Positions 1-64,000 of a stretch of DNA of 64,000 nucleotides are shown here, piece by piece. Source of the stretch: Candidatus Staskawiczbacteria bacterium. Lineage in GTDB: Bacteria > Patescibacteriota > Minisyncoccia > Minisyncoccales > Staskawiczbacteraceae. The notes beneath the pieces are model-generated. The model did not search any database. It was not told where the DNA came from and saw only the letters and a program-made list of their open reading frames with translations. The stretch covers positions 11,569 to 75,568 of the forward strand of contig CAIYRH010000015.1 in NCBI GenBank assembly GCA_903928565.1, in the 5' to 3' direction. Every line of letters starts with the position of its first letter. The stretch's first letter is position 1. The translations under genes and the position numbers were made by a program.

Positions 1-702
1 GTGTTTTTCAGCAAAGAACCAGTTGTAACACATAGCAAAATGGTGCAGGGAAGTTCGCTGTTTACCTTTTTAATTGCGGTGCTTCCAATATTTTTAATTT
101 GGGATGGTAAAGTTACTCAAAAAGAAGGAATAATTTTAATTTTTGCATTTTTTGTTTACGCATTTTGGCTTTTTTCAAAAGATAACAGATTTAAGAAGGT
201 TTATAGTCACACAAAAAAAGAGTCACCATTACCAACAATTAGGCGCTTAGATTTTATAAAAAATATTACTAAAGTAATTTTAATTATTATAATTCTTTTT
301 GTCGCGTCGCAGGGTGTTATTTCGGCGGCAAAATCTTTCCAGCAATCTTTAGGAATTTCGCTTTCATTGGTGGGAGTTTTGATTGTGGCTTTGGGAAATT
401 GTTTTCCCGAAATGTATTTTGGTATTGTTTCGGGTAGAAAAGGCGAGGGTTGGATGATTGTGGGCGACATGATGGGTTCTGTAATTATTGCCGCCACCTT
501 AGTTTTGGGTATTATTGGTTTAGTGGCGCCGTTTGAAATTAAAGACATGTCTGTTTTCTTGGTGGCCAGAATTTTCACCGTAATTGCTGCAGCTTTCTTT
601 GTAATTGCTGTTAGAACAGGCAAAAAAATTACAAAACAAGAAGCCGTTATGTTGCTTTTCATTTACGTTGCATTCTTGTTTACTGAAATTTTCATCAAAT
701 AA
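1..702 (+). CDS. Na+/Ca2+ exchanger family (CaCA/YrbG-like) membrane protein, 5'-truncated by the window edge
   Basis: The ORF is open to the window edge. It has a multi-pass hydrophobic profile. GNCFPEMYFG and GDMMGS motifs resemble CaCA alpha-repeats. Confidence 0.7.
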   Translation: MFFSKEPVVTHSKMVQGSSLFTFLIAVLPIFLIWDGKVTQKEGIILIFAFFVYAFWLFSKDNRFKKVYSHTKKESPLPTIRRLDFIKNITKVILIIIILFVASQGVISAAKSFQQSLGISLSLVGVLIVALGNCFPEMYFGIVSGRKGEGWMIVGDMMGSVIIAATLVLGIIGLVAPFEIKDMSVFLVARIFTVIAAAFFVIAVRTGKKITKQEAVMLLFIYVAFLFTEIFIK

Positions 703-3230
703 TGATTTTTTCTCAATATACTAATAAAAGTGTTGAAGATGTTTTAGGCGAACTAAAAACTACTGCTTTGGGCTTTACTAAAAAAGAAGCGAATTTGGCA
801 TTAGTAAAATATGGGTTAAATGAAATTAAAGTAAAAAATGTAAACGCTTTTCAAATCTTGCTAAGGCAGTTGAAGTCGCCTTTTACATATTTGCTTTTAG
901 CGGCCGCTTTAGTTTCTATATTTATTGGGCAGGCGGTAGACAGCATTGCGGTGCTAGCATTTATTTTTATAAATGTGATTATTGGTTTTTTTCAAGAATA
1001 TAGAGCAGAAAAGGCAGTAGTTTTTTTACAGAAATTTGTACCGCAAAAAGTTAAGGTTTTACGAGATGGAAAAGAACAGGTAATAGAAAAAAAGTTTTTA
1101 GTGCCAGGCGACGTGGTTTTATTAGAAGCGGGGGATTTGGCACCAGCAGATTTTAGAGTAATAAATGTTCAAAACTTTTTAATAGATGAGTCTGCGCTTA
1201 CAGGAGAATCTGCGCCAGTTTCTAAAATTTCAGATAAAATGGCCAAAGAAGAAGTGGAGATTTTTAAAGCAAAAAATATTATTTTTTCTGGTACATCGGT
1301 TGTTTTTGGAAAGGTAAGTGGCGTTGTTGTGGCCACAGCTAAAAATACAATTTTGGGTGACATAGTAGAAACCGTTTCTGCAACAAAAAGAATTAGCACT
1401 TACGAAAAGAGCATTATTTATTTTTGTAAATTAATTCTTAAAATTGTTGCCACTACAATAATTTTAATTTTTATTGCCAACATTGCACTAAAGGGCATAA
1501 AAGACATTTGGGAATTACTTTTATTTTCGGTGGCGTTAATAGTTAGCATTTTGCCGGAAGCCCTGCCCGCCGTAGTAACTTTTGCCTTGTCTCAGGGAAG
1601 TTTGAAAATGGCAAAACAAAAAGTTGTTGTTAAAAGATTGTCTGCAGTTGAAGATTTAGGAAACATTGAGGTTTTATGCACAGACAAAACCGGTACATTA
1701 ACACAAAATAAATTAACGTTAGAAAAAATTTTTTCTTCTGACAAGAAAAAATGCTTTTTGTATGGACTTCTAAGCGCTGGTGCCGATAAAATAGAAGAAA
1801 AAATATTAAATCCGTTTGATGCGGCCGTGTTCGCGCATGCAGATAGCGAAGAATTAAGAAATTCAAAAAAGTTTAAAATTATTAGTGAGCTTCCTTTTGA
1901 TTCATATAGAATGCGGTCTGCTTTTGTTGTTGAGTCTGCAAAAAACGAAAAGCTTTTAATTGTTAGAGGTGCTTCCGATTCCATTTTAAAGAATTGTATT
2001 AAATCTGCGGGTGCAGCTAAAATTAAGGCAATTAAAGCAGAAATTGCAGAGGAGGAATCTGATGGCAAAAGAGTTTTAGTTTTAGCTTTTAAAAAGGTCA
2101 CAAAAGATAAAATTACGGTGTCAGACGAAAAAGGCTTAACATTTTTGGGTTATTTTGTTTTTAACGACCCTTTAAAAAGCACTGCCAAAGAGGCCATTGA
2201 TTTATCTAAAAAATTGGGTGTACAAATAAAAATTATCACTGGCGATTCAAGAGAAGTTGCAATTTATGTTGCTAAGAAGACAGGCTTAATTTTAGACGAG
2301 AATGATGTTGTTCTTGGGCAGGAATTAATGGCAATGACTAAAGAAGAATTTAACGATGCTTGCCAGGAAAAAGTAATTTTTGCCAGAATTTCTCCAGATG
2401 TAAAACATAATATTATTAAATCTTTGCAAAGAAATTTTGAAGTTGGGTTTATGGGTGAGGGCGTAAACGATGCCCCAGCACTTAAAACTGCCGATGTTGG
2501 TATTGCCGTTGTTGAAGCCTCAGACGTGGCAAGAAATGCAGCAGATGTGGTGCTTTTAGAAAAAGATTTAAGGGTAATTGTAAACGGAATTAAAGACGGC
2601 CGTACAATTTTTTCAAATATTAATAAATATATAAAATGCGCTCTGGCCAGCAACTTTGGAAATTTTTATTCAATTGCCGTAATTTCTTTGTTTGTAAATT
2701 TTTTGCCTATGTTGCCGGTGCAAATTTTATTAGGAAATATTTTGTCTGATTTTCCGTTAATTTCTATTGCCACCGATTCCGTTGATTTAGATGAATTGAA
2801 AAAACCAAAGTCCTACCAGTTGCATATGGTTTTGCCACTTATTATTTCTTTGGCACTAGTAAGCACTGTTTTCGATTTTATTTTCTTTGCAATTTTTTAT
2901 AAACAGGCCCCTGCGAACATTCAAACACTTTGGTATATTGAAAGCATTTTAACTGAACTTTTGTTAATATTTATTATTAGAACAAGGGGTTTATTTTACA
3001 AAGCAAAAAGGCCGGGGTTTTGGCTTTCTTTCTTGGTTGCAGTGGACGCCATTTTTGTAGTAGCATTGCCGTTTTCTAGCATTGGGCACGAATTTTTTCA
3101 TTTTGTAACTCCGCCAATTGTTCCATTACTAATTGTCTTTTTGCTAAACATTTTATATTTTATTACCAGCGAAATAGTAAAATTAATTTATTTCCACTAT
3201 TGGAAGCCAAAAATCGCCAGGTTGCCCTAG
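702..3230 (+). CDS. cation-transporting P-type ATPase (MgtA/Ca2+-type)
   Basis: 842 aa. Motifs present: CTDKTGTLT phosphorylation site, PEALP, TGD, and the GEGVNDAPALKTADVGIA hinge. The start overlaps the upstream stop (TAATG). The stop codon TAG lies at the centre of a GC-rich palindrome. Confidence 0.92.
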   Translation: MIFSQYTNKSVEDVLGELKTTALGFTKKEANLALVKYGLNEIKVKNVNAFQILLRQLKSPFTYLLLAAALVSIFIGQAVDSIAVLAFIFINVIIGFFQEYRAEKAVVFLQKFVPQKVKVLRDGKEQVIEKKFLVPGDVVLLEAGDLAPADFRVINVQNFLIDESALTGESAPVSKISDKMAKEEVEIFKAKNIIFSGTSVVFGKVSGVVVATAKNTILGDIVETVSATKRISTYEKSIIYFCKLILKIVATTIILIFIANIALKGIKDIWELLLFSVALIVSILPEALPAVVTFALSQGSLKMAKQKVVVKRLSAVEDLGNIEVLCTDKTGTLTQNKLTLEKIFSSDKKKCFLYGLLSAGADKIEEKILNPFDAAVFAHADSEELRNSKKFKIISELPFDSYRMRSAFVVESAKNEKLLIVRGASDSILKNCIKSAGAAKIKAIKAEIAEEESDGKRVLVLAFKKVTKDKITVSDEKGLTFLGYFVFNDPLKSTAKEAIDLSKKLGVQIKIITGDSREVAIYVAKKTGLILDENDVVLGQELMAMTKEEFNDACQEKVIFARISPDVKHNIIKSLQRNFEVGFMGEGVNDAPALKTADVGIAVVEASDVARNAADVVLLEKDLRVIVNGIKDGRTIFSNINKYIKCALASNFGNFYSIAVISLFVNFLPMLPVQILLGNILSDFPLISIATDSVDLDELKKPKSYQLHMVLPLIISLALVSTVFDFIFFAIFYKQAPANIQTLWYIESILTELLLIFIIRTRGLFYKAKRPGFWLSFLVAVDAIFVVALPFSSIGHEFFHFVTPPIVPLLIVFLLNILYFITSEIVKLIYFHYWKPKIARLP

Positions 3231-3239
3231 GGCAACCTG
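3218..3239. repeat. 22-nt perfect GC-rich palindrome CAGGTTGCCCTAGGGCAACCTG (copy 1)
   Basis: Read directly from the sequence. It shares a 20-nt identical core with 4062-4081. It contains the ATPase stop codon. Confidence 0.9.
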
Positions 3240-3271
3240 AGTGGTATGATAAATTAAATCTGTTGAAATTT

Positions 3272-3448
3272 ATGCATGAGAAAGATTTTTACACAACCAA
3301 AGAATTGATAAAAATTCTTGGAATAAGCAAGCAGTCTGTTTTAAAGCGCATTGGCCGTGGGAATATTGAGGCAGTAAAAACCGGCCGAGACTACATAATT
3401 TTCAAAAAAGATGTTGATTTAGCCAAATTAAAAGCCGATATAAAATAA
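3272..3448 (+). CDS. excisionase-family helix-turn-helix DNA-binding protein (58 aa)
   Basis: The ATG at 3272 is preferred over the TTG at 3200. The pattern TTKELIKILGISKQSVLKRIGRGNIEAVKTGRDYIIFKKDV matches the excisionase/MerR-like HTH pattern. Confidence 0.6.
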   Translation: MHEKDFYTTKELIKILGISKQSVLKRIGRGNIEAVKTGRDYIIFKKDVDLAKLKADIK

Positions 3449-3463
3449 AAGTAGCAAGTCTTT

Positions 3464-4060
3464 ATGATTTTTGAACATATTTTAGTAATTATCAGCATTT
3501 TTATAAGTTTTTCTGGTTCGGTTGCTTATGTTTTTGACACTTTAAAGGGCAAGACAAAACCAAACAGAGTTAGTTGGTTTTTGTGGGCAGCAGCCCCGTT
3601 GATAGGCACTGGAGCTGCTATTTCGTCTGGCGCAGATGTTTGGGCAACAGCAAGAATATTTTTGGCCGGATTTGTCCCATTGATAGTTTTAATAGCTTCG
3701 CTTATTAACAAACAAAGCTATTGGAAGCTTACAAAGTTCGATTTTGCTTGTGGAATATGCTCGGCATTGGCTTTAATTGTTTGGTTGTTTGCTGATTCAC
3801 CCGTGCTTGCAGTTCTCCTAGCTGCGACGGGTGATGGATTGGCTTCTTTGCCAACATTAATCAAGTCGTGGAAATATCCCGAAACCGAAACTGGTTGGAC
3901 TTTTGTGGCTGGATTTATTGCAACTTTGCTTGTTTTGCCATCAATTCCGGTGTGGAATATTCAAAATTCTGCTTTCCAAATATATTTATTAGTGATTAAT
4001 ACGTTGTTGGTTTCATTTATTTATCGGAAAAAAATAAAGGTTTTAGAAACACAAAATTAA
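3464..4060 (+). CDS. integral membrane protein of unknown function (~6 TM)
   Basis: 198-aa ORF with repeated hydrophobic segments. No recognisable motif. Confidence 0.6.
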   Translation: MIFEHILVIISIFISFSGSVAYVFDTLKGKTKPNRVSWFLWAAAPLIGTGAAISSGADVWATARIFLAGFVPLIVLIASLINKQSYWKLTKFDFACGICSALALIVWLFADSPVLAVLLAATGDGLASLPTLIKSWKYPETETGWTFVAGFIATLLVLPSIPVWNIQNSAFQIYLLVINTLLVSFIYRKKIKVLETQN

Positions 4061-4061
4061 T

Positions 4062-4081
4062 CAGGTTGCCCTAGGGCAACC
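4062..4081. repeat. GC-rich palindrome CAGGTTGCCCTAGGGCAACC (copy 2)
   Basis: Identical 20-nt core to 3218-3237. It starts 1 nt after the stop codon of the 3464-4060 ORF. Confidence 0.9.
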
Positions 4082-4142
4082 AAAAGTAAAATATGACATA
4101 TATTTGTTTTGCTTTAAGCCCGCTATAATGTAAAATATAACT

Positions 4143-5174
4143 ATGGATATAATAACAATAGTTCTATTAATAATTATTCTACTTGTTTTGGGTTTTTTGT
4201 TGTTGCGTAAAGGGCCGGAAGTTGAGAAAAAAGATGATGGGTCTATGCTTATGTTGCAACAACAACTAAGCCAATTGGCAAATGCAGTAGACAGCAAACT
4301 TTCAGAATCTAACAAAAATGTTCAAGAGCAATTTAAGCACTCGGCCGATATAATTAGAAATGTTACCGAAAAATTAACCAAGCTAGATGAAACCAACAGG
4401 CAAGTGGTTAGTTTTGCCGACCAACTAAAAAGTTTGCAAGACATTTTAAAAAACCCAAAACAGCGCGGAATTCTTGGCGAGTATTATTTAGAAACTGTTT
4501 TAAAAAATGTTTTACCGCCGGCAAGTTTTCAGATGCAGTATAGCTTTTCAAACGGTGAAATTGTTGACGCAGTTGTTTTTGTAGATAAAAGAATAATTCC
4601 TGTTGATTCAAAATTTTCTTTAGATAATTACAACAGAATGTTGCAGACTAACGACCCTGTTGAGAAAAAAAGATTAGAAACGGCTTTTGTAAATGACTTA
4701 AAATTAAGAATTGACGAAACTTCAAAGTATGTAAGACCCGAAGAAAAAACAATGGATTTTGCATTTATGTTTATTCCTTCGGAAGCGGTTTATTACGATT
4801 TGCTAATTAATAAAGTTGGTGTAATTGCCGAAGATACAAATAATTTAATTTATTATGCGGGCAAGAAAAAAGTTATTGTTGTTTCGCCAACTTCATTTTT
4901 GGCTTATTTGCAGACTGTTTTGCAGGGATTAAGAAATCAAAAAATTTCGGAGCAAGCGGCTTCTATTATTAAAGAAGTTGAGCGGTTGGGTAAGCATTTA
5001 TTTGTGTATGGTGAGCATTTTAACAGAATGGGCCAGCATTTAGACACAACAGTTAGCAGTTTTAATAAAGCAAGGGTGGAATTTGGAAAAATTGATAAAG
5101 ATGTTATTAAGTTAACTGGTGGCGAATCTAAAATTGAAATTGGGGAGGTTAAGAGGCCGACAGTTGACGAATAG
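4143..5174 (+). CDS. rmuC: DNA recombination protein RmuC
   Basis: 343 aa with an N-terminal TM segment, a coiled-coil and a RmuC-like core (GILGEYYLETVL, FMFIPSEAVY). Confidence 0.85.
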   Translation: MDIITIVLLIIILLVLGFLLLRKGPEVEKKDDGSMLMLQQQLSQLANAVDSKLSESNKNVQEQFKHSADIIRNVTEKLTKLDETNRQVVSFADQLKSLQDILKNPKQRGILGEYYLETVLKNVLPPASFQMQYSFSNGEIVDAVVFVDKRIIPVDSKFSLDNYNRMLQTNDPVEKKRLETAFVNDLKLRIDETSKYVRPEEKTMDFAFMFIPSEAVYYDLLINKVGVIAEDTNNLIYYAGKKKVIVVSPTSFLAYLQTVLQGLRNQKISEQAASIIKEVERLGKHLFVYGEHFNRMGQHLDTTVSSFNKARVEFGKIDKDVIKLTGGESKIEIGEVKRPTVDE

Positions 5175-5213
5175 GGGATTTTTTGCTAAGATATATCTAT
5201 ATAAAACATACAT

Positions 5214-5519
5214 ATGATAGCTATAATAAAAACCGGTGGGAAACAATATTTAGTTAAACCCGGAGACAAATTAAAGGTAGAAAAATTACTCAAAGAAGTT
5301 GGGGAGGAAGTTGTTTTCTCTGACGTTTTATTAGTTGAAAAGGCCAAAAAAGTGGAAATTGGTGCTCCATTTGTGACAGCTCAAGTCCATGCAAAGGTTT
5401 TGAGCCATGGCAAAGGAAGCAAAATAATTGTCTATAAATATAAACCAAAGAAAAGAGAAAGCAGAAAAATTGGTCACAGACAACCTTATACAGAGGTAGA
5501 AATAACGGGAATTAAATAA
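5214..5519 (+). CDS. rplU: 50S ribosomal protein L21
   Basis: MIAIIKTGGKQYLVKPGDKLKVEKL is a typical bL21 N-terminus. 101 aa. Confidence 0.95.
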   Translation: MIAIIKTGGKQYLVKPGDKLKVEKLLKEVGEEVVFSDVLLVEKAKKVEIGAPFVTAQVHAKVLSHGKGSKIIVYKYKPKKRESRKIGHRQPYTEVEITGIK

Positions 5520-5525
5520 TTCAAG

Positions 5526-5545
5526 CCCCGCCCAGCGGGGTTTTT
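5526..5545 (+). terminator. rho-independent terminator after rplU
   Basis: Hairpin CCCCGC-cca-GCGGGG followed by TTTTT. Confidence 0.8.
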
Positions 5546-5556
5546 AGTTGTGCAAT

Positions 5557-6333
5557 ATGTTAAAAAAAGAAATTGGGTGGCTTTTAAAAGAGAAATATTT
5601 TGGGGTCGCTAACAAAAAATTCCAAAAAGATGTAGAGCGGTTAAAGGCGGGTGAGCCGGTTGACTATGTAATTGGTTTTACAGAGTTTTTGGGTTGTAAA
5701 ATTGATTTATCTAAAAAACCATTAATTCCGCGCCCAGAAACTGAATTCTGGGTTGGTGAGGTTATTAAAAAAAATGGCGATATTTTTTACGGCCGTCAAA
5801 AATGTGGCCCTTTGGTTTTGGACATGTTTGCAGGGTCTGGGTGCATTGGAATTGCTTTGTTAAAAAATATTAAAAATATAGAATGCGACTTTGCGGATAA
5901 AGATAAAAAATGTTTAGAGCAAATAAAAATAAATTTAAAGTTAAACGGAGTTAAAGGCAAAGTAATTTGCTCAAATGTTTTTAGTGAAGTCGTGGGGAAG
6001 TACGATATAATTTTTTCTAACCCGCCGTATATTCCAACAACAAGAAAAAATAAAATTCAAAAAACGGTTATAAAGTTTGAACCCAAAATTGCGTTGTTTG
6101 GCGGCGCTAGTGGAATGTTTTTTATAAATAAATTTTTGAAGGACGCAAAAAAATACTTGAAGAAACCCGTCTTCGCCAAGGCTTCGGCGAGGCGAGGGGG
6201 AATAATTTTTATGGAGTTCTCGCCGGAGCAGAAAGGTGCAATAGGAAAATTAGTAAAAAAATATAAATATTCTAAATGTGAATTTTTTAAGGATCAATTT
6301 AACCGCTGGCGGTGGATAAAAATATTTGCTTGA
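5557..6333 (+). CDS. prmC: release factor glutamine N5-methyltransferase PrmC/HemK
   Basis: SAM-binding motif [10 protein letters not shown] and catalytic NPPY (FSNPPYIP). The ATG at 5557 is preferred over the TTG at 5548. Confidence 0.88.
6166..6200 (+). repeat. GC-rich mini-element, in-frame inside prmC (encodes [12 protein letters not shown])
   Basis: Core TTCGCCAAGGCTTCGGCGAGGCGAGG. It is homologous to 18523-18566 and 56726-56768. It is absent at this position from E. coli PrmC as I recall that sequence. Confidence 0.8.
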
Positions 6334-6432
6334 TTTTTTTAACTTAGTACAATTAATTTAATAACCGCGTGTAGCACTTTGAAAATGTGCTCGTGGCTAT
6401 GATAAACCCCAAATCTAGAAGGAGGAGGCCGT

Positions 6433-6711
6433 ATGGGCAACAGACACAGGCGAAGAGGTTCTGGTCGTGGTGGACATGGCACCGCTCTAACTCAGCATCA
6501 TAGAAAATGCAAAAGTCGCGGTGGGGATAACAGTCCTGCAAATATTTCGTGGGTTCACTGGAGATTGCACAATGCATGGCATTTATTGTTTGACAATCTT
6601 CCGCCGGAAATAGTCTGCAGAATAATTAACACCATTTGGATTGACCCTCATTACAAATTTGTATGCGTAAAAAGAAAGCACACTCTACCAAACAAGCAAA
6701 ATAATTCATAG
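6433..6711 (+). CDS. small HNH nuclease-domain protein
   Basis: HHRKCKSRGGDNSPANISWVHWRLHNAWHLLF fits HH..SRGG..N..H..WH. GGAGG sits 6-7 nt upstream of the ATG. The gene is GC-rich. Confidence 0.7.
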   Translation: MGNRHRRRGSGRGGHGTALTQHHRKCKSRGGDNSPANISWVHWRLHNAWHLLFDNLPPEIVCRIINTIWIDPHYKFVCVKRKHTLPNKQNNS

Positions 6712-6724
6712 CCAAACATTCGGA

Positions 6725-6755
6725 AGCCCGACCAAACGCGTCGGGCTCATTTTTT
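6725..6755 (+). terminator. rho-independent terminator after the HNH gene
   Basis: AGCCCGAC-7 nt-GTCGGGCT followed by a T-run. Confidence 0.8.
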
Positions 6756-6756
6756 A

Positions 6757-6796
6757 TAAAAAAAATCCCTTGCGACGCGAGGGGCGTTTGCAAGGG
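6757..6796 (-). terminator. rho-independent terminator after the PAICS-like gene
   Basis: CCCTTGC...GCAAGGG with inner ACGC/GCGT pairing. A T8 run follows on the minus strand. Confidence 0.75.
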
Positions 6797-6819
6797 TATG
6801 GGTTTTTGAAATGAACTGG

Positions 6820-8061
6820 TTAGCCAACAGCAACGTTGCCCGGAAGTCCTGCTTCAAGGCTAACTCGCGCTAACATATATTGAAGTGGATTGTGCACCGC
6901 TAGAATGTTGAGAGCTTCGGTTATAGCACGATGTGTATATATGCAGTTAATGACGGGCGCACTAATGACGCATGAAAGAGCTTCACGATATTCGGGGTCC
7001 ACGTTGAGGTCAAAGAGAACCACCGTATCGGGGACCTCGTGCGTTAATGTAATCAATTTGAGCATTGCGTCGCTTGTTGTGCCATTCATTGAATCACGTA
7101 CAATTATCGATGGAATGCTTAATTGCGAGCGCTTATCGATAGCTTCAATAAGTTTGTCTCCAATGCCTGTTCCCCGCGGGTCGGTCCACAGAATAACGCG
7201 TTGGCGTGGCAGGGCGAAGTGACTGGTGAGCTCGGCAACCAGTTGGTACTTGCGAGTCACGTCGGAGAGGTCGCCACCGTCGCGGTAGACCTGTTTGTCA
7301 ATGTAGGCTCCGTCTTCAACAACGCGCCACGAGTCATTGTCAACCACGTCGGCTAGCAACAGTTTTCCAAAGGGGTCGGTGCCAAATTCCACCTTCATGT
7401 CCACTAGCCGGCGGTTTTCCAACTGCCATGCTTTTTCAAGGACAAAGAAAGTTTGGCGCGCCAAACGAGCCATTTCATTCATGAGCGCGTCTTCTCGCGC
7501 AACAGTAAAGACTTCCGCTTCGTTTAGCACCAAGAACGGTTCTTGCCCGGCAAGTGGTTTTGCGGGGTTATACAGTCGGATTAAATGAGCGGCGGCATCG
7601 TGAATCATTAGCGGGTCATCGCATGGAAGTTCGTGTTCCTTCCACCGCCGGCCGCTCGTTTTCAAGAAAAATTCAACCACCAGTTGTGGGAAAATGTGTC
7701 CTTTGGAAAGGTGCGGAGCGCGTTTGAGAGAAGAGCCATGGGCTTCGCGACGGGTGACGACTTCGTAGGGCAACATGTTGCACTTGGGGGCGATAAACCA
7801 GTCATCGCCACCTTGCATTTCGAACGCAACAGGAATTTGACAGGCTTTCAGAAACCTGAAAACATTGCAGGTAGTACGTGTGGCAATTCGGCCTTTGTCG
7901 GGAATGACGTCGTGTTTGGCGCCGTCGCCAGCAGTGATGTCGTCTTTTGCAATCAAGATTGCCCAGTCGGGGTTTCGCAGATGTTGGTGAACCCACTTGG
8001 TTTTACCTTGTGCTAAGACTTCTCCCAGCAGCTCCATTGGTATTAACGTTGTTGTTGGCAT
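6820..8061 (-). CDS. PAICS-like protein: SAICAR-synthase domain fused to a degenerate PurE/AIR-carboxylase-like domain
   Basis: 413 aa. GKTKWVH...KDDITAGDGAKHD...IAPKCNMLPYEVVTRREAHGSSLKR...LVDMKVEFG...LADVVDNDSWR...DKQVYRD matches SAICAR synthase. The C-terminal ~120 aa aligns positionally to PurE but lacks the GSxSD and SAH(R/K) motifs. About 50-60% GC. Confidence 0.75.
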   Translation of the reverse strand: MPTTTLIPMELLGEVLAQGKTKWVHQHLRNPDWAILIAKDDITAGDGAKHDVIPDKGRIATRTTCNVFRFLKACQIPVAFEMQGGDDWFIAPKCNMLPYEVVTRREAHGSSLKRAPHLSKGHIFPQLVVEFFLKTSGRRWKEHELPCDDPLMIHDAAAHLIRLYNPAKPLAGQEPFLVLNEAEVFTVAREDALMNEMARLARQTFFVLEKAWQLENRRLVDMKVEFGTDPFGKLLLADVVDNDSWRVVEDGAYIDKQVYRDGGDLSDVTRKYQLVAELTSHFALPRQRVILWTDPRGTGIGDKLIEAIDKRSQLSIPSIIVRDSMNGTTSDAMLKLITLTHEVPDTVVLFDLNVDPEYREALSCVISAPVINCIYTHRAITEALNILAVHNPLQYMLARVSLEAGLPGNVAVG

Positions 8062-8092
8062 GATGTTAGTTCCGGTTGGAAATGAACATTTA

Positions 8093-8130
8093 TCTAGTCA
8101 ATTTTGCTTAATCGTTAAGCAAAACCTAGA
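8093..8130. promoter_or_regulatory. 38-nt hairpin or operator-like inverted repeat in a divergent intergenic region
   Basis: TTTTGCTTAA-tcg-TTAAGCAAAA is a perfect 10-bp repeat, flanked by TCTAG/CTAGA. Confidence 0.5.
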
Positions 8131-8223
8131 CTATTTTGAGGTTATCTTATGTGCCACCATTTGTCAACCGCACTAGCGCCATTATATTTATTTAATATTA
8201 TATTTATGATAAAATTATTAAAT

Positions 8224-8910
8224 ATGAACAATAGGGCAATAAAATTATCACCGAATTCGTTGAATCTTTATTTGGAATGTCCGCATTGTTTTTGGCTAGA
8301 CAAAAATTTGGGCATTAAAAGGCCACCGCCATATCCATATGCGCTAAATTCAGCAGTTGATGCCTTGTTAAAAGAAGAATTTGATACTTACAGAGCAAAA
8401 AATTTACCGCATCCTCTATTGAAGGAAAATCATATTAAGGCGCACTTATTTGGTAATCAAAAATTATTAAATCAGTGGAGAAATAATTTAGCAGGCATAA
8501 GATATTTTGACGAAAATTTAAACGCAACTTTATTTGGCGCAGTTGATGACGTTTTAGAATTTGATAATGGTCAAATTGCTCCGCTAGATTATAAATCAAC
8601 TGGAAGCACGGCGGCAAACGTTTACGACAGGTTTCAGCTTCAATTAGATACTTACACATTTTTAATGGAAAAAAATGGCTACAAAACTCCTCACAAAGGC
8701 TATTTGGCCTTCTATATAGTAGACAAAAGTAGGGGATTCATTGACAGGTTGCCATTTAGAAAAGAAATTGTTGAAATAGAAACAAATCCACATGAAGTTC
8801 ACGAAATTTTTAAAGATGCAGTCAATATATTAAAGCACCCTCAACCGCCAGCTCATAGCTCAGATTGTGCGTTCAAAAAGTTTTTAGATGGCGCTGGGGG
8901 TTTCAATTAA
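8224..8910 (+). CDS. PD-(D/E)XK nuclease superfamily protein (Cas4/RecB-like fold)
   Basis: The ATG at 8224 is preferred. Features: N-terminal CPHC, GAVDDVLE, IAPLDYKSTG (D..DYK), QLQLDTY, and a C-terminal Cys. Confidence 0.65.
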   Translation: MNNRAIKLSPNSLNLYLECPHCFWLDKNLGIKRPPPYPYALNSAVDALLKEEFDTYRAKNLPHPLLKENHIKAHLFGNQKLLNQWRNNLAGIRYFDENLNATLFGAVDDVLEFDNGQIAPLDYKSTGSTAANVYDRFQLQLDTYTFLMEKNGYKTPHKGYLAFYIVDKSRGFIDRLPFRKEIVEIETNPHEVHEIFKDAVNILKHPQPPAHSSDCAFKKFLDGAGGFN

Positions 8911-8965
8911 TCTATATAAGTTGTATAATAGAATAGTTAGGTAATCAAACTAATTTAATAATATA

Positions 8966-10501
8966 ATGAAAATACCAAAATTTTTAAAACGAAAAAGAAA
9001 TCTCTGGATTATCGCAATTTTAGTGGTTGTAATTATAATTGGATTTTTTATTTTTAGTCCTAAAAATAAAAACGCCTCTATGCAAATCGGTTTTGCCACA
9101 AAACAAAATTTGCAAGAAACAGTTTTGTCTACCGGGCAGGTTTTAAGCTCTACAGACCTTGGTTTAAGTTTTCAGGGCAGTGGAGTTGTGCGAAATATTT
9201 ATGTAAAAGAAGGAGACACTGTAAAACAGGGGAAAGTTTTGGCTTCGCTTGATGCCGCTTCAGCCTATGCTACTTTAACATCTGCTCGGGGTTCTTTGGC
9301 TCAGGCACGGGCAAATTACGACAAGCTTTTGGCAGGTGCTTCTCAGCCAAGTTTACAAGTTGCCCAAGACACTGTTAATTCGGCGCAACAAGATGTAACC
9401 AACGCCTACAACGGAGCAATAAATACTTTAAATACTGGTTACACAGCAATTTATAATTCCGACTTTTTGGCTCTATCGGTGCAAGATGCTTATTTCCCAA
9501 CATCTGATAGAGTTGGTCTTGAAGTTAGAAACGCTAAAATTGAACTAGACGGCATTGTGCCAAACATAAAAAATTCATTAGATGCGGTTAAGGCAAATAT
9601 TACAAATCAAGGTGTTGATTCGCTGATATCTCATGAAATTATAGCCCTAAATACTACATATAACGATGTTAATGTCATTCGAGTGCAATGTGACGCAGAC
9701 ACATATAAAGATAGAATTCCCGATTCACAAAGAACGCTTTTAGACGCGCAAAAAACATCAATAAGTTCGGCGTTATTAGGAGTTACGTCGTTGCAACAAA
9801 ATTTAGCGTCTTTAAAATTGGCTTTACAACGGGCGCAAGACCAATTAAGTGTGACAACAGCTCCTCCAACTCAGGCCGACTTAAATTTGGCTCAGGGGCA
9901 GGTGCTTTCGGCACAAGGGCAGGTTGATGCTGCACAAGCGGTTTTAAATAATGCTATTATTATAGCTCCCGCAAACGGAACAATTACACAAGTTGACATT
10001 AAAGTTGGTGAATTGGCTACACCTTCTAAAGAAGCAATTATTCTGCAAAATGTTGGTAGCTTGCATGCAGAAGCCGACGTTAGTGAAGCCAACATTGCAA
10101 CTTTGCAAGTTGGTCAGCCGATAGATTACACCTTTGATGCGCTTGGGCCAGACCAACATTTTACCGGTAAAGTGTTAACTATAAACCCAGCTTCTACAGT
10201 AATTTCGGGAGTAGTTGATTATTTGGTGAAAGGAAGTTTAGACAACATTCCAAACTTAAAACCGGGCATGACAGCAAACATGACAATTTTGGTGGCGCAA
10301 AAAAATGATGTGTTGGCGGTGCCATCTACAGCAGTAATAAATAAGAATAATAAACAATATGTGCGCGTAATTGATAATGCCAAAAGTAAAACTTACCACG
10401 AAGTTCAAGTGCAAACCGGTTTGCAGGCTGACGGGGGATTAGTTGAAATTACTTCGGGGCTAAGCAACGGGCAAGAAATTATTATTTACATGAAGTCTTA
10501 A
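8966..10501 (+). CDS. HlyD/MacA-type periplasmic adaptor (membrane fusion) protein
   Basis: 511 aa with an N-terminal TM segment, a long coiled-coil and a beta-barrel C-terminus (APANGTITQVDIKVGE). It lies upstream of the ABC genes. Confidence 0.8.
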   Translation: MKIPKFLKRKRNLWIIAILVVVIIIGFFIFSPKNKNASMQIGFATKQNLQETVLSTGQVLSSTDLGLSFQGSGVVRNIYVKEGDTVKQGKVLASLDAASAYATLTSARGSLAQARANYDKLLAGASQPSLQVAQDTVNSAQQDVTNAYNGAINTLNTGYTAIYNSDFLALSVQDAYFPTSDRVGLEVRNAKIELDGIVPNIKNSLDAVKANITNQGVDSLISHEIIALNTTYNDVNVIRVQCDADTYKDRIPDSQRTLLDAQKTSISSALLGVTSLQQNLASLKLALQRAQDQLSVTTAPPTQADLNLAQGQVLSAQGQVDAAQAVLNNAIIIAPANGTITQVDIKVGELATPSKEAIILQNVGSLHAEADVSEANIATLQVGQPIDYTFDALGPDQHFTGKVLTINPASTVISGVVDYLVKGSLDNIPNLKPGMTANMTILVAQKNDVLAVPSTAVINKNNKQYVRVIDNAKSKTYHEVQVQTGLQADGGLVEITSGLSNGQEIIIYMKS

Positions 10502-10502
10502 A

Positions 10503-11219
10503 ATGACATTAATTGAAGTAGAAAATTTAAAAAAAGATTATGTAAATGACGAAGTTGTCACGCGCGTTTTGCACGATGTCAGTTTTAAAATAAACGAAGG
10601 CGAGTTTGTGGCAATTATGGGGCCATCGGGTTCGGGCAAATCTACATTAATGCACATTTTAAGTTTTTTAGACAGGTCAACTTCGGGTGTTTATAAATTT
10701 GAAGGCAAAGATACTAAAAATTTTGATGATGATTATTTAGCAAAACTAAGAAACGAAAGAGTGGGTTTTGTTTTTCAATCTTTCAATTTATTAGCGCGTA
10801 CAACCGTTTTAGATAATGTGCGCCTACCCCTGGTTTACAGTAAAATAAAAGATACAGATGAGTTGGCAGAAAAAGCGTTGGCTTCTGTGGGGTTATCGCA
10901 CAGGTTAAATTATCTTACAAACCAAATTTCTGGCGGAGAAAAACAACGCGTGGCAATTGCCAGGGCATTGGTAAATAACCCAGCGGTAATTTTTGCAGAC
11001 GAGCCAACAGGAAATCTCGATTCAAAATCTGGAAACACGGTAATGTTTATTTTGCAAAAATTGAATAACGCAGGCCACACAATCATTTTAGTTACTCATG
11101 AAACTGACACCGCCAACCATGCTAAAAGAATTATTAGAATTAAAGACGGCAATATTATTTCCGACGAGAAAGTTGCAAAGCGTACCGTTGCCAGTGCCGA
11201 AAAAGATTTGGTAAAATAA
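10503..11219 (+). CDS. ABC transporter ATP-binding protein (MacB/LolD-type)
   Basis: Walker [10 protein letters not shown], signature ISGGEKQR, Walker [12 protein letters not shown]. Confidence 0.93.
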
Positions 11220-11221
11220 TT

Positions 11222-12493
11222 ATGGATTTTATTGGAACAATAAAATTAGTTTTTAGAACTCTGCTTGCCAGAAAAGGCAGGTCTTTTTTGACTATTTTGG
11301 GCATTGTAATTGGTGTGGCGGGCGTTATAATAATTATTTCTTTGGGAGCTGGAGCACAAAGTTTAATTTTGGGGCAAATAACAAAGTTGGGGTCTAATTT
11401 ATTGTCTGTGCAGCCCGGTAAAAGTAATGAAAAAGGGCCACCAGCACAGGTTTTTGGCGTGACTATTACCAGTTTAGTTAATGAAGACGCCAATGCCTTA
11501 AGAAATAAATCGCAGGTTCCACACATTCAAGCGTTAACGGGGTTGGTAATGGGGTCTGTTTCTGTAACCTGGCAAAACAAAACCGTAGACACCAATTTTA
11601 TGGGCACAGATTACAATTTCCCAGACGTTTTAAATACTTCAATAAGATTGGGGCAATTTTTTGATCAACAGCAAGGTGATGGTGGTGCCAATGTGGTTGT
11701 GTTAGGCGATACAGTTGCTTCAGAAATTTTTGATAACACCGGAGTAAATCCGGTTGGGCAAGTTGTAAAAATTAGAAGTTCGGCACAAACTCAGGCTGGT
11801 GGAATTCCTTTGCGCGTAATTGGAGTTATGGCAAAAAAGGGGAGTGCCATTTTTTTAGATTTTGACGACCAAGTTTATTTGCCTCTGGCAATTGGCCAGC
11901 AGCAAATTTTGGGAATTCATTATTTGCGTGCAATAGACATTAAAGTAGATTCTTCAAATAATATAGACCAAACAATTGCCGACGTTAAAAATGTTTTAAA
12001 CCAACAACATCACATTAGGAGCGATGATAATGCCGATTACACGGTTAGAAATATTGCTGACGCCATTAGTATTTTAAGCACAATAACAAACGCCTTAAGA
12101 TTATTTTTAACTGCCATGGCGGCTCTGGCATTAATTGTGGGGGGAATTGGAATTCTAAATATTATGTTGGCAACTGTTGCCGAACGCACGCGAGAAATTG
12201 GTTTGCGAAAAGCCGTTGGAGCAACAAATGGTGCCATTATGCGACAATTTTTAACAGAAGCCGGTGTGCTGACTTTTTTGGGTGGAATAATTGGTATAAT
12301 TATTGGCACCGTTGTTTCATTTTTGGCTTCGTTAGTTATGAAAAGCCTTGGATATGATTGGGCGTTTGTAATTTCCATAACTTCTGTGTTGTTGGCAATT
12401 GGAGTTTCAATTTTAACGGGTGTTATTTTTGGTTTGTACCCCGCGTTAAAGGCGTCAAAATTAAACCCAATAGATGCGTTACGTTATGAATAA
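11222..12493 (+). CDS. ABC transporter permease, FtsX/MacB-type
   Basis: 423 aa with an N-terminal TM segment, a large extracytoplasmic domain and a C-terminal FtsX-like 3-TM region. It ends with NPIDALRYE. Confidence 0.88.
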   Translation: MDFIGTIKLVFRTLLARKGRSFLTILGIVIGVAGVIIIISLGAGAQSLILGQITKLGSNLLSVQPGKSNEKGPPAQVFGVTITSLVNEDANALRNKSQVPHIQALTGLVMGSVSVTWQNKTVDTNFMGTDYNFPDVLNTSIRLGQFFDQQQGDGGANVVVLGDTVASEIFDNTGVNPVGQVVKIRSSAQTQAGGIPLRVIGVMAKKGSAIFLDFDDQVYLPLAIGQQQILGIHYLRAIDIKVDSSNNIDQTIADVKNVLNQQHHIRSDDNADYTVRNIADAISILSTITNALRLFLTAMAALALIVGGIGILNIMLATVAERTREIGLRKAVGATNGAIMRQFLTEAGVLTFLGGIIGIIIGTVVSFLASLVMKSLGYDWAFVISITSVLLAIGVSILTGVIFGLYPALKASKLNPIDALRYE

Positions 12494-13748
12494 TAAAGCT
12501 TTGTCACAATCTATTAAAGCGTTGAGTGCGAATCCGGTGCGCACGGTTTTAACAACGCTGGGAATTGTAATTGGCATTGCAACAGTCATAACTGTTTTAT
12601 CGGCGGGAGCCGGTTTTAGAAGTTTAATAAATTCCGAACTTGCCGCTTGGGGCACCGATACAATGTTTATTGAAACGCGTGTTCCACCAACAACAAAAAA
12701 TTTGGCAAACAGCAATGCTTCTTCGGCTAATTTTGGAAATGCAACATCTAGTGTACAAATTTCATCTTTTAAATTGTCCGACTTAGAAATAATTAAAAAA
12801 TTAAATAACGTTGCTGGTGCATACGGCATGGCAACCGGGCTTTCGGTTGTAAATTACCGCGATAATACTAAAAGCGCCATTTACTATGGCGTGGGAGCGG
12901 ATATGTTTTCAATTGATAAACATACATTAAAAAGCGGAAGATTTTTCACACAAGCCGAAGACACAGGAGCGGTTCAGGTGGCAATTTTGGGAAGCAATTT
13001 GGCAAAGGATTTATTTGTGCAAGACGACCCTTTGGGAAAATTAATTAGAATTGGCAATTTAAATTTTCAGGTAATTGGAGTTTATAATCCACAGGGTTCT
13101 TTGTCTTCGGGTGGTGCCGACGACGGTTTGTACATGCCCTTAGCCACAGCACAGAAAAAAATGCTTGGAATTAATTATATAACAATAGGTGTGGTGCAGT
13201 TAAAAGATGTTGATTTAGGCGACGCTACGGCAGAATTAATTAGTGAGACCATGCGAAGGCTTCACAACATTACAAACCCTGCCAAAGACGATTTTACGGT
13301 TACCACTCAGGCGCAGGCCTTAGATACTTTTAATACAATTTTCAATGGAATAACAATTTTGCTAATTGCCATTGCTTCAATTTCTTTGGTTGTGGGTGGA
13401 GTGGGCATTATGAACATTATGTATGTTGTTGTAACAGAAAGAACTGCTGAAATTGGTTTAAAAAAGGCGGTTGGCGCCACTAATGCCGACATTTTAAAAG
13501 AATTTTTAATTGAATCAATTTTGGTTACGGTGTTGGGTGGAATTTTGGGAATTTTGTTGGGGGCGGTTTTGAGTTGGTTTGTTGCCATTATTGCCACTGC
13601 TAACGGTTTAACGTGGGCTTTCACGGTGCCCTTATATGCCATAATTATTGCTGTTGGTGTTTCCGCAGGAATTGGAATTTCATTTGGAGTTTTGCCCGCA
13701 CGCTCGGCGGCAAAGTTAGACCCCATTGAGGCATTGCGTTACGAATAG
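12474..13748 (+). CDS. ABC transporter permease, FtsX/MacB-type (paralog)
   Basis: Same architecture as the preceding permease; ends with DPIEALRYE. An alternative ATG lies at 12486. Confidence 0.88.
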   Translation: MRYVMNNKALSQSIKALSANPVRTVLTTLGIVIGIATVITVLSAGAGFRSLINSELAAWGTDTMFIETRVPPTTKNLANSNASSANFGNATSSVQISSFKLSDLEIIKKLNNVAGAYGMATGLSVVNYRDNTKSAIYYGVGADMFSIDKHTLKSGRFFTQAEDTGAVQVAILGSNLAKDLFVQDDPLGKLIRIGNLNFQVIGVYNPQGSLSSGGADDGLYMPLATAQKKMLGINYITIGVVQLKDVDLGDATAELISETMRRLHNITNPAKDDFTVTTQAQALDTFNTIFNGITILLIAIASISLVVGGVGIMNIMYVVVTERTAEIGLKKAVGATNADILKEFLIESILVTVLGGILGILLGAVLSWFVAIIATANGLTWAFTVPLYAIIIAVGVSAGIGISFGVLPARSAAKLDPIEALRYE

Positions 13749-13792
13749 ATGGTGTGGTAAAATTAATTAATATAAAATTAAAATAAAAAATT

Positions 13793-14419
13793 ATGAAACT
13801 AAATAAGTCTTTGGGCCAAGCGTCAAAACTGCTCTTAGTTTTGGCAATAGTTGTTTTAGTTGCTGTAATTATTACATTTTTAATATTAAAAATGACAGAA
13901 AAACCACCAGCCCCAGTTGTGCCAAAGGCTCCGGTTGTTGAGTTGCCGGTATACGATAAATCTTTAGGCAATATTGAATTTGTGTACATTTCGGCCATCG
14001 ATAAAGGAGACACTTTATATGCCGCCGATGCCGTAAATGGGCAATATGGTTCACTAAAAGATTTTGTTATAGACAACCCAGGTGCAAAGTTTATTCAAGT
14101 AACAATTGGTGCAAAAAATATTGGAACAATGGATACCGTTCAAAATGCATGGAATATAGAAAATATTGTAGACTCAAAAGGCAGAAATTTTATTCCTGTA
14201 CAACAGTATAGCGTGGGCTCTTGGCTTCCAACTCATAGTCTGTGTGCATCAATTTTAAAACCAGCTTTTGACCCAACTCCTTGTACAAAAATATATGAAG
14301 TTTCTAAGGAATCAACTGGCTTAAAAATTAGAGTTGAAACCGGCAAGAACAACAGTACAGTGCAAAGTTCGGCTTCGGGTAAAAACGATACATTTTTGTT
14401 AGACTTAATAGTTAAATAA
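13793..14419 (+). CDS. membrane-anchored exported protein (tentatively DUF4352-like beta-sandwich)
   Basis: N-terminal TM anchor followed by a soluble domain. Family assignment is tentative. Confidence 0.55.
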   Translation: MKLNKSLGQASKLLLVLAIVVLVAVIITFLILKMTEKPPAPVVPKAPVVELPVYDKSLGNIEFVYISAIDKGDTLYAADAVNGQYGSLKDFVIDNPGAKFIQVTIGAKNIGTMDTVQNAWNIENIVDSKGRNFIPVQQYSVGSWLPTHSLCASILKPAFDPTPCTKIYEVSKESTGLKIRVETGKNNSTVQSSASGKNDTFLLDLIVK

Positions 14420-14422
14420 ATT

Positions 14423-14821
14423 ATGGTAGACCAAGATAATAAAGATAAAATAGAATCTCCAGAAAAACCAGCTGTTGAGCAGGGTACACCCGAGCACATT
14501 AAAGCAGAAGTTGAAAAAGTTCCAGATAAAAAAGAGGTTTTACACGACGACCCTCAGGTTTTAGCTGAATTAAGAAGAGAAATGGACTTAATGTTGTTAG
14601 AACCTGGAAATGAAAAAGCCGTAGAAGTAGAAAAAGAAAAACTTGATTATTTGGGAGAAAAAGAAAAAATAGAACATCTTTTGCAATTGGCAAAAGAAAA
14701 AGATTTGGTTTATGCGGTGCATGTTGCAAAAAGCATGGGCGAACCTTTTATTCTAGATTTGTTGCACGATACATTGGCCAAAGACGGCTATTATAAGGGA
14801 TATTTAAAGAATAGAAAATAA
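14423..14821 (+). CDS. acidic hypothetical protein
   Basis: 132-aa ORF, E/K-rich. Its start is 4 nt after the upstream stop. Confidence 0.5.
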   Translation: MVDQDNKDKIESPEKPAVEQGTPEHIKAEVEKVPDKKEVLHDDPQVLAELRREMDLMLLEPGNEKAVEVEKEKLDYLGEKEKIEHLLQLAKEKDLVYAVHVAKSMGEPFILDLLHDTLAKDGYYKGYLKNRK

Positions 14822-14836
14822 GAGGTTAAATTACTA

Positions 14837-17308
14837 ATGTCTATAATTATACCGGGATTAATTTTAGTTTTTTTATTGATTGTTTTGGCATTTATAATTG
14901 CTTTAAAATCCGAAAGCAATCAAAGAGACTCGGTTTTTGGTGGCCTTGAAATGGTTTTGTTTTTGGTTATGATGCCCCAACACACTCCGCAGAAAGAAGG
15001 GGAAATTAAAAAAGAAGAGAAGAATTTAATTTCGCAAATGGAACAAGTTTTTGCTAATTTTCTTTATTTAAAGAAAACAAAAATGTTCCAAACGCCACCT
15101 TGTTGCTCTTTTGAAATTGCCTCGCAAATTGGAGGTTCAGACATTTCATTTTATGTTTCTGTGCCAAAATATTTAGAATCTGTTTTTGAAAAATATGTGC
15201 AAGGCGTTTACCCAAATGCTGTAATTGATAAAGTCCCGCAAGATTACACTATTTTTGAACCTCAGGGAGCCACTGCCGCAGCATATTTGCAAATTGCGGA
15301 AAGTTCGCTTTTTCCAATTAGCACCTACCAACTTTTAGAAACAGATCCATTGGCATTAGTAACAAATAATTTAAGCAAAATTGCTGTAAATGAAGGTGGG
15401 GCAGTTCAGGTAATTATAAGGCCGTTATCTAGAATGAATTTAAGAAAAAAAGGGGAAAAGGCGTTAAAGAAAATAAGAGAAGGAAAGGCGGTTAGAGATG
15501 CTGCCATTTATGCATTTCAAGGCCCAATTACGGAGGCAATTGAAGACGCAGTTAATACTTTATTTGGTAAAAGTTTAAAGAAAAAGGAGGAAGAAGCCGG
15601 CTTACGAGAAAGAGAACAAACTTTCGACCAAAAAGGCTACGACGCCATTCAAAGTAAAATTCAAAAACAACCGTTTGAAACAGACATTAGGGTTGTGGCT
15701 TATGCACAATCGGAGGGGCGCGCCGAAGATATTTTAAACCATTTAACTTCTGCCTTTAGCCAATTTTCAATGTCTGCAATAAACAGTTTAGATGTTAAAA
15801 AAGTTTATGGCAGGGAATTGCAAAAATTAATTTACGACTATTCTTTTAGACAATTTAATAGAAAACAATCTAGCATTTTAAATTTAGAAGAATTGGCAAG
15901 CGTTTACCATTTCCCAACGCAGTATATTGAAACACCCTACATTAAATCCACAAAATCTACAACCTATGCTCCGCCTACAAATTTGCCAAACAAAGGCGAG
16001 CTTTGCGTTGGAAAAGTTTTGTTTAGAAACGAAGACAATAGCGTTTATTTTGCAGAAAAAGCAGACAGAAGAAGGCATTTTTATATTATAGGACAAACCG
16101 GCGTTGGAAAATCTGGTTTTATGGAAGGCATGATTGCTCAAGACATGGCTAATGGCGAAGGAATTGCCGTTATTGACCCGCACGGCGAACTAGTTGACCA
16201 CGTTTTAGCAATGGTGCCTAAAAATAGAATAGATGACGTTGTTATTTTCGAGCCGTTTGATATTGAAAGGCCATGCGGTTTGAATATGTTAGAATATGAT
16301 TCTCCCGAACAAAAAGATTTTGCTGTACAAGAAATGATTGCAATTTTTATGAAATTATTTCCACCAGAAATTATTGGCCCAATGTTTGAACACTACATGA
16401 GAAATGCAATGTTGGCTTTAATGGCAGACAAAGACAATCCTGGCACGCTTGTTGAAATTCCAAAAATGTTTACAGACCCATCGTTTTTGGCACAACGCTT
16501 GGCAAAGGTTTCTGACCCCGTTGTAAGGTCTTTTTGGACAAAAGAATGGGCACAAACAACCGGTTCTACAAGGTCTGACATGTTGGGTTATGTTGTTTCA
16601 AAACTTGGCCGATTTATTGAGAATGAAATGATGAGAAATATAATAGGGCAGTCGCACTCTGGGTTTGATTTGGCGGAAGTTATGGACGGTAAGAAAATAT
16701 TTTTAGCCAATTTGTCTAAGGGTTTAACCGGCGAGGTAAATAGCTCTTTGTTGGGTTTAATTTTGGTTTCAAAAATTCAAATGGCTGCTATGAAGCGCGC
16801 AAGAGTTGAAGAAGAAAAACGAACAGATTTTTATTTATACATTGACGAATTCCAAAACTTTACTACAGATTCCATTGCCACAATTTTGTCTGAAGCCAGA
16901 AAATATAAATTAAATCTAATTATGGCGCACCAGTATATGCCACAATTAAAACAAGAAATTAGAGATGCCGTTTTAGGAAACGTTGGAACAATTGGTGCAT
17001 TTAGAATTGGTGCCGAAGATGCAGAAAATTTGGAAAAACAATTTGAACCCGGTTTTTCAAGGTTTGATTTGGTGAACTTAGACAACTTTACAATGATAAT
17101 TAAAATGATGATAAATAATAAAATTTCTACACCATTTAAGATGAATACTTTGCCCCCGCCAAAAGGAAAAAAAGAAATTATAGACCCAATTAAAAAAATA
17201 TCTAAATTAAAATATTCGCGAGCGCGAGCAATTGTTGAAGAAGAAATTTCCAAAAGATCGTTCGTTGATTTGCCCCCAATTGCTCCACCACCCGTCCCAA
17301 CCCGTTAA
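14837..17308 (+). CDS. TraD/VirD4/HerA-like ATPase (type IV secretion coupling-protein-like)
   Basis: 823 aa with an N-terminal TM segment, Walker A GQTGVGKSG, Walker B FYLYIDEFQNF, and ARKYKLNLIMAHQY. Confidence 0.75.
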   Translation: MSIIIPGLILVFLLIVLAFIIALKSESNQRDSVFGGLEMVLFLVMMPQHTPQKEGEIKKEEKNLISQMEQVFANFLYLKKTKMFQTPPCCSFEIASQIGGSDISFYVSVPKYLESVFEKYVQGVYPNAVIDKVPQDYTIFEPQGATAAAYLQIAESSLFPISTYQLLETDPLALVTNNLSKIAVNEGGAVQVIIRPLSRMNLRKKGEKALKKIREGKAVRDAAIYAFQGPITEAIEDAVNTLFGKSLKKKEEEAGLREREQTFDQKGYDAIQSKIQKQPFETDIRVVAYAQSEGRAEDILNHLTSAFSQFSMSAINSLDVKKVYGRELQKLIYDYSFRQFNRKQSSILNLEELASVYHFPTQYIETPYIKSTKSTTYAPPTNLPNKGELCVGKVLFRNEDNSVYFAEKADRRRHFYIIGQTGVGKSGFMEGMIAQDMANGEGIAVIDPHGELVDHVLAMVPKNRIDDVVIFEPFDIERPCGLNMLEYDSPEQKDFAVQEMIAIFMKLFPPEIIGPMFEHYMRNAMLALMADKDNPGTLVEIPKMFTDPSFLAQRLAKVSDPVVRSFWTKEWAQTTGSTRSDMLGYVVSKLGRFIENEMMRNIIGQSHSGFDLAEVMDGKKIFLANLSKGLTGEVNSSLLGLILVSKIQMAAMKRARVEEEKRTDFYLYIDEFQNFTTDSIATILSEARKYKLNLIMAHQYMPQLKQEIRDAVLGNVGTIGAFRIGAEDAENLEKQFEPGFSRFDLVNLDNFTMIIKMMINNKISTPFKMNTLPPPKGKKEIIDPIKKISKLKYSRARAIVEEEISKRSFVDLPPIAPPPVPTR

Positions 17309-17316
17309 AAAGTTTA

Positions 17317-17349
17317 CAAAAAAAGCTCCGACAAAAGTCGGAGCTTTTT
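17317..17349. terminator. bidirectional rho-independent terminator
   Basis: A8-GCTCCGAC-aaaa-GTCGGAGC-T5, between convergent genes. Confidence 0.85.
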
Positions 17350-17353
17350 ATTT

Positions 17354-17914
17354 TTATGCGCGTTTTACGTAGGTGCCGGTTTCGGTGTTAACTTCAATAA
17401 TTTCGCCTTCTTCTATAAATAGTGGAACCTGAATAACCGCCCCCGATTCCAAAATTGCTTCTTTTGTTCCTCCTTGAGCGCGGTCACCTTTAACTCCCGG
17501 TGCAGATTCTTTAACTTTTAATTGCACCTTAATGGGTAATTTAAAAGTAATTATTTTTCCTTCAAATAAAATTCCCAATACAGCTTCGTTTGGTTTTAAA
17601 TATTTTGCTTGCGCGCCAATTTGGTCTTCTGTAAAGGAAAATCTTTTTGAAGGGTCGTTTATTTCGCAGAAAAAATATTGACCTTTTGTTTGGTACAAAA
17701 ATTTAATATCCTTTTTTTCTAAATCGGCTTCGTTAAAAACATCACCTTGTTGGAAGCTTTGCTCTTGAACCCTACCATCAACCAAATTTCTAATCTTGGT
17801 TCTTATAACAGGCCTGCGTTGAGCCATTTTCATTGAATTGGCATCTAAAACTTCCCACGGTTGGCCTTCATAAATAAATTGTACTCCTGGTTTTAAGTCT
17901 GTGTGTGTCAGCAT
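17354..17914 (-). CDS. efp: elongation factor P
   Basis: TDLKPGVQFIYEGQPWEVLD and the three-domain EF-P pattern. The ATG at 17914 is preferred. Confidence 0.93.
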   Translation of the reverse strand: MLTHTDLKPGVQFIYEGQPWEVLDANSMKMAQRRPVIRTKIRNLVDGRVQEQSFQQGDVFNEADLEKKDIKFLYQTKGQYFFCEINDPSKRFSFTEDQIGAQAKYLKPNEAVLGILFEGKIITFKLPIKVQLKVKESAPGVKGDRAQGGTKEAILESGAVIQVPLFIEEGEIIEVNTETGTYVKRA

Positions 17915-18014
17915 TTGATATTTCGCTCGCCAAATCAAATTTTTGCTCGTAGGGGGAATGTCCCCAAGGCGATTGCCCCTCCTCCAAAAATTTATTTGGC
18001 TCGCTCTAAATTAA

Positions 18015-18725
18015 TTATTCAATTATACGCCATTCTACGTCTTCTTTTTTACCAACATACTCAAGCCATTCGCCGTCTTTTATAACAAACCATTTCTTTT
18101 TCGTTTCCGAAAAAATCATTGGATCGCCCTTATAAAATGGTTTTTTAACAATTTCTTTTGGCTTTAAGCGGTCTAATTCAAGCCACTTTTTAAACACTGT
18201 TTCAATGGCATAATCTAGTTTTCTTGTTTTTGCCCATTGCGAAACTGTAGTTATGGCTTGCTTGGCTTTTTCAACAGAACCGGCTAACTCCATTAATTGT
18301 TTGGCGGGTTTGGTAAACCTAGAATAGATTATCTTTTTCTTTTTAGCATTATTTTTCAATTCTTGCAACCCTACGCCTTTCGTTTCAAAGTAGTGGGCAA
18401 TTATGTTTTGAATGGCGGTTTCTTCCTTTAATTCTTCAAAATCCTTAATTTTTTGTTTTTTTATGTATTCTTCAATTTTTTTGGCATTTTTTTCGCCAAT
18501 TCCCAAATCCATTATAGCTTTGAGGCCCTTTCCTCGGCTCGCCGAAGCCTTGGCGGAGGCGGCTTCTTTATAAACCTCGGCAACATCAACTTGCATTGCA
18601 TCTAAAATGCCAATGGCTTTTTTGTAGGCTTTTATTTTGAAATTTAAAGCTTTGTCACCCTTAATTTCAAGAAGCTTTATAATTTCGCCAAATATTTGAG
18701 ATATTTCTTGGTTTGCCATTACCAT
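18015..18725 (-). CDS. helix-hairpin-helix protein resembling the PolX N-terminal (8-kDa/HhH) region, without a polymerase domain
   Basis: NQEISQIFGEIIKLLEIKGD..FKIKAYKKA and LGIGEKNAKKIEEYI resemble the PolX N-terminus. The C-terminal half is unknown. Confidence 0.55.
   Translation of the reverse strand: MVMANQEISQIFGEIIKLLEIKGDKALNFKIKAYKKAIGILDAMQVDVAEVYKEAASAKASASRGKGLKAIMDLGIGEKNAKKIEEYIKKQKIKDFEELKEETAIQNIIAHYFETKGVGLQELKNNAKKKKIIYSRFTKPAKQLMELAGSVEKAKQAITTVSQWAKTRKLDYAIETVFKKWLELDRLKPKEIVKKPFYKGDPMIFSETKKKWFVIKDGEWLEYVGKKEDVEWRIIE
18523..18566 (-). repeat. GC-rich mini-element, in-frame inside the HhH gene (encodes AASAKASASRGKG)
   Basis: Sense-strand core TCCGCCAAGGCTTCGGCGAGCCGAGG. 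It is in the same frame as the prmC and femX copies. Confidence 0.8.
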
Positions 18726-18853
18726 ATTTTACCATAGGCAGGCTCAGTGGGGAACTCTTGACTAACTGATAAAATATGATATAAAAGATACGCAGAAGGA
18801 AATTCGTTTTTCTGCCGCCCAGTGGGCGCATGCAACTTGAAAAACTATCTTGT

Positions 18854-19081
18854 ATGAAATACTCATTACTGTTGTTTACTACACTGACAAGTCAATATTC
18901 TTTACCAATAGCATCTCTACTCGCGCTGACATGGACGCCGGGGGTACTTGTATTCTTTATGTCTCTTTTCGCTCCCGTAGAGAGAAAGAAGTTGGTGTTG
19001 ACGGTATCGGGCATCATCGTCTTGATCGATACTATAATTTTTCTGATTGGTCCGCAGTTGGATATTTTAAAGCCCGGTTAA
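18854..19081 (+). CDS. possible small membrane protein (76 aa)
   Basis: The frame has 2-3 hydrophobic helices. The competing overlapping frame looks non-protein-like. No homology was recognised. Confidence 0.3.
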   Translation: MKYSLLLFTTLTSQYSLPIASLLALTWTPGVLVFFMSLFAPVERKKLVLTVSGIIVLIDTIIFLIGPQLDILKPG

Positions 19082-19129
19082 AAAGTAAATGCAATACGCA
19101 ATTGGAAGTATAAACTACAGGAGACTGAA

Positions 19130-19606
19130 ATGAAAAAAAATAAGCTTGAACGCTTGATTGCGTTCTATGGTGCGCTCGTAGGAGTAATCCGCAGTAGGGA
19201 GTTTGTGACTGCTTCTGCCGAAACGCTAGTTGAAATATACAGCGAAATGGTGGCCGAACTTTCAGTCCCCATTGTCACTGTTGACGACCTTCGTGAAATC
19301 CACTCGGATTATCACAATAACAACGCAGATCTCGACGTCCTGGAAGAAATTGCCGGATACGCGTTTAAGGACTTAGCTCCTCATATGGAAGATCCAAGAG
19401 TCCGCGTCATTTTTCAGGATTTGAAAGAGATGTCCGGCACCGACCAGTATACCGACCTCTTCCTCCACATTGTGGAAATCCGCCAATTGAGCGACTCGAA
19501 CGATGGGCCGACAGAAATCACACTGGTTGTTGATAACTACGGGCGTTTTGTAGACCTCTTGCAAGAGGACAGCAACATAGAAGTTGTGCACTCCTCGGCT
19601 TCCTAG
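19130..19606 (+). CDS. acidic hypothetical protein (GC-rich island gene)
   Basis: 158-aa ORF with AGGAG 7 nt upstream of the ATG. GC is elevated and the gene has its own terminator. Confidence 0.6.
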   Translation: MKKNKLERLIAFYGALVGVIRSREFVTASAETLVEIYSEMVAELSVPIVTVDDLREIHSDYHNNNADLDVLEEIAGYAFKDLAPHMEDPRVRVIFQDLKEMSGTDQYTDLFLHIVEIRQLSDSNDGPTEITLVVDNYGRFVDLLQEDSNIEVVHSSAS

Positions 19607-19624
19607 GCTGAGTCCGTTCGTTTG

Positions 19625-19652
19625 GCTCGAAGAAATTCGAGCTTCTTTTTTT
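19625..19652 (+). terminator. rho-independent terminator
   Basis: GCTCGAA-gaaa-TTCGAGC followed by TTCTTTTTTT. Confidence 0.8.
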
Positions 19653-19706
19653 ACTTGTCAAAACTTGTTGAAGAATTTTTTTTATGATATTATTTAAGTT
19701 AAACAT

Positions 19707-20300
19707 ATGGAAAAAAGACATAAAATTTTTGTCGCAATAAATTTACCTGGCGATATTAAAAAACAATTATTTCTGTACTCTCAAAAATTTTTAGATTTAC
19801 CTGCGCGGTGGGTGCCAAAAGATAATTTGCACATTACGTTAGAATTTCTTGGGGCCTTAACAGACATGGAAATTGGTGAAATTTGTGTGGCCGTTAAAGA
19901 AGTCGCAGAAAGGCACGGTAGTTTTACAATTGAATTACAAAAGGTTTTATATGGCCCCCCACTTCGCCAAGGCTCCGCGGGGCAGGCACAAACAATACCT
20001 AAAATGGTTTGGGTAGAGGGTAAAAAATCTAAAGAGTTGGCAATGATAAGGCAAGACTTAGAAAATACTTTAACAGAAAAAATTTCATTTATACCAGAAA
20101 GCAGGGCATTTGCTCCACACATTACTTTAGCCCGCATTAATGCAATGGAGTTTAGACAAATTGAGCCAGAAGAAGTGCCCGAAATAAATGAAGTTATCGA
20201 TTTAGCTTTTACAGTTGAATCAATTGAGGTTATGGAATCGGAAATGAGAAAAGGCGGGCCAGTTTATACGATTTTAGAATCACATAATTTAAATAATTAA
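19707..20300 (+). CDS. thpR: RNA 2',3'-cyclic phosphodiesterase (2H family, ThpR/LigT)
   Basis: Two HxT motifs are present (HITLEFLG and HITLARI). Confidence 0.85.
   Translation: MEKRHKIFVAINLPGDIKKQLFLYSQKFLDLPARWVPKDNLHITLEFLGALTDMEIGEICVAVKEVAERHGSFTIELQKVLYGPPLRQGSAGQAQTIPKMVWVEGKKSKELAMIRQDLENTLTEKISFIPESRAFAPHITLARINAMEFRQIEPEEVPEINEVIDLAFTVESIEVMESEMRKGGPVYTILESHNLNN
19953..19990 (+). repeat. GC-rich mini-element variant inside thpR, read in a different frame (encodes PLRQGSAGQAQ)
   Basis: CTTCGCCAAGGCTCCGCGGGGCAGGC compared with CTTCGCCAAGGCTTCGGCGAGGCGAGG in prmC. Confidence 0.7.
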
Positions 20301-20302
20301 AC

Positions 20303-21616
20303 ATGAAGATACATTTAATTGGAATTGGAGGAATTGGGGTTAGCGCACTGGCGCAATATTATTTATCGAAAGGTTATCAAGTAACCGGTTCTGATTTGGT
20401 TAAGTCTGAAATTACAGATTTTTTAAAGAAAAAAGGCGTAAAAATATTTATAGGTAATACCCGCGAAAATATAAAACAAGATTTAGACTTTGTTGTTTAC
20501 AGCCCCGCAGTAAAATCAAATAATCCCGAACTTCTACAAGCTACTCACTACAAACTACCCACTAAATCATATCCGGAAGCTTTGGGTGAGATAACAAAAG
20601 AATATTACACAATTGCAGTTTCTGGCGCTCACGGAAAAAGCACAACAACCGCAATGATTGCTTTACTTTTAGCAAAAGCCAAACTAGACCCAACGGTTAT
20701 TGTTGGCACTCGCGTTAAAGAATTTGGAAATTCAAATTTTAGAGCCGGGAAAAGTAAATTTTTAGTAATTGAAGCCTGCGAATATGACTCTTCGTTTTTA
20801 AAATATTTTCCAAACATAACTGTTGTTACAAACGTAGATAAAGAGCATTTAGATTTTTTTAAAACGCTTGCCAATGTTAAAAAGGCGTTTAAAAGTTTTA
20901 TTTTAAAAACAGCAAACGACGGTTTTTTAGTTTTTAACCAAGACAATAAATTTATTCCCATAATAAAAAAATCGAAATTTAAAGTTTTACCATTTTCAAT
21001 TAGACAAAAAGAAGTTGCAAAATTAAAGAAAATTTTGTATGTACCCGGCAAACATAACATTTACAATGCTTTAGGCGCGCTAACCGTGGCTAGAATTTTA
21101 GGAATTCCCGATGCAATTTCTTACAAGTCCCTGCAGGAATTTAGGGGTACATGGAGAAGGTTTGAATTAAAAAAGGGGAGTGCAAAAGGTAAAGCAATAA
21201 CTGTTATTTCCGATTATGCCCACCACCCCAACGAAATTGCCGCAACCTTAATGGCCACAAGAGAAAAATACCTGCCTGCCGGCAGGCAGGTCCAAAATAA
21301 ACGTATTTGGTGTGTTTTTCAACCACATCAACACCAACGTACTCACTATTTATTTAATGATTTTGTCAAAATGTTTCAAAAAATGCCAATTGATAAAATA
21401 ATTATCACGGACATTTATGATGTTGCCGGCAGAGAAACCAAAACAATAAATGCAGAAGTAAGCTCCGAAAAGCTAGTAAAGAAAATAAAATTAAACAATG
21501 TGGAATATGTTTCTTTGCCTGAAACAGAAAAATATATCAAAACTAACATAAAAAGTGGAGATATTTTACTGATAATGGGCGCCGGTGATATTTATAAGCT
21601 GTTTGATAAGTTTTAA
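20303..21616 (+). CDS. murC: UDP-N-acetylmuramate--L-alanine ligase
   Basis: IGIGGIGVSALA, GAHGKSTTTAM, DYAHHPNEI, FQPH. Confidence 0.93.
   Translation: MKIHLIGIGGIGVSALAQYYLSKGYQVTGSDLVKSEITDFLKKKGVKIFIGNTRENIKQDLDFVVYSPAVKSNNPELLQATHYKLPTKSYPEALGEITKEYYTIAVSGAHGKSTTTAMIALLLAKAKLDPTVIVGTRVKEFGNSNFRAGKSKFLVIEACEYDSSFLKYFPNITVVTNVDKEHLDFFKTLANVKKAFKSFILKTANDGFLVFNQDNKFIPIIKKSKFKVLPFSIRQKEVAKLKKILYVPGKHNIYNALGALTVARILGIPDAISYKSLQEFRGTWRRFELKKGSAKGKAITVISDYAHHPNEIAATLMATREKYLPAGRQVQNKRIWCVFQPHQHQRTHYLFNDFVKMFQKMPIDKIIITDIYDVAGRETKTINAEVSSEKLVKKIKLNNVEYVSLPETEKYIKTNIKSGDILLIMGAGDIYKLFDKF
21270..21291. repeat. 22-bp perfect GC-rich palindrome ACCTGCCTGCCGGCAGGCAGGT inside murC (encodes LPAGRQV)
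   Basis: Read directly from the sequence. It is in-frame. It corresponds to ~7 extra residues relative to E. coli MurC as I recall that sequence. Confidence 0.85.
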
Positions 21617-21656
21617 AAAAGACTTGACGCACTGTCATATTATGTTAGTATAAATA

Positions 21657-21925
21657 TACATTGAAAATTATAAAACCGTTGATTTAGGTCCTTTAGTTCC
21701 CAAGACTAAAGGGTGGGCCTGATTCGTCCGCCTTCGCATTAAGATTCGGCGAGACAAGGTGGTCTGTGCGTTAGTGCAGGCTCGGCTTCCTCCGTAATCA
21801 TAGGATAACTGCTAAATCAAGAAATTGATGAGTCAGTAAGCACCAGACACCATTCGGCATCTGGTTAACAAGGGTGGTACCACGAATCCTTCGATCCTAC
21901 TCAGGATCATGACTTTTCGTCCCTG
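21657..21925 (+). promoter_or_regulatory. putative T-box leader RNA (promoter TTGACG at 21624, -10 near 21647-21654)
   Basis: AACAAGGGTGGTACCACG (21867-21884) closely matches the T-box consensus GGGUGGUACCGCG. A stem ACCAGA/TCTGGT precedes it. tyrS lies downstream. I could not identify the specifier codon or terminator. Confidence 0.45.
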
Positions 21926-22024
21926 TCCTCCGATCAACATTGGAGCATAGAGATGAGAAGTTTTTTTGTTTACAAAAGTTAGTAAGCGACTTCTCACAAA
22001 GTCCTTTAACAATATTTAACGCCA

Positions 22025-22239
22025 TGGAAACTAATAAAAACGAAAAATTACCGAAGGATAATCCCAATCAGAAGTGTTTTAAATGCCGAAAAGTGCTTCC
22101 AACTTGGAGGTTAGACTTCGACCGTTTGGGGACAAGGGCTTTGGTGCTTAGGCACAATTTTTGCCCGGCGGTTGAGCCAAATGGCGAAATAGTGTTTTTG
22201 TGCACCGAATGCAAAATGCTTAGCATGGGGAGAACTTAG
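22025..22239 (+). CDS. small zinc-ribbon protein (71 aa; CxxC...CxxC)
   Basis: KCFKCRK...LCTECK. The stop codon lies in the loop of a strong terminator hairpin. GC is moderately elevated. Confidence 0.5.
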
Positions 22240-22258
22240 GTTCTCCCCCTTTTTATTT
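22227..22258 (+). terminator. rho-independent terminator
   Basis: GGGGAGAAC-ttag-GTTCTCCCC followed by CTTTTTATTTT. Confidence 0.85.
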
Positions 22259-22303
22259 TCCGTAAAAATTGCTATTATTTAATAAGGTTTTAAGAATAAA
22301 TAT

Positions 22304-23503
22304 ATGACAGACACAAACACACAAAAAATAGAAGAAGTCCTCACCCGCGGGGTGGAAGAAATTTTCGAAAAAGACAGTTTACTCAAAAAACTGCAATCCG
22401 GCAAGCAACTGAGAATCAAGCATGGCATTGACCCAACTGGGCCTAAAATACACATAGGTCGCGCTTTTCAGTTTTGGAAGTTGAAAGCTTTTCAGGAATT
22501 GGGTCACAAGATTGTTTTGATAATTGGTGATTTTACAGCAACAATCGGTGATGCATCTGATAAACAAGCGATGAGGAAGGTTTTAACAGAAAAAGAAGTT
22601 AAGGAAAATATGAAAGATTATCTAAGACAGATAGGGAAGATTTTAGATATGAGAAAAGTTGAGGTAAGGTATAACAGTGAATGGTTTAAAAAAATGAAAA
22701 TAAAGGATTTTGTCGCCCTGCAGATGATTTTTACTGCGCAACAGACAATTCAAAGAAGGAATTTTAAAGAAAGATGGGACGCGGGTAAGCCAATTGGTCT
22801 TCATGAATTAGATTATCCCTTATTCCAGGGTTATGATTCGGTTATGGTAAAAGCGGATATTGAGACGGGCGGTTCTGATCAGTTATTTAATTTACAAACT
22901 GGTAGAGAAATACAGAAATTTTTTAAACAGGAACAGCAAGACATAATGACTTCTAAAATGCTTGATGGTTTAGACGGTAGAAAAATGTCAACCAGTTGGG
23001 GTAATATAATTACAATACTTGATGAACCAACAGATATGTTTGGGAAAATAATGTCTATGAAAGATGAGTTGTTAGATATTTATTTTGAAATTGCAACAAG
23101 ACTTTCACAAAATGAAATTTCAGAAATTAAAAATTCCTCTAATAATCCTCGGGACATAAAAGCTAAATTGGCAAAGGAAATTGTAAGAATGTACCATGGC
23201 GAGAAAGAGGCGCAAAAGGCTGAAGAAGAATTTAATAAAATTCATAGAGATAAGGAATTACCAAGCGATATGCCTGTTTTTGAGGTTAACAAAGTAAATT
23301 ATCCGCCGCTAGATTTATTGTTTGATTCAAAATTGGCAATTTCAAAAAATGAGGCCAAAAGATTAATTGAAGGCGGGGGCGTGGAGACACAAGTTGAAGG
23401 TTTAAAGTTAAAAGTTAAAAGTTGGCAAGAAGATATAAAATTAGAAGACGGAATGATAATAAAAGTTGGAAATAGAAAGTTTATTAAAATTAAACTAAAA
23501 TAA
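22304..23503 (+). CDS. tyrS: tyrosine--tRNA ligase
   Basis: Class I motifs (HIGRAF as the HIGH-like motif, KMSTS) and a C-terminal S4-like domain (SKNEAKRLIEGGGV). Confidence 0.88.
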   Translation: MTDTNTQKIEEVLTRGVEEIFEKDSLLKKLQSGKQLRIKHGIDPTGPKIHIGRAFQFWKLKAFQELGHKIVLIIGDFTATIGDASDKQAMRKVLTEKEVKENMKDYLRQIGKILDMRKVEVRYNSEWFKKMKIKDFVALQMIFTAQQTIQRRNFKERWDAGKPIGLHELDYPLFQGYDSVMVKADIETGGSDQLFNLQTGREIQKFFKQEQQDIMTSKMLDGLDGRKMSTSWGNIITILDEPTDMFGKIMSMKDELLDIYFEIATRLSQNEISEIKNSSNNPRDIKAKLAKEIVRMYHGEKEAQKAEEEFNKIHRDKELPSDMPVFEVNKVNYPPLDLLFDSKLAISKNEAKRLIEGGGVETQVEGLKLKVKSWQEDIKLEDGMIIKVGNRKFIKIKLK

Positions 23504-23504
23504 T

Positions 23505-24098
23505 ATGAAAAAAATAATAACAGCAATAATTATTATTATAGTTTTATTGTTGGCGGGGTATTTTATTTATCAAAGCTACACGGCGCAACAAAAGCCGGTT
23601 GCATGCACAATGGAGGCGAAAATTTGTCCCGATGGCTCAGCAGTTGGCAGAACAGGCCCAAACTGCGAATTTGCCTCATGCCCAATCAGCACGGCATTGA
23701 ATTATAAAAACGATGAATATGGATTTCAAATAACTTTTACTGATTTATGGAAGGGGTATACGGTTAGTCAAACTAGTTGGCAGGGGCAAGATATTTCCGG
23801 TGGATCTAAAAAATATTCGGGCGTTGAATTAATTTTTAATAATCCACAAGGATCTAATACCCCCACGGCTAGCAGCGGGGCTTGCTGGCAAAACATTCCA
23901 ATTATGGTTTTTACTCCAGATGTTTGGCAGCTAGTTAGTGACGAAAAAATTGCAGTTTCTGCAGCGCCCATTGGTCCAGAAAAAATTGGAGAAAATGCAA
24001 AATATGTTTTTGCTTTGCCACCGCGTTGGTATGGATTTGCTTGTGATTTAGGAATTAAAGACGCGCAAAATATTGTAAAAACTTTTAAAGCTTTTTAA
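23505..24098 (+). CDS. membrane-anchored hypothetical protein
   Basis: N-terminal TM anchor followed by the Cys motif CTMEAKICPDGSAVGRTGPNCEFASCP. Confidence 0.6.
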   Translation: MKKIITAIIIIIVLLLAGYFIYQSYTAQQKPVACTMEAKICPDGSAVGRTGPNCEFASCPISTALNYKNDEYGFQITFTDLWKGYTVSQTSWQGQDISGGSKKYSGVELIFNNPQGSNTPTASSGACWQNIPIMVFTPDVWQLVSDEKIAVSAAPIGPEKIGENAKYVFALPPRWYGFACDLGIKDAQNIVKTFKAF

Positions 24099-24118
24099 AG
24101 AAATAAAATAAAACAATT

Positions 24119-25546
24119 ATGCCAAGATTTTTAATAAAAGATACAGCAAAACACGTTGGAGAAAAGGTTAGAGTTTGCGGTTGGGTTAACACATGGCGCG
24201 CTCATGGTAAAATTTTGTTTATAGATTTGCGCGATATTAGCGGAGTTTTACAGGTGGTCTTTGTGCCTTCAAGCCCAGAAGTTTACGAACTAGCCAAAAC
24301 TTTGCGCCCAGAATGGACAGTTGAAATTATTGGGCAAATAGTGAAAAGACCAGAAAATATGGTTAATGAAAAAATTGAAACTGGACAAGTTGAAATGTCT
24401 GTAGAAAACTTAAAAGTTTTATCGAAAGCAGAAACATTGCCATTTTCTATTGAAGGCGATGGCTACGATATAAACGAAGAAATAAGAATGAAATATAGGT
24501 ATTTAGATTTGCGAAGAGAACGATTAAAGAACAATCTTATTGTGCGACATAAATTAATACAATTTGTTAGAAACTTTTTAAGCCAAGAAAATTTTATAGA
24601 AATTGAAACGCCCATTTTAACAAAATCTACTCCAGAGGGAGCCAGAGATTATGTTGTACCCTCAAGAATGGAAGCTGGCAGTTTTTATGCCTTGCCACAA
24701 TCTCCGCAACAATATAAACAATTGTTAATGGCTGGCGGCTTAGAAAAATATTTTCAAATTGCAAAATGTTTACGCGATGAAGACCCAAGAGGGGACAGGC
24801 AACCAGAATTTACTCAATTAGACATGGAGGCCAGTTTTGTTGAGCAAGCCGATGTAATGGATTTAACAGAAAGGTTGTTAATTTCAATTGTTAAAAATTT
24901 ATATCCAAATAAAAAAATTCAAGAAACGCCATTTCCAAGAATTGACTACAAAGATGCAATGGCAAAATATAAAACTGACAGACCAGACTTAAGAAAAGAC
25001 AAAACAGACAAAGACGTGCTTGCTTTTTGCTGGGTGGTGAATTTTCCTTTCTTTAAAACCGGTTCTGATGAATTGGGTTACCCCGATGGAAAATGGAAGC
25101 CCACACACAACCCTTTTTCTAGACCAAAAGAGGAATTTATGGAGGATCTGTTGCATAAAAAAAATATTGAAAAAATATTAACAACCCAATATGATATTAT
25201 TTTGAATGGTTTTGAAATTGGTGGAGGATCTATTAGAAACCACACGCCAGAAGCACTTGAAAAGGTTTTTGAAATTGTGGGATATAAAAAAGAAACTATA
25301 ATTGAAAAATTTGGACACATGATGGAAGCATTTAAATATGGCGCGCCTCCACATGGTGGAATTGCTTGGGGCTTAGACAGGCTTGTGTCACTTATGCAAG
25401 ACGAGCCAAATATAAGGGAAGTTATTGCCTTTCCTAAAACTGGCGACGGCCGAGATCCAATGATGAATGCACCCTCTGAAATATCTAAAAATCAATTAGA
25501 AGAATTGCATATTAAAATTGAAACACCCAAAAAAAAGAAAAAATGA
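24119..25546 (+). CDS. aspS: aspartate--tRNA ligase (compact type)
   Basis: OB fold, FYALPQSPQQYKQLLM, DRQPEFTQLDME, GGGSIR, GLDRL. Confidence 0.93.
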   Translation: MPRFLIKDTAKHVGEKVRVCGWVNTWRAHGKILFIDLRDISGVLQVVFVPSSPEVYELAKTLRPEWTVEIIGQIVKRPENMVNEKIETGQVEMSVENLKVLSKAETLPFSIEGDGYDINEEIRMKYRYLDLRRERLKNNLIVRHKLIQFVRNFLSQENFIEIETPILTKSTPEGARDYVVPSRMEAGSFYALPQSPQQYKQLLMAGGLEKYFQIAKCLRDEDPRGDRQPEFTQLDMEASFVEQADVMDLTERLLISIVKNLYPNKKIQETPFPRIDYKDAMAKYKTDRPDLRKDKTDKDVLAFCWVVNFPFFKTGSDELGYPDGKWKPTHNPFSRPKEEFMEDLLHKKNIEKILTTQYDIILNGFEIGGGSIRNHTPEALEKVFEIVGYKKETIIEKFGHMMEAFKYGAPPHGGIAWGLDRLVSLMQDEPNIREVIAFPKTGDGRDPMMNAPSEISKNQLEELHIKIETPKKKKK

Positions 25547-26511
25547 ATTTAAAACGAGTTGTTGGAGGGCCATTGTTATCGGTTTTATTTTTGGCAATTT
25601 TTACATATGCGTTTTTTACGTCCCAGCAATTTTTTACAAGTAGTTTAAAAGTAAATTCAGGCACTGAACCGGCAGACAATTTAGTTAATGCCCAAAACAT
25701 AGTTCCGCTAGAAGAAAATACAGATAGAATAGATAATGTTTTGCAACTTCCCCAAACAAACAAGCCTATAGCAGTGGCTCCAGCAGATACAAATGTAAAT
25801 TCTCGGTCTGCAATTTCTGTTGAGACAAACCTTCAGGGAGAAAGCAAAATATTATTTGAAAAAAACAGCGATGTTGTTTTGCCAATTGCCAGCATTACAA
25901 AATTAATGACGGCAATTATAGTTTTAGATAATTACAATTTGTCCGACACCTGGCAGGTTGATAAAATTGCCGACTCGCAGTCTCCAATGAAACCCGACGT
26001 AAAGTTAAATGACACAATGACAGTTAACAGTTTTTTGGAAATAATGCTTATTGAATCTAGCAATAAATCGGCCTACACTTTATCTGAATTGGTTGGCACT
26101 GACAAATTTATTGAATTAATGAACAAAAAGGCCAAGGAAATGGGTCTGAGAAATACTTTTTTTGTAGATCCTAGCGGTTTAAGTTCTGGGAATGTATCAA
26201 CTGCCAAGGATTTAGCAAAACTTGCTGAATATATTTTAATAAATTATCCAAAAATTGGTGAAATAACGAGAGAAAAAAACATTTATATTATTGGCTTTGG
26301 TTATGTAACAAATACAGACGAACTTTTAGGAGAAATTCCAGAAATTGTATGTAGTAAAACTGGGTTTACCACCCAAGCAAAGGGTTGTTTGCTTTTGGCA
26401 ATAAATAATTTAAAAAATAAAGATTATTTTATAAATGTAGTTTTGGGCGCTGACAATAGATTTCTTGAAATGAAAAAACTAATTAATAAATCTGCTGCTG
26501 TTTGCAACTAG
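25543..26511 (+). CDS. D-alanyl-D-alanine carboxypeptidase (serine type, PBP5/S11-like)
   Basis: Motifs SITK, SSNK and KTGFT. N-terminal anchor. Confidence 0.85.
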   Translation: MNLKRVVGGPLLSVLFLAIFTYAFFTSQQFFTSSLKVNSGTEPADNLVNAQNIVPLEENTDRIDNVLQLPQTNKPIAVAPADTNVNSRSAISVETNLQGESKILFEKNSDVVLPIASITKLMTAIIVLDNYNLSDTWQVDKIADSQSPMKPDVKLNDTMTVNSFLEIMLIESSNKSAYTLSELVGTDKFIELMNKKAKEMGLRNTFFVDPSGLSSGNVSTAKDLAKLAEYILINYPKIGEITREKNIYIIGFGYVTNTDELLGEIPEIVCSKTGFTTQAKGCLLLAINNLKNKDYFINVVLGADNRFLEMKKLINKSAAVCN

Positions 26512-26512
26512 T

Positions 26513-27217
26513 ATGGGTAAAAAAATATTATTTATTATTGTTATTTTATTAGCAGTTATAATTTTTACTTTCATATATTTTTTTAATTCTAAACCAACGG
26601 ACACGACCGCAATTTTAGTAAAACCGGAAGTTATTGCACAAAAAAAACAGCTTGAAAAATTAACGCCAGATTCTTTGTTAATACAAATTGATAAGAAACA
26701 TTGTCTTGCTCCAGAATATGCACCGCAAGATTTAGTAGGAGTTTTAAGTTATGGAATATCGGCAAATAGCAGTTTTAGACTTAGAAAAATAGCAATGCCC
26801 GAATTAGTAGAAATGGTAACCGCGGCGCAAAAAGAGGGCATAGAATTGAAGGTGATTTCTGCTTACAGGTCTTATGCAGACCAACAAAGAATTTACAGTT
26901 CGTGGGTAGCACAGCTTGGGGCGAAAGAGGCTTCCAGACAGAGTGCTCCACCGGGCTGTAGCCAGCACGAATTGGGCACAGCTGTAGATTTTAATGAATT
27001 AAATGATTCGTTTGCAAATACTCCGACAGGAATTTGGCTTTCTAAAAACGCTTGGCAGTTTGGATGGGTTATTTCTTATCCTTTAAATTCAGAAAACATA
27101 ACCGGTTATGTTTACGAACCATGGCACTACAGATATATTGGAAAGGTAAATGCAAAAGAACTTGAAGAGTCGGGCTTAATATTAAGCAAATTTTTAGACA
27201 CAAAAAATAATTTATGA
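26513..27217 (+). CDS. M15 (VanY-type) D-Ala-D-Ala carboxypeptidase
   Basis: SAYRSYADQ, SQHELGTAVD, EPWHYRY. Confidence 0.85.
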   Translation: MGKKILFIIVILLAVIIFTFIYFFNSKPTDTTAILVKPEVIAQKKQLEKLTPDSLLIQIDKKHCLAPEYAPQDLVGVLSYGISANSSFRLRKIAMPELVEMVTAAQKEGIELKVISAYRSYADQQRIYSSWVAQLGAKEASRQSAPPGCSQHELGTAVDFNELNDSFANTPTGIWLSKNAWQFGWVISYPLNSENITGYVYEPWHYRYIGKVNAKELEESGLILSKFLDTKNNL

Positions 27218-28278
27218 TGACCTTATTTACCATAAATGTTATAAAAATTTTTAGTTTAGCAGCATTGTCTTCAATTTTGGCTGTTATTTGGTGCCCTTTG
27301 CTGACGCATTTTTTGTATAAGAACCAACTTTGGAAAAAATCTGCAAGGCAAAAAGCAATTTCTGGTGAAGACGCCGTTATTTTTAATAATTTACACAAAG
27401 AAAAAGAAGTGGGAACACCCAGAATGGGCGGTTTGCTAATTTGGATTACCACTGTTTTTGTAATATTTTTATTTTTTGCATTGTCTTTAATTTTCCCAAA
27501 CAGTTGGGCGGGTCAATTTAATTTTTTATCTAGAAGTCAAACATGGTTGCCGGTGTTTACGTTAATTGTGGCGTCTCTAGTTGGCATGGTTGACGACATT
27601 TTGGTTACCAAGGGCTGGGGAAAATATATTGGTGGAGGTATTTCATTTAAAAAACGTTTAATAATTGTAACTTTAATTGGTTTAATAGGAAGTATTTGGT
27701 TTTATCAGAAATTAGGTTGGGACATGGTGTATATACCTTTTGCTGGCGACGTTTCAATTGGCTCTTGGTATATTCCATTATTTATTTTAGTAACCATTGC
27801 ATGTTGGTCTGGCGGAATAATTGATGGTTTAGACGGTTTGGCGGGTGGAACTTTTGCTTCAATTTTTGGTGCATTCACGGTTATCGCATTCTCAACCGGG
27901 AAAATTGATTTGGCTGTTTTTTGTGCGGTAATAACGGGTACGCTGTTTTCATTTTTATGGTTTAACATTCCGCCGGCGCGTTTTTATATGGGTGAAACTG
28001 GAATTTTAGGCTTAACAACCGTAATGTCTGTAATTGCGTTTCTAACTGATTCAGTTTATGTGTTGCCAATAATTGCCGGACTTTTAGTGGTTACGGTTTT
28101 GTCTACAATTGTTCAACTTCTTTCAAAAAAATTCAGAAAAAAGAAAATTTTTCATTCAACACCAATTCACCATCATTTTGAAGCCCTCGGATGGCCTTCT
28201 TATAAAGTTACCATGCGAGCTTGGATTATTGGAATTGTTTTGGCATTCATTGGCGTGGCTGTAAGATTACTCAGGTAG
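27214..28278 (+). CDS. mraY: phospho-N-acetylmuramoyl-pentapeptide transferase
   Basis: 10-TM profile, PRMGG, DGLDGLAGG, TPIHHHFE. Confidence 0.92.
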   Translation: MMTLFTINVIKIFSLAALSSILAVIWCPLLTHFLYKNQLWKKSARQKAISGEDAVIFNNLHKEKEVGTPRMGGLLIWITTVFVIFLFFALSLIFPNSWAGQFNFLSRSQTWLPVFTLIVASLVGMVDDILVTKGWGKYIGGGISFKKRLIIVTLIGLIGSIWFYQKLGWDMVYIPFAGDVSIGSWYIPLFILVTIACWSGGIIDGLDGLAGGTFASIFGAFTVIAFSTGKIDLAVFCAVITGTLFSFLWFNIPPARFYMGETGILGLTTVMSVIAFLTDSVYVLPIIAGLLVVTVLSTIVQLLSKKFRKKKIFHSTPIHHHFEALGWPSYKVTMRAWIIGIVLAFIGVAVRLLR

Positions 28279-28351
28279 TTGAATTTTTTTTGTCTTTAGT
28301 ATATTATTGAAAATTAGAAATTTAAAATTGAAAATTCCGCTAATGCGGCAT

Positions 28352-28422
28352 GGGCCCATAGTAAATCGGTATTACGCCTCCATGGCATGGAGGAGGGCCG
28401 GGTTCGATTCCCGGTGGGTCCA
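28352..28422 (+). tRNA. tRNA-Ala (anticodon GGC), no encoded CCA
   Basis: Manual cloverleaf: acceptor GGGCCCA/TGGGTCC with the G3:U70 Ala identity pair; D stem GTAA/TTAC; anticodon stem CCTCC/GGAGG with loop AT-GGC-AT; T arm CCGGG-TTCGATT-CCCGG. Confidence 0.9.
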
Positions 28423-28477
28423 CTTTTAAGCCCTTTGTCAACCAAGCAACTCAACCCCAAAATAGGAGATTATCGCC

Positions 28478-28987
28478 ATGAACGCACCAATGATTGCTCC
28501 CGTTGTTTCGACAGTGTCGCACACCACCACTGTGCCAGTAGCGCCACATGTTGCCATGCCAATGGCCCCCATTTCACCAATGATTGCGCCGCCGGCGCCG
28601 GTTTTTGCACGCAAGCGTGAAGGAGGCAATGCCACGCCTCCAACAATTGCGACTTTTGCTCCCAGTGCGAAGGAAGTTACCCTTAAACAAGGGAAAACAT
28701 CACTCGACGCATTTGAGGTTATTTCTTACAGCCCTGAATTGCAGGAAAATCCATTTAATATTCCGATGTTTCAGGAAGCGCATACTAACTATGCGCAAGC
28801 GGTTGGATGGAATCCGCACATTAGCACCGAATTAGCATTCGCTTGCCTTGTCAGCGTTCCGGACTCGTTGAGTAATTTGAGGTTGATTGAACGGGATCCG
28901 GATAATAAGACGATGTTTCGAATAACTGATAGCGCGCGATGCTATTGCAACGGGCAAAAATGTGTGGAACACACGTTACGTAGATGA
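28478..28987 (+). CDS. hypothetical protein with a Pro/Ala/Met-rich N-terminus (GC-rich island)
   Basis: 169-aa ORF with AGGAG 9 nt upstream. N-terminus MNAPMIAP...MPMAPISPMIAPPAP. No family was recognised. Confidence 0.55.
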   Translation: MNAPMIAPVVSTVSHTTTVPVAPHVAMPMAPISPMIAPPAPVFARKREGGNATPPTIATFAPSAKEVTLKQGKTSLDAFEVISYSPELQENPFNIPMFQEAHTNYAQAVGWNPHISTELAFACLVSVPDSLSNLRLIERDPDNKTMFRITDSARCYCNGQKCVEHTLRR

Positions 28988-29945
28988 ATTGTCTGCAACG
29001 GACATCACGCGGTTGGGGGTCGATACACTTAACGATATGTGTCGTAATCTGGGCAGGCTGAAGGCATTGTCGTCATATGTTAAAGAGTTGGCCGAACGAG
29101 CTCTAGCCCTTTCGGTTGGTCTGCCAACTATGTTGGCTAGCGGTGGACCCGAACCAGTCATTGTTAGATTAAGTCAAATTATTCATCGACTTTCTGCGGG
29201 GAATGGGAGTAATAATAGCGAAAATTACAATAACGAACTGGCAAGGCTTTTGTCGGCAATCAAAAGCAGCTTGTCTAAGCTTGTCGATCTTTTTGACGCG
29301 ACCCTTTATGACAGTGCTCCAATTGTCGTCGCTTTTACCAACAAGTGCGATGACGCAAGTATTATTCGTGCTCTCATAGACGAATATTTGCATATCTGTA
29401 ATTACGATGTGAACTCAATCACTGCCTGTGAATCTTCCGTTGTGCGAAGTGAAATTCGCTACCAATTTGCAAACATTGGGAATGACGTGTTGACTATTAC
29501 GCCGGAATCTCAAGCCGGCATCGCGAGGTTCGCTGTTGGTCCCATGGCGCTAAACGACATGGGCATTAGCCTGGAATTAGCGCCTGCGCAAATTCGTCTG
29601 GAGTGCAGCAACCTCATATCATCAATTGTAGATTGTGTGAATGAATATAGAGCGCATCTGCGTATTACAATTTATTGGAAATACCCAGATTTTGCTTTGG
29701 CAGCAATGCGCGCCATTTCTCAGATGTTAGACGAGGGAGTAGTCACCGGCGTTCAAGTCTACCAACAATTGGCTGGTTTTAAATCTAGCATGCGCGATGC
29801 ATTTGCAAAAGACTTAGACCCTCTTGTTGGCGAAGCCTCAAATTCCCGCAATGCTGTAGTTGAAAACGTATGTAGCATCATTGACCAGGCGGTTGCAATT
29901 CTTGGTCAAAGATTACCCGAGCTTCAAGAGGCTGGTGTTGCTTAA
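28962..29945 (+). CDS. hypothetical protein (GC-rich island)
   Basis: 327-aa ORF overlapping the upstream ORF by 26 nt. A strong terminator follows. Confidence 0.6.
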   Translation: MWNTRYVDELSATDITRLGVDTLNDMCRNLGRLKALSSYVKELAERALALSVGLPTMLASGGPEPVIVRLSQIIHRLSAGNGSNNSENYNNELARLLSAIKSSLSKLVDLFDATLYDSAPIVVAFTNKCDDASIIRALIDEYLHICNYDVNSITACESSVVRSEIRYQFANIGNDVLTITPESQAGIARFAVGPMALNDMGISLELAPAQIRLECSNLISSIVDCVNEYRAHLRITIYWKYPDFALAAMRAISQMLDEGVVTGVQVYQQLAGFKSSMRDAFAKDLDPLVGEASNSRNAVVENVCSIIDQAVAILGQRLPELQEAGVA

Positions 29946-29964
29946 ATAAGCTTTGTTTTGGATG

Positions 29965-29997
29965 GGTCCGGGAGAAATCTCTCGGACCTCTTTTTTT
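29965..29997 (+). terminator. rho-independent terminator closing the island
   Basis: GGTCCGGGAGA-aat-TCTCTCGGACC followed by TCTTTTTTT. Confidence 0.85.
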
Positions 29998-30068
29998 GCC
30001 ATTGACTAATTTTGTTTTTTTTAAATATGCTGGTATAATAATCTAATTAACATTTTTAAATAAAAACT

Positions 30069-30782
30069 ATGAATTACAAAAAATTTTTCGGTGCGTTTTT
30101 ATTAGTAGTTGCTTTGTTATTAGTTTCTAATACAGTTTTAGCAAATGCTGAATATTCTGCCCAACAAATAACTTGTATTAAAGCAGCTCAAGAAAAAAGA
30201 GTTAAAACTATTAGCACAGCAGGCTCAAATATAGATATTATAAAAAAATCTGGCTTGCAATTTCAAGGTGATTTTAAGGCATGTTTGGCACAAAATGGAG
30301 CAGTGGGTTTTTTCAAAAATATTTTAAATAATTTTGCGGCAAGTTTGTCGGGAGCAATGGGTGCAAATGAGAAGTCAAATAAATTAAGCGATACACAAAA
30401 AGCTTGCATAAAAACAGCTCAAGATAAAAGGGCGAGTGCAATTGAACCAGCAGCTCAGGCATTAAAAACTCAAACAGAAGTCGCGTCTAAAGCAAGACAA
30501 GACGCCATGACGGCAACATTGAAAATGAAAGATGCAAAAGGCAAGGCAGCTGCCATAAAAAAGGCAAGTGATGCCTTCAACAACGCAGAAACCGTAAAGC
30601 AAGCAAAACCGGTTTATATTGCAGCTGTGCAGGCCGCTAATAACCAATTTCAAACAGACCAAAAAGCCTGCTTAGCTTCTAGTGGATTAAAAACATTGGG
30701 CACTGGTATTTTCAAAAATATTAAGGTTGGATTTTCCAGTTCTATGTCAAGCGTAACAAAATTCTTTACAGGGAAAAAATAG
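30069..30782 (+). CDS. secreted protein with an internal duplication
   Basis: Signal peptide (VLANA). Repeated unit (Q)xxCIKxAQ(E/D)KR...FQxDxKACLA. Confidence 0.65.
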   Translation: MNYKKFFGAFLLVVALLLVSNTVLANAEYSAQQITCIKAAQEKRVKTISTAGSNIDIIKKSGLQFQGDFKACLAQNGAVGFFKNILNNFAASLSGAMGANEKSNKLSDTQKACIKTAQDKRASAIEPAAQALKTQTEVASKARQDAMTATLKMKDAKGKAAAIKKASDAFNNAETVKQAKPVYIAAVQAANNQFQTDQKACLASSGLKTLGTGIFKNIKVGFSSSMSSVTKFFTGKK

Positions 30783-30794
30783 AAGTAAATTTAA

Positions 30795-31982
30795 ATGAAT
30801 ACAACTATAAAAAAAATATTACAGTGGATTGTTGCAGTTTTAATAATTATTGGTGTTTTTGTTTTGGGAGCGTGGGTGGGCGTAACAAAAATTGCTTACC
30901 ATGTGCCACAACCGGGCACAATAGACTTTTCACTTTTCTGGGATGCTTATGGAAAGCTTCAAAAAGATTTTATTACTCCAAATAAAATAGACAATCAAAA
31001 AGTAATTTATGGCGCCATTGAGGGCATGACAAGATCTTTGGGTGACCCGTACACCGATTTTTTTGATCCAAGCCAGGCCAAACTATTCCAACAAGATTTG
31101 GCTGGGTCGTTTAGCGGAATTGGCGTGGAAATTGGTGTCAAAAAAGATTTACTAACAATAATTGCTCCAATTAAGGGTACTCCTGGAGAAAAAGCCGGGT
31201 TAAAAGCTGGTGACATAATTGCAAAAATAAATGGGCAGGACACTAGCAACATGACCGGTGACGAAGCAGTTGGTTTAATTCGTGGCGCTAAGGGCACGCA
31301 AGTTACCTTAACTATTTTGCGCGACAGCTGGACCAGCACAAAAGATATAAAAATTACCAGAGACACAATTAAAGTTCCTTCAATGGATTGGTCAATAAAA
31401 GATGGAAACATAGCTTACATACAAATTTATCAATTTGATGAATCTTTACCTTCTGACTTTGAGGCTGCAGCCTTAAAAATTTTACAAAGTCCTGCAAAAA
31501 AGATAATATTAGATTTAAGGAACAATCCTGGAGGTTATTTAGAGGTGGCACAAAATATTGCCGGTTGGTTTTTGCAAAAAGACCAGGTAATAACAATTGA
31601 AGATTTTGGCAAAGCCAGAGCACCCCAAACATTTAAATCTGACGGCAATTCCAGTTTGGCAAATTATCCAATAGTAGTATTAATAAACCAAGGGTCAGCC
31701 TCGGCTTCGGAAATTTTGGCCGGAGCGTTGCGAGATGATAGAAAAATAAAGTTAATTGGTACAAAATCTTTTGGCAAGGGTTGCGTGCAAGAGGTGGTAG
31801 AACTTAACGGCGGTTCGTTTCTTAAAATAACAATTGCCAATTGGCTAACACCAAAAGGCAATTCAATTACAGATGTTGGTTTAACCCCAGACATTAAAAC
31901 AGACATAACAGATACTGACATTCAAAATAAAAAAGACCCGCAATTAGACAAAGCCCTTGAAATAGTAAGCAACTTAAAGTAG
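30795..31982 (+). CDS. carboxy-terminal processing protease (S41)
   Basis: PDZ domain (GEKAGLKAGDII) plus the S41 core (NQGSASASEI, KSFGKG). Confidence 0.9.
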   Translation: MNTTIKKILQWIVAVLIIIGVFVLGAWVGVTKIAYHVPQPGTIDFSLFWDAYGKLQKDFITPNKIDNQKVIYGAIEGMTRSLGDPYTDFFDPSQAKLFQQDLAGSFSGIGVEIGVKKDLLTIIAPIKGTPGEKAGLKAGDIIAKINGQDTSNMTGDEAVGLIRGAKGTQVTLTILRDSWTSTKDIKITRDTIKVPSMDWSIKDGNIAYIQIYQFDESLPSDFEAAALKILQSPAKKIILDLRNNPGGYLEVAQNIAGWFLQKDQVITIEDFGKARAPQTFKSDGNSSLANYPIVVLINQGSASASEILAGALRDDRKIKLIGTKSFGKGCVQEVVELNGGSFLKITIANWLTPKGNSITDVGLTPDIKTDITDTDIQNKKDPQLDKALEIVSNLK

Positions 31983-32019
31983 AATATAGAATATATAAAA
32001 GCTAAATAAATATATCAAT

Positions 32020-32478
32020 ATGAAAGTCATTCTCTTACAAGATGTTGAAGATCTTGGAAAAAAATATGAAGTTAAGGAAGTGAAAAATGGCCACGCCAGA
32101 AATTTTTTATTGCCTCAAAAGTTAGCTAAAGCCGCTACGAAGGAAGCAATGAAATGGTTGGCCAGCCAAAAAGACGTTATTGACCAAAAAGCCGAAGAAG
32201 ATTTGAAAAAGTCTCAAGCACTGGCTTCCGACTTAGATGGATTAGAATTAACCATTTCAGTTAAAGTTGGAGAAGAGGGGCAAATGTTTGAATCTATTAA
32301 CAGTCAGAAAATTGTTGATAAGTTAAAAGAAATGGGTTTTGAAGTTAAAAAGTCACAAGTTAAATTGGAAAGTCCAATTAAGGAACTTGGTGAATTTGCC
32401 GTAAATGTTGCCTTAGAGCACAATTTAGAAGCAGAGTTAAAAGTAATAATATCAGCAGAAAAAAGCATAGAAGAATAA
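32020..32478 (+). CDS. rplI: 50S ribosomal protein L9
   Basis: MKVILLQDVEDLGKKYEVKEVKNGHARNFLLPQKLA. Confidence 0.93.
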   Translation: MKVILLQDVEDLGKKYEVKEVKNGHARNFLLPQKLAKAATKEAMKWLASQKDVIDQKAEEDLKKSQALASDLDGLELTISVKVGEEGQMFESINSQKIVDKLKEMGFEVKKSQVKLESPIKELGEFAVNVALEHNLEAELKVIISAEKSIEE

Positions 32479-32482
32479 AAAT

Positions 32483-34138
32483 ATGTCCACAAAATATATT
32501 TTCGTAACAGGTGGAGTTATGTCGGGCGTGGGAAAAGGGGTGGCTGCCGCCTCTATTGCTAAAATAATTCAGTCAAGCGGTTTTGAGGTCACTGCTATTA
32601 AAATAGACCCATATGTAAACGTTGATGCAGGTACAATGAGCCCCACTGAACACGGTGAGGTTTTTGTTTTGGATGATGGCATGGAATGCGACCAAGACAT
32701 GGGCAACTACGAAAGGTTCTTAAACACCAGTCTTTCCAGTGCCAATTATATGACAACGGGAAGTGTTTATTTGTCTGTTATAAATAAAGAAAGAAGAATG
32801 GAATATGGTGGCAAGCAGGTAGAGGTTGTGCCACGAATTCCATTGGAAATAATTGAGAAAATAAACAACGCCGCTAAAAAGGAAAAAGCTCAAATTGTTA
32901 TTACCGAAATTGGTGGAACTGTTGGTGAATACGAAAATTTATTGTTTTTAGAAGCTATACGCTTGTTAAAATTGAAATGTCCGAATGATGTTGTTGTCGT
33001 TTTGGTAAGCTTTGTACCAGCCTTAGGAGCTGGTGGTACCGAACTTAAAACCAAGCCAACTCAGCACGCAGTAAGAAATTTAAATTCAATTGGAATCCAA
33101 CCAGACATTATTTTAGGCCGTGCCGATGTGCCGTTAGACCAAAAGAGAAAAGAAAAAATTCAATTTATGTGTGGTTTGGAAGAGGGCGACGTAATTTCTG
33201 CGCCAAATGTTGAAAGTATTTACGAAGTTGCCATCAATTTTGAAAAAGACAACATTAGTAAAAGAATTTTTAAAAAATTACACTTAAAACCAAAGAAAAG
33301 GGATTTAGTGGAATGGCGAGCTTTTGTAAATAAAATTCAACACCCAAAGGGTGAGGTTAAAATTGGAATTGTTGGTAAATATTTTGGCAGTGGTGACTTT
33401 ATTTTAACCGATTCTTATATTTCTGTTTTGGAATCTGTAAAACACGCGGCATATTTTTATAATCAAAAACCAGTTATAGAATGGCTAGACTCCGATGTTT
33501 ATGAAAAAGATCCTGCCAAATTAAAAGAATTAAAAAATTATGAAGGCATAATTGTTCCCGGTGGATTTGGAAACAGGGGAGTTGAGGGTAAAATAAAAGC
33601 CATTGAATATTGCAGAAAGAATAAAATACCATTTTTGGGTTTATGTTTGGGGCTGCAGTTGTCTGTAATTGAATTTGCCAGGAATGTTGCCGGCATTAAA
33701 GATGCTACTTCTACAGAGTTTGATAAAAATGCAAAAAACCCAGTAATTGACGTAATGCCCGAACAAAAAGTTTTGTTGGCAGAACAGCACTATGGCGGAA
33801 CAATGAGATTGGGCGCCTACGACTGCCAGGTGCAAGAAGGTACAATTAGTCATAAAGCATATAAAGATTGGACAGGCGAGTCGAAGGGGCCTTACACGAT
33901 CTCTGAAAGGCACCGCCACAGATATGAAGTAAACAACGATTACCGCGAAGAACTTGTTAAAAAGGGCCTTGTTGTTGCCGGTTTAAATGAAAAAAAAGAT
34001 TTAGTTGAAATAATTGAAATTAAAGACCACCCATTTTTTGTGGGCACACAATTCCACCCAGAATTTAAATCCAGACCTTTAAAGCCACATCCACTGTTTA
34101 GGGCGTTAGTTGGGGCGATTATAAAAAACAAAAAGTAG
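32483..34138 (+). CDS. pyrG: CTP synthase
   Basis: KYIFVTGGVMSGVGKG and the GATase domain (GLCLGLQ, FHPEF). Confidence 0.95.
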   Translation: MSTKYIFVTGGVMSGVGKGVAAASIAKIIQSSGFEVTAIKIDPYVNVDAGTMSPTEHGEVFVLDDGMECDQDMGNYERFLNTSLSSANYMTTGSVYLSVINKERRMEYGGKQVEVVPRIPLEIIEKINNAAKKEKAQIVITEIGGTVGEYENLLFLEAIRLLKLKCPNDVVVVLVSFVPALGAGGTELKTKPTQHAVRNLNSIGIQPDIILGRADVPLDQKRKEKIQFMCGLEEGDVISAPNVESIYEVAINFEKDNISKRIFKKLHLKPKKRDLVEWRAFVNKIQHPKGEVKIGIVGKYFGSGDFILTDSYISVLESVKHAAYFYNQKPVIEWLDSDVYEKDPAKLKELKNYEGIIVPGGFGNRGVEGKIKAIEYCRKNKIPFLGLCLGLQLSVIEFARNVAGIKDATSTEFDKNAKNPVIDVMPEQKVLLAEQHYGGTMRLGAYDCQVQEGTISHKAYKDWTGESKGPYTISERHRHRYEVNNDYREELVKKGLVVAGLNEKKDLVEIIEIKDHPFFVGTQFHPEFKSRPLKPHPLFRALVGAIIKNKK

Positions 34139-34194
34139 TACTTGAAGCAAATAAAAACCGCCCTTGAAAAAATTAGGACGGTTTTTGAAAAATA

Positions 34195-34485
34195 TTATTT
34201 TGTTTTAGTGGCCAACTCTACAGAAACTACTTTAGCTGTTCTTCTGGTACCATTAAAAAGTTTTTTGGTTTTAGAGGTAAATTTTACAACACCGTTGGCC
34301 ATTGAGTAGATTGTATCGTCGGAGCCCTTTTTAACGTTTTTGCCCAGAAGGAATTTTGTACCACGCTGTCTGATAATTATCATTCCTGTTTTAACTGCTT
34401 GGCCAGCTGATATTTTAACCCCAAGTCTTTGAGCGGCCGAATCTCTTCCCAGCCTAGATGAACCTCCTTGTTTAGTCTTTGACAT
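34195..34485 (-). CDS. rpmA: 50S ribosomal protein L27
   Basis: GGSSRLGRDSAAQRLGVK...IIRQRGTKF. Confidence 0.93.
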   Translation of the reverse strand: MSKTKQGGSSRLGRDSAAQRLGVKISAGQAVKTGMIIIRQRGTKFLLGKNVKKGSDDTIYSMANGVVKFTSKTKKLFNGTRRTAKVVSVELATKTK

Positions 34486-34519
34486 ATTTTTATAATAATT
34501 TATTTTTTATGATAGTATT

Positions 34520-34684
34520 ATGTTAGCAAAAATTACAGATTTTGTCAAAGGTCATTTTAACGATATAATGTTATTTATAATAATAGTGCTGTTGGTGTTG
34601 CTTGCGTATGCAGCAGGATTTATAACGGCAAAACAGCAAATTAAAGAACCACTTCAAATATGGAACACATCCCACAACATATAG
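34520..34684 (+). CDS. possible 54-aa single-TM protein overlapping the uppS start
   Basis: Hand-translated as MLAKITDFVKGHFNDIMLFIIIVLLVLLAYAAGFITAKQQIKEPLQIWNTSHNI. It falls below the ORF-track length cutoff. Confidence 0.3.
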   Translation: MLAKITDFVKGHFNDIMLFIIIVLLVLLAYAAGFITAKQQIKEPLQIWNTSHNI

Positions 34685-35346
34685 TTTTATTCCCAGACGG
34701 CAACAGGCGCTGGGCAAAGCAAAAAGGTTTGCACACACTAGAAGGCCACAAAAAAGGCTATAATAATCTTTTAGACTTTTCTGAGTGGTGTAAAAATAAA
34801 GGTGTAAAAACGCTTACGGCTTTTGGCTTTTCAACAGAAAATTGGAATAGAACAGAAGAAGAAGTCACATATTTAATGAAACTTCTAGAAAATTGTTTAA
34901 TAGATAATTTATCAAAATATGAAAAAGAGGGGACTCGCGTTAGGGTAATTGGGCAACGCGACCGTTTGCCAAAATCTTTACAAGAAGCAATTATAAAAAC
35001 AGAAGAATTTACAAAAAATAATAATAAGTTATTTTTAAATTTGGCAATTAGTTATGGTGGCAAGTGGGATATTTTAAATGCTGTAAAAAATATTGTAAAA
35101 GAGGGGATTGATGCTGAAAAAATAGATGATAAGTTATTTGAAAGTCATTTATCTACAGCCGGTTTACCCGCACCCGATTTTATAATAAGAGCGGGTGGCG
35201 AAATGCGCCTTTCTAACTTTGTTTTGTGGCAGGCCGCCTATGCAGAACTATATTTTTCGCCAAAACTCTGGCCCGATTTTAATGAAGAAGATTTAGACAT
35301 TGCCTTAACAGAATTTGACCACCGCCACCGCCGTTTTGGCAAATAA
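34660..35346 (+). CDS. uppS: undecaprenyl-diphosphate synthase
   Basis: DGNRRWA, FSTENW, IRAGGEMRLSNF. Confidence 0.93.
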   Translation: MEHIPQHIVLFPDGNRRWAKQKGLHTLEGHKKGYNNLLDFSEWCKNKGVKTLTAFGFSTENWNRTEEEVTYLMKLLENCLIDNLSKYEKEGTRVRVIGQRDRLPKSLQEAIIKTEEFTKNNNKLFLNLAISYGGKWDILNAVKNIVKEGIDAEKIDDKLFESHLSTAGLPAPDFIIRAGGEMRLSNFVLWQAAYAELYFSPKLWPDFNEEDLDIALTEFDHRHRRFGK

Positions 35347-35357
35347 AACCTTTAAAA

Positions 35358-35382
35358 ACGCCCTTTGTCTGGGCGTTTTTTT
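35358..35382 (+). terminator. rho-independent terminator after uppS
   Basis: ACGCCC-tttgtct-GGGCGT followed by T7. Confidence 0.85.
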
Positions 35383-35384
35383 GT

Positions 35385-35879
35385 TTAACAGTTTTTGGAG
35401 AAGGCTTTGGCCATTTCAAGCCATTTAGGAGTGCGGGGGTTGTTTTTATATTTTGCCGAAGACTTATGAATTTCCATAAGCATGCAAACTTCGTTTTTTT
35501 TCCATTCAGCCAAATTTTTACCTTTGTTTTTGTAAAGTATTTCAACCGCTTTTGTCCAAAGGTTAAAATCGCTTTTCTTTTTGTTTGCTAAAACGTTTTT
35601 TTTAAAAAATGGCACAATAATTTGTGCTACATCGGCAATCTTTTGAACAGAAAACCTTGCTTGATCTTTTGAAACAGAAATTTCTCCGCAACCTAATATT
35701 TTTTTTATTTTCTGTAATGTTTTTATTTCGTTTTTATTGGCAGTAACAACAAATTGGGTTTTCCAGCGGTAGTAAGTGGGGGAGTTGGTTCTTTCATGTC
35801 TGGTGTCTTTTCTAAATTGCAAATCGAAACAGCCATCGTTATTTACTATTGTTGGAATATTAAATTTTTCTTTTGCCAT
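35385..35879 (-). mobile_element. free-standing LAGLIDADG-family homing endonuclease gene (single-motif, N-terminally short)
   Basis: 164 aa. IVNNDGCFDLQF is a degenerate LAGLIDADG/GDGCF motif. LGCGEI, IIVPFFKKN and KKKSDF fit the family pattern. An in-frame stop lies 8 codons upstream of the ATG. Confidence 0.65.
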
Positions 35880-35926
35880 AAACCTGTTTAATTATTTTTA
35901 TATAGTTAAAGTATACCAAAAACATA

Positions 35927-35938
35927 ATTGTGCGACAA
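35927..35938 (+). repeat. Box A 12-mer ATTGTGCGACAA (copy 1)
   Basis: Exact 12-mer, shared with 40310, 42140 and 44042 (reverse complement). Confidence 0.85.
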
Positions 35939-36010
35939 GGGCTGTGAATATCTGATATTGCGTTTAATTTTCCATTTGTTATCATACAGATAATAATTAA
36001 AAAGAAGTTT

Positions 36011-37060
36011 ATGATAATAAATCAAAAAACATATGCAGTAGAAAGTGTAACATTGGGCCACCCCGACAAAGTTTGCGACCAAATTTCAGATGCAATTTTA
36101 GATGCATGTTTGGCGCAAGACCCAAATTCAAGAGTTGCAGTTGAGTCTTTTGGCGGGCACGGCACGTTAGTTATTGGTGGAGAGGTAACAACAACAGCCA
36201 AAGTTGATTACCAAGCAATTGCTGATAAAGTTTACAAAGATATTGGTTACACTCAGGAATTAAAATTTATGGTGAATGTTGTGCAACAGTCACCCGACAT
36301 TGCCATGGGCGTTGACACCGGCGGAGCTGGCGACCAGGGAATTATGTATGGTTATGCTACAAATGCGACACCCGAATATATGCCTTGGGCAGTTGTAAAA
36401 GTGCACGCGTTGGCAAAGGGTTTGCAAGATTTAAGGGAAAGTGGCCAGGTGAAATGGTTAATGCCCGATGGTAAGTCGCAGATAACAATGCAAGATGGAA
36501 AAGTAAAAAATGTTTTAATTAGCACCCAACATGATGCAAATGTCTCGCAAGAAGAAATTAAGCAAACTTTAATTGAGAAATTAATTAAACCAATTTTGGG
36601 AGATGTTGTGGGCGTAGACATATTTGTTAACCCAACCGGAAACTTTGTACAGGGTGGGTTTGAAGCCGACACGGGTTTAACCGGCAGAAAAATTATGGTT
36701 GATACTTATTGCGGTTTAATTTCTCATGGAGGTGGAGCATTTTCTGGAAAAGATCCAAGTAAGGTTGACCGCTCGGCCGCCTACATGGCGCGGTTTGCAG
36801 CAAAAAATATTGTTGCTAATGGTTATGCAAAAGAATGTTTGGTTTCTGTGGCTTATGCAATTGGAATGGCCGAGCCATTAATGGTTTCTGCAGTTGATGA
36901 AAATGGAAAAAGTTTAGATGAAATAATTGCAAAGTTTGATTTTAAGCCGCAATCTATTATTAAAACCCTAGAATTAAAACAACCTATTTACCAAAAAACA
37001 GCAGCTTACGGCCATTTTGGTAAAGCCGACCTCCCCTGGGAAAAAATCATAAAAATCTAA
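36011..37060 (+). CDS. metK: S-adenosylmethionine synthetase (short form)
   Basis: GHPDKVCDQISDAILDA, GAGDQG, GGGAFSGKD. Confidence 0.9.
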   Translation: MIINQKTYAVESVTLGHPDKVCDQISDAILDACLAQDPNSRVAVESFGGHGTLVIGGEVTTTAKVDYQAIADKVYKDIGYTQELKFMVNVVQQSPDIAMGVDTGGAGDQGIMYGYATNATPEYMPWAVVKVHALAKGLQDLRESGQVKWLMPDGKSQITMQDGKVKNVLISTQHDANVSQEEIKQTLIEKLIKPILGDVVGVDIFVNPTGNFVQGGFEADTGLTGRKIMVDTYCGLISHGGGAFSGKDPSKVDRSAAYMARFAAKNIVANGYAKECLVSVAYAIGMAEPLMVSAVDENGKSLDEIIAKFDFKPQSIIKTLELKQPIYQKTAAYGHFGKADLPWEKIIKI

Positions 37061-37123
37061 ATAGACTTGCTTGTTTTCTAGAAAAGAGTAAAAATAAAGA
37101 ATATATAATTAAACTACAAAAAC

Positions 37124-37891
37124 ATGGATTCAATTTTATTTTATGCATTGTGGATTTTATTTTTAATTTTAGTTTCGGGAATTCGTGTCATTAAAGAATA
37201 CGAAAGAGCGGTAATTTTCTTTTTGGGAAAACAAACTGCCATTAGGGGCCCTGGGCTTATATTTTTAGTGCCGGTTTTTGAAAAAATGGTGAAGGTTAGT
37301 TTTAGAACAATTACAATGGGCATTCCTTCGCAAAAAATTATTACAAAAGACAATGTGTCCATAGACATTGCCGCCGTAGCCTATTACCACATTGTAGACC
37401 CGCGTAAAGCTGTTATTGCCATTGAAGATGTCTTTAGCGCCGTAAACCAAATAAGCCAAACAACAGTTAGAAATGTGGTTGGGCAATTTATGTTAGACCA
37501 GTTGCTTTCGCAAACCGCCGACATTAACGAGCAAATTAAAAATGTTATAGATGGCCACACCGAGCCTTGGGGCGTGCAGGTAACCGCCGTTGAAATTAAA
37601 GATATTATTTTGCCAGACAACATGCAACGCGCCATGGCAAAAGAAGCCGAGGCCGAAAGGGAGAGACGTGCAAAAATTGTTGCTGCTCAAGGAGAATTTC
37701 AAGCTGCCGAAAAGTTGGGCCAAGCCGCCGATTTAATTGCCGCCCACCCGGTTGCATTGCAATTGCGAACACTCCAAACAATGTCTGAAATTGCCACCGA
37801 AAAGAATTCAACAATTATTTTCCCGGCTCAATTTATGACAACAGTTAAAGAAGCTTTAGAAACCATCCGTGGCGACAGCAAAAAGTCGTAG
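37124..37891 (+). CDS. SPFH/band-7 (stomatin-like) protein
   Basis: N-terminal TM segment, IKEYERAV.F.LGK, and an EAEAERERRAKI coiled-coil. Confidence 0.88.
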   Translation: MDSILFYALWILFLILVSGIRVIKEYERAVIFFLGKQTAIRGPGLIFLVPVFEKMVKVSFRTITMGIPSQKIITKDNVSIDIAAVAYYHIVDPRKAVIAIEDVFSAVNQISQTTVRNVVGQFMLDQLLSQTADINEQIKNVIDGHTEPWGVQVTAVEIKDIILPDNMQRAMAKEAEAERERRAKIVAAQGEFQAAEKLGQAADLIAAHPVALQLRTLQTMSEIATEKNSTIIFPAQFMTTVKEALETIRGDSKKS

Positions 37892-37893
37892 AT

Positions 37894-39210
37894 TTATGAG
37901 ACTTCGCCTAGGAAGATGGGTATGGCAAGGCGGCGGCGTTTTGTTTCGCCGCGCAGAAGATTATTTTTCCTTTCTGGAGCATCGCCTCGATCTCCTATGT
38001 GTTGAGCAAATTTGTGTGCCTGAAAACTTGCACCAAGAAAGAGAGTATGCTTTCCATATTTTTCACGAACAACATCAACAGCCTCATAAAGATGCGTAAG
38101 ATTTTGTTTTTTGTTTATTGCGCCAAATAAATCAAGTTGAGAATAATTTTGTTCGTCTAATCCAAAAAGCATAATGCCAGTTGAGCGGTAAAGTTCGTTG
38201 GCGTTAAATATTTTTTCAAATGCCGGTTTAATTGCACAAATTACGTCATTCGGTATAGCGGTGGGCGTGGCAAATTTAATTTCCATTCCACAATCTTTAA
38301 AACTTTGAGTTCGTAAAATAATTATTCCACCTTTTGCTGATAGCCCATATTTTCTGGCCTTAATTGTCGCATTTTCAATGTTTTTGCAAAGTTGAGCAAA
38401 TACAAAAGTTTTATTTTTTGATGGCGGTGAAAAGGTTTTAAATTTTTGAATTGATTGATAATTATTTTTTGGTTCGGCATCAATTTTTTTTATATATTTT
38501 CCGTTAAGTTCTTGCCATATTTCGTAGTGTGGTTTTGTAAAATATTTCTTTACCCATTCTTCGGGTTTTCTAGCAAATTGAAGTGCTGTTGTAACGCCCA
38601 GTTTTGCAAGCAAGGCGGTTGTTTGGCCGCCAACGCCCCATATTTTTTCTATTGGTAAATTTTCAAGATATAAATGAATTGAAATAGCGGGAACAACCGT
38701 AAGCCCCGACGGTTTTTTCCATTTAGATGCAAGCTTGGCAACAACTTTGTTGGGCGCTAAACCAACAGAAAATGTAAAACCAAGTTCTAAATCTAGCGAG
38801 TGCTTAATTTCTTCTGCAATTTTGTCGTAAGACATTCTTAGTGGCCGTTGAAGCCCAGTTATGTCGGCAAAACATTCATCAATTGAATATTCTTCAACGT
38901 CGGGGGTAAAGCGTCTCACAATGTTAAAAAATCTTTTTGAAAGCAGGCTATATGTTTCGTAGTCCGAGGGAAGCAAAACCGCATCGGGGCAAATTTTCAT
39001 TACTTCAGACAAACGCATTGCTCGTGTTACACCACGTGCTTTTGCTTCGTAGCTCATAGACGAAACAATCCCACGTTCTTTGCCGGTAATTACTGGTTTT
39101 CCTTTTAATTTGGGGTTTCTTGATTGCTCACACGAAGCAAAAAAAGCATCGCCATCTATGTGTAGAATTGCTTGAGGAAATCCACCAAGTGACAGTGGCC
39201 TATTTTTCAT
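37894..39210 (-). CDS. Y-family DNA polymerase (DinB/UmuC-like) with a GC-rich C-terminal tail
   Basis: HIDGDAFFASCE, YSIDECFADITG and an HhH region. 438 aa. Its start abuts the lexA stop. Confidence 0.88.
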   Translation of the reverse strand: MKNRPLSLGGFPQAILHIDGDAFFASCEQSRNPKLKGKPVITGKERGIVSSMSYEAKARGVTRAMRLSEVMKICPDAVLLPSDYETYSLLSKRFFNIVRRFTPDVEEYSIDECFADITGLQRPLRMSYDKIAEEIKHSLDLELGFTFSVGLAPNKVVAKLASKWKKPSGLTVVPAISIHLYLENLPIEKIWGVGGQTTALLAKLGVTTALQFARKPEEWVKKYFTKPHYEIWQELNGKYIKKIDAEPKNNYQSIQKFKTFSPPSKNKTFVFAQLCKNIENATIKARKYGLSAKGGIIILRTQSFKDCGMEIKFATPTAIPNDVICAIKPAFEKIFNANELYRSTGIMLFGLDEQNYSQLDLFGAINKKQNLTHLYEAVDVVREKYGKHTLFLGASFQAHKFAQHIGDRGDAPERKNNLLRGETKRRRLAIPIFLGEVS

Positions 39211-39211
39211 A

Positions 39212-39781
39212 TTAATATTTTCTTATTACTGCTTTTACTATAGCTCCAATTGTTAAAGATTCTTCTGGATATAAATTTTTAAATTTTTCGTTAGCTGGTT
39301 CAAGCCAAATTTTATTGCCTTGTTTTTTGTAATATTTAATTGTCCAATCGCCATCAATTTGCGCAATAACAATGTCTCCATCTTTTGCATTTGTTCCTTT
39401 TTCTACAAGGGCCATGTCACCCTCTAAAATGCCAGCGTCTTTCATTGAGTCGCCCTTAATGGTTAAAATATATGTTGCTTCTTTGTTACGAATTAAAAAT
39501 TCATCAAGCGACATTGTGTCGTTTAATTCTTCGTCAGCTGGAGAGGGGAAGCCGGCTTCAACAATGCCAAGTTTGCGAATTTCGCTAAACAAAGATGTGG
39601 GCAAAATGTGCCCGGTTTTGTCTTTGTTAATGTAGCCCGCGTCAACAAGCCGTAAAACAAGTTTGTAAACTGCGTTTTTTGATTTTAAACCAACAAGCAA
39701 CCCAAGCTCGCTATAACTTGGCATTCTTTTTTTTGTTTGATAAAAACCTTGCAACTTGCTAACTATTATTTGTTTTTCCAT
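39212..39781 (-). CDS. lexA: LexA repressor (wHTH plus S24 peptidase)
   Basis: N-terminal wHTH and C-terminal GDSM...K dyad (KGDSMKDAGI, WTIKYYKK). The ATG at 39781 is preferred because an SOS box and a -10 element lie just upstream. Confidence 0.85.
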   Translation of the reverse strand: MEKQIIVSKLQGFYQTKKRMPSYSELGLLVGLKSKNAVYKLVLRLVDAGYINKDKTGHILPTSLFSEIRKLGIVEAGFPSPADEELNDTMSLDEFLIRNKEATYILTIKGDSMKDAGILEGDMALVEKGTNAKDGDIVIAQIDGDWTIKYYKKQGNKIWLEPANEKFKNLYPEESLTIGAIVKAVIRKY

Positions 39782-39796
39782 ACATATATTATATAT

Positions 39797-39808
39797 GAAC
39801 GAACGTTC
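39797..39808. promoter_or_regulatory. SOS (Cheo-type) box GAACGAACGTTC within the lexA promoter spacer
   Basis: It fits GAAC-N4-GTTC. On the minus strand the arrangement is TTGTAG-17 nt (containing the box)-TATAAT, with the ATG 6 nt downstream (a leaderless-type arrangement). Confidence 0.7.
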
Positions 39809-39843
39809 ACCTACAAGCCCAGTTTTCCACACGGTATTTTATG

Positions 39844-39900
39844 TTGACTTTGTGCAAATTACGTTGTAATTTATATATACCCTCAACATGGTGTTGTGGG
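39844..39900 (+). promoter_or_regulatory. cassette E conserved promoter (TTGACT-17-TAATTT) plus 21-nt 5' leader hairpin
   Basis: Near-identical to 41353-41409. The hairpin CCCTCAACAtggTGTTGTGGG starts 36 nt after the start of the -35 element. Confidence 0.7.
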
Positions 39901-39933
39901 CGAACCTTAAAAATCCGTGGGAAGGAAATACAC

Positions 39934-40221
39934 ATGAAACTACAAGTAGGGCAAAGAAGTAAATCTAATCTCGCTCAAAAAGATGGGCTTGCATTAGTCA
40001 GATTTGTGGCATTTGGAATTGTGAAGCCAAGCCAAATAGTATTCAGGCATTCTTGCTTGGGCTGCAACGCATCGGTAGACATCAAACTATCCGAGACCGA
40101 CGACGGAAAAATTTGGCTGGAAGGCCCCGATTATTGTTCGCGATGTGGTGCCAGACTGACGCCTCAAGAGCCCAAAGCAAAGAAGTTAACTCAAAGACAG
40201 ATCAGCAACTACTTTGGATAA
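39934..40221 (+). CDS. small zinc-ribbon protein (95 aa), cassette E cargo
   Basis: CLGC...CSRC. GGAAGGA lies upstream of the ATG. GC-rich. Confidence 0.6.
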   Translation: MKLQVGQRSKSNLAQKDGLALVRFVAFGIVKPSQIVFRHSCLGCNASVDIKLSETDDGKIWLEGPDYCSRCGARLTPQEPKAKKLTQRQISNYFG

Positions 40222-40262
40222 CCAACCGCAATTAGGGTGAAGTACAGCTTCATCAACACCCC

Positions 40263-40288
40263 GAGAATCATCAAGGGGTTCTTTTTTT
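40263..40288 (+). terminator. cassette E terminator
   Basis: GAGAATC...GGTTCTT stem followed by a T-run. Homologous to 42099-42123. Confidence 0.65.
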
Positions 40289-40309
40289 GTTCCGTAATAT
40301 TTCTATTTT

Positions 40310-40321
40310 ATTGTGCGACAA
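40310..40321 (+). repeat. Box A 12-mer ATTGTGCGACAA (copy 2, within an 18-nt match TTTTATTGTGCGACAAAT)
   Basis: Exact match. It is followed by Box B TAGTCGGCT...GGTGCTT. Confidence 0.85.
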
Positions 40322-40401
40322 ATTTTACGCTAGTCGGCTTTAAATCGAGGTGCTTTTGGTGATATAATAAGTTAATTAGTTGAAGCATAAAAATTAAAAT
40401 T

Positions 40402-40764
40402 ATGGATGAAGAAGAAATAAAAAAGAAACTGACTCCCGCGCAATACAAAGTTTTGAGGGAGAAGGGGACAGAAGTCCCTTTTTCGGGGAAATATGTACAT
40501 AAAACAGAAGATGGAAGCTATGTTTGTATGGTGTGTGGTAACTTTTTATTTTCATCTGATGCTCAATTTGATTCTGGCACCGGTTGGCCAAGTTTTGATA
40601 AGGCCATTGAAGGGTCGGTTGAATATAAAGATGACCACGGAGCAACTGAGATAATTTGTTCAAACTGTAAATCTCATTTGGGGCATGTTTTTAATGATGG
40701 CCCAACAGAAACGGGAAAGAGATTTTGTATAAATTCGGTTTGCTTAAACTTAAAAAATAAATAA
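40402..40764 (+). CDS. msrB: peptide-methionine (R)-S-oxide reductase
   Basis: CxxC zinc site, GTGWPSF, CSNCKSHLGHVFNDGP. Confidence 0.92.
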   Translation: MDEEEIKKKLTPAQYKVLREKGTEVPFSGKYVHKTEDGSYVCMVCGNFLFSSDAQFDSGTGWPSFDKAIEGSVEYKDDHGATEIICSNCKSHLGHVFNDGPTETGKRFCINSVCLNLKNK

Positions 40765-40795
40765 AAAAAGGGATTTTTAGTTCCCTTGGTAAAAT

Positions 40796-41308
40796 ATGAT
40801 TACAGAAAAAGAAGCAGTGCAACTATTAGAAAGCATGGCTTCTGACAAAAATGTTAAACACTGTAGGGGCGTAGCAGAGGCGGCTTTTGAGTTGGCAACA
40901 AAAATTAAAAAGAAAAACTCGCAGCTGAATATTGATCCACTGAAGATTAAAATAGCTGCTTTATTGCATGACATTGGGAAGTGCAGGGAAGGCGTTCATG
41001 AATTGAATACAATAGAAATTCTTAAAAGGGAGGGGCTTGATGATATAGCTGACATTGCCATGCACGGATTTTTGTATGAGATATGTCTGTTGGAAGGTAA
41101 AAATACCCATGGGCTTTTGCCAAAAAATCTTGAAAACAAAATAGTTGTTTTAGCTGATATGTATTATAACCAAAAAGAAGAGCGGGTAAGCCTGGAGCAA
41201 AGATTTGAAGATATGGAAAGCAGATACGGTGATCTATTTTTAAAAGCAATACGTTTGGCAAAACCAAGAATGATAAAACTTGAAGAAGAAATTAGTAATT
41301 TAATTTAA
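40796..41308 (+). CDS. HD-domain (HDIG) phosphohydrolase
   Basis: HCRGVA, LLHDIGK. Confidence 0.75.
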   Translation: MITEKEAVQLLESMASDKNVKHCRGVAEAAFELATKIKKKNSQLNIDPLKIKIAALLHDIGKCREGVHELNTIEILKREGLDDIADIAMHGFLYEICLLEGKNTHGLLPKNLENKIVVLADMYYNQKEERVSLEQRFEDMESRYGDLFLKAIRLAKPRMIKLEEEISNLI

Positions 41309-41328
41309 TAATGTAAATAAATAAAAAA

Positions 41329-41351
41329 AGAGGGGATTGGCCTCTTTTTTT
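41329..41351 (+). terminator. rho-independent terminator after the HD gene
   Basis: AGAGG-ggattgg-CCTCT followed by T7. It abuts the cassette F -35 element. Confidence 0.75.
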
Positions 41352-41352
41352 A

Positions 41353-41409
41353 TTGACTTTTTGATATTTTTGTTTTAGTTTATATATACCCATAACACGG
41401 TGTTTTGGG
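41353..41409 (+). promoter_or_regulatory. cassette F conserved promoter (TTGACT-17-TAGTTT) plus 21-nt 5' leader hairpin
   Basis: Near-identical to 39844-39900. Hairpin CCCATAACAcggTGTTTTGGG. Confidence 0.7.
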
Positions 41410-41430
41410 CGAACCTTGAAAATATCAACG

Positions 41431-42060
41431 ATGAAAACACGATATTTATTGATTGCGCTTCTGTGCGCATTGACGCTTGGCTGCCAAAAGGCGCCGAAAA
41501 CAGAAGATGAAGCGTTTGGTGATTTTGCCAAGAGCGTTCTTGCGGCTGGGAAGGCAAAAGATTCTGGCACATTTATTAACAAGTTGAGTATGGCAAGTGT
41601 TGCCGACCTTAACGCTTTGGTTGAAGTGCTGAAAAAAGCAAATCTTCAGATTAGCCTTAATGAAAACGAGGAAAAGCCCACGGACGCCGAGATTCGGAAA
41701 GAAGCCGAAGCAAATGTGCGATTATTTATGGATTCATATGCCGACGTTTTTGAGGCCGATGGTATGCTTTCTTGCGTTGTAACTGCGCAAGATACAGAGA
41801 TAAAGGGAGCAAATGTTTATTCCATGATCATTTGGGCTAAACACAAAGACGGAAAATTTCGTGGGATCAAAATTGACAGCGCTTGGAAGAGAGATGACGG
41901 CACAATTAAGGTTATCACCTGGACACAGCTTGATGGCTACGCAGCAAGCAAGCATGCCTCCAAGAAGAAGGCTATTCTGGAGTGCGACACAGTTGAAGCC
42001 TGTGACTATCCAAACATGATAACGTATGAATATGTTTTCAGTAAATATGACATGAACTAG
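41431..42060 (+). CDS. lipoprotein (209 aa), cassette F cargo
   Basis: MKTRYLLIALLCALTLGC is a signal peptide with a lipobox. GC-rich. No family was recognised. Confidence 0.65.
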   Translation: MKTRYLLIALLCALTLGCQKAPKTEDEAFGDFAKSVLAAGKAKDSGTFINKLSMASVADLNALVEVLKKANLQISLNENEEKPTDAEIRKEAEANVRLFMDSYADVFEADGMLSCVVTAQDTEIKGANVYSMIIWAKHKDGKFRGIKIDSAWKRDDGTIKVITWTQLDGYAASKHASKKKAILECDTVEACDYPNMITYEYVFSKYDMN

Positions 42061-42098
42061 GCGAGCAATTGCTACTTGGTATGAACCCATTCTCACCC

Positions 42099-42123
42099 GA
42101 GAATCCTTAAGGGTTCTTTTTTT
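42099..42123 (+). terminator. cassette F terminator
   Basis: GAATCC-ttaa-GGGTTC followed by T7. Confidence 0.75.
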
Positions 42124-42139
42124 GTACGCCTAAATTTTT

Positions 42140-42151
42140 ATTGTGCGACAA
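42140..42151 (+). repeat. Box A 12-mer ATTGTGCGACAA (copy 3)
   Basis: Exact match. It is followed by the hairpin CATAACCGAC-caaatta-GTCGGTTATG and GGTGCTT, which ends 2 nt before the recombinase stop codon. Confidence 0.85.
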
Positions 42152-42197
42152 ATCTAACATTGCATAACCGACCAAATTAGTCGGTTATGGTGCTTAA

Positions 42198-43169
42198 TTA
42201 CGTCTTATCTGGGTCGGAATGAAACTGATGATGAATGTCACGCAAGCGTTTGTTTGTTACGTGCGTGTAAATTTGAGTGGTGGCGATATTTGAATGGCCA
42301 AGAAATTCTTGAATGCTTCGAAGGTCAACACCTTGGTTCATTAAATCTGTTGCATATGAATGTCTAAGTGTGTGAGGTGTGGTAAAAATTGGCACGCCTG
42401 AAAGTAATGCATATTTTTTAACCATGCGTTCAATAGATCTTGGCGTAAGCCGGGCATTTGTATCATCTTTTTTATCGCGAAAATTTATAAACAAAGCTTT
42501 TTGGTTGGCATGCGAAACATCATTTCTTATTTTAAGATAATCTTTAATAAAATTAATGGCACGTTCAGAAAAATAAACAACGCGCGGTTTTCCGCCCTTT
42601 CCAATAACTCCAAGTTCCATGTCCCTTTTTTCTTTCAAACTATTAAACTGTTCAAGGTTGAGTGAAACCAATTCGGCAATGCGCAAACCAGTTGAGAAAA
42701 AGGATTCTAAAATAGCCCTGTCGCGGGTGGTTATGTTGTCTTTAGGCTCTATAGAGGCCAAAAGCTTACTAACTTGGTCCAGGGTAAGGAATTTAACGCT
42801 TTTTAGCGCTCTATCGGCCTTTGCAAGGGCTATTTTGTCTGGGGGCAGTGAAAGTACGTCTTTTGCCACAAAGTAGCCTAAAAAAGCTCTTAGAGCGATT
42901 AAATAGTAGTTTTGGGTGCCCTTAGATAGCAATTTACCGGTGGCTGGGCTTGGGGTGCGGGAAAGGTATAAACGATAGGTCCAAATATGGTCTGCGGTTA
43001 ATTGATGGGGGAGCAGAAGGTCATTTTTGCTCTCGGCGAGCCAATAAAAAAACTTAATTAAATAATTTTTATAATTCTCTTGAGTATTTTTTCTTAAACC
43101 TTTTTCAACTTCACAAAAGTCTAAAAAATCTTGTAGATGTTCTTTAATTGGTTTTGATGATTTTTGCAT
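42198..43169 (-). CDS. tyrosine site-specific recombinase (XerC/XerD-like integrase family)
   Basis: SAM-like N-terminal domain. Catalytic residues in RIAEL, HTLRHSYAT, LGHSNIATTQIYTHV. Confidence 0.88.
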   Translation of the reverse strand: MQKSSKPIKEHLQDFLDFCEVEKGLRKNTQENYKNYLIKFFYWLAESKNDLLLPHQLTADHIWTYRLYLSRTPSPATGKLLSKGTQNYYLIALRAFLGYFVAKDVLSLPPDKIALAKADRALKSVKFLTLDQVSKLLASIEPKDNITTRDRAILESFFSTGLRIAELVSLNLEQFNSLKEKRDMELGVIGKGGKPRVVYFSERAINFIKDYLKIRNDVSHANQKALFINFRDKKDDTNARLTPRSIERMVKKYALLSGVPIFTTPHTLRHSYATDLMNQGVDLRSIQEFLGHSNIATTQIYTHVTNKRLRDIHHQFHSDPDKT

Positions 43170-43436
43170 AGTTTTATTTAGGCCGCCTTATATAACGTCT
43201 CTTTACCTACATTTTGCGACATACTATATACCTCTATAATAGTCTCCCCTTGGGCTCAGGTCAAGACCTAATAATCCACAAAAGACGACCCAGGCATCAA
43301 TTTTGCTGGCGCATGCGTGCATAATAATTATTTACATCACTATTCCCCACACTTTTAGATATAATTTTAAAAAAATAATTTTTTATTTTTCTTAAATATT
43401 TTTCTAAATTATTTTTTTTCTTTCACTAGCACAAAT

Positions 43437-43988
43437 TTAACTGACTCTCCCCCATTTTGATGGATCTTCAATAAACTTGATATAAGCCTCGCGCAGAAGC
43501 TTGGCATCGTCTAAAGCGTTGTGTTGGTTATATTTAGAACGGTCAATGCCAAGTCTTTTAAGAAGTTCTGCATTATTTTCTGAATAATAAGCTGTGGGGT
43601 CTATTCCGTGTGCAAATAACATTGTTGCAAAATCAACGGAAACTAATTGAAAAGGGTTATCAATAGTGTCATCAACAGACATTAATAATTTTTGCCAGTA
43701 CATTGCATCATCTTGGTTTATGTAACCAACAGCGTAAGGCTTTGTATTACCAACAAATTCACTAATTTTTTTAACAGCTTCTTTTGCAGTAATGCGATTG
43801 CCTGTTAGAAAGGGCATCACGTGACTTTTAACCCAATCGCTGGCCTCCCCACTATATTCTAACTCTACATATAATTCTTCACCGGTAAATTTTACCAAGC
43901 CAATTGAAATTAGCTCGGCCTTGTTTGGGTCTAAACTAGTAAACTCAGTGTCAAAAAATATTATATTATCTGAAAATGGTTTTATCAT
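43437..43988 (-). CDS. DEDDh 3'-5' exonuclease
   Basis: FFDTEFTSLD (ExoI), YINQDDAM (ExoII-like), HNALDDAK (ExoIII). The ATG at 43988 is preferred over the GTG at 44003. Confidence 0.75.
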   Translation of the reverse strand: MIKPFSDNIIFFDTEFTSLDPNKAELISIGLVKFTGEELYVELEYSGEASDWVKSHVMPFLTGNRITAKEAVKKISEFVGNTKPYAVGYINQDDAMYWQKLLMSVDDTIDNPFQLVSVDFATMLFAHGIDPTAYYSENNAELLKRLGIDRSKYNQHNALDDAKLLREAYIKFIEDPSKWGRVS

Positions 43989-44041
43989 AATTGATGCCTG
44001 CACTGCTTGCGCTGAGCTTGCCGAAGAAAGCCATAGCCGAA

Positions 44042-44053
44042 TTGTCGCACAAT
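44042..44053 (-). repeat. Box A 12-mer (copy 4, reverse complement; full site ATTGTGCGACAAT)
   Basis: Exact 12-mer. It lies 3 nt after the stop of the 44057-44449 gene. In minus orientation it is followed by TCGGCTATGGC (Box B-like). Confidence 0.85.
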
Positions 44054-44056
44054 AAA

Positions 44057-44449
44057 CTATGCATTCTTAAAATAATTTATCAAATCCTCTGTATCTTTTG
44101 CTATATAGTCAAAAAAGGCTTTTCCCCATTCGCTGAACTCTCTAGTTTCTTCAACAGTTAATCCAACTACTTTTTTACCTAAAGCCTTTGCATATCCCGC
44201 TTCTAAGTATATTCCTCTAGTATCCGAAAGCGCCACTATAACTCCGTCGCAATTTCTTATGACCTCTAACTCTTTTTCCAATAAATCTTTTCCGGATAGG
44301 GATTGATCGGCATCTCTATACGGTAAGAATATTTTGATGCCAACTTCTTCTAATGCCTTGCAGAGCTTTTCGTTACGAGTTAGTTTTTTAAAATCTAACT
44401 CGTTGGTTCGGACGTTAACGTTAACGTGTGGAGTCGCAAAATAGTACAT
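44057..44449 (-). CDS. nucleoside 2-deoxyribosyltransferase-like (NDT/SLOG-fold) protein
   Basis: 130 aa. CDGVIVALSDTRGIYLEAGYAKALGKKVVGL resembles the D..GT..E.GyA.algKp motif. Confidence 0.55.
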   Translation of the reverse strand: MYYFATPHVNVNVRTNELDFKKLTRNEKLCKALEEVGIKIFLPYRDADQSLSGKDLLEKELEVIRNCDGVIVALSDTRGIYLEAGYAKALGKKVVGLTVEETREFSEWGKAFFDYIAKDTEDLINYFKNA

Positions 44450-44455
44450 ATATAT

Positions 44456-45985
44456 TTAATTTAACATTTTTATCGCGTCGTAAATGCGTTTTAGGGTTTT
44501 TTCTCGGCCTAAAATGTTGGCTATTTCAAATGGGCTGGGCGACATGTTTTTGCCCGAAAGAGCCACGCGTAATGGCCACAGCATGTAGCCTCTATTTTTT
44601 TCAGGGTAACCTTTTTCTAAATTAAATTTTTCTGCAACAGAAAACATTTCCGTTTCCATTACTTTTAAATCCCAATTTTTTATTTCACCCAATATTTTTT
44701 CTGACAACATTAGGGCATCTTTAACATCACTGTCCCCCATTTTCTGCCACCTCAATAATTCTTTTTCAAAAATTAATTTATCTTTAAAGAAAAAATCTGA
44801 AAGTTCTACAATGTCTGATAATTTTTTCATTCTGTTGCGCGACACTTCAACAATTTCCTGTAATTGATTTTGTGTCATTTGGCCAATTACCAGCAACCCC
44901 GTTTCTTTTAAATATGGCACGCAAAGCTCAGTTAATTTTTCTATTGATTTCTCGCGAATATAAAAACCATTTAGAAAGTCCAATCTTTGAATGTTAAAAA
45001 CAGCTCCTGCCTTTTGCACTTTTTCAATTGAAAATTCTTTTGCCAGTTGAGCTAGTGTAAAAACTTCTTTTTCTGTGCCCGGATTCCAGCCCAATAAAAC
45101 CATAAAGTTAACAATTGCCTCGGGTAAATAACCATTTTTATGGTAATCTGCAAGTGCAACATCGCCCTGTCGTTTTGAAAGCTTACTGCGGTCTGTGTTT
45201 AACATTAAGGGCAAATGAGCATATGTTGGTTGATAAAAATCTAAGGCTTGTTGAATTAATATTTGGCGAGGCGTATTAGGCAAATGTTCTTCGCCTCTAA
45301 TTACATGACTAATTTGCATTAAAAAGTCATCAACAACAACTGCAAAGTGATACAATGGGGCTTCCATATTTTTTGCAATAACAATGTCGCCCAGTAAATT
45401 GGCATCAAACTCTACTACCCCGCGCACTAAATCGGTAAATTTAACTTTGCTTGTGCCCCGAGGGGTATTATTTTCAATTTTAAATCTAATAACAGACGGT
45501 TCGCCACTTGCTAGTTTTTTTTCTACAACTTCTGGTGACAAATGAGTACAAGTGCGGTCGTATTTAGGAGCTAATCCCCTACTCATTTGCTCTTGTCTTT
45601 TATTTTCTAATTCTTCTTCTGTGCAAAAACAATAATATGCTTTTTTTTCTTCTAAAAGTTTTTCTAAATATTTTTTATAAATGTCAATTCTTTGCGACTG
45701 TTTATAGGGGCCAAAATTTCCGTCTATGTCTGGGCCTTCGTCCCAGGCAATCCCCAACCATTTTAATTCTTCTAGAATTTCGTCTGTCCATTTTTGTTCG
45801 CTTCTTTGAGTGTCGGTGTCTTCAATGCGTAAAATAAATTTGCCCTTATTTTGTTTGGCAAATAAATAATTAAACAACGCCGTGCGTGAACCGCCCACGT
45901 GAAGTGGCCCCGTTGGCGACGGCGCAAACCTCACTCTCACCGTCTTTGGCTCGATATTTTTTCCTGTTTTATTTTTTTTAATCAT
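44456..45985 (-). CDS. gltX: glutamate--tRNA ligase
   Basis: RFAPSPTGPLHVGG, KLSKRQG. Confidence 0.93.
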   Translation of the reverse strand: MIKKNKTGKNIEPKTVRVRFAPSPTGPLHVGGSRTALFNYLFAKQNKGKFILRIEDTDTQRSEQKWTDEILEELKWLGIAWDEGPDIDGNFGPYKQSQRIDIYKKYLEKLLEEKKAYYCFCTEEELENKRQEQMSRGLAPKYDRTCTHLSPEVVEKKLASGEPSVIRFKIENNTPRGTSKVKFTDLVRGVVEFDANLLGDIVIAKNMEAPLYHFAVVVDDFLMQISHVIRGEEHLPNTPRQILIQQALDFYQPTYAHLPLMLNTDRSKLSKRQGDVALADYHKNGYLPEAIVNFMVLLGWNPGTEKEVFTLAQLAKEFSIEKVQKAGAVFNIQRLDFLNGFYIREKSIEKLTELCVPYLKETGLLVIGQMTQNQLQEIVEVSRNRMKKLSDIVELSDFFFKDKLIFEKELLRWQKMGDSDVKDALMLSEKILGEIKNWDLKVMETEMFSVAEKFNLEKGYPEKNRGYMLWPLRVALSGKNMSPSPFEIANILGREKTLKRIYDAIKMLN

Positions 45986-46055
45986 TCTATTTTTTATTAT
46001 TTTCTCAGGTTAACATATGTTAACCTGGCTGACAATAAGCCCACTGGATGAAGTT

Positions 46056-47759
46056 TTATGCAAATTCCTGTTGGTAGCACTGTTCACAACAAATTATTTC
46101 TGGCCGTTCTGGGGCATAAGAGCTTTCAAATACATTCTGGCAATTCGGCTTCATACATGCACGGTGCCATAATTTAGGCGGATTGCGTTTTGCTAGCCTT
46201 TCATAATGGCGACAATTAGGGCAAGAAAGCGGCAAGGGTAATTTCATGCGCTTATAAAATTGAAGTTCTTCGGGCGTTATGCGAAATGCTGTTGTGCATT
46301 GATGTAGGCATTTGCCTTCGTGCGCGCACCCAATTACTTCTTTTGTAATTGCATCGGCGACATCTATTATTTTTGACGGCACGTCATTTGTATTTAGGGT
46401 GATGGAATAATTACGCCCCTCCGTTTCTTTCCAGTAAAATCCTGCATTAATTATTTCTTGTTGTGCTAAAGGAAAAAAATCGTGAGCAACAGATTCATTA
46501 TAGGCAAAGAGAGATAATTCTGCCGGAAAGAACTCTCCATATTTATATATTCGACCGTTTTTACCATTATACGGCAGATGGTCCATTTGAATTTTAATTT
46601 TTTCAATTAGAGATGCATATTCTTCTTTTGAATATTGCTTATTCAATATACAATATTGTTTATTTCGTAGACCCACGCAACCAAACAAATAAGATGAGCT
46701 TGAACAAAAATCAGAATATTCAACATTTGTGCATTCGCCACATGTGTTTGAGAATTTGCTATGAGCCATTTTCCAAAAACCAATATATTCGTAACAAAGT
46801 TCCAGGTGTTCGCAATAATTTGTATCATGCGTGTCTTTGGCATCAATCATTCTAATGCAATGGGCGCAATCTTCTGTGCGCTTAACGTCGAAACAAGCAC
46901 GGACATTTTTTGATTGTACTAAATAATCTCCGCTAACATAAGTGCAATGAAGTGTGCGTGCGAAACGATGTGGGACTTCTTGTTTTAACGATTCAAATTT
47001 AGATTGCACTTTTCCAAATTCGTCGCGCCCGCAGTCTAAAATTTTTTCTTTCTCAATCAAATATTTTTCTTTGCTAAATGCTTGATTAAAAATGTGATAT
47101 TTTTTATTGCGCAAACCTACACAACCAATACAGTCTTGGCAATTTTTACACGCGTAACAATATAATAAATTGAGTGACGCAGAGCAGTCTTGGCAAAAAG
47201 AACAATTAGATAATTTTTCGCAATCAACACATTCGTAACAGTATTCCGATTCACGAGCTAGATATGTATCAACGCAATATTTAGACTCATAGGGCGAACC
47301 GTACATACAATTTTCTATTTCAATGGAACCAAAACATAAATAACTATCTTTTGCGTCGGCAACATAATTGCAGTAGTCGCTGTTTTTCATATTAGTACAA
47401 CGCAAATTGGGACGCGGTACTTTGTTTTGCAATTCATGCATTTGCACAAAAAATGGTTTTTCAAAATCATATTCTGCGCCATGTTGCATTGGATCCCAAC
47501 TGTCACCCCACCAACACTCCGAACAAAAAACCGGAAACGGCTTATCTGCCGAATACATTGAAATAATACCTTTTTTACAAAGTTCACATTCGCGTTTATA
47601 AAAATTACGCTCGTTGCGCACCATAAGCCTACGTTGATAGCGACATGCTGGGCAAAAAGTTGGCGCGGGAACTTTCATTTTTTCATAAAACGCAAAATCA
47701 TCGGGTTCAATAGAAAAATTATTTTGGCAGTTTTGGCATTGATGGGCTTCTTGTTGCAT
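46056..47759 (-). CDS. cysteine-rich protein with terminal zinc-ribbon modules and internal Cys-ladder repeats
   Basis: 567 aa. The N- and C-terminal modules are homologous (C..C..F.I.P..F.FY.KM..P.P..CP.CR...R...RN). Internal duplication around CVGLRNK.Y.I.N...SKE.Y. Confidence 0.7.
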   Translation of the reverse strand: MQQEAHQCQNCQNNFSIEPDDFAFYEKMKVPAPTFCPACRYQRRLMVRNERNFYKRECELCKKGIISMYSADKPFPVFCSECWWGDSWDPMQHGAEYDFEKPFFVQMHELQNKVPRPNLRCTNMKNSDYCNYVADAKDSYLCFGSIEIENCMYGSPYESKYCVDTYLARESEYCYECVDCEKLSNCSFCQDCSASLNLLYCYACKNCQDCIGCVGLRNKKYHIFNQAFSKEKYLIEKEKILDCGRDEFGKVQSKFESLKQEVPHRFARTLHCTYVSGDYLVQSKNVRACFDVKRTEDCAHCIRMIDAKDTHDTNYCEHLELCYEYIGFWKMAHSKFSNTCGECTNVEYSDFCSSSSYLFGCVGLRNKQYCILNKQYSKEEYASLIEKIKIQMDHLPYNGKNGRIYKYGEFFPAELSLFAYNESVAHDFFPLAQQEIINAGFYWKETEGRNYSITLNTNDVPSKIIDVADAITKEVIGCAHEGKCLHQCTTAFRITPEELQFYKRMKLPLPLSCPNCRHYERLAKRNPPKLWHRACMKPNCQNVFESSYAPERPEIICCEQCYQQEFA

Positions 47760-47762
47760 TTT

Positions 47763-48881
47763 TTATTCTAGCATTAGGAATTCTAAAATTTCGCGGGCAA
47801 TTGCGCGAGCGGCTAAAGGTTTTGCAAACTTTAATGCCGATTGCCCCATTTGTTCTAATTTTTCTGGGTGTAAAAATAGCAATTGAACATTTTCCATAAA
47901 AAAATTAGGAGTTAAATTTTCTTGTTCAATAACCAATCCCGTGCCAGCTTCTGTGTAGGCATAAGCATTTTTTGCTTGGTGATCACCGCCTGAAATATTT
48001 GGCAATGGCACTAAAATGCATGGTTTACCAACTGCAGCAATTTCAAAAATTGAACTTGACCCCGAACGCGAAATAATTAAATCGGCGGCTTTATAGGCGT
48101 GCTTCATTTTTTCCTCATCTAAAAATCCAACCGGGTGATAATATTTATCTAGGTCTTTGTCTTCCATAACCTGAGCTTCGGCTGAAACCTCTTTTACATT
48201 TTGACTTCCGGTAACGTGTATAACTTCGTAATTTTTTAAGAGGTCGTTTATAATTCTTAAAATAAAATCGTTAATTGTTTCGGCACCTTGCGAGCCACCT
48301 ATTACTAAAAATATTGGTTTTGAAAGGGTTAAATTGAATAGCTCAACAGCTTTGTCTTTGCTTCCTTGTAAAATTTCCGCTCTTATGGGGTTGCCAACGA
48401 GAGTTGTTGCGTTTGGGTCAAAATATTCTGTTTTAGGAAAAGAAATAAATATTTTTTTTGCCCATTTGGCGGTAATTTGGTTAGACCTGCCTGGGGCAAC
48501 ATCGGACTCGTGCACAAATACAGGAATTCTTAGCAACCAACATGGCAAAGTTACGCAAACTGAGCTTGTACCACCTTTGCTGAAAACTAAATCTGGTTTT
48601 ATGATTAGTAATAGAAAAAAACTTTGTATTACGCCAAAAGGAATTTTAAAACAAATATCTATGAAATTTTGAAATGAAAAATATCTTCTAATTTTCCCAG
48701 AAACGATTGTTTTTATTATAAAATCTTCTTGCGAAAGCAAAATTAAGCTAAACTCGTCTTTTGGACCAACGTAATAAAATTGTAAATCTTTTTTTGGATA
48801 AATTCTTCTTATTTCACGGGCAATGGAAACTAAAGGAAGAATGTGTCCGGCAGAACCTCCGCCAGTAAATAATAATTTCAT
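47763..48881 (-). CDS. murG: undecaprenyldiphospho-muramoylpentapeptide beta-N-acetylglucosaminyltransferase
   Basis: TGGGSAGHILP, GGSQGA. Confidence 0.9.
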   Translation of the reverse strand: MKLLFTGGGSAGHILPLVSIAREIRRIYPKKDLQFYYVGPKDEFSLILLSQEDFIIKTIVSGKIRRYFSFQNFIDICFKIPFGVIQSFFLLLIIKPDLVFSKGGTSSVCVTLPCWLLRIPVFVHESDVAPGRSNQITAKWAKKIFISFPKTEYFDPNATTLVGNPIRAEILQGSKDKAVELFNLTLSKPIFLVIGGSQGAETINDFILRIINDLLKNYEVIHVTGSQNVKEVSAEAQVMEDKDLDKYYHPVGFLDEEKMKHAYKAADLIISRSGSSSIFEIAAVGKPCILVPLPNISGGDHQAKNAYAYTEAGTGLVIEQENLTPNFFMENVQLLFLHPEKLEQMGQSALKFAKPLAARAIAREILEFLMLE

Positions 48882-48883
48882 AA

Positions 48884-50011
48884 TTATGTTGTATTTTTAG
48901 AAATATTTAATAAAAGCCCCATACCAATTAATTCAACGGCCAAGTGCGTGCCACCATAAGAAAAAAATGGCAATGGAATGCCTGCCAGCGGGAAAACTCC
49001 TGCAACTGAAGCCATATTAACAAATGCTTGAAGAGTTATCCATGACACAATGCCCGTTGCAACCATTTGAGAAAATTTGTCGTTTGAATTTTTAGCAATT
49101 TTAATTCCTTGCCAAATTAATAAAGCAAATGCAGTAATTAAAACAATGCAACCAATCATGCCCAATTCTTCACCAATTATTGCAAAAATGGAATCAGACA
49201 TAGACATGGGCAAAATAGATTTTAACGTTGACATTCCCAGGCCTTTTCCAAAAAAACCGCCAGAGCCCAAAGAAAGCAACGATTGGCGAAGTTGCAACCC
49301 TTTGCCAAGTGGATCGGTGTTTGGGTGCAAAAAAATTAATAAACGGGCTGCGCGGTAAGGTTCGAATTTTATGAACAAAAAAGCCAAAACAGCTCCGCCG
49401 GTCATTAACAAAATTGTATGCCATAAAGGAGTTTTTGCCGAAAAATAAATTGCAAGCAAGGTCAGCGTAATTATGCCAAGAGTACTTAAATCGCTTTGCA
49501 TAATTAAAACAGACGCAATTAATCCCAAAAAAACAATGAAAGGTACAAGAATGTATATTATGTTATGATAACCTTTTTTTGTTATGGATTTCCAGTCTGA
49601 AGCACTGTTTTCCGACAATTTTGAGGCAATCCATGCCGACAAGTACAAAATTGCTGTTATTTTTAAAAATTCCGATGGTTGAAAACTTAAACTGCCAATT
49701 CCAATCCACCTGCTAGCACCGCCAGATTTAGAGCCAATTCCAGGTATAAATGCTAGTGACAGGGCCAAAATATTTAAAATAACTAATAAGGGCGCCCATT
49801 TTTTTATTAATTGTAAAGAAATTGTAAAAGCAATCAAACCTAAAACTATTCCAGGCAACAGCCCTGAAAGTAATTGGTGAATTAAATAATAATTAGTGTT
49901 GCCAAACCTTTGCAATGAATCTGGTGCCGAAAGACAAACCAAAAATATAAAACTAAAACCCACCAAGAATATTATTAAAGACAATAAAAAATAATTAATT
50001 TTTCCTTTCAT
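48884..50011 (-). CDS. ftsW: SEDS-family peptidoglycan polymerase FtsW/RodA
   Basis: 10-TM profile, FQPSEF, DSIFAIIGEELG, PLPFFSYGG. Confidence 0.9.
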   Translation of the reverse strand: MKGKINYFLLSLIIFLVGFSFIFLVCLSAPDSLQRFGNTNYYLIHQLLSGLLPGIVLGLIAFTISLQLIKKWAPLLVILNILALSLAFIPGIGSKSGGASRWIGIGSLSFQPSEFLKITAILYLSAWIASKLSENSASDWKSITKKGYHNIIYILVPFIVFLGLIASVLIMQSDLSTLGIITLTLLAIYFSAKTPLWHTILLMTGGAVLAFLFIKFEPYRAARLLIFLHPNTDPLGKGLQLRQSLLSLGSGGFFGKGLGMSTLKSILPMSMSDSIFAIIGEELGMIGCIVLITAFALLIWQGIKIAKNSNDKFSQMVATGIVSWITLQAFVNMASVAGVFPLAGIPLPFFSYGGTHLAVELIGMGLLLNISKNTT

Positions 50012-50016
50012 ATTTA

Positions 50017-51333
50017 TTACTTAGATAACTTTTTGACTGCTTCTACAAACTGCGCCCCCCTGTCAAATTCGTTTTTAAATAGATTAAAACTTGCGGCGCC
50101 CGGAGAAAGTATAACCACGTCATTCTTTTTTGCTAATTTTTTCGCAGTTTTAACTGCTTCTTGCATAGACATAACTTCATGCAACCTAGTGTATCCACCC
50201 AACTCTTCTTTTATTTTATCAGATGCTGTGCCAGGTAGCATAATAATTTCATCAACGCGCTCTCTAATTACTTCAGCCATATCGCTGTATTTTAAACCTT
50301 TGTTTTGCCCACCACAAATTAAAATTAATCGTGAGTTTGGAAAATTATTTATAAAAGCATGTACCGCCGTTATAACCGCTTCTGGCATTGTAGCTGTGGT
50401 GTCGTTAAAGTATTTTACACCGCTAACCTCCTTAATAAACTCCTGACGGCTGGGAACCCCCGTAAAAGTTTTTAGAGACTTCTCAATTTCTGCGGGAGAT
50501 ATATTTAATAATTTTGCGACTTCAACAGCTGCCGAAAGATTATATAAATTGTGTTCACCAAATAATTTAAAATTATCCAATTTAATTTCAGAATTTTTAG
50601 GTGAAGAAAAAATAACTTTTGATTTTGCGTTTTTGGAAAATTCCTGAGCAAGCGGGTCATCGTCATTTAATATCAAATAATTATTACTGTTTTGATATTT
50701 AAAAATTATTTTTTTAGCTTTTATGTATTCTGACATATTGCCATATCTGTTAAGGTGGTCGGGCAAAATGTTGGTAATTACGGCTATGTCTGGGCTTTGG
50801 GTTAAATCTTCTAATTCAAAACTAGACAGCTCTAAAACCACCCTGTCGCCCTCTTTAACATCCAGCAAAATTTCTAGTGGCGAAACGCCAATGTTGCCAA
50901 CTAAAAAAGTTCTTTGATATTTTTGTTTTAAAATATGATAAATTAGTGAAGCGGTTGTAGATTTTCCTTTTGTGCCCGTAACGCCTATGGTTAAAGCTTT
51001 GGCAGTTTTAAAAAACAAACTTACGTCTGTTTCAATTGGAATATTTTTTTTTCTGGCAATTTCTAAATACGGCGAAGTGCCGGGGACATCTGGATTTTTA
51101 ATAATTAAGTCAGCCCAAATAAAATCGGCCTCTTCGTGACGTCCTAAAATAAATTTTATATTTAACCCTTTTAATTTTTTTACTGATGCGTCTAGTTTCT
51201 GCTCAGTTTTTAAATCAGTAACTAAAACTTCTGCGCCTTGTTTGCAAAAAAACCTGGCTACTCCAACTCCTCCGCCATGCAGCCCCAAACCCATAATTAA
51301 GATTTTTTTATTTTTAAATTGATTTTTTGACAT
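50017..51333 (-). CDS. murD: UDP-N-acetylmuramoylalanine--D-glutamate ligase
   Basis: GLGLHGGGVGVARF, GVTGTKGKSTT. The ATG at 51333 is preferred because the longer ORF runs through a terminator and the neighbouring gene. Confidence 0.9.
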   Translation of the reverse strand: MSKNQFKNKKILIMGLGLHGGGVGVARFFCKQGAEVLVTDLKTEQKLDASVKKLKGLNIKFILGRHEEADFIWADLIIKNPDVPGTSPYLEIARKKNIPIETDVSLFFKTAKALTIGVTGTKGKSTTASLIYHILKQKYQRTFLVGNIGVSPLEILLDVKEGDRVVLELSSFELEDLTQSPDIAVITNILPDHLNRYGNMSEYIKAKKIIFKYQNSNNYLILNDDDPLAQEFSKNAKSKVIFSSPKNSEIKLDNFKLFGEHNLYNLSAAVEVAKLLNISPAEIEKSLKTFTGVPSRQEFIKEVSGVKYFNDTTATMPEAVITAVHAFINNFPNSRLILICGGQNKGLKYSDMAEVIRERVDEIIMLPGTASDKIKEELGGYTRLHEVMSMQEAVKTAKKLAKKNDVVILSPGAASFNLFKNEFDRGAQFVEAVKKLSK

Positions 51334-51365
51334 TGTATAATATTGAATTATAGCAAATTTTGGGG

Positions 51366-51398
51366 TTAAATCAAACCGCCCCCTTTTTATGGGGGCGG
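51366..51398 (-). terminator. rho-independent terminator after the surface-protein gene
   Basis: CCGCCCCC-7 nt-GGGGGCGG followed on the minus strand by TTTGATTT. Confidence 0.7.
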
Positions 51399-51412
51399 AG
51401 TTTGGAATATTT

Positions 51413-52903
51413 TTAGTTTTCCGAGGAAAGGCGTCTAAATACAATGATAAACAGAAATACCAGCACAAGAGCCACCAAAATCCAAATGTACCATTTCTTA
51501 ATAAAACCCCAGAAGCCACTTGTGGCTGCGTTTGCCGATGCAACTGATGCTGTAGGCTGGCTTGGGTTAAGATTTATTGAGATAGAATCTGACTGTGTGG
51601 CGCCCGAGGCCGAAATTGTTGCCACAGCAGGCTTTGCTGCCGTAGTTGAAATTGTTTGAGTTTTACCTTCAAACGTTACTGGTTTTGTACTAGATGGAGC
51701 AAGAGACCCAATGTTTATGCCCGAAACAATATCTCCAGAAACTGGGACTCCATTAAGCTGAACATTCCCCAAAGAAGAAATTTCTGTTGGAATGTTTGCA
51801 GAAATTACAACGTTATCAATTTGAGCCGTTGAATTATTTGTTGCGGTTACCATGAAATAAATTTGGCTGCTAGAACCCACTTGAGCAGTTTTTTGCCATT
51901 GGGTTGAATTTGCATCTTGTTTTGCAAAGAAAGTAATTGCTAATCCGCTGGACACATTTATTTTACAATCGGCAGGGCAATTGGCATTTGTTTCGTTTAA
52001 TGTAGTTTCACAAAGTCCGTTTCCGCAAACATATTGCACTGACGGTGTAATTGGACCAGCTGGCGTGGTAGGTTGTGTTTGTGAGCAATATTTATTGTAA
52101 TCTGCCGAACCCGAAGTACAGGTTGAACCGTCGCATTTTAGTACATTTGAGCACTTATTGCCCGAGCACGAGTCTATTGTGCAGTTATTACTGTCATTGC
52201 ATCTTTTATAAATTCCGCTTTCTGCACCTAAATTATCAAACCAGTTTATTGAATTGCCATAACAGGCAGTTTTGTAATGTGCCACATAATTGTTGGCCGG
52301 TTGGACCGGAGGCAAAACAGGATTATAAATGTAAGCTGCGCATTGCCCATACTGACAGGTTTGCCCACCCGAGCAACTGTAATAAATGTCTTGTTGTGTG
52401 CCACAAGAATCATACCAGTAAATATTATTACCAGAGCATTGTTTGTAGGCGTGATAAGTGCAATTGCTATAGTTGTTGTAATTATTATAGTTGTAATTAT
52501 TATAATTTTGGCATGAGTTACTGTAGCAACCGTTAGTGCAATATTGCGATAAATCTTGCTGATTACCGCAAGAATCGTACCAATATAGGTTGTTTCCGTT
52601 ACACCTTTGGAATGAATGGTATGTGCAATTATTATAGTTATTGTTGTAATTATTGTTGTAATTTTGGCAGACATTATTGTAACATCCATTAGAGCAATAT
52701 TGTGCTACATCTTGTAAATTATTACAAGAATCATACCAATACATATTGCCGTTACTACACATTTGGTATGAATGGTTTGTACAGCCGTAATATAATGCAT
52801 TTGCAATGCCTGGCGTAAACAACGTCAAAACTAGCATTGCTGTTAAGAAGATGCCTCCAACTATTAGTTTACTTGTAATTTGTGTATACATGTTATTTGA
52901 CAT
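51413..52903 (-). CDS. Cys-rich repeat surface protein with a C-terminal TM anchor
   Basis: Signal/anchor N-terminus. About 3.5 repeats of C.YH.Y..C.GNN.YWYDSCG.QQD..YC..GC....C separated by N/Y linkers. The C-terminus is hydrophobic. Confidence 0.75.
   Translation of the reverse strand: MSNNMYTQITSKLIVGGIFLTAMLVLTLFTPGIANALYYGCTNHSYQMCSNGNMYWYDSCNNLQDVAQYCSNGCYNNVCQNYNNNYNNNYNNCTYHSFQRCNGNNLYWYDSCGNQQDLSQYCTNGCYSNSCQNYNNYNYNNYNNYSNCTYHAYKQCSGNNIYWYDSCGTQQDIYYSCSGGQTCQYGQCAAYIYNPVLPPVQPANNYVAHYKTACYGNSINWFDNLGAESGIYKRCNDSNNCTIDSCSGNKCSNVLKCDGSTCTSGSADYNKYCSQTQPTTPAGPITPSVQYVCGNGLCETTLNETNANCPADCKINVSSGLAITFFAKQDANSTQWQKTAQVGSSSQIYFMVTATNNSTAQIDNVVISANIPTEISSLGNVQLNGVPVSGDIVSGINIGSLAPSSTKPVTFEGKTQTISTTAAKPAVATISASGATQSDSISINLNPSQPTASVASANAATSGFWGFIKKWYIWILVALVLVFLFIIVFRRLSSEN
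52334..52783 (-). repeat. tandem ~150-bp coding repeats with AAT/TAT-rich (Asn/Tyr) linkers
   Basis: Repeat units at aa 41-92, 93-147 and 148-190 of the surface protein. Confidence 0.8.
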
Positions 52904-52956
52904 AAAAATAATTAATACAATACTATACCATTTGCCATAAATGGCGTCAATATAAT

Positions 52957-53688
52957 TTAACTATTTTGCAGTTCAGCTTGAATGGTAATTCTTTGGTAAT
53001 CTTTTCCCGGTGGCCAGCAACTAATTAAAGTTAAAACGTTATTCTGCGCAGAGGCCGAATCAACAGGCACTTCGGCGCCTCTTTTAATGATTGTTTTTTG
53101 TTTGACTATATAGGTATATTGTTTGTTATTTAGATCAATAAGAATGGAGTCACCCACTGTTAAATTGTCTATGTTGCTGAAAACACCAATTCTTTCTCTG
53201 TCTGGCCAACCGGGGGGTGCCGAGTGACCTAAAATAACAATTTGGCCTATTTGCCCAGGGTAAACTGAGCCCGGGTAGTATACAACACCCGAGCTTAAGT
53301 CTTTTTCAAGGGCTGAAATTTTAGTGCTGCTTGAAAAAATAATTGGTACAGACACGGAAATTTTAGGAATTTCAAGAGTGCTTTGTTTGTCTGTAAAATT
53401 TGTTTTTACAACTGGTTGGGCCTGCGTCTGCGCTTGGGCTAATTGAACAGTTGGAGTGGCTGCCACCTGTTGTGCAACCGCCACATTTTCACTATGATTG
53501 GGATAAAAATAGACGTTTATGGTTGAAGCATCAATTGATGGATAGGGATTAAAAAAATCACTGACAATACCATAAACCTCTTTGTAATTAAAAAGCCATG
53601 AAATGTCAGTCCAGTTAATGACGGCGAAGCTTGCCAAATATAGCAATACGGCAACCTTCAATATTTTTTTTGCGCTTTTATTTTCCAT
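52957..53688 (-). CDS. sortase-family transpeptidase
   Basis: N-terminal anchor, VILGHS (His), LTLISCWP (TLxTC Cys), and a downstream Arg. Confidence 0.8.
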   Translation of the reverse strand: MENKSAKKILKVAVLLYLASFAVINWTDISWLFNYKEVYGIVSDFFNPYPSIDASTINVYFYPNHSENVAVAQQVAATPTVQLAQAQTQAQPVVKTNFTDKQSTLEIPKISVSVPIIFSSSTKISALEKDLSSGVVYYPGSVYPGQIGQIVILGHSAPPGWPDRERIGVFSNIDNLTVGDSILIDLNNKQYTYIVKQKTIIKRGAEVPVDSASAQNNVLTLISCWPPGKDYQRITIQAELQNS

Positions 53689-53690
53689 GT

Positions 53691-54788
53691 TTAAATGAAT
53701 ATTTGATGAGGAATAATTGAAATTATTGCTTCTCTGTTGATAAGTGTAGCCACTGAAAGTAAAACTAATATTAACACCGACCTAAAAACAAGTTGTTTTT
53801 TAAAACTAATATGAAAATTGAAAAATATTAAAGATAATAAAATACCAATTACTACTAGCGAAATTCCATAAATAATGTCTTGTATCCAAGCCTCGTGATT
53901 ATATAAAACTGAATTCATTAACTTAGATGACAAATTGTTTAAAGCAAGACCGTTGGGAGCTTCAATGGCACCCTGAGATTCTGTAGATTGCGATAACACC
54001 TTTTCACCGGAAACTACTGTAACTGTTTGAGTATTTGTGCCTTCTGTGTTGCTAACCTGGGTTTCAGTTGTTTGAGTGTTTGTGGCCTTGTTGTTTGTTA
54101 CTTGCGTGTTGGTTGTTTGGGTATTGTTTGTTTTAGTGTTGGTTGTTACAAGCGGTTTTGAAGCATTATTGTTTTTTTGCGCAACTGTTTTTGCGGGTAA
54201 TTGGCTGCCAAATTCTTGCACAACCACAATTGTATTGTTGGGGCCAAATCCATCTAAAACGGCCGTGCCCACTTCTGTGTAATTTGGGTTTACTATGTTG
54301 GCTTTGTGAGATGCACTGTTTAACCAAGCATTATAAACTTCTTGTGAGTCAAAAAAACCAATTGCTAAATTCTCGCCAGCATATTTATAATTATAACCTG
54401 CCTTAACAAACCAAAACCATGGTGAAATTCCGCTGGGACTAGTGTGGTTAAAATAATTATTCTGCACCATATTTTGCGCTTTTAATTGAGCGGCTTGGTC
54501 TAACTTTGAATTTTGTGCTAATGGCTTTAATCCTATTGATTGCCTTGTTTGATTAACAAAATTTTCTAAAGTTGATTCGGTAATATTTGCAAAGAACACA
54601 TTATAAGGCAGGTTTATGGTAATAAAGGTTGTGGTAATTTTTAGTACTAAAAGCAACACTACCCCATACATCAAAAATTTGCTCTGCAAAAATCTTGATT
54701 TGTAGCCGTTGTCTTCCGTTGGTAAAACAAAGTATTTTACCTTGTTAGAAATGTAATTTATTGGGTTGCCTCCTAATGAGTAATCCAT
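53691..54788 (-). CDS. CAP/SCP (PR-1-like) domain protein with a Thr/Asn/Gln-rich linker and C-terminal TM segments
   Basis: YFNHTSPSG, YAGENLA, SASHKANI. Low-complexity TNTQ repeats at about 54014-54173. Confidence 0.8.
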   Translation of the reverse strand: MDYSLGGNPINYISNKVKYFVLPTEDNGYKSRFLQSKFLMYGVVLLLVLKITTTFITINLPYNVFFANITESTLENFVNQTRQSIGLKPLAQNSKLDQAAQLKAQNMVQNNYFNHTSPSGISPWFWFVKAGYNYKYAGENLAIGFFDSQEVYNAWLNSASHKANIVNPNYTEVGTAVLDGFGPNNTIVVVQEFGSQLPAKTVAQKNNNASKPLVTTNTKTNNTQTTNTQVTNNKATNTQTTETQVSNTEGTNTQTVTVVSGEKVLSQSTESQGAIEAPNGLALNNLSSKLMNSVLYNHEAWIQDIIYGISLVVIGILLSLIFFNFHISFKKQLVFRSVLILVLLSVATLINREAIISIIPHQIFI

Positions 54789-54844
54789 ACTCTAATAATA
54801 CATCAATAATAGTACTTTGTCAAGCATAAACCGGCGGCCAAAGA

Positions 54845-55702
54845 TTAGCCACCACAAGTGCTGTTATCGCATACAATTGCCCTATCTTTGGGCCGTAAAT
54901 CGATGTACCGGAGATTTTTCATGCTATCGGCGGATAATCCCCCGTTTAGCAATAACCCTAATTTTTTAAGTTGAGAATCTATATCAAAATTGGGACTTAA
55001 ATCAAAATAAATTTTCCAATTCTTTCCAGTGTCTACGTCCATTCGTATTGGACTGGTAATTAGTGCGTCAGTAATGTTAATTTGAAGATTATTTTTTAGG
55101 CTTTGTTGAATTTTATAAATTGTGGTTGCAATATTTGTCTGCAAAACTTTCTGCCCCGCCACTGGCAAGCCTGTAGCCATGTTCTGTCGCACAATAGTGG
55201 CGTCTGCGGGCAAAGTAAACTGCTGTTCAAAAACAACTCCATTTTGATCAATGAGATAGCACAAATTATTAGTTGTGCCGTTTGCACAATATATTCCAAA
55301 TGGCCGACGTTCTTCTATGTGTAGTGTTAAGGTCTGCGGTAAACTCTTGTTTAGTGTTAGGCTTTTAATTTCTGGGTATTTTATTAAAATGTCTTTGGTT
55401 ATTTTGTTTTTATTTATTAAGAAAATGCTTTTTGAAACCACTTTTATGTTTAACAAACTAATTAAGCCAGTATTAGAATCTGTGGAAATAATGTTTTGCA
55501 AGTTTTGAGTTGGCACCTTGTTATTTCCAGACACATTTATGCTTTTTAACTGAAACCCAGGATAAAATAAGATAAAATAAAGCCCAGCCAATATAACCAC
55601 TAAACATAGCAGTGAAACCCAAACCCACACCATTTTGAATGGAGACTTTTTAGGCTTTATGCCTCGTAATTTCGATTTTATGTGTGTTTTTCTATAAGAC
55701 AT
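54845..55702 (-). CDS. ftsQ: cell division protein FtsQ (POTRA)
   Basis: TM segment followed by POTRA (FQLKSINVSGNNKV). The ATG at 55702 was chosen. An in-frame upstream ATG at 55837 would read through the palindromic element. Confidence 0.75.
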   Translation of the reverse strand: MSYRKTHIKSKLRGIKPKKSPFKMVWVWVSLLCLVVILAGLYFILFYPGFQLKSINVSGNNKVPTQNLQNIISTDSNTGLISLLNIKVVSKSIFLINKNKITKDILIKYPEIKSLTLNKSLPQTLTLHIEERRPFGIYCANGTTNNLCYLIDQNGVVFEQQFTLPADATIVRQNMATGLPVAGQKVLQTNIATTIYKIQQSLKNNLQINITDALITSPIRMDVDTGKNWKIYFDLSPNFDIDSQLKKLGLLLNGGLSADSMKNLRYIDLRPKDRAIVCDNSTCGG

Positions 55703-55709
55703 TTTGCGA

Positions 55710-55791
55710 GGAAACAAACTTTTTGAAGGCCCAGGTCGACTTGCCCGTAGAGGCAAAGCGAGTTCCTGCTTGCCGAAAAAAGTTTGTTTCC
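55710..55791. repeat. 82-nt element with 15/16-bp terminal inverted repeats and a GC-rich core
   Basis: GGAAACAAACTTTTTG ... AAAAAAGTTTGTTTCC. The core contains CTTGCC/GGCAAAG/CTTGCCGAA, which allows alternative pairings. Confidence 0.8.
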
Positions 55792-55802
55792 GAGTAGCAG
55801 AA

Positions 55803-56867
55803 TCATAGTCCGCGCCTAGCTTTTCTAAACCGCTCAATTATATAATTGAGCCAGTATTTTTTAGAAACAACAAAATCTTGCGTTTTAATATACTCTTGTT
55901 TGTAGCCCCCAAAACCCATTTTAAATAGCGTTGGGCCCGCCCACGGATGCGCAGGAAATTTGTCCGGGTCTGTAAAACCCCAAAAATCATAAATTTTACA
56001 ATGCCTATTTTTTGCCTCTTTAATTGCTTCCCATTGTAATAAATAAGGAATAGATAGTTTGGAAAATTTTCCAACAGACGCAGCTTGGTGATAAAAGGCT
56101 ATTCCAGACCAAAAAATAATGATTGCTCCTGCCACAACTTCGCCCTTATATTTTCCAAACATAAAAACAACTTCCTTATTTTTGTTAAACGTTGTAAATT
56201 CGTTGTTTATAAATTCGTCTGAAAATGGAACAAAACCCTGCCTTTTAGATACTTCTTTATTTAATTTCTGATAAATTTTAATGTCTTCTGGGTTTGTGCT
56301 TTTTTCAATAACTACATCTGGGTTTTCTGAAACTTTTTTAATTAAATAGCGCGTTGTTTTGCGCATATTGCTTAAAAGTTCGGCCTCGGGTAAATAAACG
56401 TCTAGCTTCCAGGTTGATTCGTACGACGAAGAGTGCATGGGGGCTTCTCTAAACCCCAAGTCTAAAAATAAATTTCGGTTTTCTAAATTATCAAAGAAAA
56501 GCGGTGAAACCCTTATAAAACTGGCGTTTTCTTTTTGTGCAATGTGATTTAATTGAACCAGAATTATTTCAAAAATTTCTTTTTTATCTTTAATTGGCAA
56601 GCTTTCAATTACTACTGGACCATGTGGAATAAATAAAAAAGTGCCCCTTTTTGCAGAAATTTTGTTAACAAAAACAACGGCAATTAATTTATTAGCGCTG
56701 TAGACGCCAAGTCTCCAAATTTTACCTTGGCTCGCCGAAGCTTTAGCGGAAGTGGCGCCAAGCGCACAAACTTCTGCCCAATCCCATGATTGCAAAAAAG
56801 TCTTTTCAGAGCGCTCTGAAAGAAAATCTTCCCATTCTTCCCTATTTGTGATTTCTCTAATTTCCAT
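55803..56867 (-). CDS. FemAB/FemX-family peptidoglycan peptide-bridge aminoacyltransferase
   Basis: 354 aa. FLQSWDW, FIPHGPV, FYHQAAS, YDFWG. Confidence 0.8.
   Translation of the reverse strand: MEIREITNREEWEDFLSERSEKTFLQSWDWAEVCALGATSAKASASQGKIWRLGVYSANKLIAVVFVNKISAKRGTFLFIPHGPVVIESLPIKDKKEIFEIILVQLNHIAQKENASFIRVSPLFFDNLENRNLFLDLGFREAPMHSSSYESTWKLDVYLPEAELLSNMRKTTRYLIKKVSENPDVVIEKSTNPEDIKIYQKLNKEVSKRQGFVPFSDEFINNEFTTFNKNKEVVFMFGKYKGEVVAGAIIIFWSGIAFYHQAASVGKFSKLSIPYLLQWEAIKEAKNRHCKIYDFWGFTDPDKFPAHPWAGPTLFKMGFGGYKQEYIKTQDFVVSKKYWLNYIIERFRKARRGL
56726..56768 (-). repeat. GC-rich mini-element, in-frame inside femX (encodes GATSAKASASQG)
   Basis: Sense-strand core TCCGCTAAAGCTTCGGCGAGCCAAGG. 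The paralog at 60681-61658 lacks ~9 residues at this position. Confidence 0.8.
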
Positions 56868-57324
56868 TTAAAATGCTTTTTAATGTTTTATATTGGTCAT
56901 CAAATAAAACTATATTAACTTCTGGATCCTTGCCAGAGCTAATTGGATAAATTGAATCGTCTTTTCCCACAAAAATAAACTTATTAAGAGCATCTGTGTG
57001 AATTTTTGCTAATTTAAGCAACTTTTCGTTAATGGTGGCTAAATAATTATATGTTTCCCATGCCTTACCAGCTTCTTCAAAATTATTTTTTGCAATTAGT
57101 TTAATTTTTGAAAAATCAAAATTTTTAAAAAAAACTATGCCCAGTTCTTCTTTACATTCTCTCAAGAGAGCTTCTTGATCGTCCTCATTTGCTTCAATCC
57201 CTCCTGCCCAAGTGCCCTGACAAACAAAAGGAAACGAATCTTTTATAGACCGTTTTTGCAATGCCACTTTTCCCTTATTCTTCCCATTTCCCAGTATTAT
57301 CCATGCAGAAATTGTTCTGGTCAT
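56857..57324 (-). CDS. Nudix hydrolase
   Basis: Nudix box GGIEANEDDQEALLRECKEELGI. Confidence 0.75.
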   Translation of the reverse strand: MTRTISAWIILGNGKNKGKVALQKRSIKDSFPFVCQGTWAGGIEANEDDQEALLRECKEELGIVFFKNFDFSKIKLIAKNNFEEAGKAWETYNYLATINEKLLKLAKIHTDALNKFIFVGKDDSIYPISSGKDPEVNIVLFDDQYKTLKSILNGN

Positions 57325-57770
57325 TGATTTTTTATGTAAAATTTATTTTGCAAATAATTATCTATTACCATAAAACTTGGAAAATATCGTGGGTACGGCA
57401 AATCTGTCAGGGGAAACCATTTCCATTCAATTATTTCATCGGGTTCCATTACCTGGGCTTCACCAACCCATTCTTTGGCAACCATGCCTGCTGTAAGAAA
57501 ATGAGCGTGTTCATTTTTGCAATTATGCATTGAAATTACCACGGGGTCTTTAATGTCAATTCCAGTTTCTTCTTTAACTTCTCTAATGGCACCTTCTTCT
57601 AAAGTTTCGCCAAAATCTAGTTTTCCGCCCGGTAAACACCACTCGCCGGCGCTTCTAAATGCCGAGTCTGCTTTGACTGGGTCTGGGTGGCGCATGCCAA
57701 GCAAAATTTTGCCGTCTTTTTCCAAAATTACGCCCAACCCGGCGCCAACTCTCTTTTTTTCTTCCGCCAT
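57321..57770 (-). CDS. Nudix hydrolase
   Basis: Nudix box GGKLDFGETLEEGAIREVKEETGI. Confidence 0.85.
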   Translation of the reverse strand: MAEEKKRVGAGLGVILEKDGKILLGMRHPDPVKADSAFRSAGEWCLPGGKLDFGETLEEGAIREVKEETGIDIKDPVVISMHNCKNEHAHFLTAGMVAKEWVGEAQVMEPDEIIEWKWFPLTDLPYPRYFPSFMVIDNYLQNKFYIKNQ

Positions 57771-57782
57771 AATATTTATTAA

Positions 57783-59078
57783 TTAATTATATTTTTTTAG
57801 GAAGTTAACAATTCTTTCGGCGTTTTTTCTTGAAATGTTTATGTGCGTGGGTAAATTTAGCGTTTCTTTGGCAAGAGTTTCTGCATTTGGGCAACTGCCT
57901 TGTGTGTATTTTATTTCTTCCATTTTTGTATCAAATGGTGCTATTGGAGTTGTGTACCAGTCCCCCAACAAAATATTTTGCTTGTGCCAGGCCTCGTAAA
58001 TTATTTCGTGGGCCTTTTTGTGTTTTACAGTAAAGCGCAAAAAAATGTTTTTTCTTTCGGGAAATCCATTTGGTAATTGAAAAGAAGTATTTTTTAAATG
58101 TTCGTAATAATATTCCGAAATTTTTTTTCTAAAACTGTTAAATTTATCAAGTTTATAAAACTGATTCAATGCAAGCATGGCAAGTGCGTTTGGCAAAGCT
58201 TTTGGAAAATAATCGGGGCGCTGGCCTTGTTTTTCTTGCCAACTAACTGCTTTAGATAAAATGTGGAACCACTGCGAAAATACTAAAAATATCTTTCCTA
58301 AATCTAAAAAATTGTAAATTGGTAAAACAACGTAATTTAAATATATGGGGTGCATTAATTGCTGAAACGTCCAAAAGCGCGAAGGTTGAGCAAATTCCTT
58401 TTGTCTCCCTTCGGGAGATCTGCCGTAGGCAGATAATTCTTCCAACTTTTTGGCAAGTTCTTCATCATTTGTGGTAACCATTCCGCCATAAACCGAGGAA
58501 ATTACTTTGTCTCTGCCAAAACTGAAAAATGCAGCCTTGCTGTTAGCGCCCACCTTAAGGCCGTTAAACTCCGAACCCAGTGAATGGGCGCAATCTTCTA
58601 TTAAAATAAGCTTGTAGGCGCCACAAATGGCCCTAATTACGTCCATATTAGCCGGAAGTCCAAAAGTATGCTGGACAATAACAACACGCGTCTTGGGCGT
58701 AATTTTGGCCTCTAGATCGGTTGGGCTTATGTTAAAGTCATCTTTGTTGCAATCAACGTAAATTGGCTCTAAACCCGCCCACAAAACGGGGTTTGGAACA
58801 GCATTGCAGGTGAAAGCTTGAAGCAACACTTCATCGCCAGCTTTTAACCCTTCAACTGCGCTAAGAGCCTTAAGAATTGCAAAAAAAGAACTTCTGCCCG
58901 AATTAAACGAAAAAGCATATTTAACGCCAAGATATTTTTTAAATTCGGTTTCTAACTCTTTTATTGCCTTGCCTTTTCGCCACAACCACGGCCGAATAAT
59001 TAAATTTAGCGCAAGATGCAAATCATCTTTTTCTACGTTTGGGCTTAACGAAATTGAAATCGGCTTAAAATAACTCAT
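57783..59078 (-). CDS. DegT/DnrJ/EryC1/StrS-family PLP-dependent aminotransferase
   Basis: 431 aa with the fold-type I sugar aminotransferase pattern (DEVLLQAFTCNA, FSFGRDKVIS). Confidence 0.8.
   Translation of the reverse strand: MSYFKPISISLSPNVEKDDLHLALNLIIRPWLWRKGKAIKELETEFKKYLGVKYAFSFNSGRSSFFAILKALSAVEGLKAGDEVLLQAFTCNAVPNPVLWAGLEPIYVDCNKDDFNISPTDLEAKITPKTRVVIVQHTFGLPANMDVIRAICGAYKLILIEDCAHSLGSEFNGLKVGANSKAAFFSFGRDKVISSVYGGMVTTNDEELAKKLEELSAYGRSPEGRQKEFAQPSRFWTFQQLMHPIYLNYVVLPIYNFLDLGKIFLVFSQWFHILSKAVSWQEKQGQRPDYFPKALPNALAMLALNQFYKLDKFNSFRKKISEYYYEHLKNTSFQLPNGFPERKNIFLRFTVKHKKAHEIIYEAWHKQNILLGDWYTTPIAPFDTKMEEIKYTQGSCPNAETLAKETLNLPTHINISRKNAERIVNFLKKYN
58404..58434. repeat. twin GC-rich hairpins inside degT (encode YGRSPEGRQ)
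   Basis: TCTCCC-ttc-GGGAGA is immediately followed by ATCTGCC-gta-GGCAGAT. Confidence 0.8.
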
Positions 59079-60679
59079 TCTGTTAGAAGTTTAATTAATT
59101 TTGCTGGCACCCTGCCTTCTAATAAAACCGCATCGCCCTCTTTGCAAAAAAGCGTAATCATTGAATAAATATCTTGTGGCTTATTGCACAATACGCACTT
59201 ACCTTTATATTTGCCTGTCTTTTTAAAACCCTCTTCTATTTCTTTAAATTTATCTTTGTTGGTTATTATTGCTAGGTCGCAAATTTTGCCAATTTTTCTG
59301 CCAATTTTTTCGTGAATTTCTGAAGATTTTGTGCCCAACTCTATTAAACATGGCATAACAATAACTTTTTTGTTTGCAAAAATTGATAAATATTCTAAGT
59401 CAGCTAAAACTCCGTCGGGGTTTGCAGAATATGATGAATCGATGATATATATATTGTGTTTTCCTTTTTTTAAAATGGCCCCGGCGCTTTTTGAAGAAAT
59501 ATTTTTGCAAGCTTCAGAAATATCACCAAAATTTATACCCAGCTCGCTTGCTATTAAAATTGCCCCTAAAAGATTTTGCACGTTTTGTTTGCCCAAAACA
59601 TTTACACCAAAATGAGCTAAATCACCCAACTTATTAATAGCCAAAAACGAAATGTTGTCTTTATGAACAGTAACGCTGTCTGACCAAATGTCGGCATCTA
59701 TTATTTTATTACTCAAGCTATAAACCCTTTTTAGGCCTTTAAAATTTTTATAAAGATCTAAACAATATTTATTGTCACCATTTACAAACAAGGTTCCATC
59801 TTGGGGCAGAGCTTCTGCCAATTCGCCACCACCTTCGGCCATAAGTAGGTTTTTCATAGAGCCAAAAAGCGCCAAGTGCTGTTCGTTAACCCCCGTGACA
59901 ACTCCTATTTTCGGCTGGGTTATTTCACATAATAATTTTATTTCACCTTTTCTGTAAGCTGCCATTTCAACAATAAAAATTTCGTGTTCGGGCTTTAAAT
60001 CTTTTAAAATTGTTGCTGCAATTCCAATTTCTGTGTTAGTGTTGCCAGAAGTTTTTAAAACTTTATATTTTTTAGATAAAAATTCATAAAGAAATTCTTT
60101 GGTTGAGCTTTTTCCATAAGAGCCGGTTATTCCTATAACTGTAAGGTTTTTGCTTTGTTTTATTTTTTCCTTCGCTTTTTTATATATCGATTTTTTAATC
60201 AATAAAGTTGGAATTTGTAATAATTCTGTTATTAACAATGTTGCCAAAGGCAGAGTTATTTCTACTATAACAATAAATAAAAATAAATTATTTATAAATA
60301 TAGTCGCACAAAAAGCCAAAATAGCCATAGGCAAAAGTAACAAAATGATAGCTTTTTTGGTGAATTTTGGGGTGCTCCATCGCTTTTTAAGCAACAAAAT
60401 TACAGAATATAAGCCAAGCAAACAAAAAATTACTAAAACCATACTATTCCAAACAAGTAAGCCTTTATATTTTAAGAAAATTGGTAGTAATAATAAAATT
60501 ATAACAGGAATAACTGCCATGCTTGGAAAAATGGCTTTTGCAAAGCGTTTTGCATCGCCTAGCATTCTATCGACTCGATATTCTTTTAGTTGCCAAAAAT
60601 AAATACAATAAAATACTTTTTGTATTGCATGAGTTGCCCAAAATAAAATAAGAATATAAATAATATAGCTTAAAAACAT
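59075..60679 (-). CDS. MurF-like Mur ligase with an N-terminal ~165-aa multi-TM domain
   Basis: GITGSYGKSSTKEF and the Mur ligase central and C-terminal domains. The N-terminus has ~5 hydrophobic helices instead of the usual soluble domain. Confidence 0.75.
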   Translation of the reverse strand: MFLSYIIYILILFWATHAIQKVFYCIYFWQLKEYRVDRMLGDAKRFAKAIFPSMAVIPVIILLLLPIFLKYKGLLVWNSMVLVIFCLLGLYSVILLLKKRWSTPKFTKKAIILLLLPMAILAFCATIFINNLFLFIVIVEITLPLATLLITELLQIPTLLIKKSIYKKAKEKIKQSKNLTVIGITGSYGKSSTKEFLYEFLSKKYKVLKTSGNTNTEIGIAATILKDLKPEHEIFIVEMAAYRKGEIKLLCEITQPKIGVVTGVNEQHLALFGSMKNLLMAEGGGELAEALPQDGTLFVNGDNKYCLDLYKNFKGLKRVYSLSNKIIDADIWSDSVTVHKDNISFLAINKLGDLAHFGVNVLGKQNVQNLLGAILIASELGINFGDISEACKNISSKSAGAILKKGKHNIYIIDSSYSANPDGVLADLEYLSIFANKKVIVMPCLIELGTKSSEIHEKIGRKIGKICDLAIITNKDKFKEIEEGFKKTGKYKGKCVLCNKPQDIYSMITLFCKEGDAVLLEGRVPAKLIKLLTE

Positions 60680-60680
60680 T

Positions 60681-61658
60681 TTATTTTTTAACTGCTTTAA
60701 TTATTTCGTAAATTTTATACCAAAAATTATTAAAAATTATATCAACGCCCTCTGGATATTCAAGCTCGGTGCCACCAAAACCCTTTTTAAAAGAAGTTAA
60801 TGTTGGCCATTTTTTTTCATCTATACCCCATAAATCTAATTCTTTAAAGCCGCTTTTCTTGGCATGTAAAAGAATTTCCCAGTTTAAAAGGTTAGAGGCT
60901 TTAACGTTTCTAAACTGATAATCTGAGCCAGAATGCAAAGTGGTTGCCCTGTTATTAAAAAACAAAACTATTGTTGCATTTGTGGTTTTATTATTATATT
61001 TTGCTGAAAATAACGAAGCTTTTATGGCGCTATTATTAATTTCAAAAATTTCTTTATAGTGTTTTTCTGAATAAATGCCAAATTCTTGCCTGTTTTTTGT
61101 TTTTTCTAGAAGGCCATAAAACTCTGGAGAATAAATGCTAGATTCTTTAATTGTAACGCCGGTTCTTTTTGCTAAACCAATATTATATTTAGTAGTTCTG
61201 CTAAAAGTTTTAAATAATTCGTCTTCTGTTTTAGTAGGGTCTAAAATTAGCGTTTTTTTTGGCTGTACGCGTCTTGGTGGTGTTTTTACTTTATATTTTT
61301 CTATGCCCTCTATTAAACCTAACGGCTCTATTCTTAAAAAAATGCAATTTTCTGTAACTGATAATTCTTTTAGTTTATCAATAATATAGTTTATTGCCTG
61401 GGCTTTATGCGTTGCACTTAAATTATTTTTAAATACCGGGCCAAAAGCAATGTAAAAATAATTTTTAGATAAAGATGTTTCTTTTGTAAGCTGAACTTGG
61501 GCAACTATAATATTATTTTCTGTAATTACAATTCTGAAAATTTTCTGGCCGGCCCGTTGTTGCAGTTGACCCCACTCGAAGGTTTGCAAAAAACTGCCGT
61601 TATTTTCTACAACAAAATTGTTCCATTCTTCTTTGTTCTCGCAAAAGTGTGAATCCAT
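60681..61658 (-). CDS. FemAB/FemX-family aminoacyltransferase (paralog)
   Basis: 325 aa. FLQTFEW, IAFGPV, LDLWG. Confidence 0.8.
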   Translation of the reverse strand: MDSHFCENKEEWNNFVVENNGSFLQTFEWGQLQQRAGQKIFRIVITENNIIVAQVQLTKETSLSKNYFYIAFGPVFKNNLSATHKAQAINYIIDKLKELSVTENCIFLRIEPLGLIEGIEKYKVKTPPRRVQPKKTLILDPTKTEDELFKTFSRTTKYNIGLAKRTGVTIKESSIYSPEFYGLLEKTKNRQEFGIYSEKHYKEIFEINNSAIKASLFSAKYNNKTTNATIVLFFNNRATTLHSGSDYQFRNVKASNLLNWEILLHAKKSGFKELDLWGIDEKKWPTLTSFKKGFGGTELEYPEGVDIIFNNFWYKIYEIIKAVKK

Positions 61659-61664
61659 TTAGAA

Positions 61665-62414
61665 TTATATATTTTCTAAAATTTTCTCGACTAAAATTTC
61701 CGGACATTCTTTATTCAAAATGTGTCCAGCTCCATTTATTACAACCAATTTAGAATTTTTTATTTTGCTGTGCATAAAATGAGCATCGTCAATGGGCGTT
61801 GATTGATCTTTATCGCCCCAAATAATGACAGTTGGAGTCCTAATAAAACCTGTAAACTGAGAAAGGTCTTCGGCAATAACGTTTTTATAGGTTTCTTTCA
61901 TTTGGTCGGGCACATGGACATAATCACTTTTCCTTATTATAAACTTATAAAAAGCTTTTCTAAATAAGTCGTAAAATGGTACAAACGAAAATATTTTTAC
62001 AATTTTAGAAATATTTCTATATGTTGATTTTGTTGCTGTTTTCTTTCTAACAGAGGCTGCAGCCACTAGAAACAACTTCTTAACTTTTTGCGGGTATTTT
62101 ATTGCCAATTTACATGCCAAAGCACCACCAAAAGAGTGCCCCATTAAATAAAATTCATCTAAATTAAGTTGTTTTACAAACTCGTCTACCCAATTGGTGT
62201 AGTTGTTCATGTTCCACGGCGCCGTTAGTGCGTCTGATTTCCCAAAACCAGGCATATCGGGAACAATAACCTTCAGGCCTTTTTCGGCAATAAGTTCTGC
62301 AACTGGTTGCCAGCGTTCGGAATTTGAACCCCAGCCGTGTAAAATTAAAAAGGGCTTACCCTCGCCAAATGTTTGATAATTTGTTTTAATTCCGTTTATA
62401 TTTATTTCTGGCAT
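61665..62414 (-). CDS. alpha/beta-fold hydrolase
   Basis: HGWGS, nucleophile elbow GHSFGG, and C-terminal GAGH. Confidence 0.8.
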   Translation of the reverse strand: MPEININGIKTNYQTFGEGKPFLILHGWGSNSERWQPVAELIAEKGLKVIVPDMPGFGKSDALTAPWNMNNYTNWVDEFVKQLNLDEFYLMGHSFGGALACKLAIKYPQKVKKLFLVAAASVRKKTATKSTYRNISKIVKIFSFVPFYDLFRKAFYKFIIRKSDYVHVPDQMKETYKNVIAEDLSQFTGFIRTPTVIIWGDKDQSTPIDDAHFMHSKIKNSKLVVINGAGHILNKECPEILVEKILENI

Positions 62415-62425
62415 AACTTTAAACT

Positions 62426-63676
62426 TTATGACTTTATCACTTTAAAACCCGTGTATTTTTGTAAAACTTTTGGCACTTTAATTGAGCCATCTTTTTGTTG
62501 GTAATTTTCCATTATCATTATTAAAATTCTTCCGATTGCAAAAGCCGTTCCGTTTAAGGTATGTACAAAATTAATTTTACCAGATTTGTCGCGGTAGCGA
62601 ATGTTTAATCTGCGGGCCTGAAAGTCTGTGCAATTTGAGCACGAATGAGTTTCGCGGTATTTTTCTTCACTAGGAAGCCATGCTTCAATGTCGTATTTTT
62701 TTGCCGCCGGTGCACCCAGGTCGCCAGTGCAAATATTTATAACTTGATAGGGCAATTTTAGTGCCTTCATTAATTTTTCTTCAACCGAAAAAATTAATTC
62801 GTGCTCTTTTTTTGACTCATCTGGTTTTGAAAAAATAACCATTTCTAATTTATCAAATTGGTGCACACGCAAAATTCCTTTTGTGTCTTTGCCATAACTG
62901 CCCGCCTCGCGTCTAAAGCAAGTTGAATAACCAACATATCGCAAAGGTAAATCTGATTCATCTAAAATTTCTCCGGCATACATGGCAACTAAAGATTGCT
63001 CTGAAGTGCCGGCCAAAAATACTTTGTCTTCAGCAAAATAGTAGGCTTCTTTTTCATCTGTGGCCTCTAAATAACCCGTGCCCTTTGCCATTTCTTCTTT
63101 TAATAAAACAGGTGGAATTATTGGAATAAATTTATCTTTCTTTACGGTTTCCATTACTAATTGTATTAGGGCAAATTGAAGCATTGCCAAGTCGCCCTTT
63201 ATGTAACCAAATCTGGGTCCTGAAACTTTTCCCGCTCTTTCTGTGTCAATTAAATCTAAATTTTCGCCTAAATCCATGTAATTTTGGGGCTTTGAAAACA
63301 TAAACATAGGCTTATGCCCCACATGTCTTACAACAACGTTTTCTGAATCGTCTTTACCAACCGGCACTTCATCAAACGGAATGTTGGGCAGGCGTAAAAG
63401 TAAACTTTTTAATTCTGCATTAACCCCCTCGAGCTGAGGCTCCATTGATTTTATTTTTTCCTTAATTTCTTTTGCCTGTACAAAAATATCTTTATTTTCT
63501 GCTCCCCCACGGCTAATTTTATTTTGCTCGGCTTTTAGTATTTCCATTTCTGTCATTAATTCCCTTTTTTCTTTGTCTAAACCTAAAACCCTGTCAACGT
63601 CAACGTTAACATTTTTATTTTTGCAGGCAACTTTGACCTTTTGCGAATTTTCCCTAATAAAATTTATATCTAACAT
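62426..63676 (-). CDS. serS: serine--tRNA ligase
   Basis: N-terminal coiled-coil and class II motifs (FRREAGS, GTAFAIGR). Confidence 0.93.
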   Translation of the reverse strand: MLDINFIRENSQKVKVACKNKNVNVDVDRVLGLDKEKRELMTEMEILKAEQNKISRGGAENKDIFVQAKEIKEKIKSMEPQLEGVNAELKSLLLRLPNIPFDEVPVGKDDSENVVVRHVGHKPMFMFSKPQNYMDLGENLDLIDTERAGKVSGPRFGYIKGDLAMLQFALIQLVMETVKKDKFIPIIPPVLLKEEMAKGTGYLEATDEKEAYYFAEDKVFLAGTSEQSLVAMYAGEILDESDLPLRYVGYSTCFRREAGSYGKDTKGILRVHQFDKLEMVIFSKPDESKKEHELIFSVEEKLMKALKLPYQVINICTGDLGAPAAKKYDIEAWLPSEEKYRETHSCSNCTDFQARRLNIRYRDKSGKINFVHTLNGTAFAIGRILIMIMENYQQKDGSIKVPKVLQKYTGFKVIKS

Positions 63677-63824
63677 ATTGTGGTAGTTTAATAAATTAAT
63701 AATATCAAAAATACAACAACCAGTAAACCCATTGACAATAATTACTATAGATGCTAAAAATCAAGTGAGCATGATTCGCGCAGTGCGAAATGTCTGCTCA
63801 TCGGATCATTACCAACCTCACACC

Positions 63825-64000
63825 ATGAAACCAAAACACGTTTTTTGGGCAACACTGTTTATTTCGCTAGGCGTCTGTGCGACGTGGCCAATCAGAAACG
63901 AAGTTGCCATCTATAATCAAGGTTTGCCTTCAGCCGCAGTCATCGACCTCAAGGATTTCTCCGGCCGAATTTTCCCGAGCGAGAAGGTGCACCCGGGAAC
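63825..64000 (+). CDS. possible exported protein, 3'-truncated by the window edge (GC-rich)
   Basis: Hand-translated as MKPKHVFWATLFISLGVCATWPIRNEV... It has a signal-like N-terminus. A TTGACA promoter-like site lies at about 63713. Confidence 0.35.
   Translation, partial: MKPKHVFWATLFISLGVCATWPIRNEVAIYNQGLPSAAVIDLKDFSGRIFPSEKVHPG

Follow-up and report, generated by a model that had tools for sequence, protein, structure and literature searches.

Rickettsia palindromic elements (RPE), the subject of Ogata et al., are said to be selfish repeats inserted in frame into housekeeping genes. They are confined to Rickettsia, and RPE-1 has a length of roughly 100-150 bp. REPs are palindromes of 20-40 nt. 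They occur in frame inside genes of several species, and RPE-4 and RPE-6 of Rickettsia have been equated with CGTC REPs (PMC3733652). A sequence-only reading of the DNA studied here had supposed elements this short to be undescribed, which does not hold: in-frame REPs of 20-40 bp are published, RPE-4 and RPE-6 among them (PMC3733652). Yeast mitochondrial GC clusters include in-frame insertions in var1 and the byp elements (PMC8811140). Regarding the enzymes, Y1 proteins bind a folded single strand and read the irregularities of its stem. RAYT also reads the GTAG tag (PMC8266576).

In the window (the whole 64-kb stretch of DNA that was analysed), a single element family is represented by four clear copies and by one or two that are decayed. 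The DNA is from a Staskawiczbacteria-like bacterium of the candidate phyla radiation (CPR), and its closest proteins bear that name. The copies are in frame in four housekeeping genes, and one lies in a riboswitch leader. In the literature searched, we found no description of this element, nor of RAYT/REP in CPR/Patescibacteria. The family itself is not specific to CPR.

Copies of the element in the window

The unit measures 27-36 nt. Its 27-nt core has the form N-CCGCC-T(T/C/A)-CGCCAAGGCTTC-GGCGAG-N' and is followed by a weak CAAG(C) tail. Folded as a single strand, it consists of a 6-bp GC stem, a conserved bulged A and a conserved 14-nt loop, T(T/C/A)CGCCAAGGCTTC. The closing pair N-N' varies freely among the Watson-Crick types.

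The G+C content of the window is about 36%, and that of the 26-36-nt element DNA is 69%. We scanned the window for GC-rich islands and with a covariance model (R1) built from public copies. A 26-mer search allowing up to three mismatches located three cores, at 6172-6197 (+), 18532-18557 (-) and 56725-56750 (-), and no other site (0.00 expected). They are the cores that the sequence-only reading had quoted for prmC, the HhH gene and femX, and they are present exactly as written. Likewise, the 9-mer TTCGGCGAG occurs four times, above chance as was claimed (0.22 expected; four reached in 0 of 100 shuffles). On the other hand, the supposed related cores GCT(C/T)GCCGAAG (44016-44026 and 55768-55778) are only 11-mers, and R1 does not recognize them even at E<=10.

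The prmC copy (6164..6199, + strand; R1 47.2 bits, E 9.5e-9) is found in the ORF 5548-6333, which encodes a PrmC-type methyltransferase (Pfam). In this copy, N=C is at 6166 and CCGTC at 6167-6171. The loop (6172-6185), GGCGAG (6186-6191), N'=G (6192) and the tail CGAGGGG follow. The HhH-gene copy (18530..18565, - strand; R1 49.3 bits) has N=G and N'=C. It adds the peptide AASAKASASRG to the product of ORF 18015-18725, an HHH_8 protein (Pfam) similar to the PolX N-terminus. The femX copy (56723..56758, - strand; R1 33.6 bits, E 1.2e-5) shows a decayed 5' arm (GCCACT) and encodes TSAKASASQG within ORF 55803-56867, of the FemAB family (Pfam). All three are sense to the host ORF and in one common frame (SAKASASQG-type peptide). 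The uniform orientation and frame reported earlier is thus right for these three copies. It is not a rule, because antisense copies and other frames occur, although the bias is strong.

The fourth clear copy is non-coding (21725..21761, + strand; R1 29.6 bits, E 9.7e-5). It is located inside the Stem I region of a T-box leader 5' of tyrS (21670..21927, + strand). The stem is intact, with N=T and N'=A, and the loop is altered to TTCGCATTAAGATTC. The fourth TTCGGCGAG 9-mer, at 21745, falls within this copy, and its assignment to a T-box leader was correct. The leader matches Rfam RF00230 with 28.7 bits (E 1.9e-4), which is below the gathering score of 93, and the conserved T-box sequence AGGGUGGUACCACG is present with tyrS downstream. 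Around this copy, Rfam shows nothing but the T-box itself at E<=1. Rfam 15 contains no match to the element in the window at the gathering score, and none at E<=0.01 in 8 non-CPR element loci. In all four clear copies the closing pair is Watson-Crick, with three pair types represented.

A diverged copy with a marginal R1 score (19956..19989, + strand; 11.3 bits) is present in the 2',5'-RNA-ligase gene ligT (ORF 19707-20300; LigT_PEase, Pfam). It is read in another frame (peptide PLRQGSAGQ). The loop is kept and the stem is changed (CCCCAC/GCGGGG). A possible old, AT-decayed copy, CCGCCTAC...GGCGAGC (15968..16008, + strand), lies in the VirD4/TraG-like ORF 14837-17308. It is doubtful, with an R1 score of 9.8 bits that alone is not significant (E 3.1), and there is no gap at this place against the orthologues of two relatives (L121 and L122). 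So, the density is 5-6 copies in the 64-kb window, and relatives carry extra ones. In the R1 scan all the window copies are singletons. They differ in age, from 49 down to 10 bits within one window.

Comparison with orthologues

Alignment with orthologues indicates that each of the five best window copies is a lineage-specific insertion. Most of the 120 HhH orthologues have 222-224 aa, without the 11 extra residues. In L121, the nearest relative (738-kb contig; protein 86% identical), the HhH gene is missing exactly 33 nt. In L122, an AT-decayed copy is found at the identical position (17/33 identical), and its changes are mostly from G/C to A/T. The window ligT gene has 24 extra nt compared with L121 and L122. 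Likewise, the element is absent from the orthologous tyrS T-box leader of L121.

The 10-aa insert of PrmC is missing in about 110 of the 120 orthologues, L121 and L122 among them. Seven orthologues present (R/K)(R/K)P(A/V/S)(S/F)AKASAR at the same place. Another orthologue, P0255, has the element two codons away and in another frame (NPTSPRLRGA), which suggests an independent hit. The 9-aa insert of FemX is missing in all of the about 75 representative homologues. The reverse case also exists: the Mur ligase gene (murC) of L121 contains a copy, and the window gene does not.

The intragenic copies that we examined all add whole codons (21, 24, 27, 30 or 33 nt) and introduce no stop in the host frame. 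No target duplication was found at the filled and empty junctions of HhH, LigT, murC and the T-box leader. A target-site motif or duplication was therefore rejected, as none was consistent across junctions.

The AlphaFold2 model of the window PrmC has a mean pLDDT of 91.7. The insert is modelled as coil (residues 202-215) between a helix (188-200) and a strand (216-220). Nowhere in the model is the confidence lower than in this 10-residue block (pLDDT 70). The predicted position of the insert is thus a low-confidence surface coil.

These comparisons support the main proposal of the sequence-only reading, which was a family of GC-rich, RPE-like palindromes in frame in housekeeping genes. It had suggested three checks. 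In the orthologue alignments, the inserts are missing in most HhH and PrmC relatives and in all the FemX representatives, so they are not ancestral. Relatives and public genomes, as well as the window itself, contain further copies. And in the PrmC model the insert falls in a low-pLDDT coil between helix and strand.

Other palindromes use the same places. A perfect palindrome of a separate family, CCTGCCTGCCGGCAGGCAGG (LPAGRQV), forms a 21-nt insertion at 21269..21295 (unstranded) in the Mur ligase ORF 20303-21616 (Pfam Mur_ligase), and it is absent in L121 and L122. In the HhH orthologues P0065 and P0072, an LPAGRQ palindrome fills the insertion site of the present element. PrmC orthologues show a second site with GSxxSPQVxx inserts. 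In fpg, the present element occurs in one relative (L095), and a different perfect palindrome occupies the same place in another (L124). The aligned sequences indicate that the same loops are colonised repeatedly. This could result from a small number of insert-tolerant sites, or from preferred target sites.

Structure and covariation of the hairpin

For a first sample, one genome per species was scanned for CGCYAARGCTTCGGCGAG, which gave at least 120 loci. Among the 123 matches listed, 74 have the upstream CCGCC, left unconstrained in the search, with at most one mismatch. The sequence 5' of N is random (about 1.9 bits of entropy per column). The N and N' columns present the top mutual information in the alignment (0.99 bit). 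They form a Watson-Crick pair in 60 of these 74 members: C-G in 30, T-A in 15, G-C in 10 and A-T in 5.

We made a covariation test on 66 curated members with the structure N-C-CGCC[14-nt loop]GGCG-(A)-G-N'. In this register 96.3% of the cells are paired, compared with 29-40% in slid registers. The covariation score was 0.222 versus 0.096 in shuffles, and 0 of 500 shuffles scored as high. The closing-pair counts were CG 23, UA 15, GC 10 and AU 5. In a second, independent sample drawn from metagenomes, again with N and N' left free, 100 of 109 members have Watson-Crick pairs (CG 42, TA 37, GC 18, AT 3). With all four pair types in two samples, the unit behaves as a hairpin under constraint. A second covarying pair is found at the loop apex, where C-G changes to T-A across only two bases. 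The stem shows no strand asymmetry of G-U versus A-C.

Other folds were considered: the inner CGCC/GGCG palindrome, GCCTT-CGCC-AAGGC, and the long stem of minimum free energy. They were rejected because they leave the N-N' covariation unexplained. Just before the inner CGCC, the base may be T, C or A, and no partner changes with it. The comparative data thus favor the outer CCGCC paired with GGCG(A)G and closed by N-N', instead of the inner register drawn in the sequence-only reading.

The GC-rich consensus is free of stops in all six frames. An AT-shifted variant, common in CPR, has one stop codon per strand. No GTAG/CGTC tag adjoins the palindrome, and its 5' flank is random. The only occurrences of CGTC are in a few copies, prmC included, that read CCGTC in place of CCGCC. 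GTAG appears only in the partner units of Acidobacteriota dimers.

Distribution and genomic context

As judged from its members with conserved flanks, the family is not CPR-specific and extends over at least seven phyla. Acidobacteriota contribute 28 loci and Patescibacteria/CPR, with many classes, 16. Alphaproteobacteria (8 loci), Bacteroidota (6), Planctomycetota (2) and Verrucomicrobiota (2) follow, and the remaining loci belong to Cyanobacteriota and others. The element is multi-copy in Acidobacteriota and Bradyrhizobium, where it is often joined to an inverted partner unit with GTAG, as a REPIN-like dimer. An inverted dimer is also present at one alphaproteobacterial locus, and the Acidobacteriota loci include multi-copy clusters.

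The genomic setting was counted for 41 unique copies from low-GC loci of the metagenome sample. Eleven are clearly intragenic, nine of them sense (seven in the AKASA frame) and two antisense. Another 23 are intergenic or undecidable, and 7 are borderline. Intragenic copies thus make up a quarter or more of the low-GC (CPR-like) set. The first sample shows a similar mix, including copies beside tRNA genes and start codons. Many copies directly follow a gene or a tRNA, or separate fusA from tuf. The CPR copies lie either between or inside genes. Both orientations occur, and the sense AKASA frame is favored. Selection on the encoded peptide would account for this bias.

We also considered a plasmid or phage vector. 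A blast search of 72,556 plasmids and 50,697 phages gave weak matches only, in high-GC sequence. An IMG/VR scan gave 8 matches, with the full element only in one high-GC virus (L129 and L130), where the frame is again AASAKASASQG. The vector was rejected, as these collections hold nothing convincing.

Search for a mobiliser

The window contains no Y1/HUH gene and no hairpin with the TCGGG loop of CPR RAYTs. Among the genes that neighbor copies, only housekeeping families recur. A candidate was present in L095, a Staskawiczbacteria contig that was retrieved solely for containing the element. It encodes a Y1_Tnp protein (PF01797, 49.5 bits) between two inverted copies, in fpg and holA. This protein has more than 2,000 homologues, mostly in Patescibacteria, including one that its source calls RayT. 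The neighborhood fpg-RAYT-holA-rpsT is conserved, and the RAYT gene is single-copy in Staskawiczbacteria and other CPR.

Directly beside five RAYT genes (L095 and L124-L127) lies another hairpin, which is lineage-specific, has a TCGG(G/A) loop and is also found in frame inside the RAYT ORF. Among 120+120 element-bearing loci, a RAYT gene near copies was found in one orthologous place only (L095 and L168), which is no more than chance. Given the ascertainment and the copy density, the position of the L095 gene between two copies is within chance. RAYT was therefore rejected as a demonstrated mobiliser, because its flanking hairpin differs and the second 120 loci gave only the same orthologous locus. 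The link is circumstantial, as the window has no such gene and no further RAYT loci appeared.

Origin and spread of the element

The copies of the window are probably non-autonomous mobile hairpins of the REP type. Their mobility is suggested by comparative presence and absence: copies are inserted at many unrelated sites, and in places they are exactly absent. In this gene-dense, AT-rich CPR genome, a large share of the copies land in ORFs. Those observed there lengthen the ORF by 24-33 nt, in whole codons, at places that tolerate additional residues. Inserted copies would then decay through AT-biased mutation, and the sense AKASA frame would predominate since its small polar peptide is the best tolerated. 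No host function would be required for the element.

Regarding the mechanism, the folded single strand could be excised and inserted by a hairpin-recognizing HUH/Y1 enzyme acting in trans, with a chemistry modelled on REP/RAYT and IS200/IS605. Such an enzyme seems the most likely mover in view of the scarless presence and absence, the lack of target duplication, the conserved bulge and the constrained closing pair. Nevertheless, the exact absence in L121 could also come from hairpin-stimulated slippage between the AG dinucleotides at both junctions.

A second reading, which we regard as rather unlikely, is that the element is not a client of RAYT. It would be a distinct pan-bacterial mini-mobile hairpin, with its 14-nt loop and free closing pair. 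A hitherto unrecognized machinery, common to many lineages or passed on horizontally, would keep it near identical in at least seven phyla, with seamless and repeated insertion and removal at the same codons. If this were true, essential proteins of ultra-small bacteria would have reversible, lineage-specific loop variation.

The spread might also need no dedicated transposase. The element could be carried by gene conversion, by a switch of template from one copy to another, by slippage of replication that the hairpin stimulates, or by recombination that moves insert alleles between lineages. In favor of this, sites are used more than once, neither the window nor the 120+120 loci yielded a cognate transposase, and yeast mitochondrial GC clusters are recombination hotspots (PMC8811140). 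Insert states are scattered on the NJ trees of the host proteins, with at least 12 Fitch changes in HhH and at least 10 in PrmC. The HhH alleles with the insert have an adjacent GLKA-IM motif in common. However, NJ trees of proteins of about 230 aa are noisy and, together with the motif common to these alleles, this makes the number of gain and loss events uncertain. Moreover, conversion cannot seed naive sites such as LigT, FemX and the T-box stem, where flanking homology is lacking. We consider a transposase-free spread possible but unlikely.

Selection by the host offers another explanation. The element would be a functional RNA or DNA motif, and its spread and conservation would reflect that function: it might stabilise mRNA, mark a site of RNA processing or protein binding, or act as a signal in replication or recombination. 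The conservation of loop and stem in at least seven phyla, the replicated covariation of the closing pair and the many copies just 3' of genes and tRNAs or between fusA and tuf agree with this. So does the HhH copy, near consensus in the window while its L122 counterpart is decayed. Nevertheless, the hosts are unrelated, and the copies lie in both orientations and several frames, even in a riboswitch stem. Close relatives are without copies at every site tested, and many copies are visibly decaying. There is no match to an Rfam family, and the stem lacks the strand asymmetry of G-U versus A-C. A host function is thus quite improbable.

The intragenic copies could, in principle, stay untranslated as intervening sequences, either cut out of the RNA or skipped by the ribosome, as in the Magnusiomyces mitochondrial byp GC clusters. 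The resemblance lies in GC palindromes within an AT-rich genome, some of them bypassed in mitochondria (PMC8811140). But the orthologous HhH copies evolve as protein sequence. As intragenic copies consist of whole codons without stops, simple read-through suffices and bypass is unnecessary, which makes this explanation extremely improbable. Finally, there is next to no chance that the segments are ancestral or convergent low-complexity Ala/Ser linkers: the peptides are rich in Ala, Ser and Lys and lie in loops, but the same 26-36 nt, with 69% GC in a 36% genome, recur in unrelated genes and in non-coding RNA, and orthologues without the segment refute it.

The reading as a REP-type mobile hairpin has several consequences. 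Gene-dense CPR genomes of about 1 Mb would carry palindromic repeats that are active or were recently so. As CPR genomes have almost no intergenic space, genes and structured RNAs are where these repeats mostly reside. The result is lineage-specific loops in proteins, which affect the annotation, the alignment of orthologues and the structure prediction of CPR proteins. The insertions also offer strain-level markers. The near identity from Patescibacteria to Acidobacteriota, without a GTAG/CGTC tag, is unexpected for REPs and raises the question of how the hairpin is recognized. Finally, the CPR RAYT with its own hairpin, located upstream, downstream and in frame in the ORF, is a compact system for tests of hairpin recognition.

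Comparison with known systems

Mitochondrial GC clusters are also short GC palindromes in a very AT-rich genome, regarded as mobile (PMC8811140). They present polymorphic in-frame insertions in a protein gene and are otherwise mostly intergenic. However, they are organellar and eukaryotic. Their terminal AG/TAG repeats are taken as target duplications, and there are none here. Some of them are bypassed in translation, whereas the present element is read through.

Palindrome elements derived from IS200/IS605 and MITEs are, like this one, non-autonomous and hairpin-dependent, with no coding capacity of their own. MITEs and PATEs differ in their length of 100-400 bp and in having two ends (TIRs or subterminal hairpins), whereas the present unit consists of one hairpin and nothing else. 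In addition, MITEs make target duplications, and the junctions of HhH, LigT, murC and the T-box leader have none.

The likeness to RPEs is closer in setting. Both are selfish palindromes of a reduced AT-rich genome, in frame in housekeeping genes, where they add surface peptide segments. Both occur also in non-coding RNA, with inserts absent from orthologues. On the other hand, the present family spans phyla and is set apart by its size (27-36 nt versus about 100-150 bp for RPE-1) and by its peptides, with no evident similarity of sequence to RPEs. None of these peptides appears in the list of REP-encoded peptides that supplements PMC3733652.

With the REP/REPIN-RAYT system, the element shares a GC-rich imperfect palindrome of 20-40 nt, with a conserved irregularity of the stem (here the bulged A) and no target duplication. 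The occasional in-frame intragenic copies and the RAYT-family gene in related CPR genomes are further points in common. It also seems multi-copy and dispersed, with 5-6 copies in the 64 kb, extra ones in relatives and clusters at Acidobacteriota loci. Inverted dimers are present in Acidobacteriota and Bradyrhizobium, and the window copies are singletons. Unlike REPs, it has no GTAG/CGTC tag, and its loop is conserved, not the stem alone. At least a quarter of its low-GC copies are intragenic. Its sequence is near identical in at least seven phyla, whereas REPs are usually lineage-specific. The CPR RAYTs examined (L095 and L124-L127) are flanked by another hairpin, and no cognate REPtron was found among them. 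As the tag and the cognate REPtron are two defining features, we did not file the element as a member of the REPs. The sequence comparisons instead characterize it as a hairpin that resembles REPs and RPEs, lacks the canonical tag and is conserved to an unusual degree between phyla.

Further insertions in coding genes

The Mur ligase gene of the window contains a perfect palindrome, CCTGCCTGCCGGCAGGCAGG (21269-21295), which encodes LPAGRQV. It is a 21-nt in-frame insertion, and two relatives lack it. The same LPAGRQ peptide fills the HhH insertion site in two orthologous proteins, P0065 and P0072. The LPAGRQ palindrome is a second palindromic family, with a habit like that of the AKASA-family element.

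PrmC has a second insertion site. This site, MEFD[GSxxSPQVxx]QKK, aligns to window position ~6215 and holds an 8-aa insert in about 9 of the 120 orthologues (P0244, P0258, P0260, P0294, P0300, P0321, P0340, P0345, and P0353). The genome of L121, a close relative, is among the carriers, and the window gene lacks the insert. This insert looks GC-rich. The HhH gene of L122, another close relative, has a second in-frame insert of 24 nt (GCCAAAGCAGAGGACGGACAGGGA, encoding AKAEDGQG, at ~9900-9930). It is GC-rich and absent from both the window and L121.

Non-coding copies and the tyrS leader

An intergenic AKASA-family copy lies between EF-G-like and EF-Tu-like ORFs in two other loci (L003 and L197). 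In both, it sits 57 nt beyond the EF-G-like ORF; the distance to the downstream EF-Tu-like ORF is 60 nt, as measured in L197. This spacer copy illustrates a non-coding position that is conserved.

At 21670-22303 in the window, tyrS is preceded by a T-box leader. The leader falls short of the Rfam gathering score; disruption of Stem I by the inserted hairpin is the probable cause. Leader and tyrS are separated by a small ORF (21940-22239), for which a Pfam search found no match. At the equivalent place, L121 has a small Cys-rich ORF.

Composition and replication strand

The stretch holding a SAICAR-synthetase-like ORF (6820-8061, minus strand, 413 aa) has about 47% G+C, compared with 36% for the window. 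This ORF may have been acquired horizontally. The cumulative GC skew reaches its maximum at ~42000-44000, where gene orientation changes from plus to minus. This region is probably the replication terminus. Five element copies out of six, counting the doubtful one at 15968, are forward on the leading strand. This excess is inseparable from the sense-strand bias.

The fpg site and RAYT genes

One position in fpg has different occupants. L124 carries a perfect 28-nt palindrome (TCCTGCCTCGCCGCTAGGCGAGGCAGGA, 9570-9597), whereas the Staskawiczbacteria contig L095 carries an AKASA-family element (2370-2405). In L125, the position holds AT-rich sequence equal in length to that of L124.

In these related CPR genomes, the gene order fpg-RAYT-holA-rpsT is conserved. 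The RAYT (Y1_Tnp) loci (L095: 2760-3580; L124, L125, L126, and L127: about 9940-10800) each present three copies of a lineage-specific TCGG(G/A)-loop hairpin. One is immediately 5' of the gene, one immediately 3', and one in-frame within the ORF, at codons ~68-77. The stems of this RAYT-associated hairpin co-vary among lineages, for example gatcgaagTCGGGcttcgatc in L095 versus ttgtgagcTCGGGgctcacaa in L124.

Follow-up and report, generated by a model that had tools for sequence, protein, structure and literature searches.

The DNA analyzed here is a 64-kb stretch (hereafter, the window) from the genome of a Candidatus Staskawiczbacteria bacterium (CPR), in which a block between prmC and a gene for a Cas4-like PD-(D/E)XK nuclease contains a small HNH-motif gene and a gene for a PAICS-type protein. 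The features of this interval, by position in the window, are as follows.

5548–6333, forward strand: prmC, HemK-family N5-glutamine methyltransferase gene, the conserved left flank of the slot
6334–6432, forward strand: sequence of the left junction and the 5' region of the HNH gene
6419–6428, forward strand: Shine-Dalgarno site AAGGAGGAGG, 5 nt before the ATG of the HNH gene
6433–6711, forward strand: HNH-motif gene, 92 aa, with H22, H23, N37, H46, and H50
6725–6757, forward strand: intrinsic terminator of the HNH gene, with a hairpin (6725–6747; 8 pairs, 6 of them GC) followed by a T-run
6757–6796, reverse strand: intrinsic terminator of the PAICS-type gene, with a hairpin (6767–6796) followed by U8
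6820–8061, reverse strand: PAICS-type purC-purE fusion, 413 aa, convergent with the HNH gene
6820–7206, reverse strand: its C-terminal half (aa 286–413), a degenerate class-II-PurE-like domain, GC3 0.44
7207–8061, reverse strand: its N-terminal half (aa 1–285), a SAICAR synthetase (PurC) domain, GC3 0.57
8093–8130, no strand assigned: palindromic hairpin in the divergent intergenic region, 32–69 nt upstream of the PAICS-type start codon
8149–8910, forward strand: Cas4-like PD-(D/E)XK nuclease gene, the conserved right flank and a host core gene

Both flanking genes were identified by Pfam: prmC by an MTS domain (2.6e-14) and a weak PrmC_N match, together with an NPPY motif, and the PD-(D/E)XK gene, which probably starts at 8206 or 8224, by PDDEXK_1 (3.9e-10), with an additional PADLOC match to Cas4b (7.7e-12). 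Orthologs of prmC, 49–65% identical, also lie upstream of the slot in the sibling loci. The GC content rises from about 0.33–0.38 in the flanks to 0.44–0.55 over 6300–8100. Relative to 59 host genes (GC, 0.369 ± 0.035; GC3, 0.316 ± 0.054), the PAICS-type gene is clearly deviant (GC, 0.509; GC3, 0.529; z = 3.9), and the HNH gene is only slightly so (GC, 0.427; GC3, 0.387; z = 1.3), so that the GC anomaly is essentially that of the PAICS-type gene. The block is foreign DNA between prmC and the PD-(D/E)XK gene, the location given in the original prediction; its description there as a GC-rich two-gene island holds for the PAICS-type gene, the HNH gene being only mildly GC-richer.

The two convergent genes had been predicted to possess their own terminators. 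Indeed, a stably folding hairpin followed by a T- or U-run was found for the HNH gene (−15.1 kcal/mol, z −3.45) and for the PAICS-type gene (−16.6 kcal/mol, z −4.11; none of 200 shuffles was equally stable), and the convergent arrangement with individual terminators supports two units. The GGAGG before the HNH gene is atypical for the host, as had also been claimed: GGAG, GAGG, and AGGA are absent within 20 nt upstream of 56 of the 59 host genes. The efp gene is preceded by one other such site, GGAGGAGG, and the 64-kb window as a whole contains no excess of GGAGG (46 observed versus 43 ± 6 expected). The hairpin at 8093–8130, likewise predicted, is real according to its fold (z −3.7 on the forward and −4.4 on the reverse strand). 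None of 28 sibling species has it ahead of the orthologous gene, and no second copy exists in the window; as the hairpin is unique to the source genome and has no Rfam match, it was rejected as a conserved operator or repeated element. No Rfam match to a purine or ZTP riboswitch was obtained at E ≤ 1 within 6200–8400.

The two halves of the PAICS-type protein

The N-terminal domain matches Pfam SAICAR_synt (PF01259) at 8e-39, in line with the family assigned in the original prediction. When column conservation was judged on 60 aligned homologs, the domain was found to retain 135 of the 142 columns conserved at ≥90%, and its PurC active-site columns are those of housekeeping enzymes. It is 77% identical to the nearest homolog, P0002, a value equal to that between P0002 and P0004, with no rate acceleration. 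The score for the NCBIfam purC equivalog TIGR00081 (83.5 bits) is below the cutoff of 189.9; this model is built on single-domain PurC, and the N-terminal domain matches it in two pieces. Judged from these residues, the N-terminal half is an intact SAICAR synthetase domain.

As for the origin of the gene, the best 120 of 2809 homologs are mostly SAICAR_synt+AIRC fusions of ~435 aa, and the named sources of several among these 120 are Verrucomicrobia, Tepidisphaerales, and Xanthobacteraceae. In a neighbor-joining tree, the window protein nests in a Verrucomicrobia-type clade, and the PAICS-type genes of sibling Staskawiczbacteria (n = 3) are placed separately, their products being 35–44% identical to the window protein. 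A verrucomicrobial ortholog lies among housekeeping genes and has a GC3 of 0.80; compared with this value, the window gene is partly ameliorated (GC3, 0.53). A metagenome scan for closer PAICS relatives gave only loci of 24–44% identity. Several metagenome assemblies, made independently, contain a near-identical PAICS-type sequence, which in one case differs by two residues. A phage origin of the gene was rejected, because IMG/VR contained only single-domain PurC of 27–28% identity and GenBank phages only cyanophage purC of 30–32% identity. An AF2 model of the whole protein, built with an alignment of intact homologs, had a pLDDT of 90, and Foldseek matched both of its domains, over about 430 columns, to 6YB8 (E 1.8e-27, TM 0.67) and 4JA0 (E 5e-25).

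The C-terminal domain is markedly different. Pfam AIRC (PF00731), which is present in nearly all 120 listed homologs, gave no match here even at E ≤ 0.1. Of 51 highly conserved columns, just 23 survive and 16 others have been deleted, the identity is 34% where homologs share 75%, and 26 aa have been lost in frame. The active-site loops and residue roles have been defined for human PAICS, and the catalytic His of PurE, indispensable to class I and class II enzymes alike, is conserved in all of them (PMC9376930). In the window protein, this His (human His303) is replaced by Asn326, the loops carry the changes G294D, S295P, and D298T, and GxSNGAGP has become NxDPEYRE, whereas the catalytic PurE residues are conserved in 98–100% of the 60 aligned homologs. 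A frameshift as the source of the divergence was ruled out, because homology is found in a single frame; the domain has one open frame, and AF2 still gives an α/β fold, guided by the alignment of intact homologs. No other protein with the same degenerate domain was found in a search with the C-terminal domain alone. By its sequence, the domain is predicted to be catalytically dead, with all three active-site loops lost, and to be no AIR carboxylase. The earlier label "PAICS-like" is apt for the architecture (two-domain fold, PurC-PurE order) and not for the PurE half, which is degenerate and undetected by the Pfam AIRC model. The C-terminal domain decayed over the same period in which the N-terminal domain was retained, an asymmetry that demands purifying selection on PurC following the death of PurE.

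The slot and its purine genes in sibling species

Twenty-eight sibling Staskawiczbacteria species share the gene order RmuC-L21-PrmC-(slot)-PDDEXK-HlyD-ABC, and the prmC/PD-(D/E)XK junction is a lineage-wide variable slot that recurrently holds GC-rich, foreign-looking purine genes. The slot is filled in 14 of the 28 loci with PurB, PurC, PurE, PurC-E, PAICS, PurH, or GuaA genes, and is empty or nearly empty in ten siblings, where PrmC and PD-(D/E)XK are separated by <500 nt (7–50 nt in five). In about 430 kb of sibling flanks, no such purine gene was found outside the slot. Every slot purine gene exceeds its host genes in GC3 (z 1.7–14.7), and among the occupants, PurB falls into three or more unrelated lineages and PurC/PurE into three or more architectures. 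The PAICS gene of one sibling, L016, has an in-frame TAG, and the slot of another, L023, contains a PurH remnant of 139 aa. The right-hand neighbor behaves differently from these variable contents: its orthologs, 71–85% identical, occupy the same position in 28 of 28 species whether the slot is filled or not, which identifies the PD-(D/E)XK gene as a core gene and no part of an island.

Borders typical of a classical genomic island or prophage were sought at the slot and rejected. No flanking direct repeats were found at its borders, the sole tRNA of the window is at 28352, and the only integrase-family gene of the window is at 42198–43169. When slot-gene identity was compared with flank identity as a test of vertical versus horizontal descent, the species were roughly equidistant.

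Apart from the PAICS-type gene, Pfam analysis of 40 further ORFs detected no purine gene in the 64-kb window, and tblastn searches of the window with sibling PurB, PurC, PurE, PurH, and GuaA matched only the PAICS-type gene, consistent with the original prediction in this respect. The premise attached to it, namely that CPR organisms lack purine synthesis, is generally true but not without exception: de novo nucleotide synthesis is absent in 93% of Patescibacteria genomes and the genes for nucleotide synthesis are scattered within this group (bioRxiv 10.64898/2026.06.21.733656), and IMP synthesis has been reported for some Paceibacteria (PMC9166423). CPR metabolism has been shaped by lateral transfer (PMC7304191).

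The HNH-motif gene and its family

The product of the HNH-motif gene scores below the gathering threshold of Pfam HNH (PF01844; E 0.066, 13.8 bits versus 21.4). The family comprises 647 clusters at E ≤ 1e-3, Pfam HNH matches 7 of 31 aligned members at E ≤ 0.01, and the family profile aligns to the H-N-H motif of colicin E7 (E 0.005). The motif residues H22, H23, N37, H46, and H50, all present in the window protein in keeping with the HNH label of the original prediction, are invariant or nearly so in the family alignment. The AF2 model has a core of pLDDT 94–98 with a ββα topology (β19–23, β38–42, α43–52), and its top Foldseek matches, all at E > 1, are nearly all HNH nucleases (McrA, ColE7/E9, Gme, and the HNH domain of Cas9), superposing with rmsd values of 0.8–1.6 Å over about 35 residues.

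A scan of IMG/VR with a 6-sequence alignment found family members on 76 or more contigs of uncultured viruses, and the family also occurs in other CPR contigs; relatives in phage contigs lie beside ERF, DnaB, and SSB genes. GenBank phage records contained no named relative. In 769 kb of HNH-family loci, neither PAICS nor PurC nor any other SAICAR-synthetase homolog was detected. The functional pairing of the HNH and PAICS-type genes envisaged in the original prediction is not supported: homologs of the two, whose failure to co-occur it had named as contrary evidence, were not found together, except in the sibling L031, where a degenerate HNH copy lies in the slot beside a different purC-E type. 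No HNH-family gene other than that of L031 (9465–9884) and that of the window occurs in 493 kb of Staskawiczbacteria DNA, and the location of both in the slot hints at some link between the HNH genes and the slot. The copies are 38% identical and lie on opposite sides of the purine genes, and that of L031 has lost catalytic residues (HH to HL, H46 to E, and H50 to N). A conserved pairing of HNH with PD-(D/E)XK genes was also considered, since the CPR homolog P0122 likewise adjoins a PDDEXK_1 gene, and was rejected; the two PD-(D/E)XK proteins are not detectably related, and the adjacency was taken as coincidence.

Interpretation and relation to known systems

The reading that we favor, with a probability of roughly 60%, is that the PAICS-type gene is a metabolic xenolog in a lineage-wide hotspot for purine genes and that the HNH gene is an independent selfish gene. 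In this reading, the fusion is foreign DNA gained by horizontal transfer from a Verrucomicrobiota/Planctomycetota-like donor. Its N-terminal domain, kept by purifying selection, most likely still joins CAIR and aspartate with ATP to give SAICAR, and the apparently dead C-terminal domain may persist as a folded appendage, plausibly an oligomerization scaffold because the PAICS octamer is built around its AIRc domains. The HNH gene, belonging to a family common in phages, is presumed to have arrived independently in the same hotspot as a selfish or mobile gene. Counting against the metabolic reading, purB, purE, and purH are missing from the slot and the 64-kb window, so that the window offers neither a supplier of CAIR nor an enzyme that would use SAICAR; with PurE dead, PurC would have no obvious substrate supply unless another PurE is encoded elsewhere.

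The same gaps would be expected if the whole PAICS-type gene were a non-functional leftover, in which the PurE half has decayed and the PurC half has not yet done so. The apparent death of the PurE domain, the lack of partner purine genes in slot and window, the ten empty or nearly empty sibling slots, and the rarity of nucleotide synthesis in Patescibacteria (absent in 93%; bioRxiv 10.64898/2026.06.21.733656) all fit such a relic, and the premature stop of L016 and the PurH remnant of L023 imply that the PAICS-type gene could also be disappearing. We nevertheless regard this as unlikely, since the N-terminal domain keeps 95% of its conserved columns and 77% identity to the nearest homolog, as against 34% and 26 lost residues in the C-terminal domain, the reading frame is uninterrupted and followed by a terminator of its own, and near-identical sequences recur in several independent metagenome assemblies.

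In a more far-reaching proposal, which we regard as improbable, the prmC/Cas4-like junction of Staskawiczbacteria would be a dedicated capture site where late purine genes are repeatedly swapped for xenologs of GC-rich neighbors, possibly hosts. The swappers would be nucleotide-scavenging, probably naturally competent episymbionts, and phage-type HNH endonucleases would drive or mark the swaps. The window enzyme would then represent a novel sort of SAICAR synthetase, whose dead PurE domain would not be junk but would serve as a pseudoenzyme scaffold or bind CAIR or AIR.

In a further reading, in our view decidedly doubtful, the two genes would be linked by mobility and not by biochemistry: the HNH protein would behave at the junction as homing endonucleases do, so that the neighboring purine cassette is more readily copied or replaced between genomes. 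Free-standing phage endonucleases, such as the products of the T4 seg and mob genes, do drive co-conversion of flanking genes, and the phage-borne nature of the family, the full set of catalytic residues in the window copy, the confinement of both Staskawiczbacteria HNH-family genes to the slot, and the repeated xenologous replacement there agree with such an activity. However, only 2 of 15 filled slots contain an HNH gene, the L031 copy lacks the catalytic residues, the two copies have diverged (38% identity) and flank the purine genes on different sides, and no target site or flanking repeats were found.

The role put forward in the original prediction, that a SAICAR-synthetase-family enzyme and a nuclease modify or deplete nucleotides during phage infection as a means of defense or counter-defense, is very improbable. 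In its favor, the PAICS-type gene is foreign, is flanked by two nuclease genes, and encodes the only purine enzyme in the window, and purC is listed in PHROGs as a phage auxiliary gene. Neither protein was matched in PADLOC-DB v2, however, and the sole PADLOC match at the block was that of the conserved PD-(D/E)XK neighbor to Cas4 models; the window contained no CRISPR-like repeat array, and none of 46 ORFs scanned with Pfam was a cas gene. Moreover, the convergent genes with their own terminators form no operon, the HNH-family loci (769 kb) lack PurC and PAICS, the PD-(D/E)XK gene is retained in each of the 28 species whatever the slot contains, the columns of the PurC active site match those of housekeeping enzymes, and phage purC genes are 27–32% identical and have no C-terminal domain. 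The sibling slots hold PurB, PurH, and GuaA, and the presence of such ordinary pathway genes in 14 of 28 slots indicates a metabolic context. The two genes are thus probably no functional pair, and the block is very probably no defense system.

An assembly or binning chimera with a GC-rich segment from another organism, suggested by the sharp compositional jump and by closest homologs from other phyla, is effectively refuted, as both junctions lie within one contig, the PAICS/PD-(D/E)XK/HlyD junction recurs in independent ENA assemblies (L007, with 2 mismatches in 4023 nt, and two further contigs), analogous GC-rich purine genes occupy the same site in sibling genomes from unrelated studies, and the PAICS-type gene is partly ameliorated.

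For CPR/Patescibacteria, which are considered to depend on host nucleotides, it matters which biosynthetic steps are retained and from what source. In the present CPR lineage, the late purine steps (PurE, PurC, PurB, PurH, and GuaA) are accessory, compositionally foreign, and located in a single slot, in which the several PurC/PurE architectures and PurB lineages have replaced one another. The slot thereby offers a testable system for gene capture by episymbionts, including the donors, the entry of DNA at one site, and the apparent lack of amelioration. The PAICS-type gene provides a natural experiment in domain death, with a conserved PurC half beside a probable pseudoenzyme of the PurE half, and a false lead toward a new nucleotide-based defense system has been removed.

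Among characterized proteins, animal PAICS (human 2H31/6YB8 and silkworm 4JA0) shares the order of an N-terminal SAICAR synthetase and a C-terminal class-II-PurE-like domain and gives the best PDB matches to the window protein by sequence (E 2e-37) as well as by predicted fold. The identity is only about 25–27%, and the window C-terminal domain lacks equivalents of the MGSTSD, SAHK, and AGRSNGLGP loops and the catalytic His, besides carrying the 26-aa deletion. The nearest relatives are the 435-aa PurC-PurE fusions of Verrucomicrobiota, Planctomycetota, and some Alphaproteobacteria (P0002–P0120), which are 55–68% identical overall; they have intact PurE residues and reside in GC-rich genomes among housekeeping neighbors, whereas the window copy is 22 aa shorter, has an apparently dead PurE half, and is located in a 37%-GC CPR genome. 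Cyanophage purC (PHROG 1112) belongs to the same SAICAR-synthetase family (phrog_1112 at 5e-26) but is a single-domain protein of 27–32% identity in a different clade.

The HNH protein, a putative nuclease, resembles the colicin E7/E9 type in a motif (HH-x13-N-x8-H-x3-H) that aligns to that of colicin E7, and a ββα core is predicted for it; members of its family, in this respect like the small free-standing HNH proteins of phages, often occur in phage contigs. The protein differs from both in scoring below the Pfam HNH threshold, in lacking zinc-binding cysteines, and in a conserved C-terminal extension (LFxNxxPxEIxxxINxxWxDPxYxF) for which no counterpart has been annotated.

As for the slot as a whole, flexible-island hotspots between conserved core genes are a general concept, and xenologous gene displacement in situ is reportedly exemplified by Omelchenko et al. 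in Genome Biol in 2003. The present slot departs from such cases in accommodating purine genes alone, and this in a CPR lineage from which nucleotide synthesis is mostly absent, in the elevated GC3 kept by all of its occupants, and in having no integrase, tRNA, or flanking repeats; it agrees with them in that a single conserved position is taken, across relatives, by unrelated forms of one and the same pathway gene.

Layout and composition of the GC-rich block

The GC-rich block at 6340–8130 of the window lies between prmC and a Cas4-like PD-(D/E)XK nuclease gene and contains two convergent open reading frames (ORFs), each with its own terminator, as the original prediction had described it. 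The features of the block and its neighbours are as follows.

5548–6333, plus strand: prmC, left neighbour of the block
6433–6711, plus strand: ORF of the 92-aa HNH-motif protein, convergent with the 413-aa ORF
6725–6747, plus strand: hairpin followed by a T-run, intrinsic terminator of the 92-aa gene (z −3.5)
6767–6796, minus strand: hairpin followed by U8, intrinsic terminator of the 413-aa gene (z −4.1)
6820–8061, minus strand: ORF of the 413-aa PAICS-type protein, convergent with the 92-aa ORF
8093–8130, folding on both strands: 38-nt palindrome (z −3.7 and −4.4)
8149–8910, plus strand: PD-(D/E)XK nuclease gene, right neighbour of the block

The GC content rises from about 0.33–0.38 in the flanks to 0.44–0.55 within the block. 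When compared with 59 host genes (GC, 0.369±0.035; GC3, 0.316±0.054), the 413-aa gene was clearly deviant (GC, 0.509; GC3, 0.529; z = 3.9), whereas the 92-aa gene showed only a mild rise (GC3, 0.387; z = 1.3). The GC anomaly, previously ascribed to the whole block, is that of the 413-aa gene. Upstream of the 92-aa gene lies AAGGAGGAGG, and the predicted rarity of such Shine-Dalgarno (SD)-like sites in the host was also confirmed: 56 of the 59 host genes have none within 20 nt upstream, the exceptions to this absence including the HNH gene and GGAGGAGG at 17978–17985 (minus strand), upstream of efp. GGAGG itself occurs in the window about as often as expected (46 vs 43±6).

The palindrome matched no Rfam family and is confined to this genome. 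The listed start of the PD-(D/E)XK ORF (8149) is probably too early; since alignments with the sibling proteins begin at residue 23–29, the start is likely at 8206 or 8224, with which the divergent intergenic region measures about 145–160 nt. Overlapping TTGACA and TTGTCA boxes are found in this region on opposite strands, at about 8161–8166. A chimeric origin of the block was ruled out by the independent assembly of the PAICS/PD-(D/E)XK/HlyD junction in other metagenomes; one further retrieved locus (L007) differs from the window at 2 nt in 4023.

Elsewhere in the window, two ORFs of raised GC and without a Pfam match, 28478–28987 (GC, 0.49) and 28962–29945 (GC, 0.456), come after a tRNA-Ala gene (28352–28423); foreign DNA may have been inserted a second time in this region (28352–29945), here at a tRNA gene. 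The 158-aa ORF at 19130–19606, whose GC3 (0.55) exceeds that of every other host gene, and the 496-aa ORF at 51413–52903, which contains a 156-nt tandem repeat (52485–52780; 1.9 copies, 76% matches), also gave no Pfam match.

The PAICS-type protein and its PurE-like half

Pfam detected SAICAR_synt (8e-39) and no other domain in the 413-aa protein. The best 120 of its 2809 homologs (E≤1e-3) are mostly ~435-aa proteins carrying both SAICAR_synt and AIRC, are 50–68% identical to it, and include several labelled at source Verrucomicrobia/Verrucomicrobiota, Tepidisphaerales or Xanthobacteraceae. These ~435-aa proteins are the bacterial counterparts of animal PAICS. Among PDB structures, the window protein was closest to silkworm and human PAICS in sequence and, across its two domains, in predicted fold (AF2 model, pLDDT 90; Foldseek to 6YB8, E 1.8e-27).

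Alignment with 60 full-length homologs revealed a marked difference between the two halves. In the N-terminal PurC half (aa 1–285), 135 of 142 columns of ≥90% conservation are kept, whereas in the C-terminal PurE-like half only 23 of 51 such columns are kept and 16 more are deleted. Likewise, the window protein and its nearest relative (P0002) are 77% identical in the PurC half and 34% in the PurE-like half, as compared with 77% and 75% between the intact homologs P0002 and P0004. In human PAICS, the active-site loops are MGSTSD, SAHK and AGRSNGLGP, and the general base, conserved universally, is His303 (PMC9376930). None of the three loops survives in the window protein: it carries G294D, S295P and D298T, Asn326 replaces the conserved PurE His, and NxDPEYRE stands in place of GxSNGAGP. 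The PurE-like half has moreover lost 26 aa by an in-frame deletion. AF2 nevertheless gives this half as a compact α/β domain, in a model guided by the intact homologs in its alignment. From the asymmetry in conservation, we concluded that the PurC half has probably been kept under purifying selection while the PurE half turned into a pseudoenzyme domain, which may be retained for structure, e.g., oligomerisation. A frameshift was ruled out as the cause of the divergence, the leftover homology being all in one frame.

Another retrieved locus (L128 3752–7716; JGI Ga0207043_1055) encodes a stand-alone PAICS-type PurC (304 aa; identity with the N-domain of the window protein, 50%) and then, in tandem, a full-length PAICS-type protein of 441 aa and a PurB of 483 aa. 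PurC domains of the PAICS type thus also occur naturally without a PurE domain.

The HNH-motif protein and its phage-associated family

A word-indexed search found a single non-self relative of the 92-aa protein (P0122), and an exhaustive HMMER search gave 647 clusters at E≤1e-3, of which 139 reached E≤1e-10; most consist of 70–130-aa proteins. These share the motif HHRxPxSxGG-x5-N(I/L)SxV-x4-HxAWHxLFxNxxPxEIxxxINxxWxDPxYxF, of which the residues H22, H23, N37, H46 and H50 are all kept in the window protein. The family profile could be aligned with the colicin E7 H-N-H motif (E 0.005), 7 of 31 members match Pfam HNH, and the AF2 model has a ββα core (pLDDT 94–98) whose top Foldseek matches are nearly all HNH nucleases, none individually significant. 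The gene identities first assigned in the block, and its foreign origin, were supported.

The family is phage-associated. Members occur on 76 IMG/VR contigs, and two relatives with long contigs lie in phage-like replication modules (ERF, YqaJ or PD-(D/E)XK exonuclease, DnaB), one of which also has SSB and a LexA-like repressor; GenBank phage records contain no member. Internal repetition was seen in several relatives. P0122 (153 aa; L001 10001–11281, GCA_964464695.1, another CPR genome) has a duplicated AWHxLF segment, and its gene adjoins a PDDEXK_1 gene not detectably related to the PD-(D/E)XK gene of the window; P0123, P0159 and P0244 show 2–4 matched stretches in 260–294 aa.

The postulated functional pairing of the HNH and PAICS-type genes was not supported, as they form separate convergent units and no PurC/PAICS homolog was found in 769 kb of HNH-family loci. 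Most simply, the HNH gene would be a selfish gene of phage origin that has settled at a site prone to recombination. Staskawiczbacteria sequence totalling 493 kb contains two members of the family, both between prmC and the PD-(D/E)XK gene: that of the window and a two-repeat protein in a sibling locus (L031 9465–9884), in whose first repeat catalytic residues are replaced (HL for HH, E for H46 and N for H50). A mobility link between HNH genes and turnover at this site is possible, although it rests on these two occurrences.

The prmC–PD-(D/E)XK slot in sibling genomes

A scan with the PD-(D/E)XK protein (71–85% identical throughout) yielded 28 sibling loci, one per species, mostly from MAGs labelled Candidatus Staskawiczbacteria (Patescibacteria, Parcubacteria group). 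They share the gene order RmuC-L21-PrmC-[slot]-PD-(D/E)XK-HlyD-ABC. The gap between PrmC and PD-(D/E)XK is 7–50 nt in five species (L017, L022, L028, L035 and L036) and <500 nt in five others, and purine genes occupy the slot in 14 of the 28 loci.

Purine genes in the slot of sibling loci
PAICS-type fusions: L009, L011, L016
Longer, different PurC-PurE fusion: L018, L019, L020, L024, L025, L031
Separate PurC, with or without PurE: L010, L012, L027
PurB: L010, L011, L012, L018, L031
PurH: L013; remnant in L023
GuaA: L023, L031

The slot PurB proteins comprise at least three lineages (mutual identity, 21–39%) and PurC/PurE at least three architectures; across some 430 kb of flanks, the slot purine genes have no homolog elsewhere. 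GC3 of the slot genes exceeds that of host genes in every species (z 1.7–14.7), even for slot genes that have diverged as much as the flanking PrmC (a PurB group at 60–63% and the long PurC-E group at 48–58%), which is puzzling because vertical inheritance should have brought amelioration. The apparent restriction of the slot to purine genes is likewise puzzling. In one slot (L034 8181–9930) lie three minus-strand ORFs (249, 244 and 69 aa) with a native GC of 0.35, none of them a purine gene. In L031 (3874–9238), prmC, guaA and purC-E are each broken into two ORFs, possibly through long-read indel errors and not through decay. The site is thus a purine-gene hotspot of a CPR lineage, of which the literature searched contained no published description.

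The window PAICS-type gene is only 35–44% identical to its sibling counterparts, branches apart from them with a Verrucomicrobia-type clade, and is the sole one on the minus strand, so that this genome holds a separate xenolog at the common site. The verrucomicrobial ortholog P0010 lies among ordinary housekeeping genes and has a GC3 of 0.80, as against 0.57 (N-domain) and 0.44 (C-domain) in the window copy, indicating partial amelioration. Contigs of the window Staskawiczbacterium, P0002 (the closest full-length homolog) and P0010 come from one ENA accession series (ERZ1426562, ERZ1426628, ERZ1426817 and ERZ1426827), so that the recipient could be living alongside the candidate donor lineages.

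The large gene most likely serves SAICAR synthesis within whatever purine pathway the organism retains. As originally noted, no other purine gene was seen: neither PurE (CAIR source) nor PurB (SAICAR consumer) is present in the slot or the 64-kb window, the main weakness of this metabolic reading. A real rival is that the gene is on its way to loss, in keeping with this absence and with decay in sibling slots, where the PAICS gene of L016 (about 4380–5722) is interrupted in frame by a TAG close to its 5′ end and L023 (9503–9922) retains a 139-aa PurH remnant; the asymmetry between the PurC and PurE halves, however, argues against it. The proposed defence role found no support: PADLOC recognised neither island protein, the adjoining PD-(D/E)XK gene belongs to the conserved core and is no island cargo, and the recurrence of purB, purC, purE, purH and guaA at a single slot is the mark of metabolism and not of defence.

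Collectively, the single locus represents ordinary metabolism plus a selfish gene, and it is the comparative pattern of the slot that is worth following up. De novo nucleotide synthesis is lacking in 93% of Patescibacteria genomes, the genes present being phylogenetically scattered (bioRxiv 10.64898/2026.06.21.733656), IMP synthesis is possible in some Paceibacteria (PMC9166423), and CPR metabolic repertoires are shaped by lateral transfer (PMC7304191), all of which fits the general picture here. In sequence, the enzyme is a variant of the PAICS type, in which the PurC domain is fused with a pseudoenzyme PurE half.

Follow-up and report, generated by a model that had tools for sequence, protein, structure and literature searches.

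The window analysed here is a stretch of 64,000 nucleotides from Candidatus Staskawiczbacteria bacterium (GCA_903928565.1 CAIYRH010000015.1:11569-75568), in which positions are counted from the first letter. It carries a gene for an Xer-family tyrosine recombinase, a conserved 28-bp inverted repeat upstream of that gene, a free-standing gene of the LAGLIDADG endonuclease type, and four exact copies of the 12-mer ATTGTGCGACAA, which are called putative half-sites below. The features of the locus are as follows.

35385 to 35879, minus strand: free-standing LAGLIDADG endonuclease-like gene, 164 aa (Pfam LAGLIDADG_1, 7.8e-15)
35927 to 35938, plus strand: putative half-site, copy 1; exact match; outermost, 7.3 kb left of the candidate dif
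40310 to 40321, plus strand: putative half-site, copy 2; preceded by TTTT; 2.9 kb left of the candidate dif, between the cassette E terminator and the msrB promoter
40339 to 40368: msrB promoter (promoter scan)
42140 to 42151, plus strand: putative half-site, copy 3; innermost on the left, between the cassette F terminator and the hairpin 3' of xer
42164 to 42188, plus strand: hairpin ATAACCGAC-N7-GTCGGTTAT, just past the xer stop; fold -9.7 kcal/mol, z = -5.1
42198 to 43169, minus strand: Xer-family tyrosine recombinase gene, 323 aa (Pfam Phage_integrase, 3.9e-38, plus SAM-like N-terminal domains)
43195 to 43222, minus strand: candidate dif, a 28-bp 11-6-11 inverted repeat, ATGTCGCAAAA-TGTAGG-TAAAGAGACGT, conserved upstream of xer
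43236 to 43264, minus strand: promoter-like site TTGACC-17-TATTAT upstream of the candidate dif and xer (promoter scan)
44042 to 44053, minus strand: putative half-site, copy 4; innermost on the right, 820 nt from the candidate dif; orientation opposite to copies 1-3

The recombinase matches the NCBIfam models for XerD (6e-66) and XerC (3.6e-65) over its full length, both under the equivalog cut-offs, and it is these two models, not XerS, that score it best. A tblastn search of the window found no paralogue, and the protein is the sole tyrosine recombinase of the 64 kb. The position of its gene marks the replication terminus, as GC skew and gene orientation both flip there. Cumulative G-C in the window reaches its maximum at 43020, with the candidate dif 175 nt away; genes to the left of dif are distributed 36 on the plus and 7 on the minus strand, and those to the right 0 and 19, respectively. 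The GC skew likewise switches sign at xer in all 27 of the long related loci (+0.088 versus -0.103). The first-pass annotation had proposed asking whether the 12-mer sites mark breakpoints in GC content or synteny, and this check proved its worth: the cluster sits at the GC-skew switch, which led to the interpretation given below.

The 28-bp element at 43195 to 43222 has the architecture of a dif site, with two imperfect inverted arms of ~11 bp around a 6-bp centre. Of the 73 loci with sufficient sequence, about 70 have it at a distance of 25-45 nt before the xer ATG; in its consensus, ATGTCGCAAAA-TGTAGG-TAAAGCGACGT, the left arm and the centre never vary and the right arm does, and the window copy has one mismatch. 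From its architecture, position and similarity we read this element as dif, because in the distant lineages each of the two arms agrees with the XerC arm of E. coli at 10 of 11 positions. The version in locus L225, GGTTCGCATAA-TTATAG-TTAAGCGCACC, is an instance in which each arm reaches this score, and CGCAAAATGTA is identical to E. coli CGCATAATGTA at 10 of 11 positions. The arms gave no match to the E. coli XerD arm TTATGTTAAAT, and no single-strand fold was found for the candidate dif. A degenerate TTTGCGACA, which had been noted at 43213 before the element was recognised, does exist: it reads TTTTGCGACAT, occupies 43212-43222 and is one arm of the conserved repeat. The element lies between the xer start codon and the promoter-like site, the elements of which recur in the consensus of 62 xer upstream regions; Xer bound to dif at this position would be expected to repress transcription of its own gene.

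The clustering of the 12-mer was the original observation, and it holds. There are exactly four exact matches in the window, at 35927(+), 40310(+), 42140(+) and 44042(-), against a chance expectation of 0.02, and four copies were seen in none of 100 dinucleotide shuffles. They all fall inside 8 kb around dif, with 0 in the remaining 56 kb. Matches with one mismatch occur elsewhere in the window at 12237, 24540, 55184 and 60301, all within long ORFs, and their number (4) is about the chance level. A set of 80 related metagenome loci, comprising 783 kb of sequence around xer, yields 250 copies of the motif compared with 2.95 in shuffles, and shows that the 12-mer is the core of a longer, asymmetric motif of ~15 nt, TTTTATT(G/A)TGCGACA. 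The TTGT and ACAA arms, previously taken for a dyad, are not conserved as such: across 246 unique contexts the 5' T-tract plus A is conserved, and the final A is kept in just 58%. No second arm is conserved beside the motif, the profile of these contexts being flat where a partner arm would lie, and no significant single-strand or attC-like hairpin fold was found at the copies. Copies were also said to lie always at element boundaries; all four exact copies in the window are indeed intergenic, as are most of those in the 80 loci, but the statement holds in no further sense. Motif density peaks within 1 kb of xer, at 0.8-1.6 per kb, and then falls with distance. Relatives have a mean array of 2 plus 3 putative half-sites within +-10 kb, and the window genome has three to the left of dif and one to its right.

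The orientation of the motif follows its position relative to dif, not the neighbouring genes. Upstream of xer, all 85 unique copies are on the plus strand, and downstream 132 of 136 are on the minus strand, the rule being broken by 4 of the 221. Clustering of the xer genes at a nucleotide identity of at least 95% gave 70 clusters; 45 have copies on both sides, and the mirror is perfect in 42 of these. The arrangement is kept in the most distant lineages, in which Xer is 56-59% identical. An inverted copy occurs no more than 1 kb past the xer stop in 46 of 52 loci (median 54 nt), and a direct copy no more than 1.5 kb upstream of xer in 38 of 44 (median 630 nt). Every half-site has its outer arm end (TGTCGC) towards dif and its inner A-tract end away from it.

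These results bear on the suggestion that the motif is the operator of a dimeric transcription factor governing methionine or oxidative-stress genes (metK, msrB and, in a relative, msrA). The copy before metK is 72 nt from the gene and that before msrB 80 nt, and each is separated from an extended -10 box by 41 nt; in L004 a copy is found 65 nt upstream of msrA, and L003 has a further site with the 41-nt spacing. However, no -10 signal appears at the expected position in the 246-context profile, the motif is asymmetric, and the genes downstream are unrelated between loci. Copy 3 lies in a convergent intergenic region and, like its orthologues (that of L003 is at 14302), has no downstream gene. 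The gene on the 3' side of the motif runs in the same direction as the motif in 94 cases and in the opposite one in 92; what determines the strand is the side of dif on which a copy lies. The operator is thus largely refuted by the profile, gene-orientation and strand results, and we consider it very improbable.

The other early proposal, a recombination core site used by the adjacent tyrosine recombinase, was nearer the mark. The motif, as TGTCGCACAAT, matches the conserved dif arm TGTCGCAAAAT at 10 of 11 positions, a likeness over a short sequence; what is repeated is only a half-site, and it is mirrored. A full core site of the att, lox or attC type is rejected in view of the asymmetric profile, the missing second arm and the lack of a significant ssDNA fold. 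Direct repeats bounding mobile units are rejected likewise, with orientation mirrored about dif and metK lying between copies. In a related scheme, the copies would be junction scars or active sites of Xer-mediated cassette integration at dif, as in IMEX elements or integrons, which would account for the variable gene content between them. The uppS-gltX interval, in which the copies lie, is hypervariable between genomes whose MetK is 93% identical, and its flanks are syntenic; one homology block begins 4 nt before copy 3, and alignment ends pile up at both edges of the motif, which itself resembles a dif arm. Such ends would, however, appear just as well around any conserved island within spacer DNA that has diverged. 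The copies consist of a single arm, do not keep the central GTAGG of dif and have no hairpin-type fold like that of attC, and an essential gene, metK, lies between direct repeats. Serial insertion at dif predicts one-sided direct repeats with their outer faces away from the active dif, and the observed mirror is the opposite. We regard integration as unlikely. In IMEX elements and the pdif modules of Acinetobacter, variable groups of genes near dif or on plasmids are likewise bounded by dif-like sequences, but these are full sites with both arms, left in direct or alternating order; here there are only half-sites in mirror orientation.

The interpretation that we favour, with confidence a little above even, is that the motif is an array of Xer-binding half-sites flanking dif at the terminus. 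The window spans the terminus of a CPR chromosome (Candidatus Staskawiczbacteria), and the ~15-bp site would be a binding arm of dif, the chromosome-dimer resolution site, copied without its partner. We infer Xer as the binder, with one monomer per half-site, and a function for the array. A half-site could not recombine, because it has no partner arm; once bound, it might act as a directional protein roadblock or landing pad. A motor leaving dif would meet the strongly blocking outer face of each complex, and one approaching dif the weaker inner face. Because outward motors would meet the blocking face, the array could keep FtsK within the dif zone, and possibly SMC complexes or replication forks as well; it might also concentrate Xer near dif. 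The assignment of faces is carried over from measurements on Cre and E. coli XerD. When one monomer occupies a half-site, be it XerD on half of dif or Cre on half of loxP, FtsK that arrives at the outer face is halted 3-5 fold better, and half-site orientation should therefore matter physically (Graham et al. 2010, PMC2800217). Those half-sites were engineered and studied in vitro (PMC2800217), whereas here the arrays are natural and all outer faces point towards dif.

A close known parallel is with the XerD sites of B. subtilis and S. aureus. Karaboja et al. (2021, Mol Cell) reportedly found XerD-specific sites for SMC unloading in the terminus region of both organisms, and these extra recombinase sites, which resemble half of dif and are apart from it, are said to act without recombination. 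The putative half-sites described here are similarly half-dif-like, additional to dif and in the terminus region. They differ from the B. subtilis sites in the apparently single Xer, with dif adjoining its gene; perhaps in the near-perfect mirror polarity around dif; in the presence of one copy inside a gene promoter; and in being known from sequence alone. They are also packed into ~10 kb (as judged from one 64-kb window plus the +-10 kb flanks of relatives), compared with hundreds of kb for the B. subtilis XerD sites. Three articles describe XerD as a protein that unloads SMC at the terminus in a sequence-specific way (PMC12322038, PMC11840125, PMC9564211), the first two citing this for B. 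subtilis.

Polar sites in two opposed groups that flank a skew switch are the defining layout of Tus-Ter and RTP-Ter, in which the innermost sites are also beside or within a neighbouring gene's promoter (PMC10331603), and the motif might accordingly be a replication terminator and form a fork trap, with Xer or some other protein bound to it. The site in the promoter of the neighbouring LAGLIDADG gene recalls TerB-tus. Nevertheless, a Pfam scan of ~29 proteins of the window showed no Tus or RTP domain, the site is dif-derived, and the array spans kilobases and not hundreds of kb. The skew switch is not diagnostic, since it coincides with dif in most bacteria, with or without a fork trap, and we know of no demonstration to date that tyrosine-recombinase monomers block a replisome. 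A fork trap, which we judge decidedly unlikely, overlaps with the half-site array and differs from it solely in the motor that is blocked. The polarity would also fit a KOPS-type FtsK-orienting sequence. KOPS are 8-mers that occur genome-wide, within genes too; like them and AIMS, the motif is strand-specific, switches orientation at dif and rises in density towards it. It is, however, ~15 nt long and intergenic, does not occur in the other 56 kb of the window, beyond the 8-kb cluster, and resembles a recombinase arm, not an FtsK-gamma site; this candidate is rejected.

One copy of the motif overlaps the promoter of the LAGLIDADG gene. This promoter, predicted on the minus strand at 35938..35910 by the promoter scan, is TTGTCG-17-TATACT with an upstream TG, and the -35 hexamer TTGTCG is supplied by the reverse complement of copy 1, an arrangement that is kept in L003, L004 and L005. 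Homologues are present in 32 of the 80 loci, with constant side and strand relative to xer, and in 28 of these 32 the motif overlaps the -35 element or the spacer. The overlap occurs in two registers, either as the -35 hexamer or within the 17-bp spacer. Xer bound to the half-site in this core promoter would be expected to repress transcription. The same facts can be read differently, with the motif as the recognition site of the LAGLIDADG protein itself, be it an autoregulated binder or a homing endonuclease, since a core-promoter site found at 28 of 32 loci in two registers resembles an operator kept under selection. Autoregulation is familiar from terminator proteins, as with Tus at TerB and RTP at TerI. 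Linkage to xer extends to L228, the most distant lineage, in which the gene starts 35 nt after xer, and the protein retains the catalytic Asp in the motif NNDGCF. On the other hand, the motif matches the arm of the dif-like element and the canonical XerC arm, which points to Xer; LAGLIDADG homodimers normally recognise pseudo-palindromes of ~20 bp, and the motif is asymmetric; and an active nuclease would be suicidal in a genome that keeps 4-8 of its targets intact. Moreover, arrays occur in L182, L184, L198 and L223, in which the full 10-kb flanks contain no homologue. The LAGLIDADG protein as binder has, in our estimation, a small but real chance of being correct. The half-site is better conserved across lineages than the arms of dif, and the co-variation of the two is weak; the binder could thus be another protein, either a second Xer paralogue encoded elsewhere or the LAGLIDADG protein.

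If Xer is the binder, a broader and more doubtful proposal can be made, which we offer tentatively: in this CPR lineage Xer might serve as a structural, non-catalytic protein, the mirrored half-sites forming a one-way gate around dif that traps FtsK, SMC or forks without Tus or RTP, with the LAGLIDADG protein under the control of the same sites or cooperating. Such a gate, if it exists, would act in the terminus zone of a genome of <1 Mb. Adjacency of xer and dif has a precedent in XerS/difSL (PMC5357621), and the present locus resembles XerS/difSL, XerH/difH and archaeal XerA in having one Xer gene linked to its site as a single terminus module (PMC5357621, PMC11840125). It differs from them in the 11-6-11 site with both arms XerC-like and in a protein that fits the XerD and XerC models. 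To our knowledge, flanking half-site arrays have not been described for any of these three systems.

A 'second box', TCGGYT, had been put forward as a companion of the motif; it follows the motif in just 12 of the 246 contexts and is no such companion. At copy 2 it is a loose match, at copy 4 part of a separate GC-rich stretch, and at copy 3 one arm of the hairpin at 42164 to 42188. This hairpin is found in L003, L160, L166 and L203, most loci having ordinary terminators in its place; it is probably the terminator of xer and lies outside the array.

There are exactly four copies of the 12-mer ATTGTGCGACAA in the window, against 0.02 expected from dinucleotide shuffles, and the first-pass annotation was thus right to regard its recurrence as beyond chance. 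All four copies are intergenic.

Exact copies of the 12-mer in the window
35927, plus strand: copy 1, between the LAGLIDADG gene (minus strand) and metK (plus strand)
40310, plus strand: copy 2, past the terminator of a small expression cassette, with msrB 80 nt further on
42140, plus strand: copy 3, flanked by another cassette, a paralogue of the first, and by the 3' end of the tyrosine recombinase gene
44042, minus strand: copy 4, 3 nt past a nucleoside deoxyribosyltransferase-like gene, with a DEDD exonuclease gene 50 nt on

Matches with one mismatch (at 12237, 24540, 55184 and 60301) lie within long ORFs and are near chance level. An RNA element was rejected, since the copies sit 3' of intrinsic terminators and 5' of promoters and have no fold.

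Loci compared on the basis of MetK place the source in Candidatus Staskawiczbacteria (Parcubacteria, CPR). The motif core is also present in L003 and L004, the MetK of which is 93% identical to that of the window, and in L005 (84%); there it is found only in intergenic DNA between uppS and gltX. A 14-mer scan of a viral collection gave more than 120 single random matches, and a metagenome scan with the recombinase protein as query was used instead, yielding 80 loci that form 70 clusters at a nucleotide identity of the gene of at least 95%. Within these loci (783 kb), TT[GA]TGCGACA occurs 250 times, compared with 2.95 in shuffles. The profile of 246 unique contexts reads T-T-T-T-A-T-T-(G 80%/A 20%)-T-G-C-G-A-C-A, followed by a weak A-A-T. 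The TTGT and ACAA arms had been taken for a dyad; the final A of the supposed ACAA arm is, however, present in only 58% of the contexts, and the motif over its full extent is therefore asymmetric. Nor is the ‘second box’ TCGGYT, proposed as a companion, a general feature: it occurs in 12 of the 246 contexts and derives from two unrelated flanks. The intergenic share of the copies is 77%, although crude ORF calls mark 90% of the DNA as coding. Their density is 0.8–1.6 per kb within 1 kb of the recombinase gene (xer) and 0.04–0.3 per kb at 5–10 kb, with a mean of 2.2 copies upstream and 3.0 downstream of xer in loci with full flanks. An inverted copy lies within 1 kb past the xer stop codon in 46 of 52 loci (median 54 nt), and a direct copy within 1.5 kb upstream of xer in 38 of 44 (median 630 nt).

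The product of xer (42198–43169, minus strand; 323 aa) is an Xer-family tyrosine recombinase. It matches the NCBIfam models for XerD (6e-66) and XerC (3.6e-65) over its full length, both under the equivalog cut-offs, and the integron-integrase and XerS models give far lower scores. No second tyrosine recombinase was found in the window. Alignment of 62 distinct upstream regions reveals one highly conserved block, A(T/C)GTCGCAAAATGTAGGTAAA(G/C)CGAC(G/A)T, between the xer promoter and the xer start codon, 25–45 nt 5' of the latter and 3' of TTGAC(A/C)-17-TATTAT. The ‘degenerate copy’ of the 12-mer noted earlier at 43213 corresponds to the end of this block.

Candidate dif in the window
43195–43222, minus strand: candidate dif block, one mismatch to the consensus
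43212–43222, plus strand: plus-strand end of the block, TTTTGCGACAT

The block has the 11-6-11 arm and centre architecture of dif, its left arm and centre being invariant and its right arm variable. In L225, a locus from a distant lineage, the element is GGTTCGCATAA-TTATAG-TTAAGCGCACC, and each arm is identical at 10 of 11 positions to GGTGCGCATAA, the XerC-binding arm of E. coli dif, which served as the reference for arm identities. An xer gene adjoining its own site is known in XerS/difSL (PMC5357621) and in some archaea (PMC11840125). Because of the layout, the likeness to the XerC arm and this known adjacency, the block is read as a candidate dif. An RNA hairpin at this position was rejected, as the pairing is not kept by the right-arm variants, and fold computation gave no single-stranded DNA fold for the block. 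Also rejected as dif were the hairpin at 42164–42188, found in few loci only and replaced elsewhere by ordinary terminators, and the 18-mer AGAATGTATATTATGTTA at 49548, part of a 28-bp consensus match at 49541, which has a 16-mer in common with E. coli dif. The latter lies inside an FtsW/RodA-like ORF in which third codon positions drift in relatives, and is therefore a chance match in coding sequence; the whole stretch 49541–49568 (AGGTACAAGAATGTATATTATGTTATGA) is a coincidence that might trap dif predictors.

The motif itself resembles one arm of the candidate dif. Its reverse complement, TGTCGCACAAT followed by AAAA, agrees at 10 of 11 arm positions with the dif arm and junction, TGTCGCAAAAT followed by GTAGG, and the A-variant, TGTCGCATAAT, has CGCATAA in common with the E. 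coli XerC arm. Since the 246-context profile contains no conserved partner arm beside the motif, each copy is taken to be a half-site. The earlier suggestion that the copies are core sites of a tyrosine recombinase thus named the right protein family, but sites with one arm only are not core sites.

With the recombinase gene as the reference for direction, every one of the 85 unique copies upstream of it lies on the plus strand and 132 of the 136 downstream lie on the minus strand, so that 217 of 221 obey a mirror polarity. Both sides carry copies in 45 gene clusters, and in 42 of these the mirroring is perfect; the polarity is likewise seen in the most distant lineages, in which the recombinase is 56–59% identical. 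The window is true to this pattern, with copies 1–3 on one strand to the left and copy 4 on the other to the right; the four 12-mers belong to an array of candidate dif-arm half-sites that is conserved and mirror-polarised. Taken together, the profile, the match to the dif arm and the strand polarity show every half-site, on both flanks, with its outer end (TGTCGC) facing dif and its inner, A-tract end pointing the other way. Rare exceptions to the polarity, in L181 (~10490–10580) and L209 (~1180–1275), consist of an inverted pair of half-sites just past xer, ~75–80 nt apart with a short unrelated segment between them. Some half-sites, on either flank, are bordered on their dif-facing side by a GC-rich stretch of ~45 nt without a significant fold (z = 0.9), (A/C)TTCGGCT...GCTCAG.GCAGGCAGATTG; it lies at 43992–44041 (minus strand) in the window and beside the half-site after xer in L149, L155, L157, L161, L162, L173, L190 and L192.

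GC skew in the window changes from +0.114 on the left of ~43200 to −0.062 on its right, with the cumulative G−C maximum at 43020, and the long ORFs number 36 plus and 7 minus on the left, 0 plus and 19 minus on the right. The skew flips at the recombinase gene in all 27 long loci. Skew and gene direction therefore converge there in the signature of a replication terminus, and the array of candidate half-sites flanks what is by these signs the dif/xer module at the terminus of a CPR bacterium.

The orientation of the motif is independent of neighbouring genes: genes on its 3' side run with it in 94 cases and against it in 92, and each of the four flank configurations is frequent. On this, on the asymmetry and on the lack of a general promoter spacing founders the operator of a methionine regulon, which had been considered because metK and msrB follow two of the copies. 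A distance of 40–41 nt from the motif to an extended −10 box is found at metK, msrB, L003 11101 and L004 msrA. An upstream activator site at −60 was rejected, as this spacing is lost in the profile of 246 contexts; the cases of metK and msrB (41 nt) and the msrA site in L004 were suggestive but form a small subset. Cassette junctions are a further alternative. They would be predicted to be complete sites, or scars keeping the central region, arranged as direct repeats with their outer faces away from the active dif, but the opposite is seen in both structure and orientation. The ends of homology blocks do cluster at the motif edges, one block beginning 4 nt before copy 3, and in a crossover-point analysis alignment ends pile up at both edges and not inside the motif; such clustering is, however, expected of any conserved island in diverged spacers. 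As gene flux is known to be concentrated in the terminus region, the motif may have a minor role in rearrangements.

The promoter of the LAGLIDADG gene (TTGTCG-17-TATACT with an upstream TG) takes its −35 hexamer from copy 1, and this arrangement is kept in L003–L005, including L005, in which the gene is not beside metK. A homologue is present in 32 of the 80 metagenome loci; its side and strand with respect to xer are constant, and it often follows xer directly. In 28 of these 32 the motif falls on the core promoter, where it either is itself the −35 or sits in the spacer that separates a distinct TTGAC(A/T) from the −10. That the overlap is maintained in two registers speaks for an operator, and the half-site binder probably represses the gene. 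The main rival to Xer as that binder is the LAGLIDADG protein, which could be autoregulated as Tus is at TerB. The promoter overlap feeds this rival; against it, the motif looks like a recombinase arm, the site is asymmetric, and in L182, L184, L198 and L223 there are arrays although no such gene lies within 10 kb. The free-standing gene (35385–35879 in the window; L149–L228) is linked to xer across lineages with 56–91% identical Xer, and starts about 35 nt past xer in L228. Its product may be a partner of Xer, a selfish endonuclease or the half-site binder.

If Xer binds, each half-site would hold one recombinase monomer and would not support strand exchange. According to Graham et al. (PMC2800217), the FtsK translocase is halted by a lone XerD on half of a dif site, as it is by a lone Cre on half a loxP, and the stop is 3–5 fold stronger when FtsK comes from the outer face. 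With its outer faces toward dif, the array would let motors into the dif zone and hinder those leaving, a polarity like the entry-permissive, exit-restrictive logic of the Tus–Ter fork trap (PMC10331603). The motor affected could be FtsK, SMC or the replisome, or the array might simply hold Xer near dif. In B. subtilis, as Karaboja et al. reportedly found in 2021, XerD at non-dif terminus sites unloads SMC without catalysis or XerC. That study is cited in PMC12322038, PMC11840125 and PMC9564211. On the simplest view, the array would be accessory Xer sites of this kind in a compact and polar form. The XerD-binding sites of B. subtilis and the in vitro half-site roadblock are the nearest known cases, from which the present array differs in having a single Xer module, in being compact, in its strictly mirrored polarity and in the embedding of a half-site in a promoter.

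The mirror polarity is a strong signature from sequence alone, and the array can be used to find dif and the terminus in metagenome bins of CPR bacteria and to orient and check assemblies. To our knowledge, CPR chromosome biology is essentially unstudied. Should the half-sites bind Xer, they would be a natural counterpart of the orientation-dependent monomer roadblock described in vitro, and would carry the idea of XerD as SMC unloader from B. subtilis to the candidate phyla radiation. With a defined 15-bp site and a 323-aa protein, one could test directly whether the dimer-resolution machinery is by itself enough to organise a terminus. The findings also set right two misreadings that come easily to mind, namely an integron-like array of cassettes and a methionine regulon.

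The uppS–gltX interval (35000–44500) is hypervariable in gene content compared with L003, L004 and L005, including genomes with 93% identical MetK, and its flanks are syntenic. It contains, for example, SPFH, an SOS module, msrB-HD, NDT and exonuclease in the window, and msrA, a restriction-modification pair and a GAF protein in the relatives. The SOS module (37894–39832, minus strand), in which a gene for a LexA-like S24 peptidase precedes one for a Y-family polymerase, is absent from L003–L005; a Cheo-type SOS box, GAACGAACGTTC, lies at 39797–39808 within the spacer of a TTGTAG-17-TATAAT promoter. As the LexA-like gene has this box of its own, the 12-mer was rejected as a LexA/SOS box. The paralogous expression cassettes (39837–40290 and 41346–42125), each followed by a half-site, have in common a TTGACT promoter, a 5' leader of ~50 nt with a 9-bp hairpin (81% identity over 78 nt) and the terminator CCCGAGAATC..GGGTTCTTTTTTT; their ORFs are unrelated, encoding a 95-aa Cys-rich protein and a 212-aa lipoprotein. 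The metK leader of the window (35939–36010) is only 72 nt long and gave no riboswitch match; that of relatives carries a SAM-I riboswitch (RF00162, 51 bits; L003 9860–9963, also L004). The right replichore arm by the terminus (44456–64000) carries gltX and a division and cell-wall cluster (murG, ftsW-like, a Mur ligase and an ftsQ-like POTRA protein), all on the minus strand.
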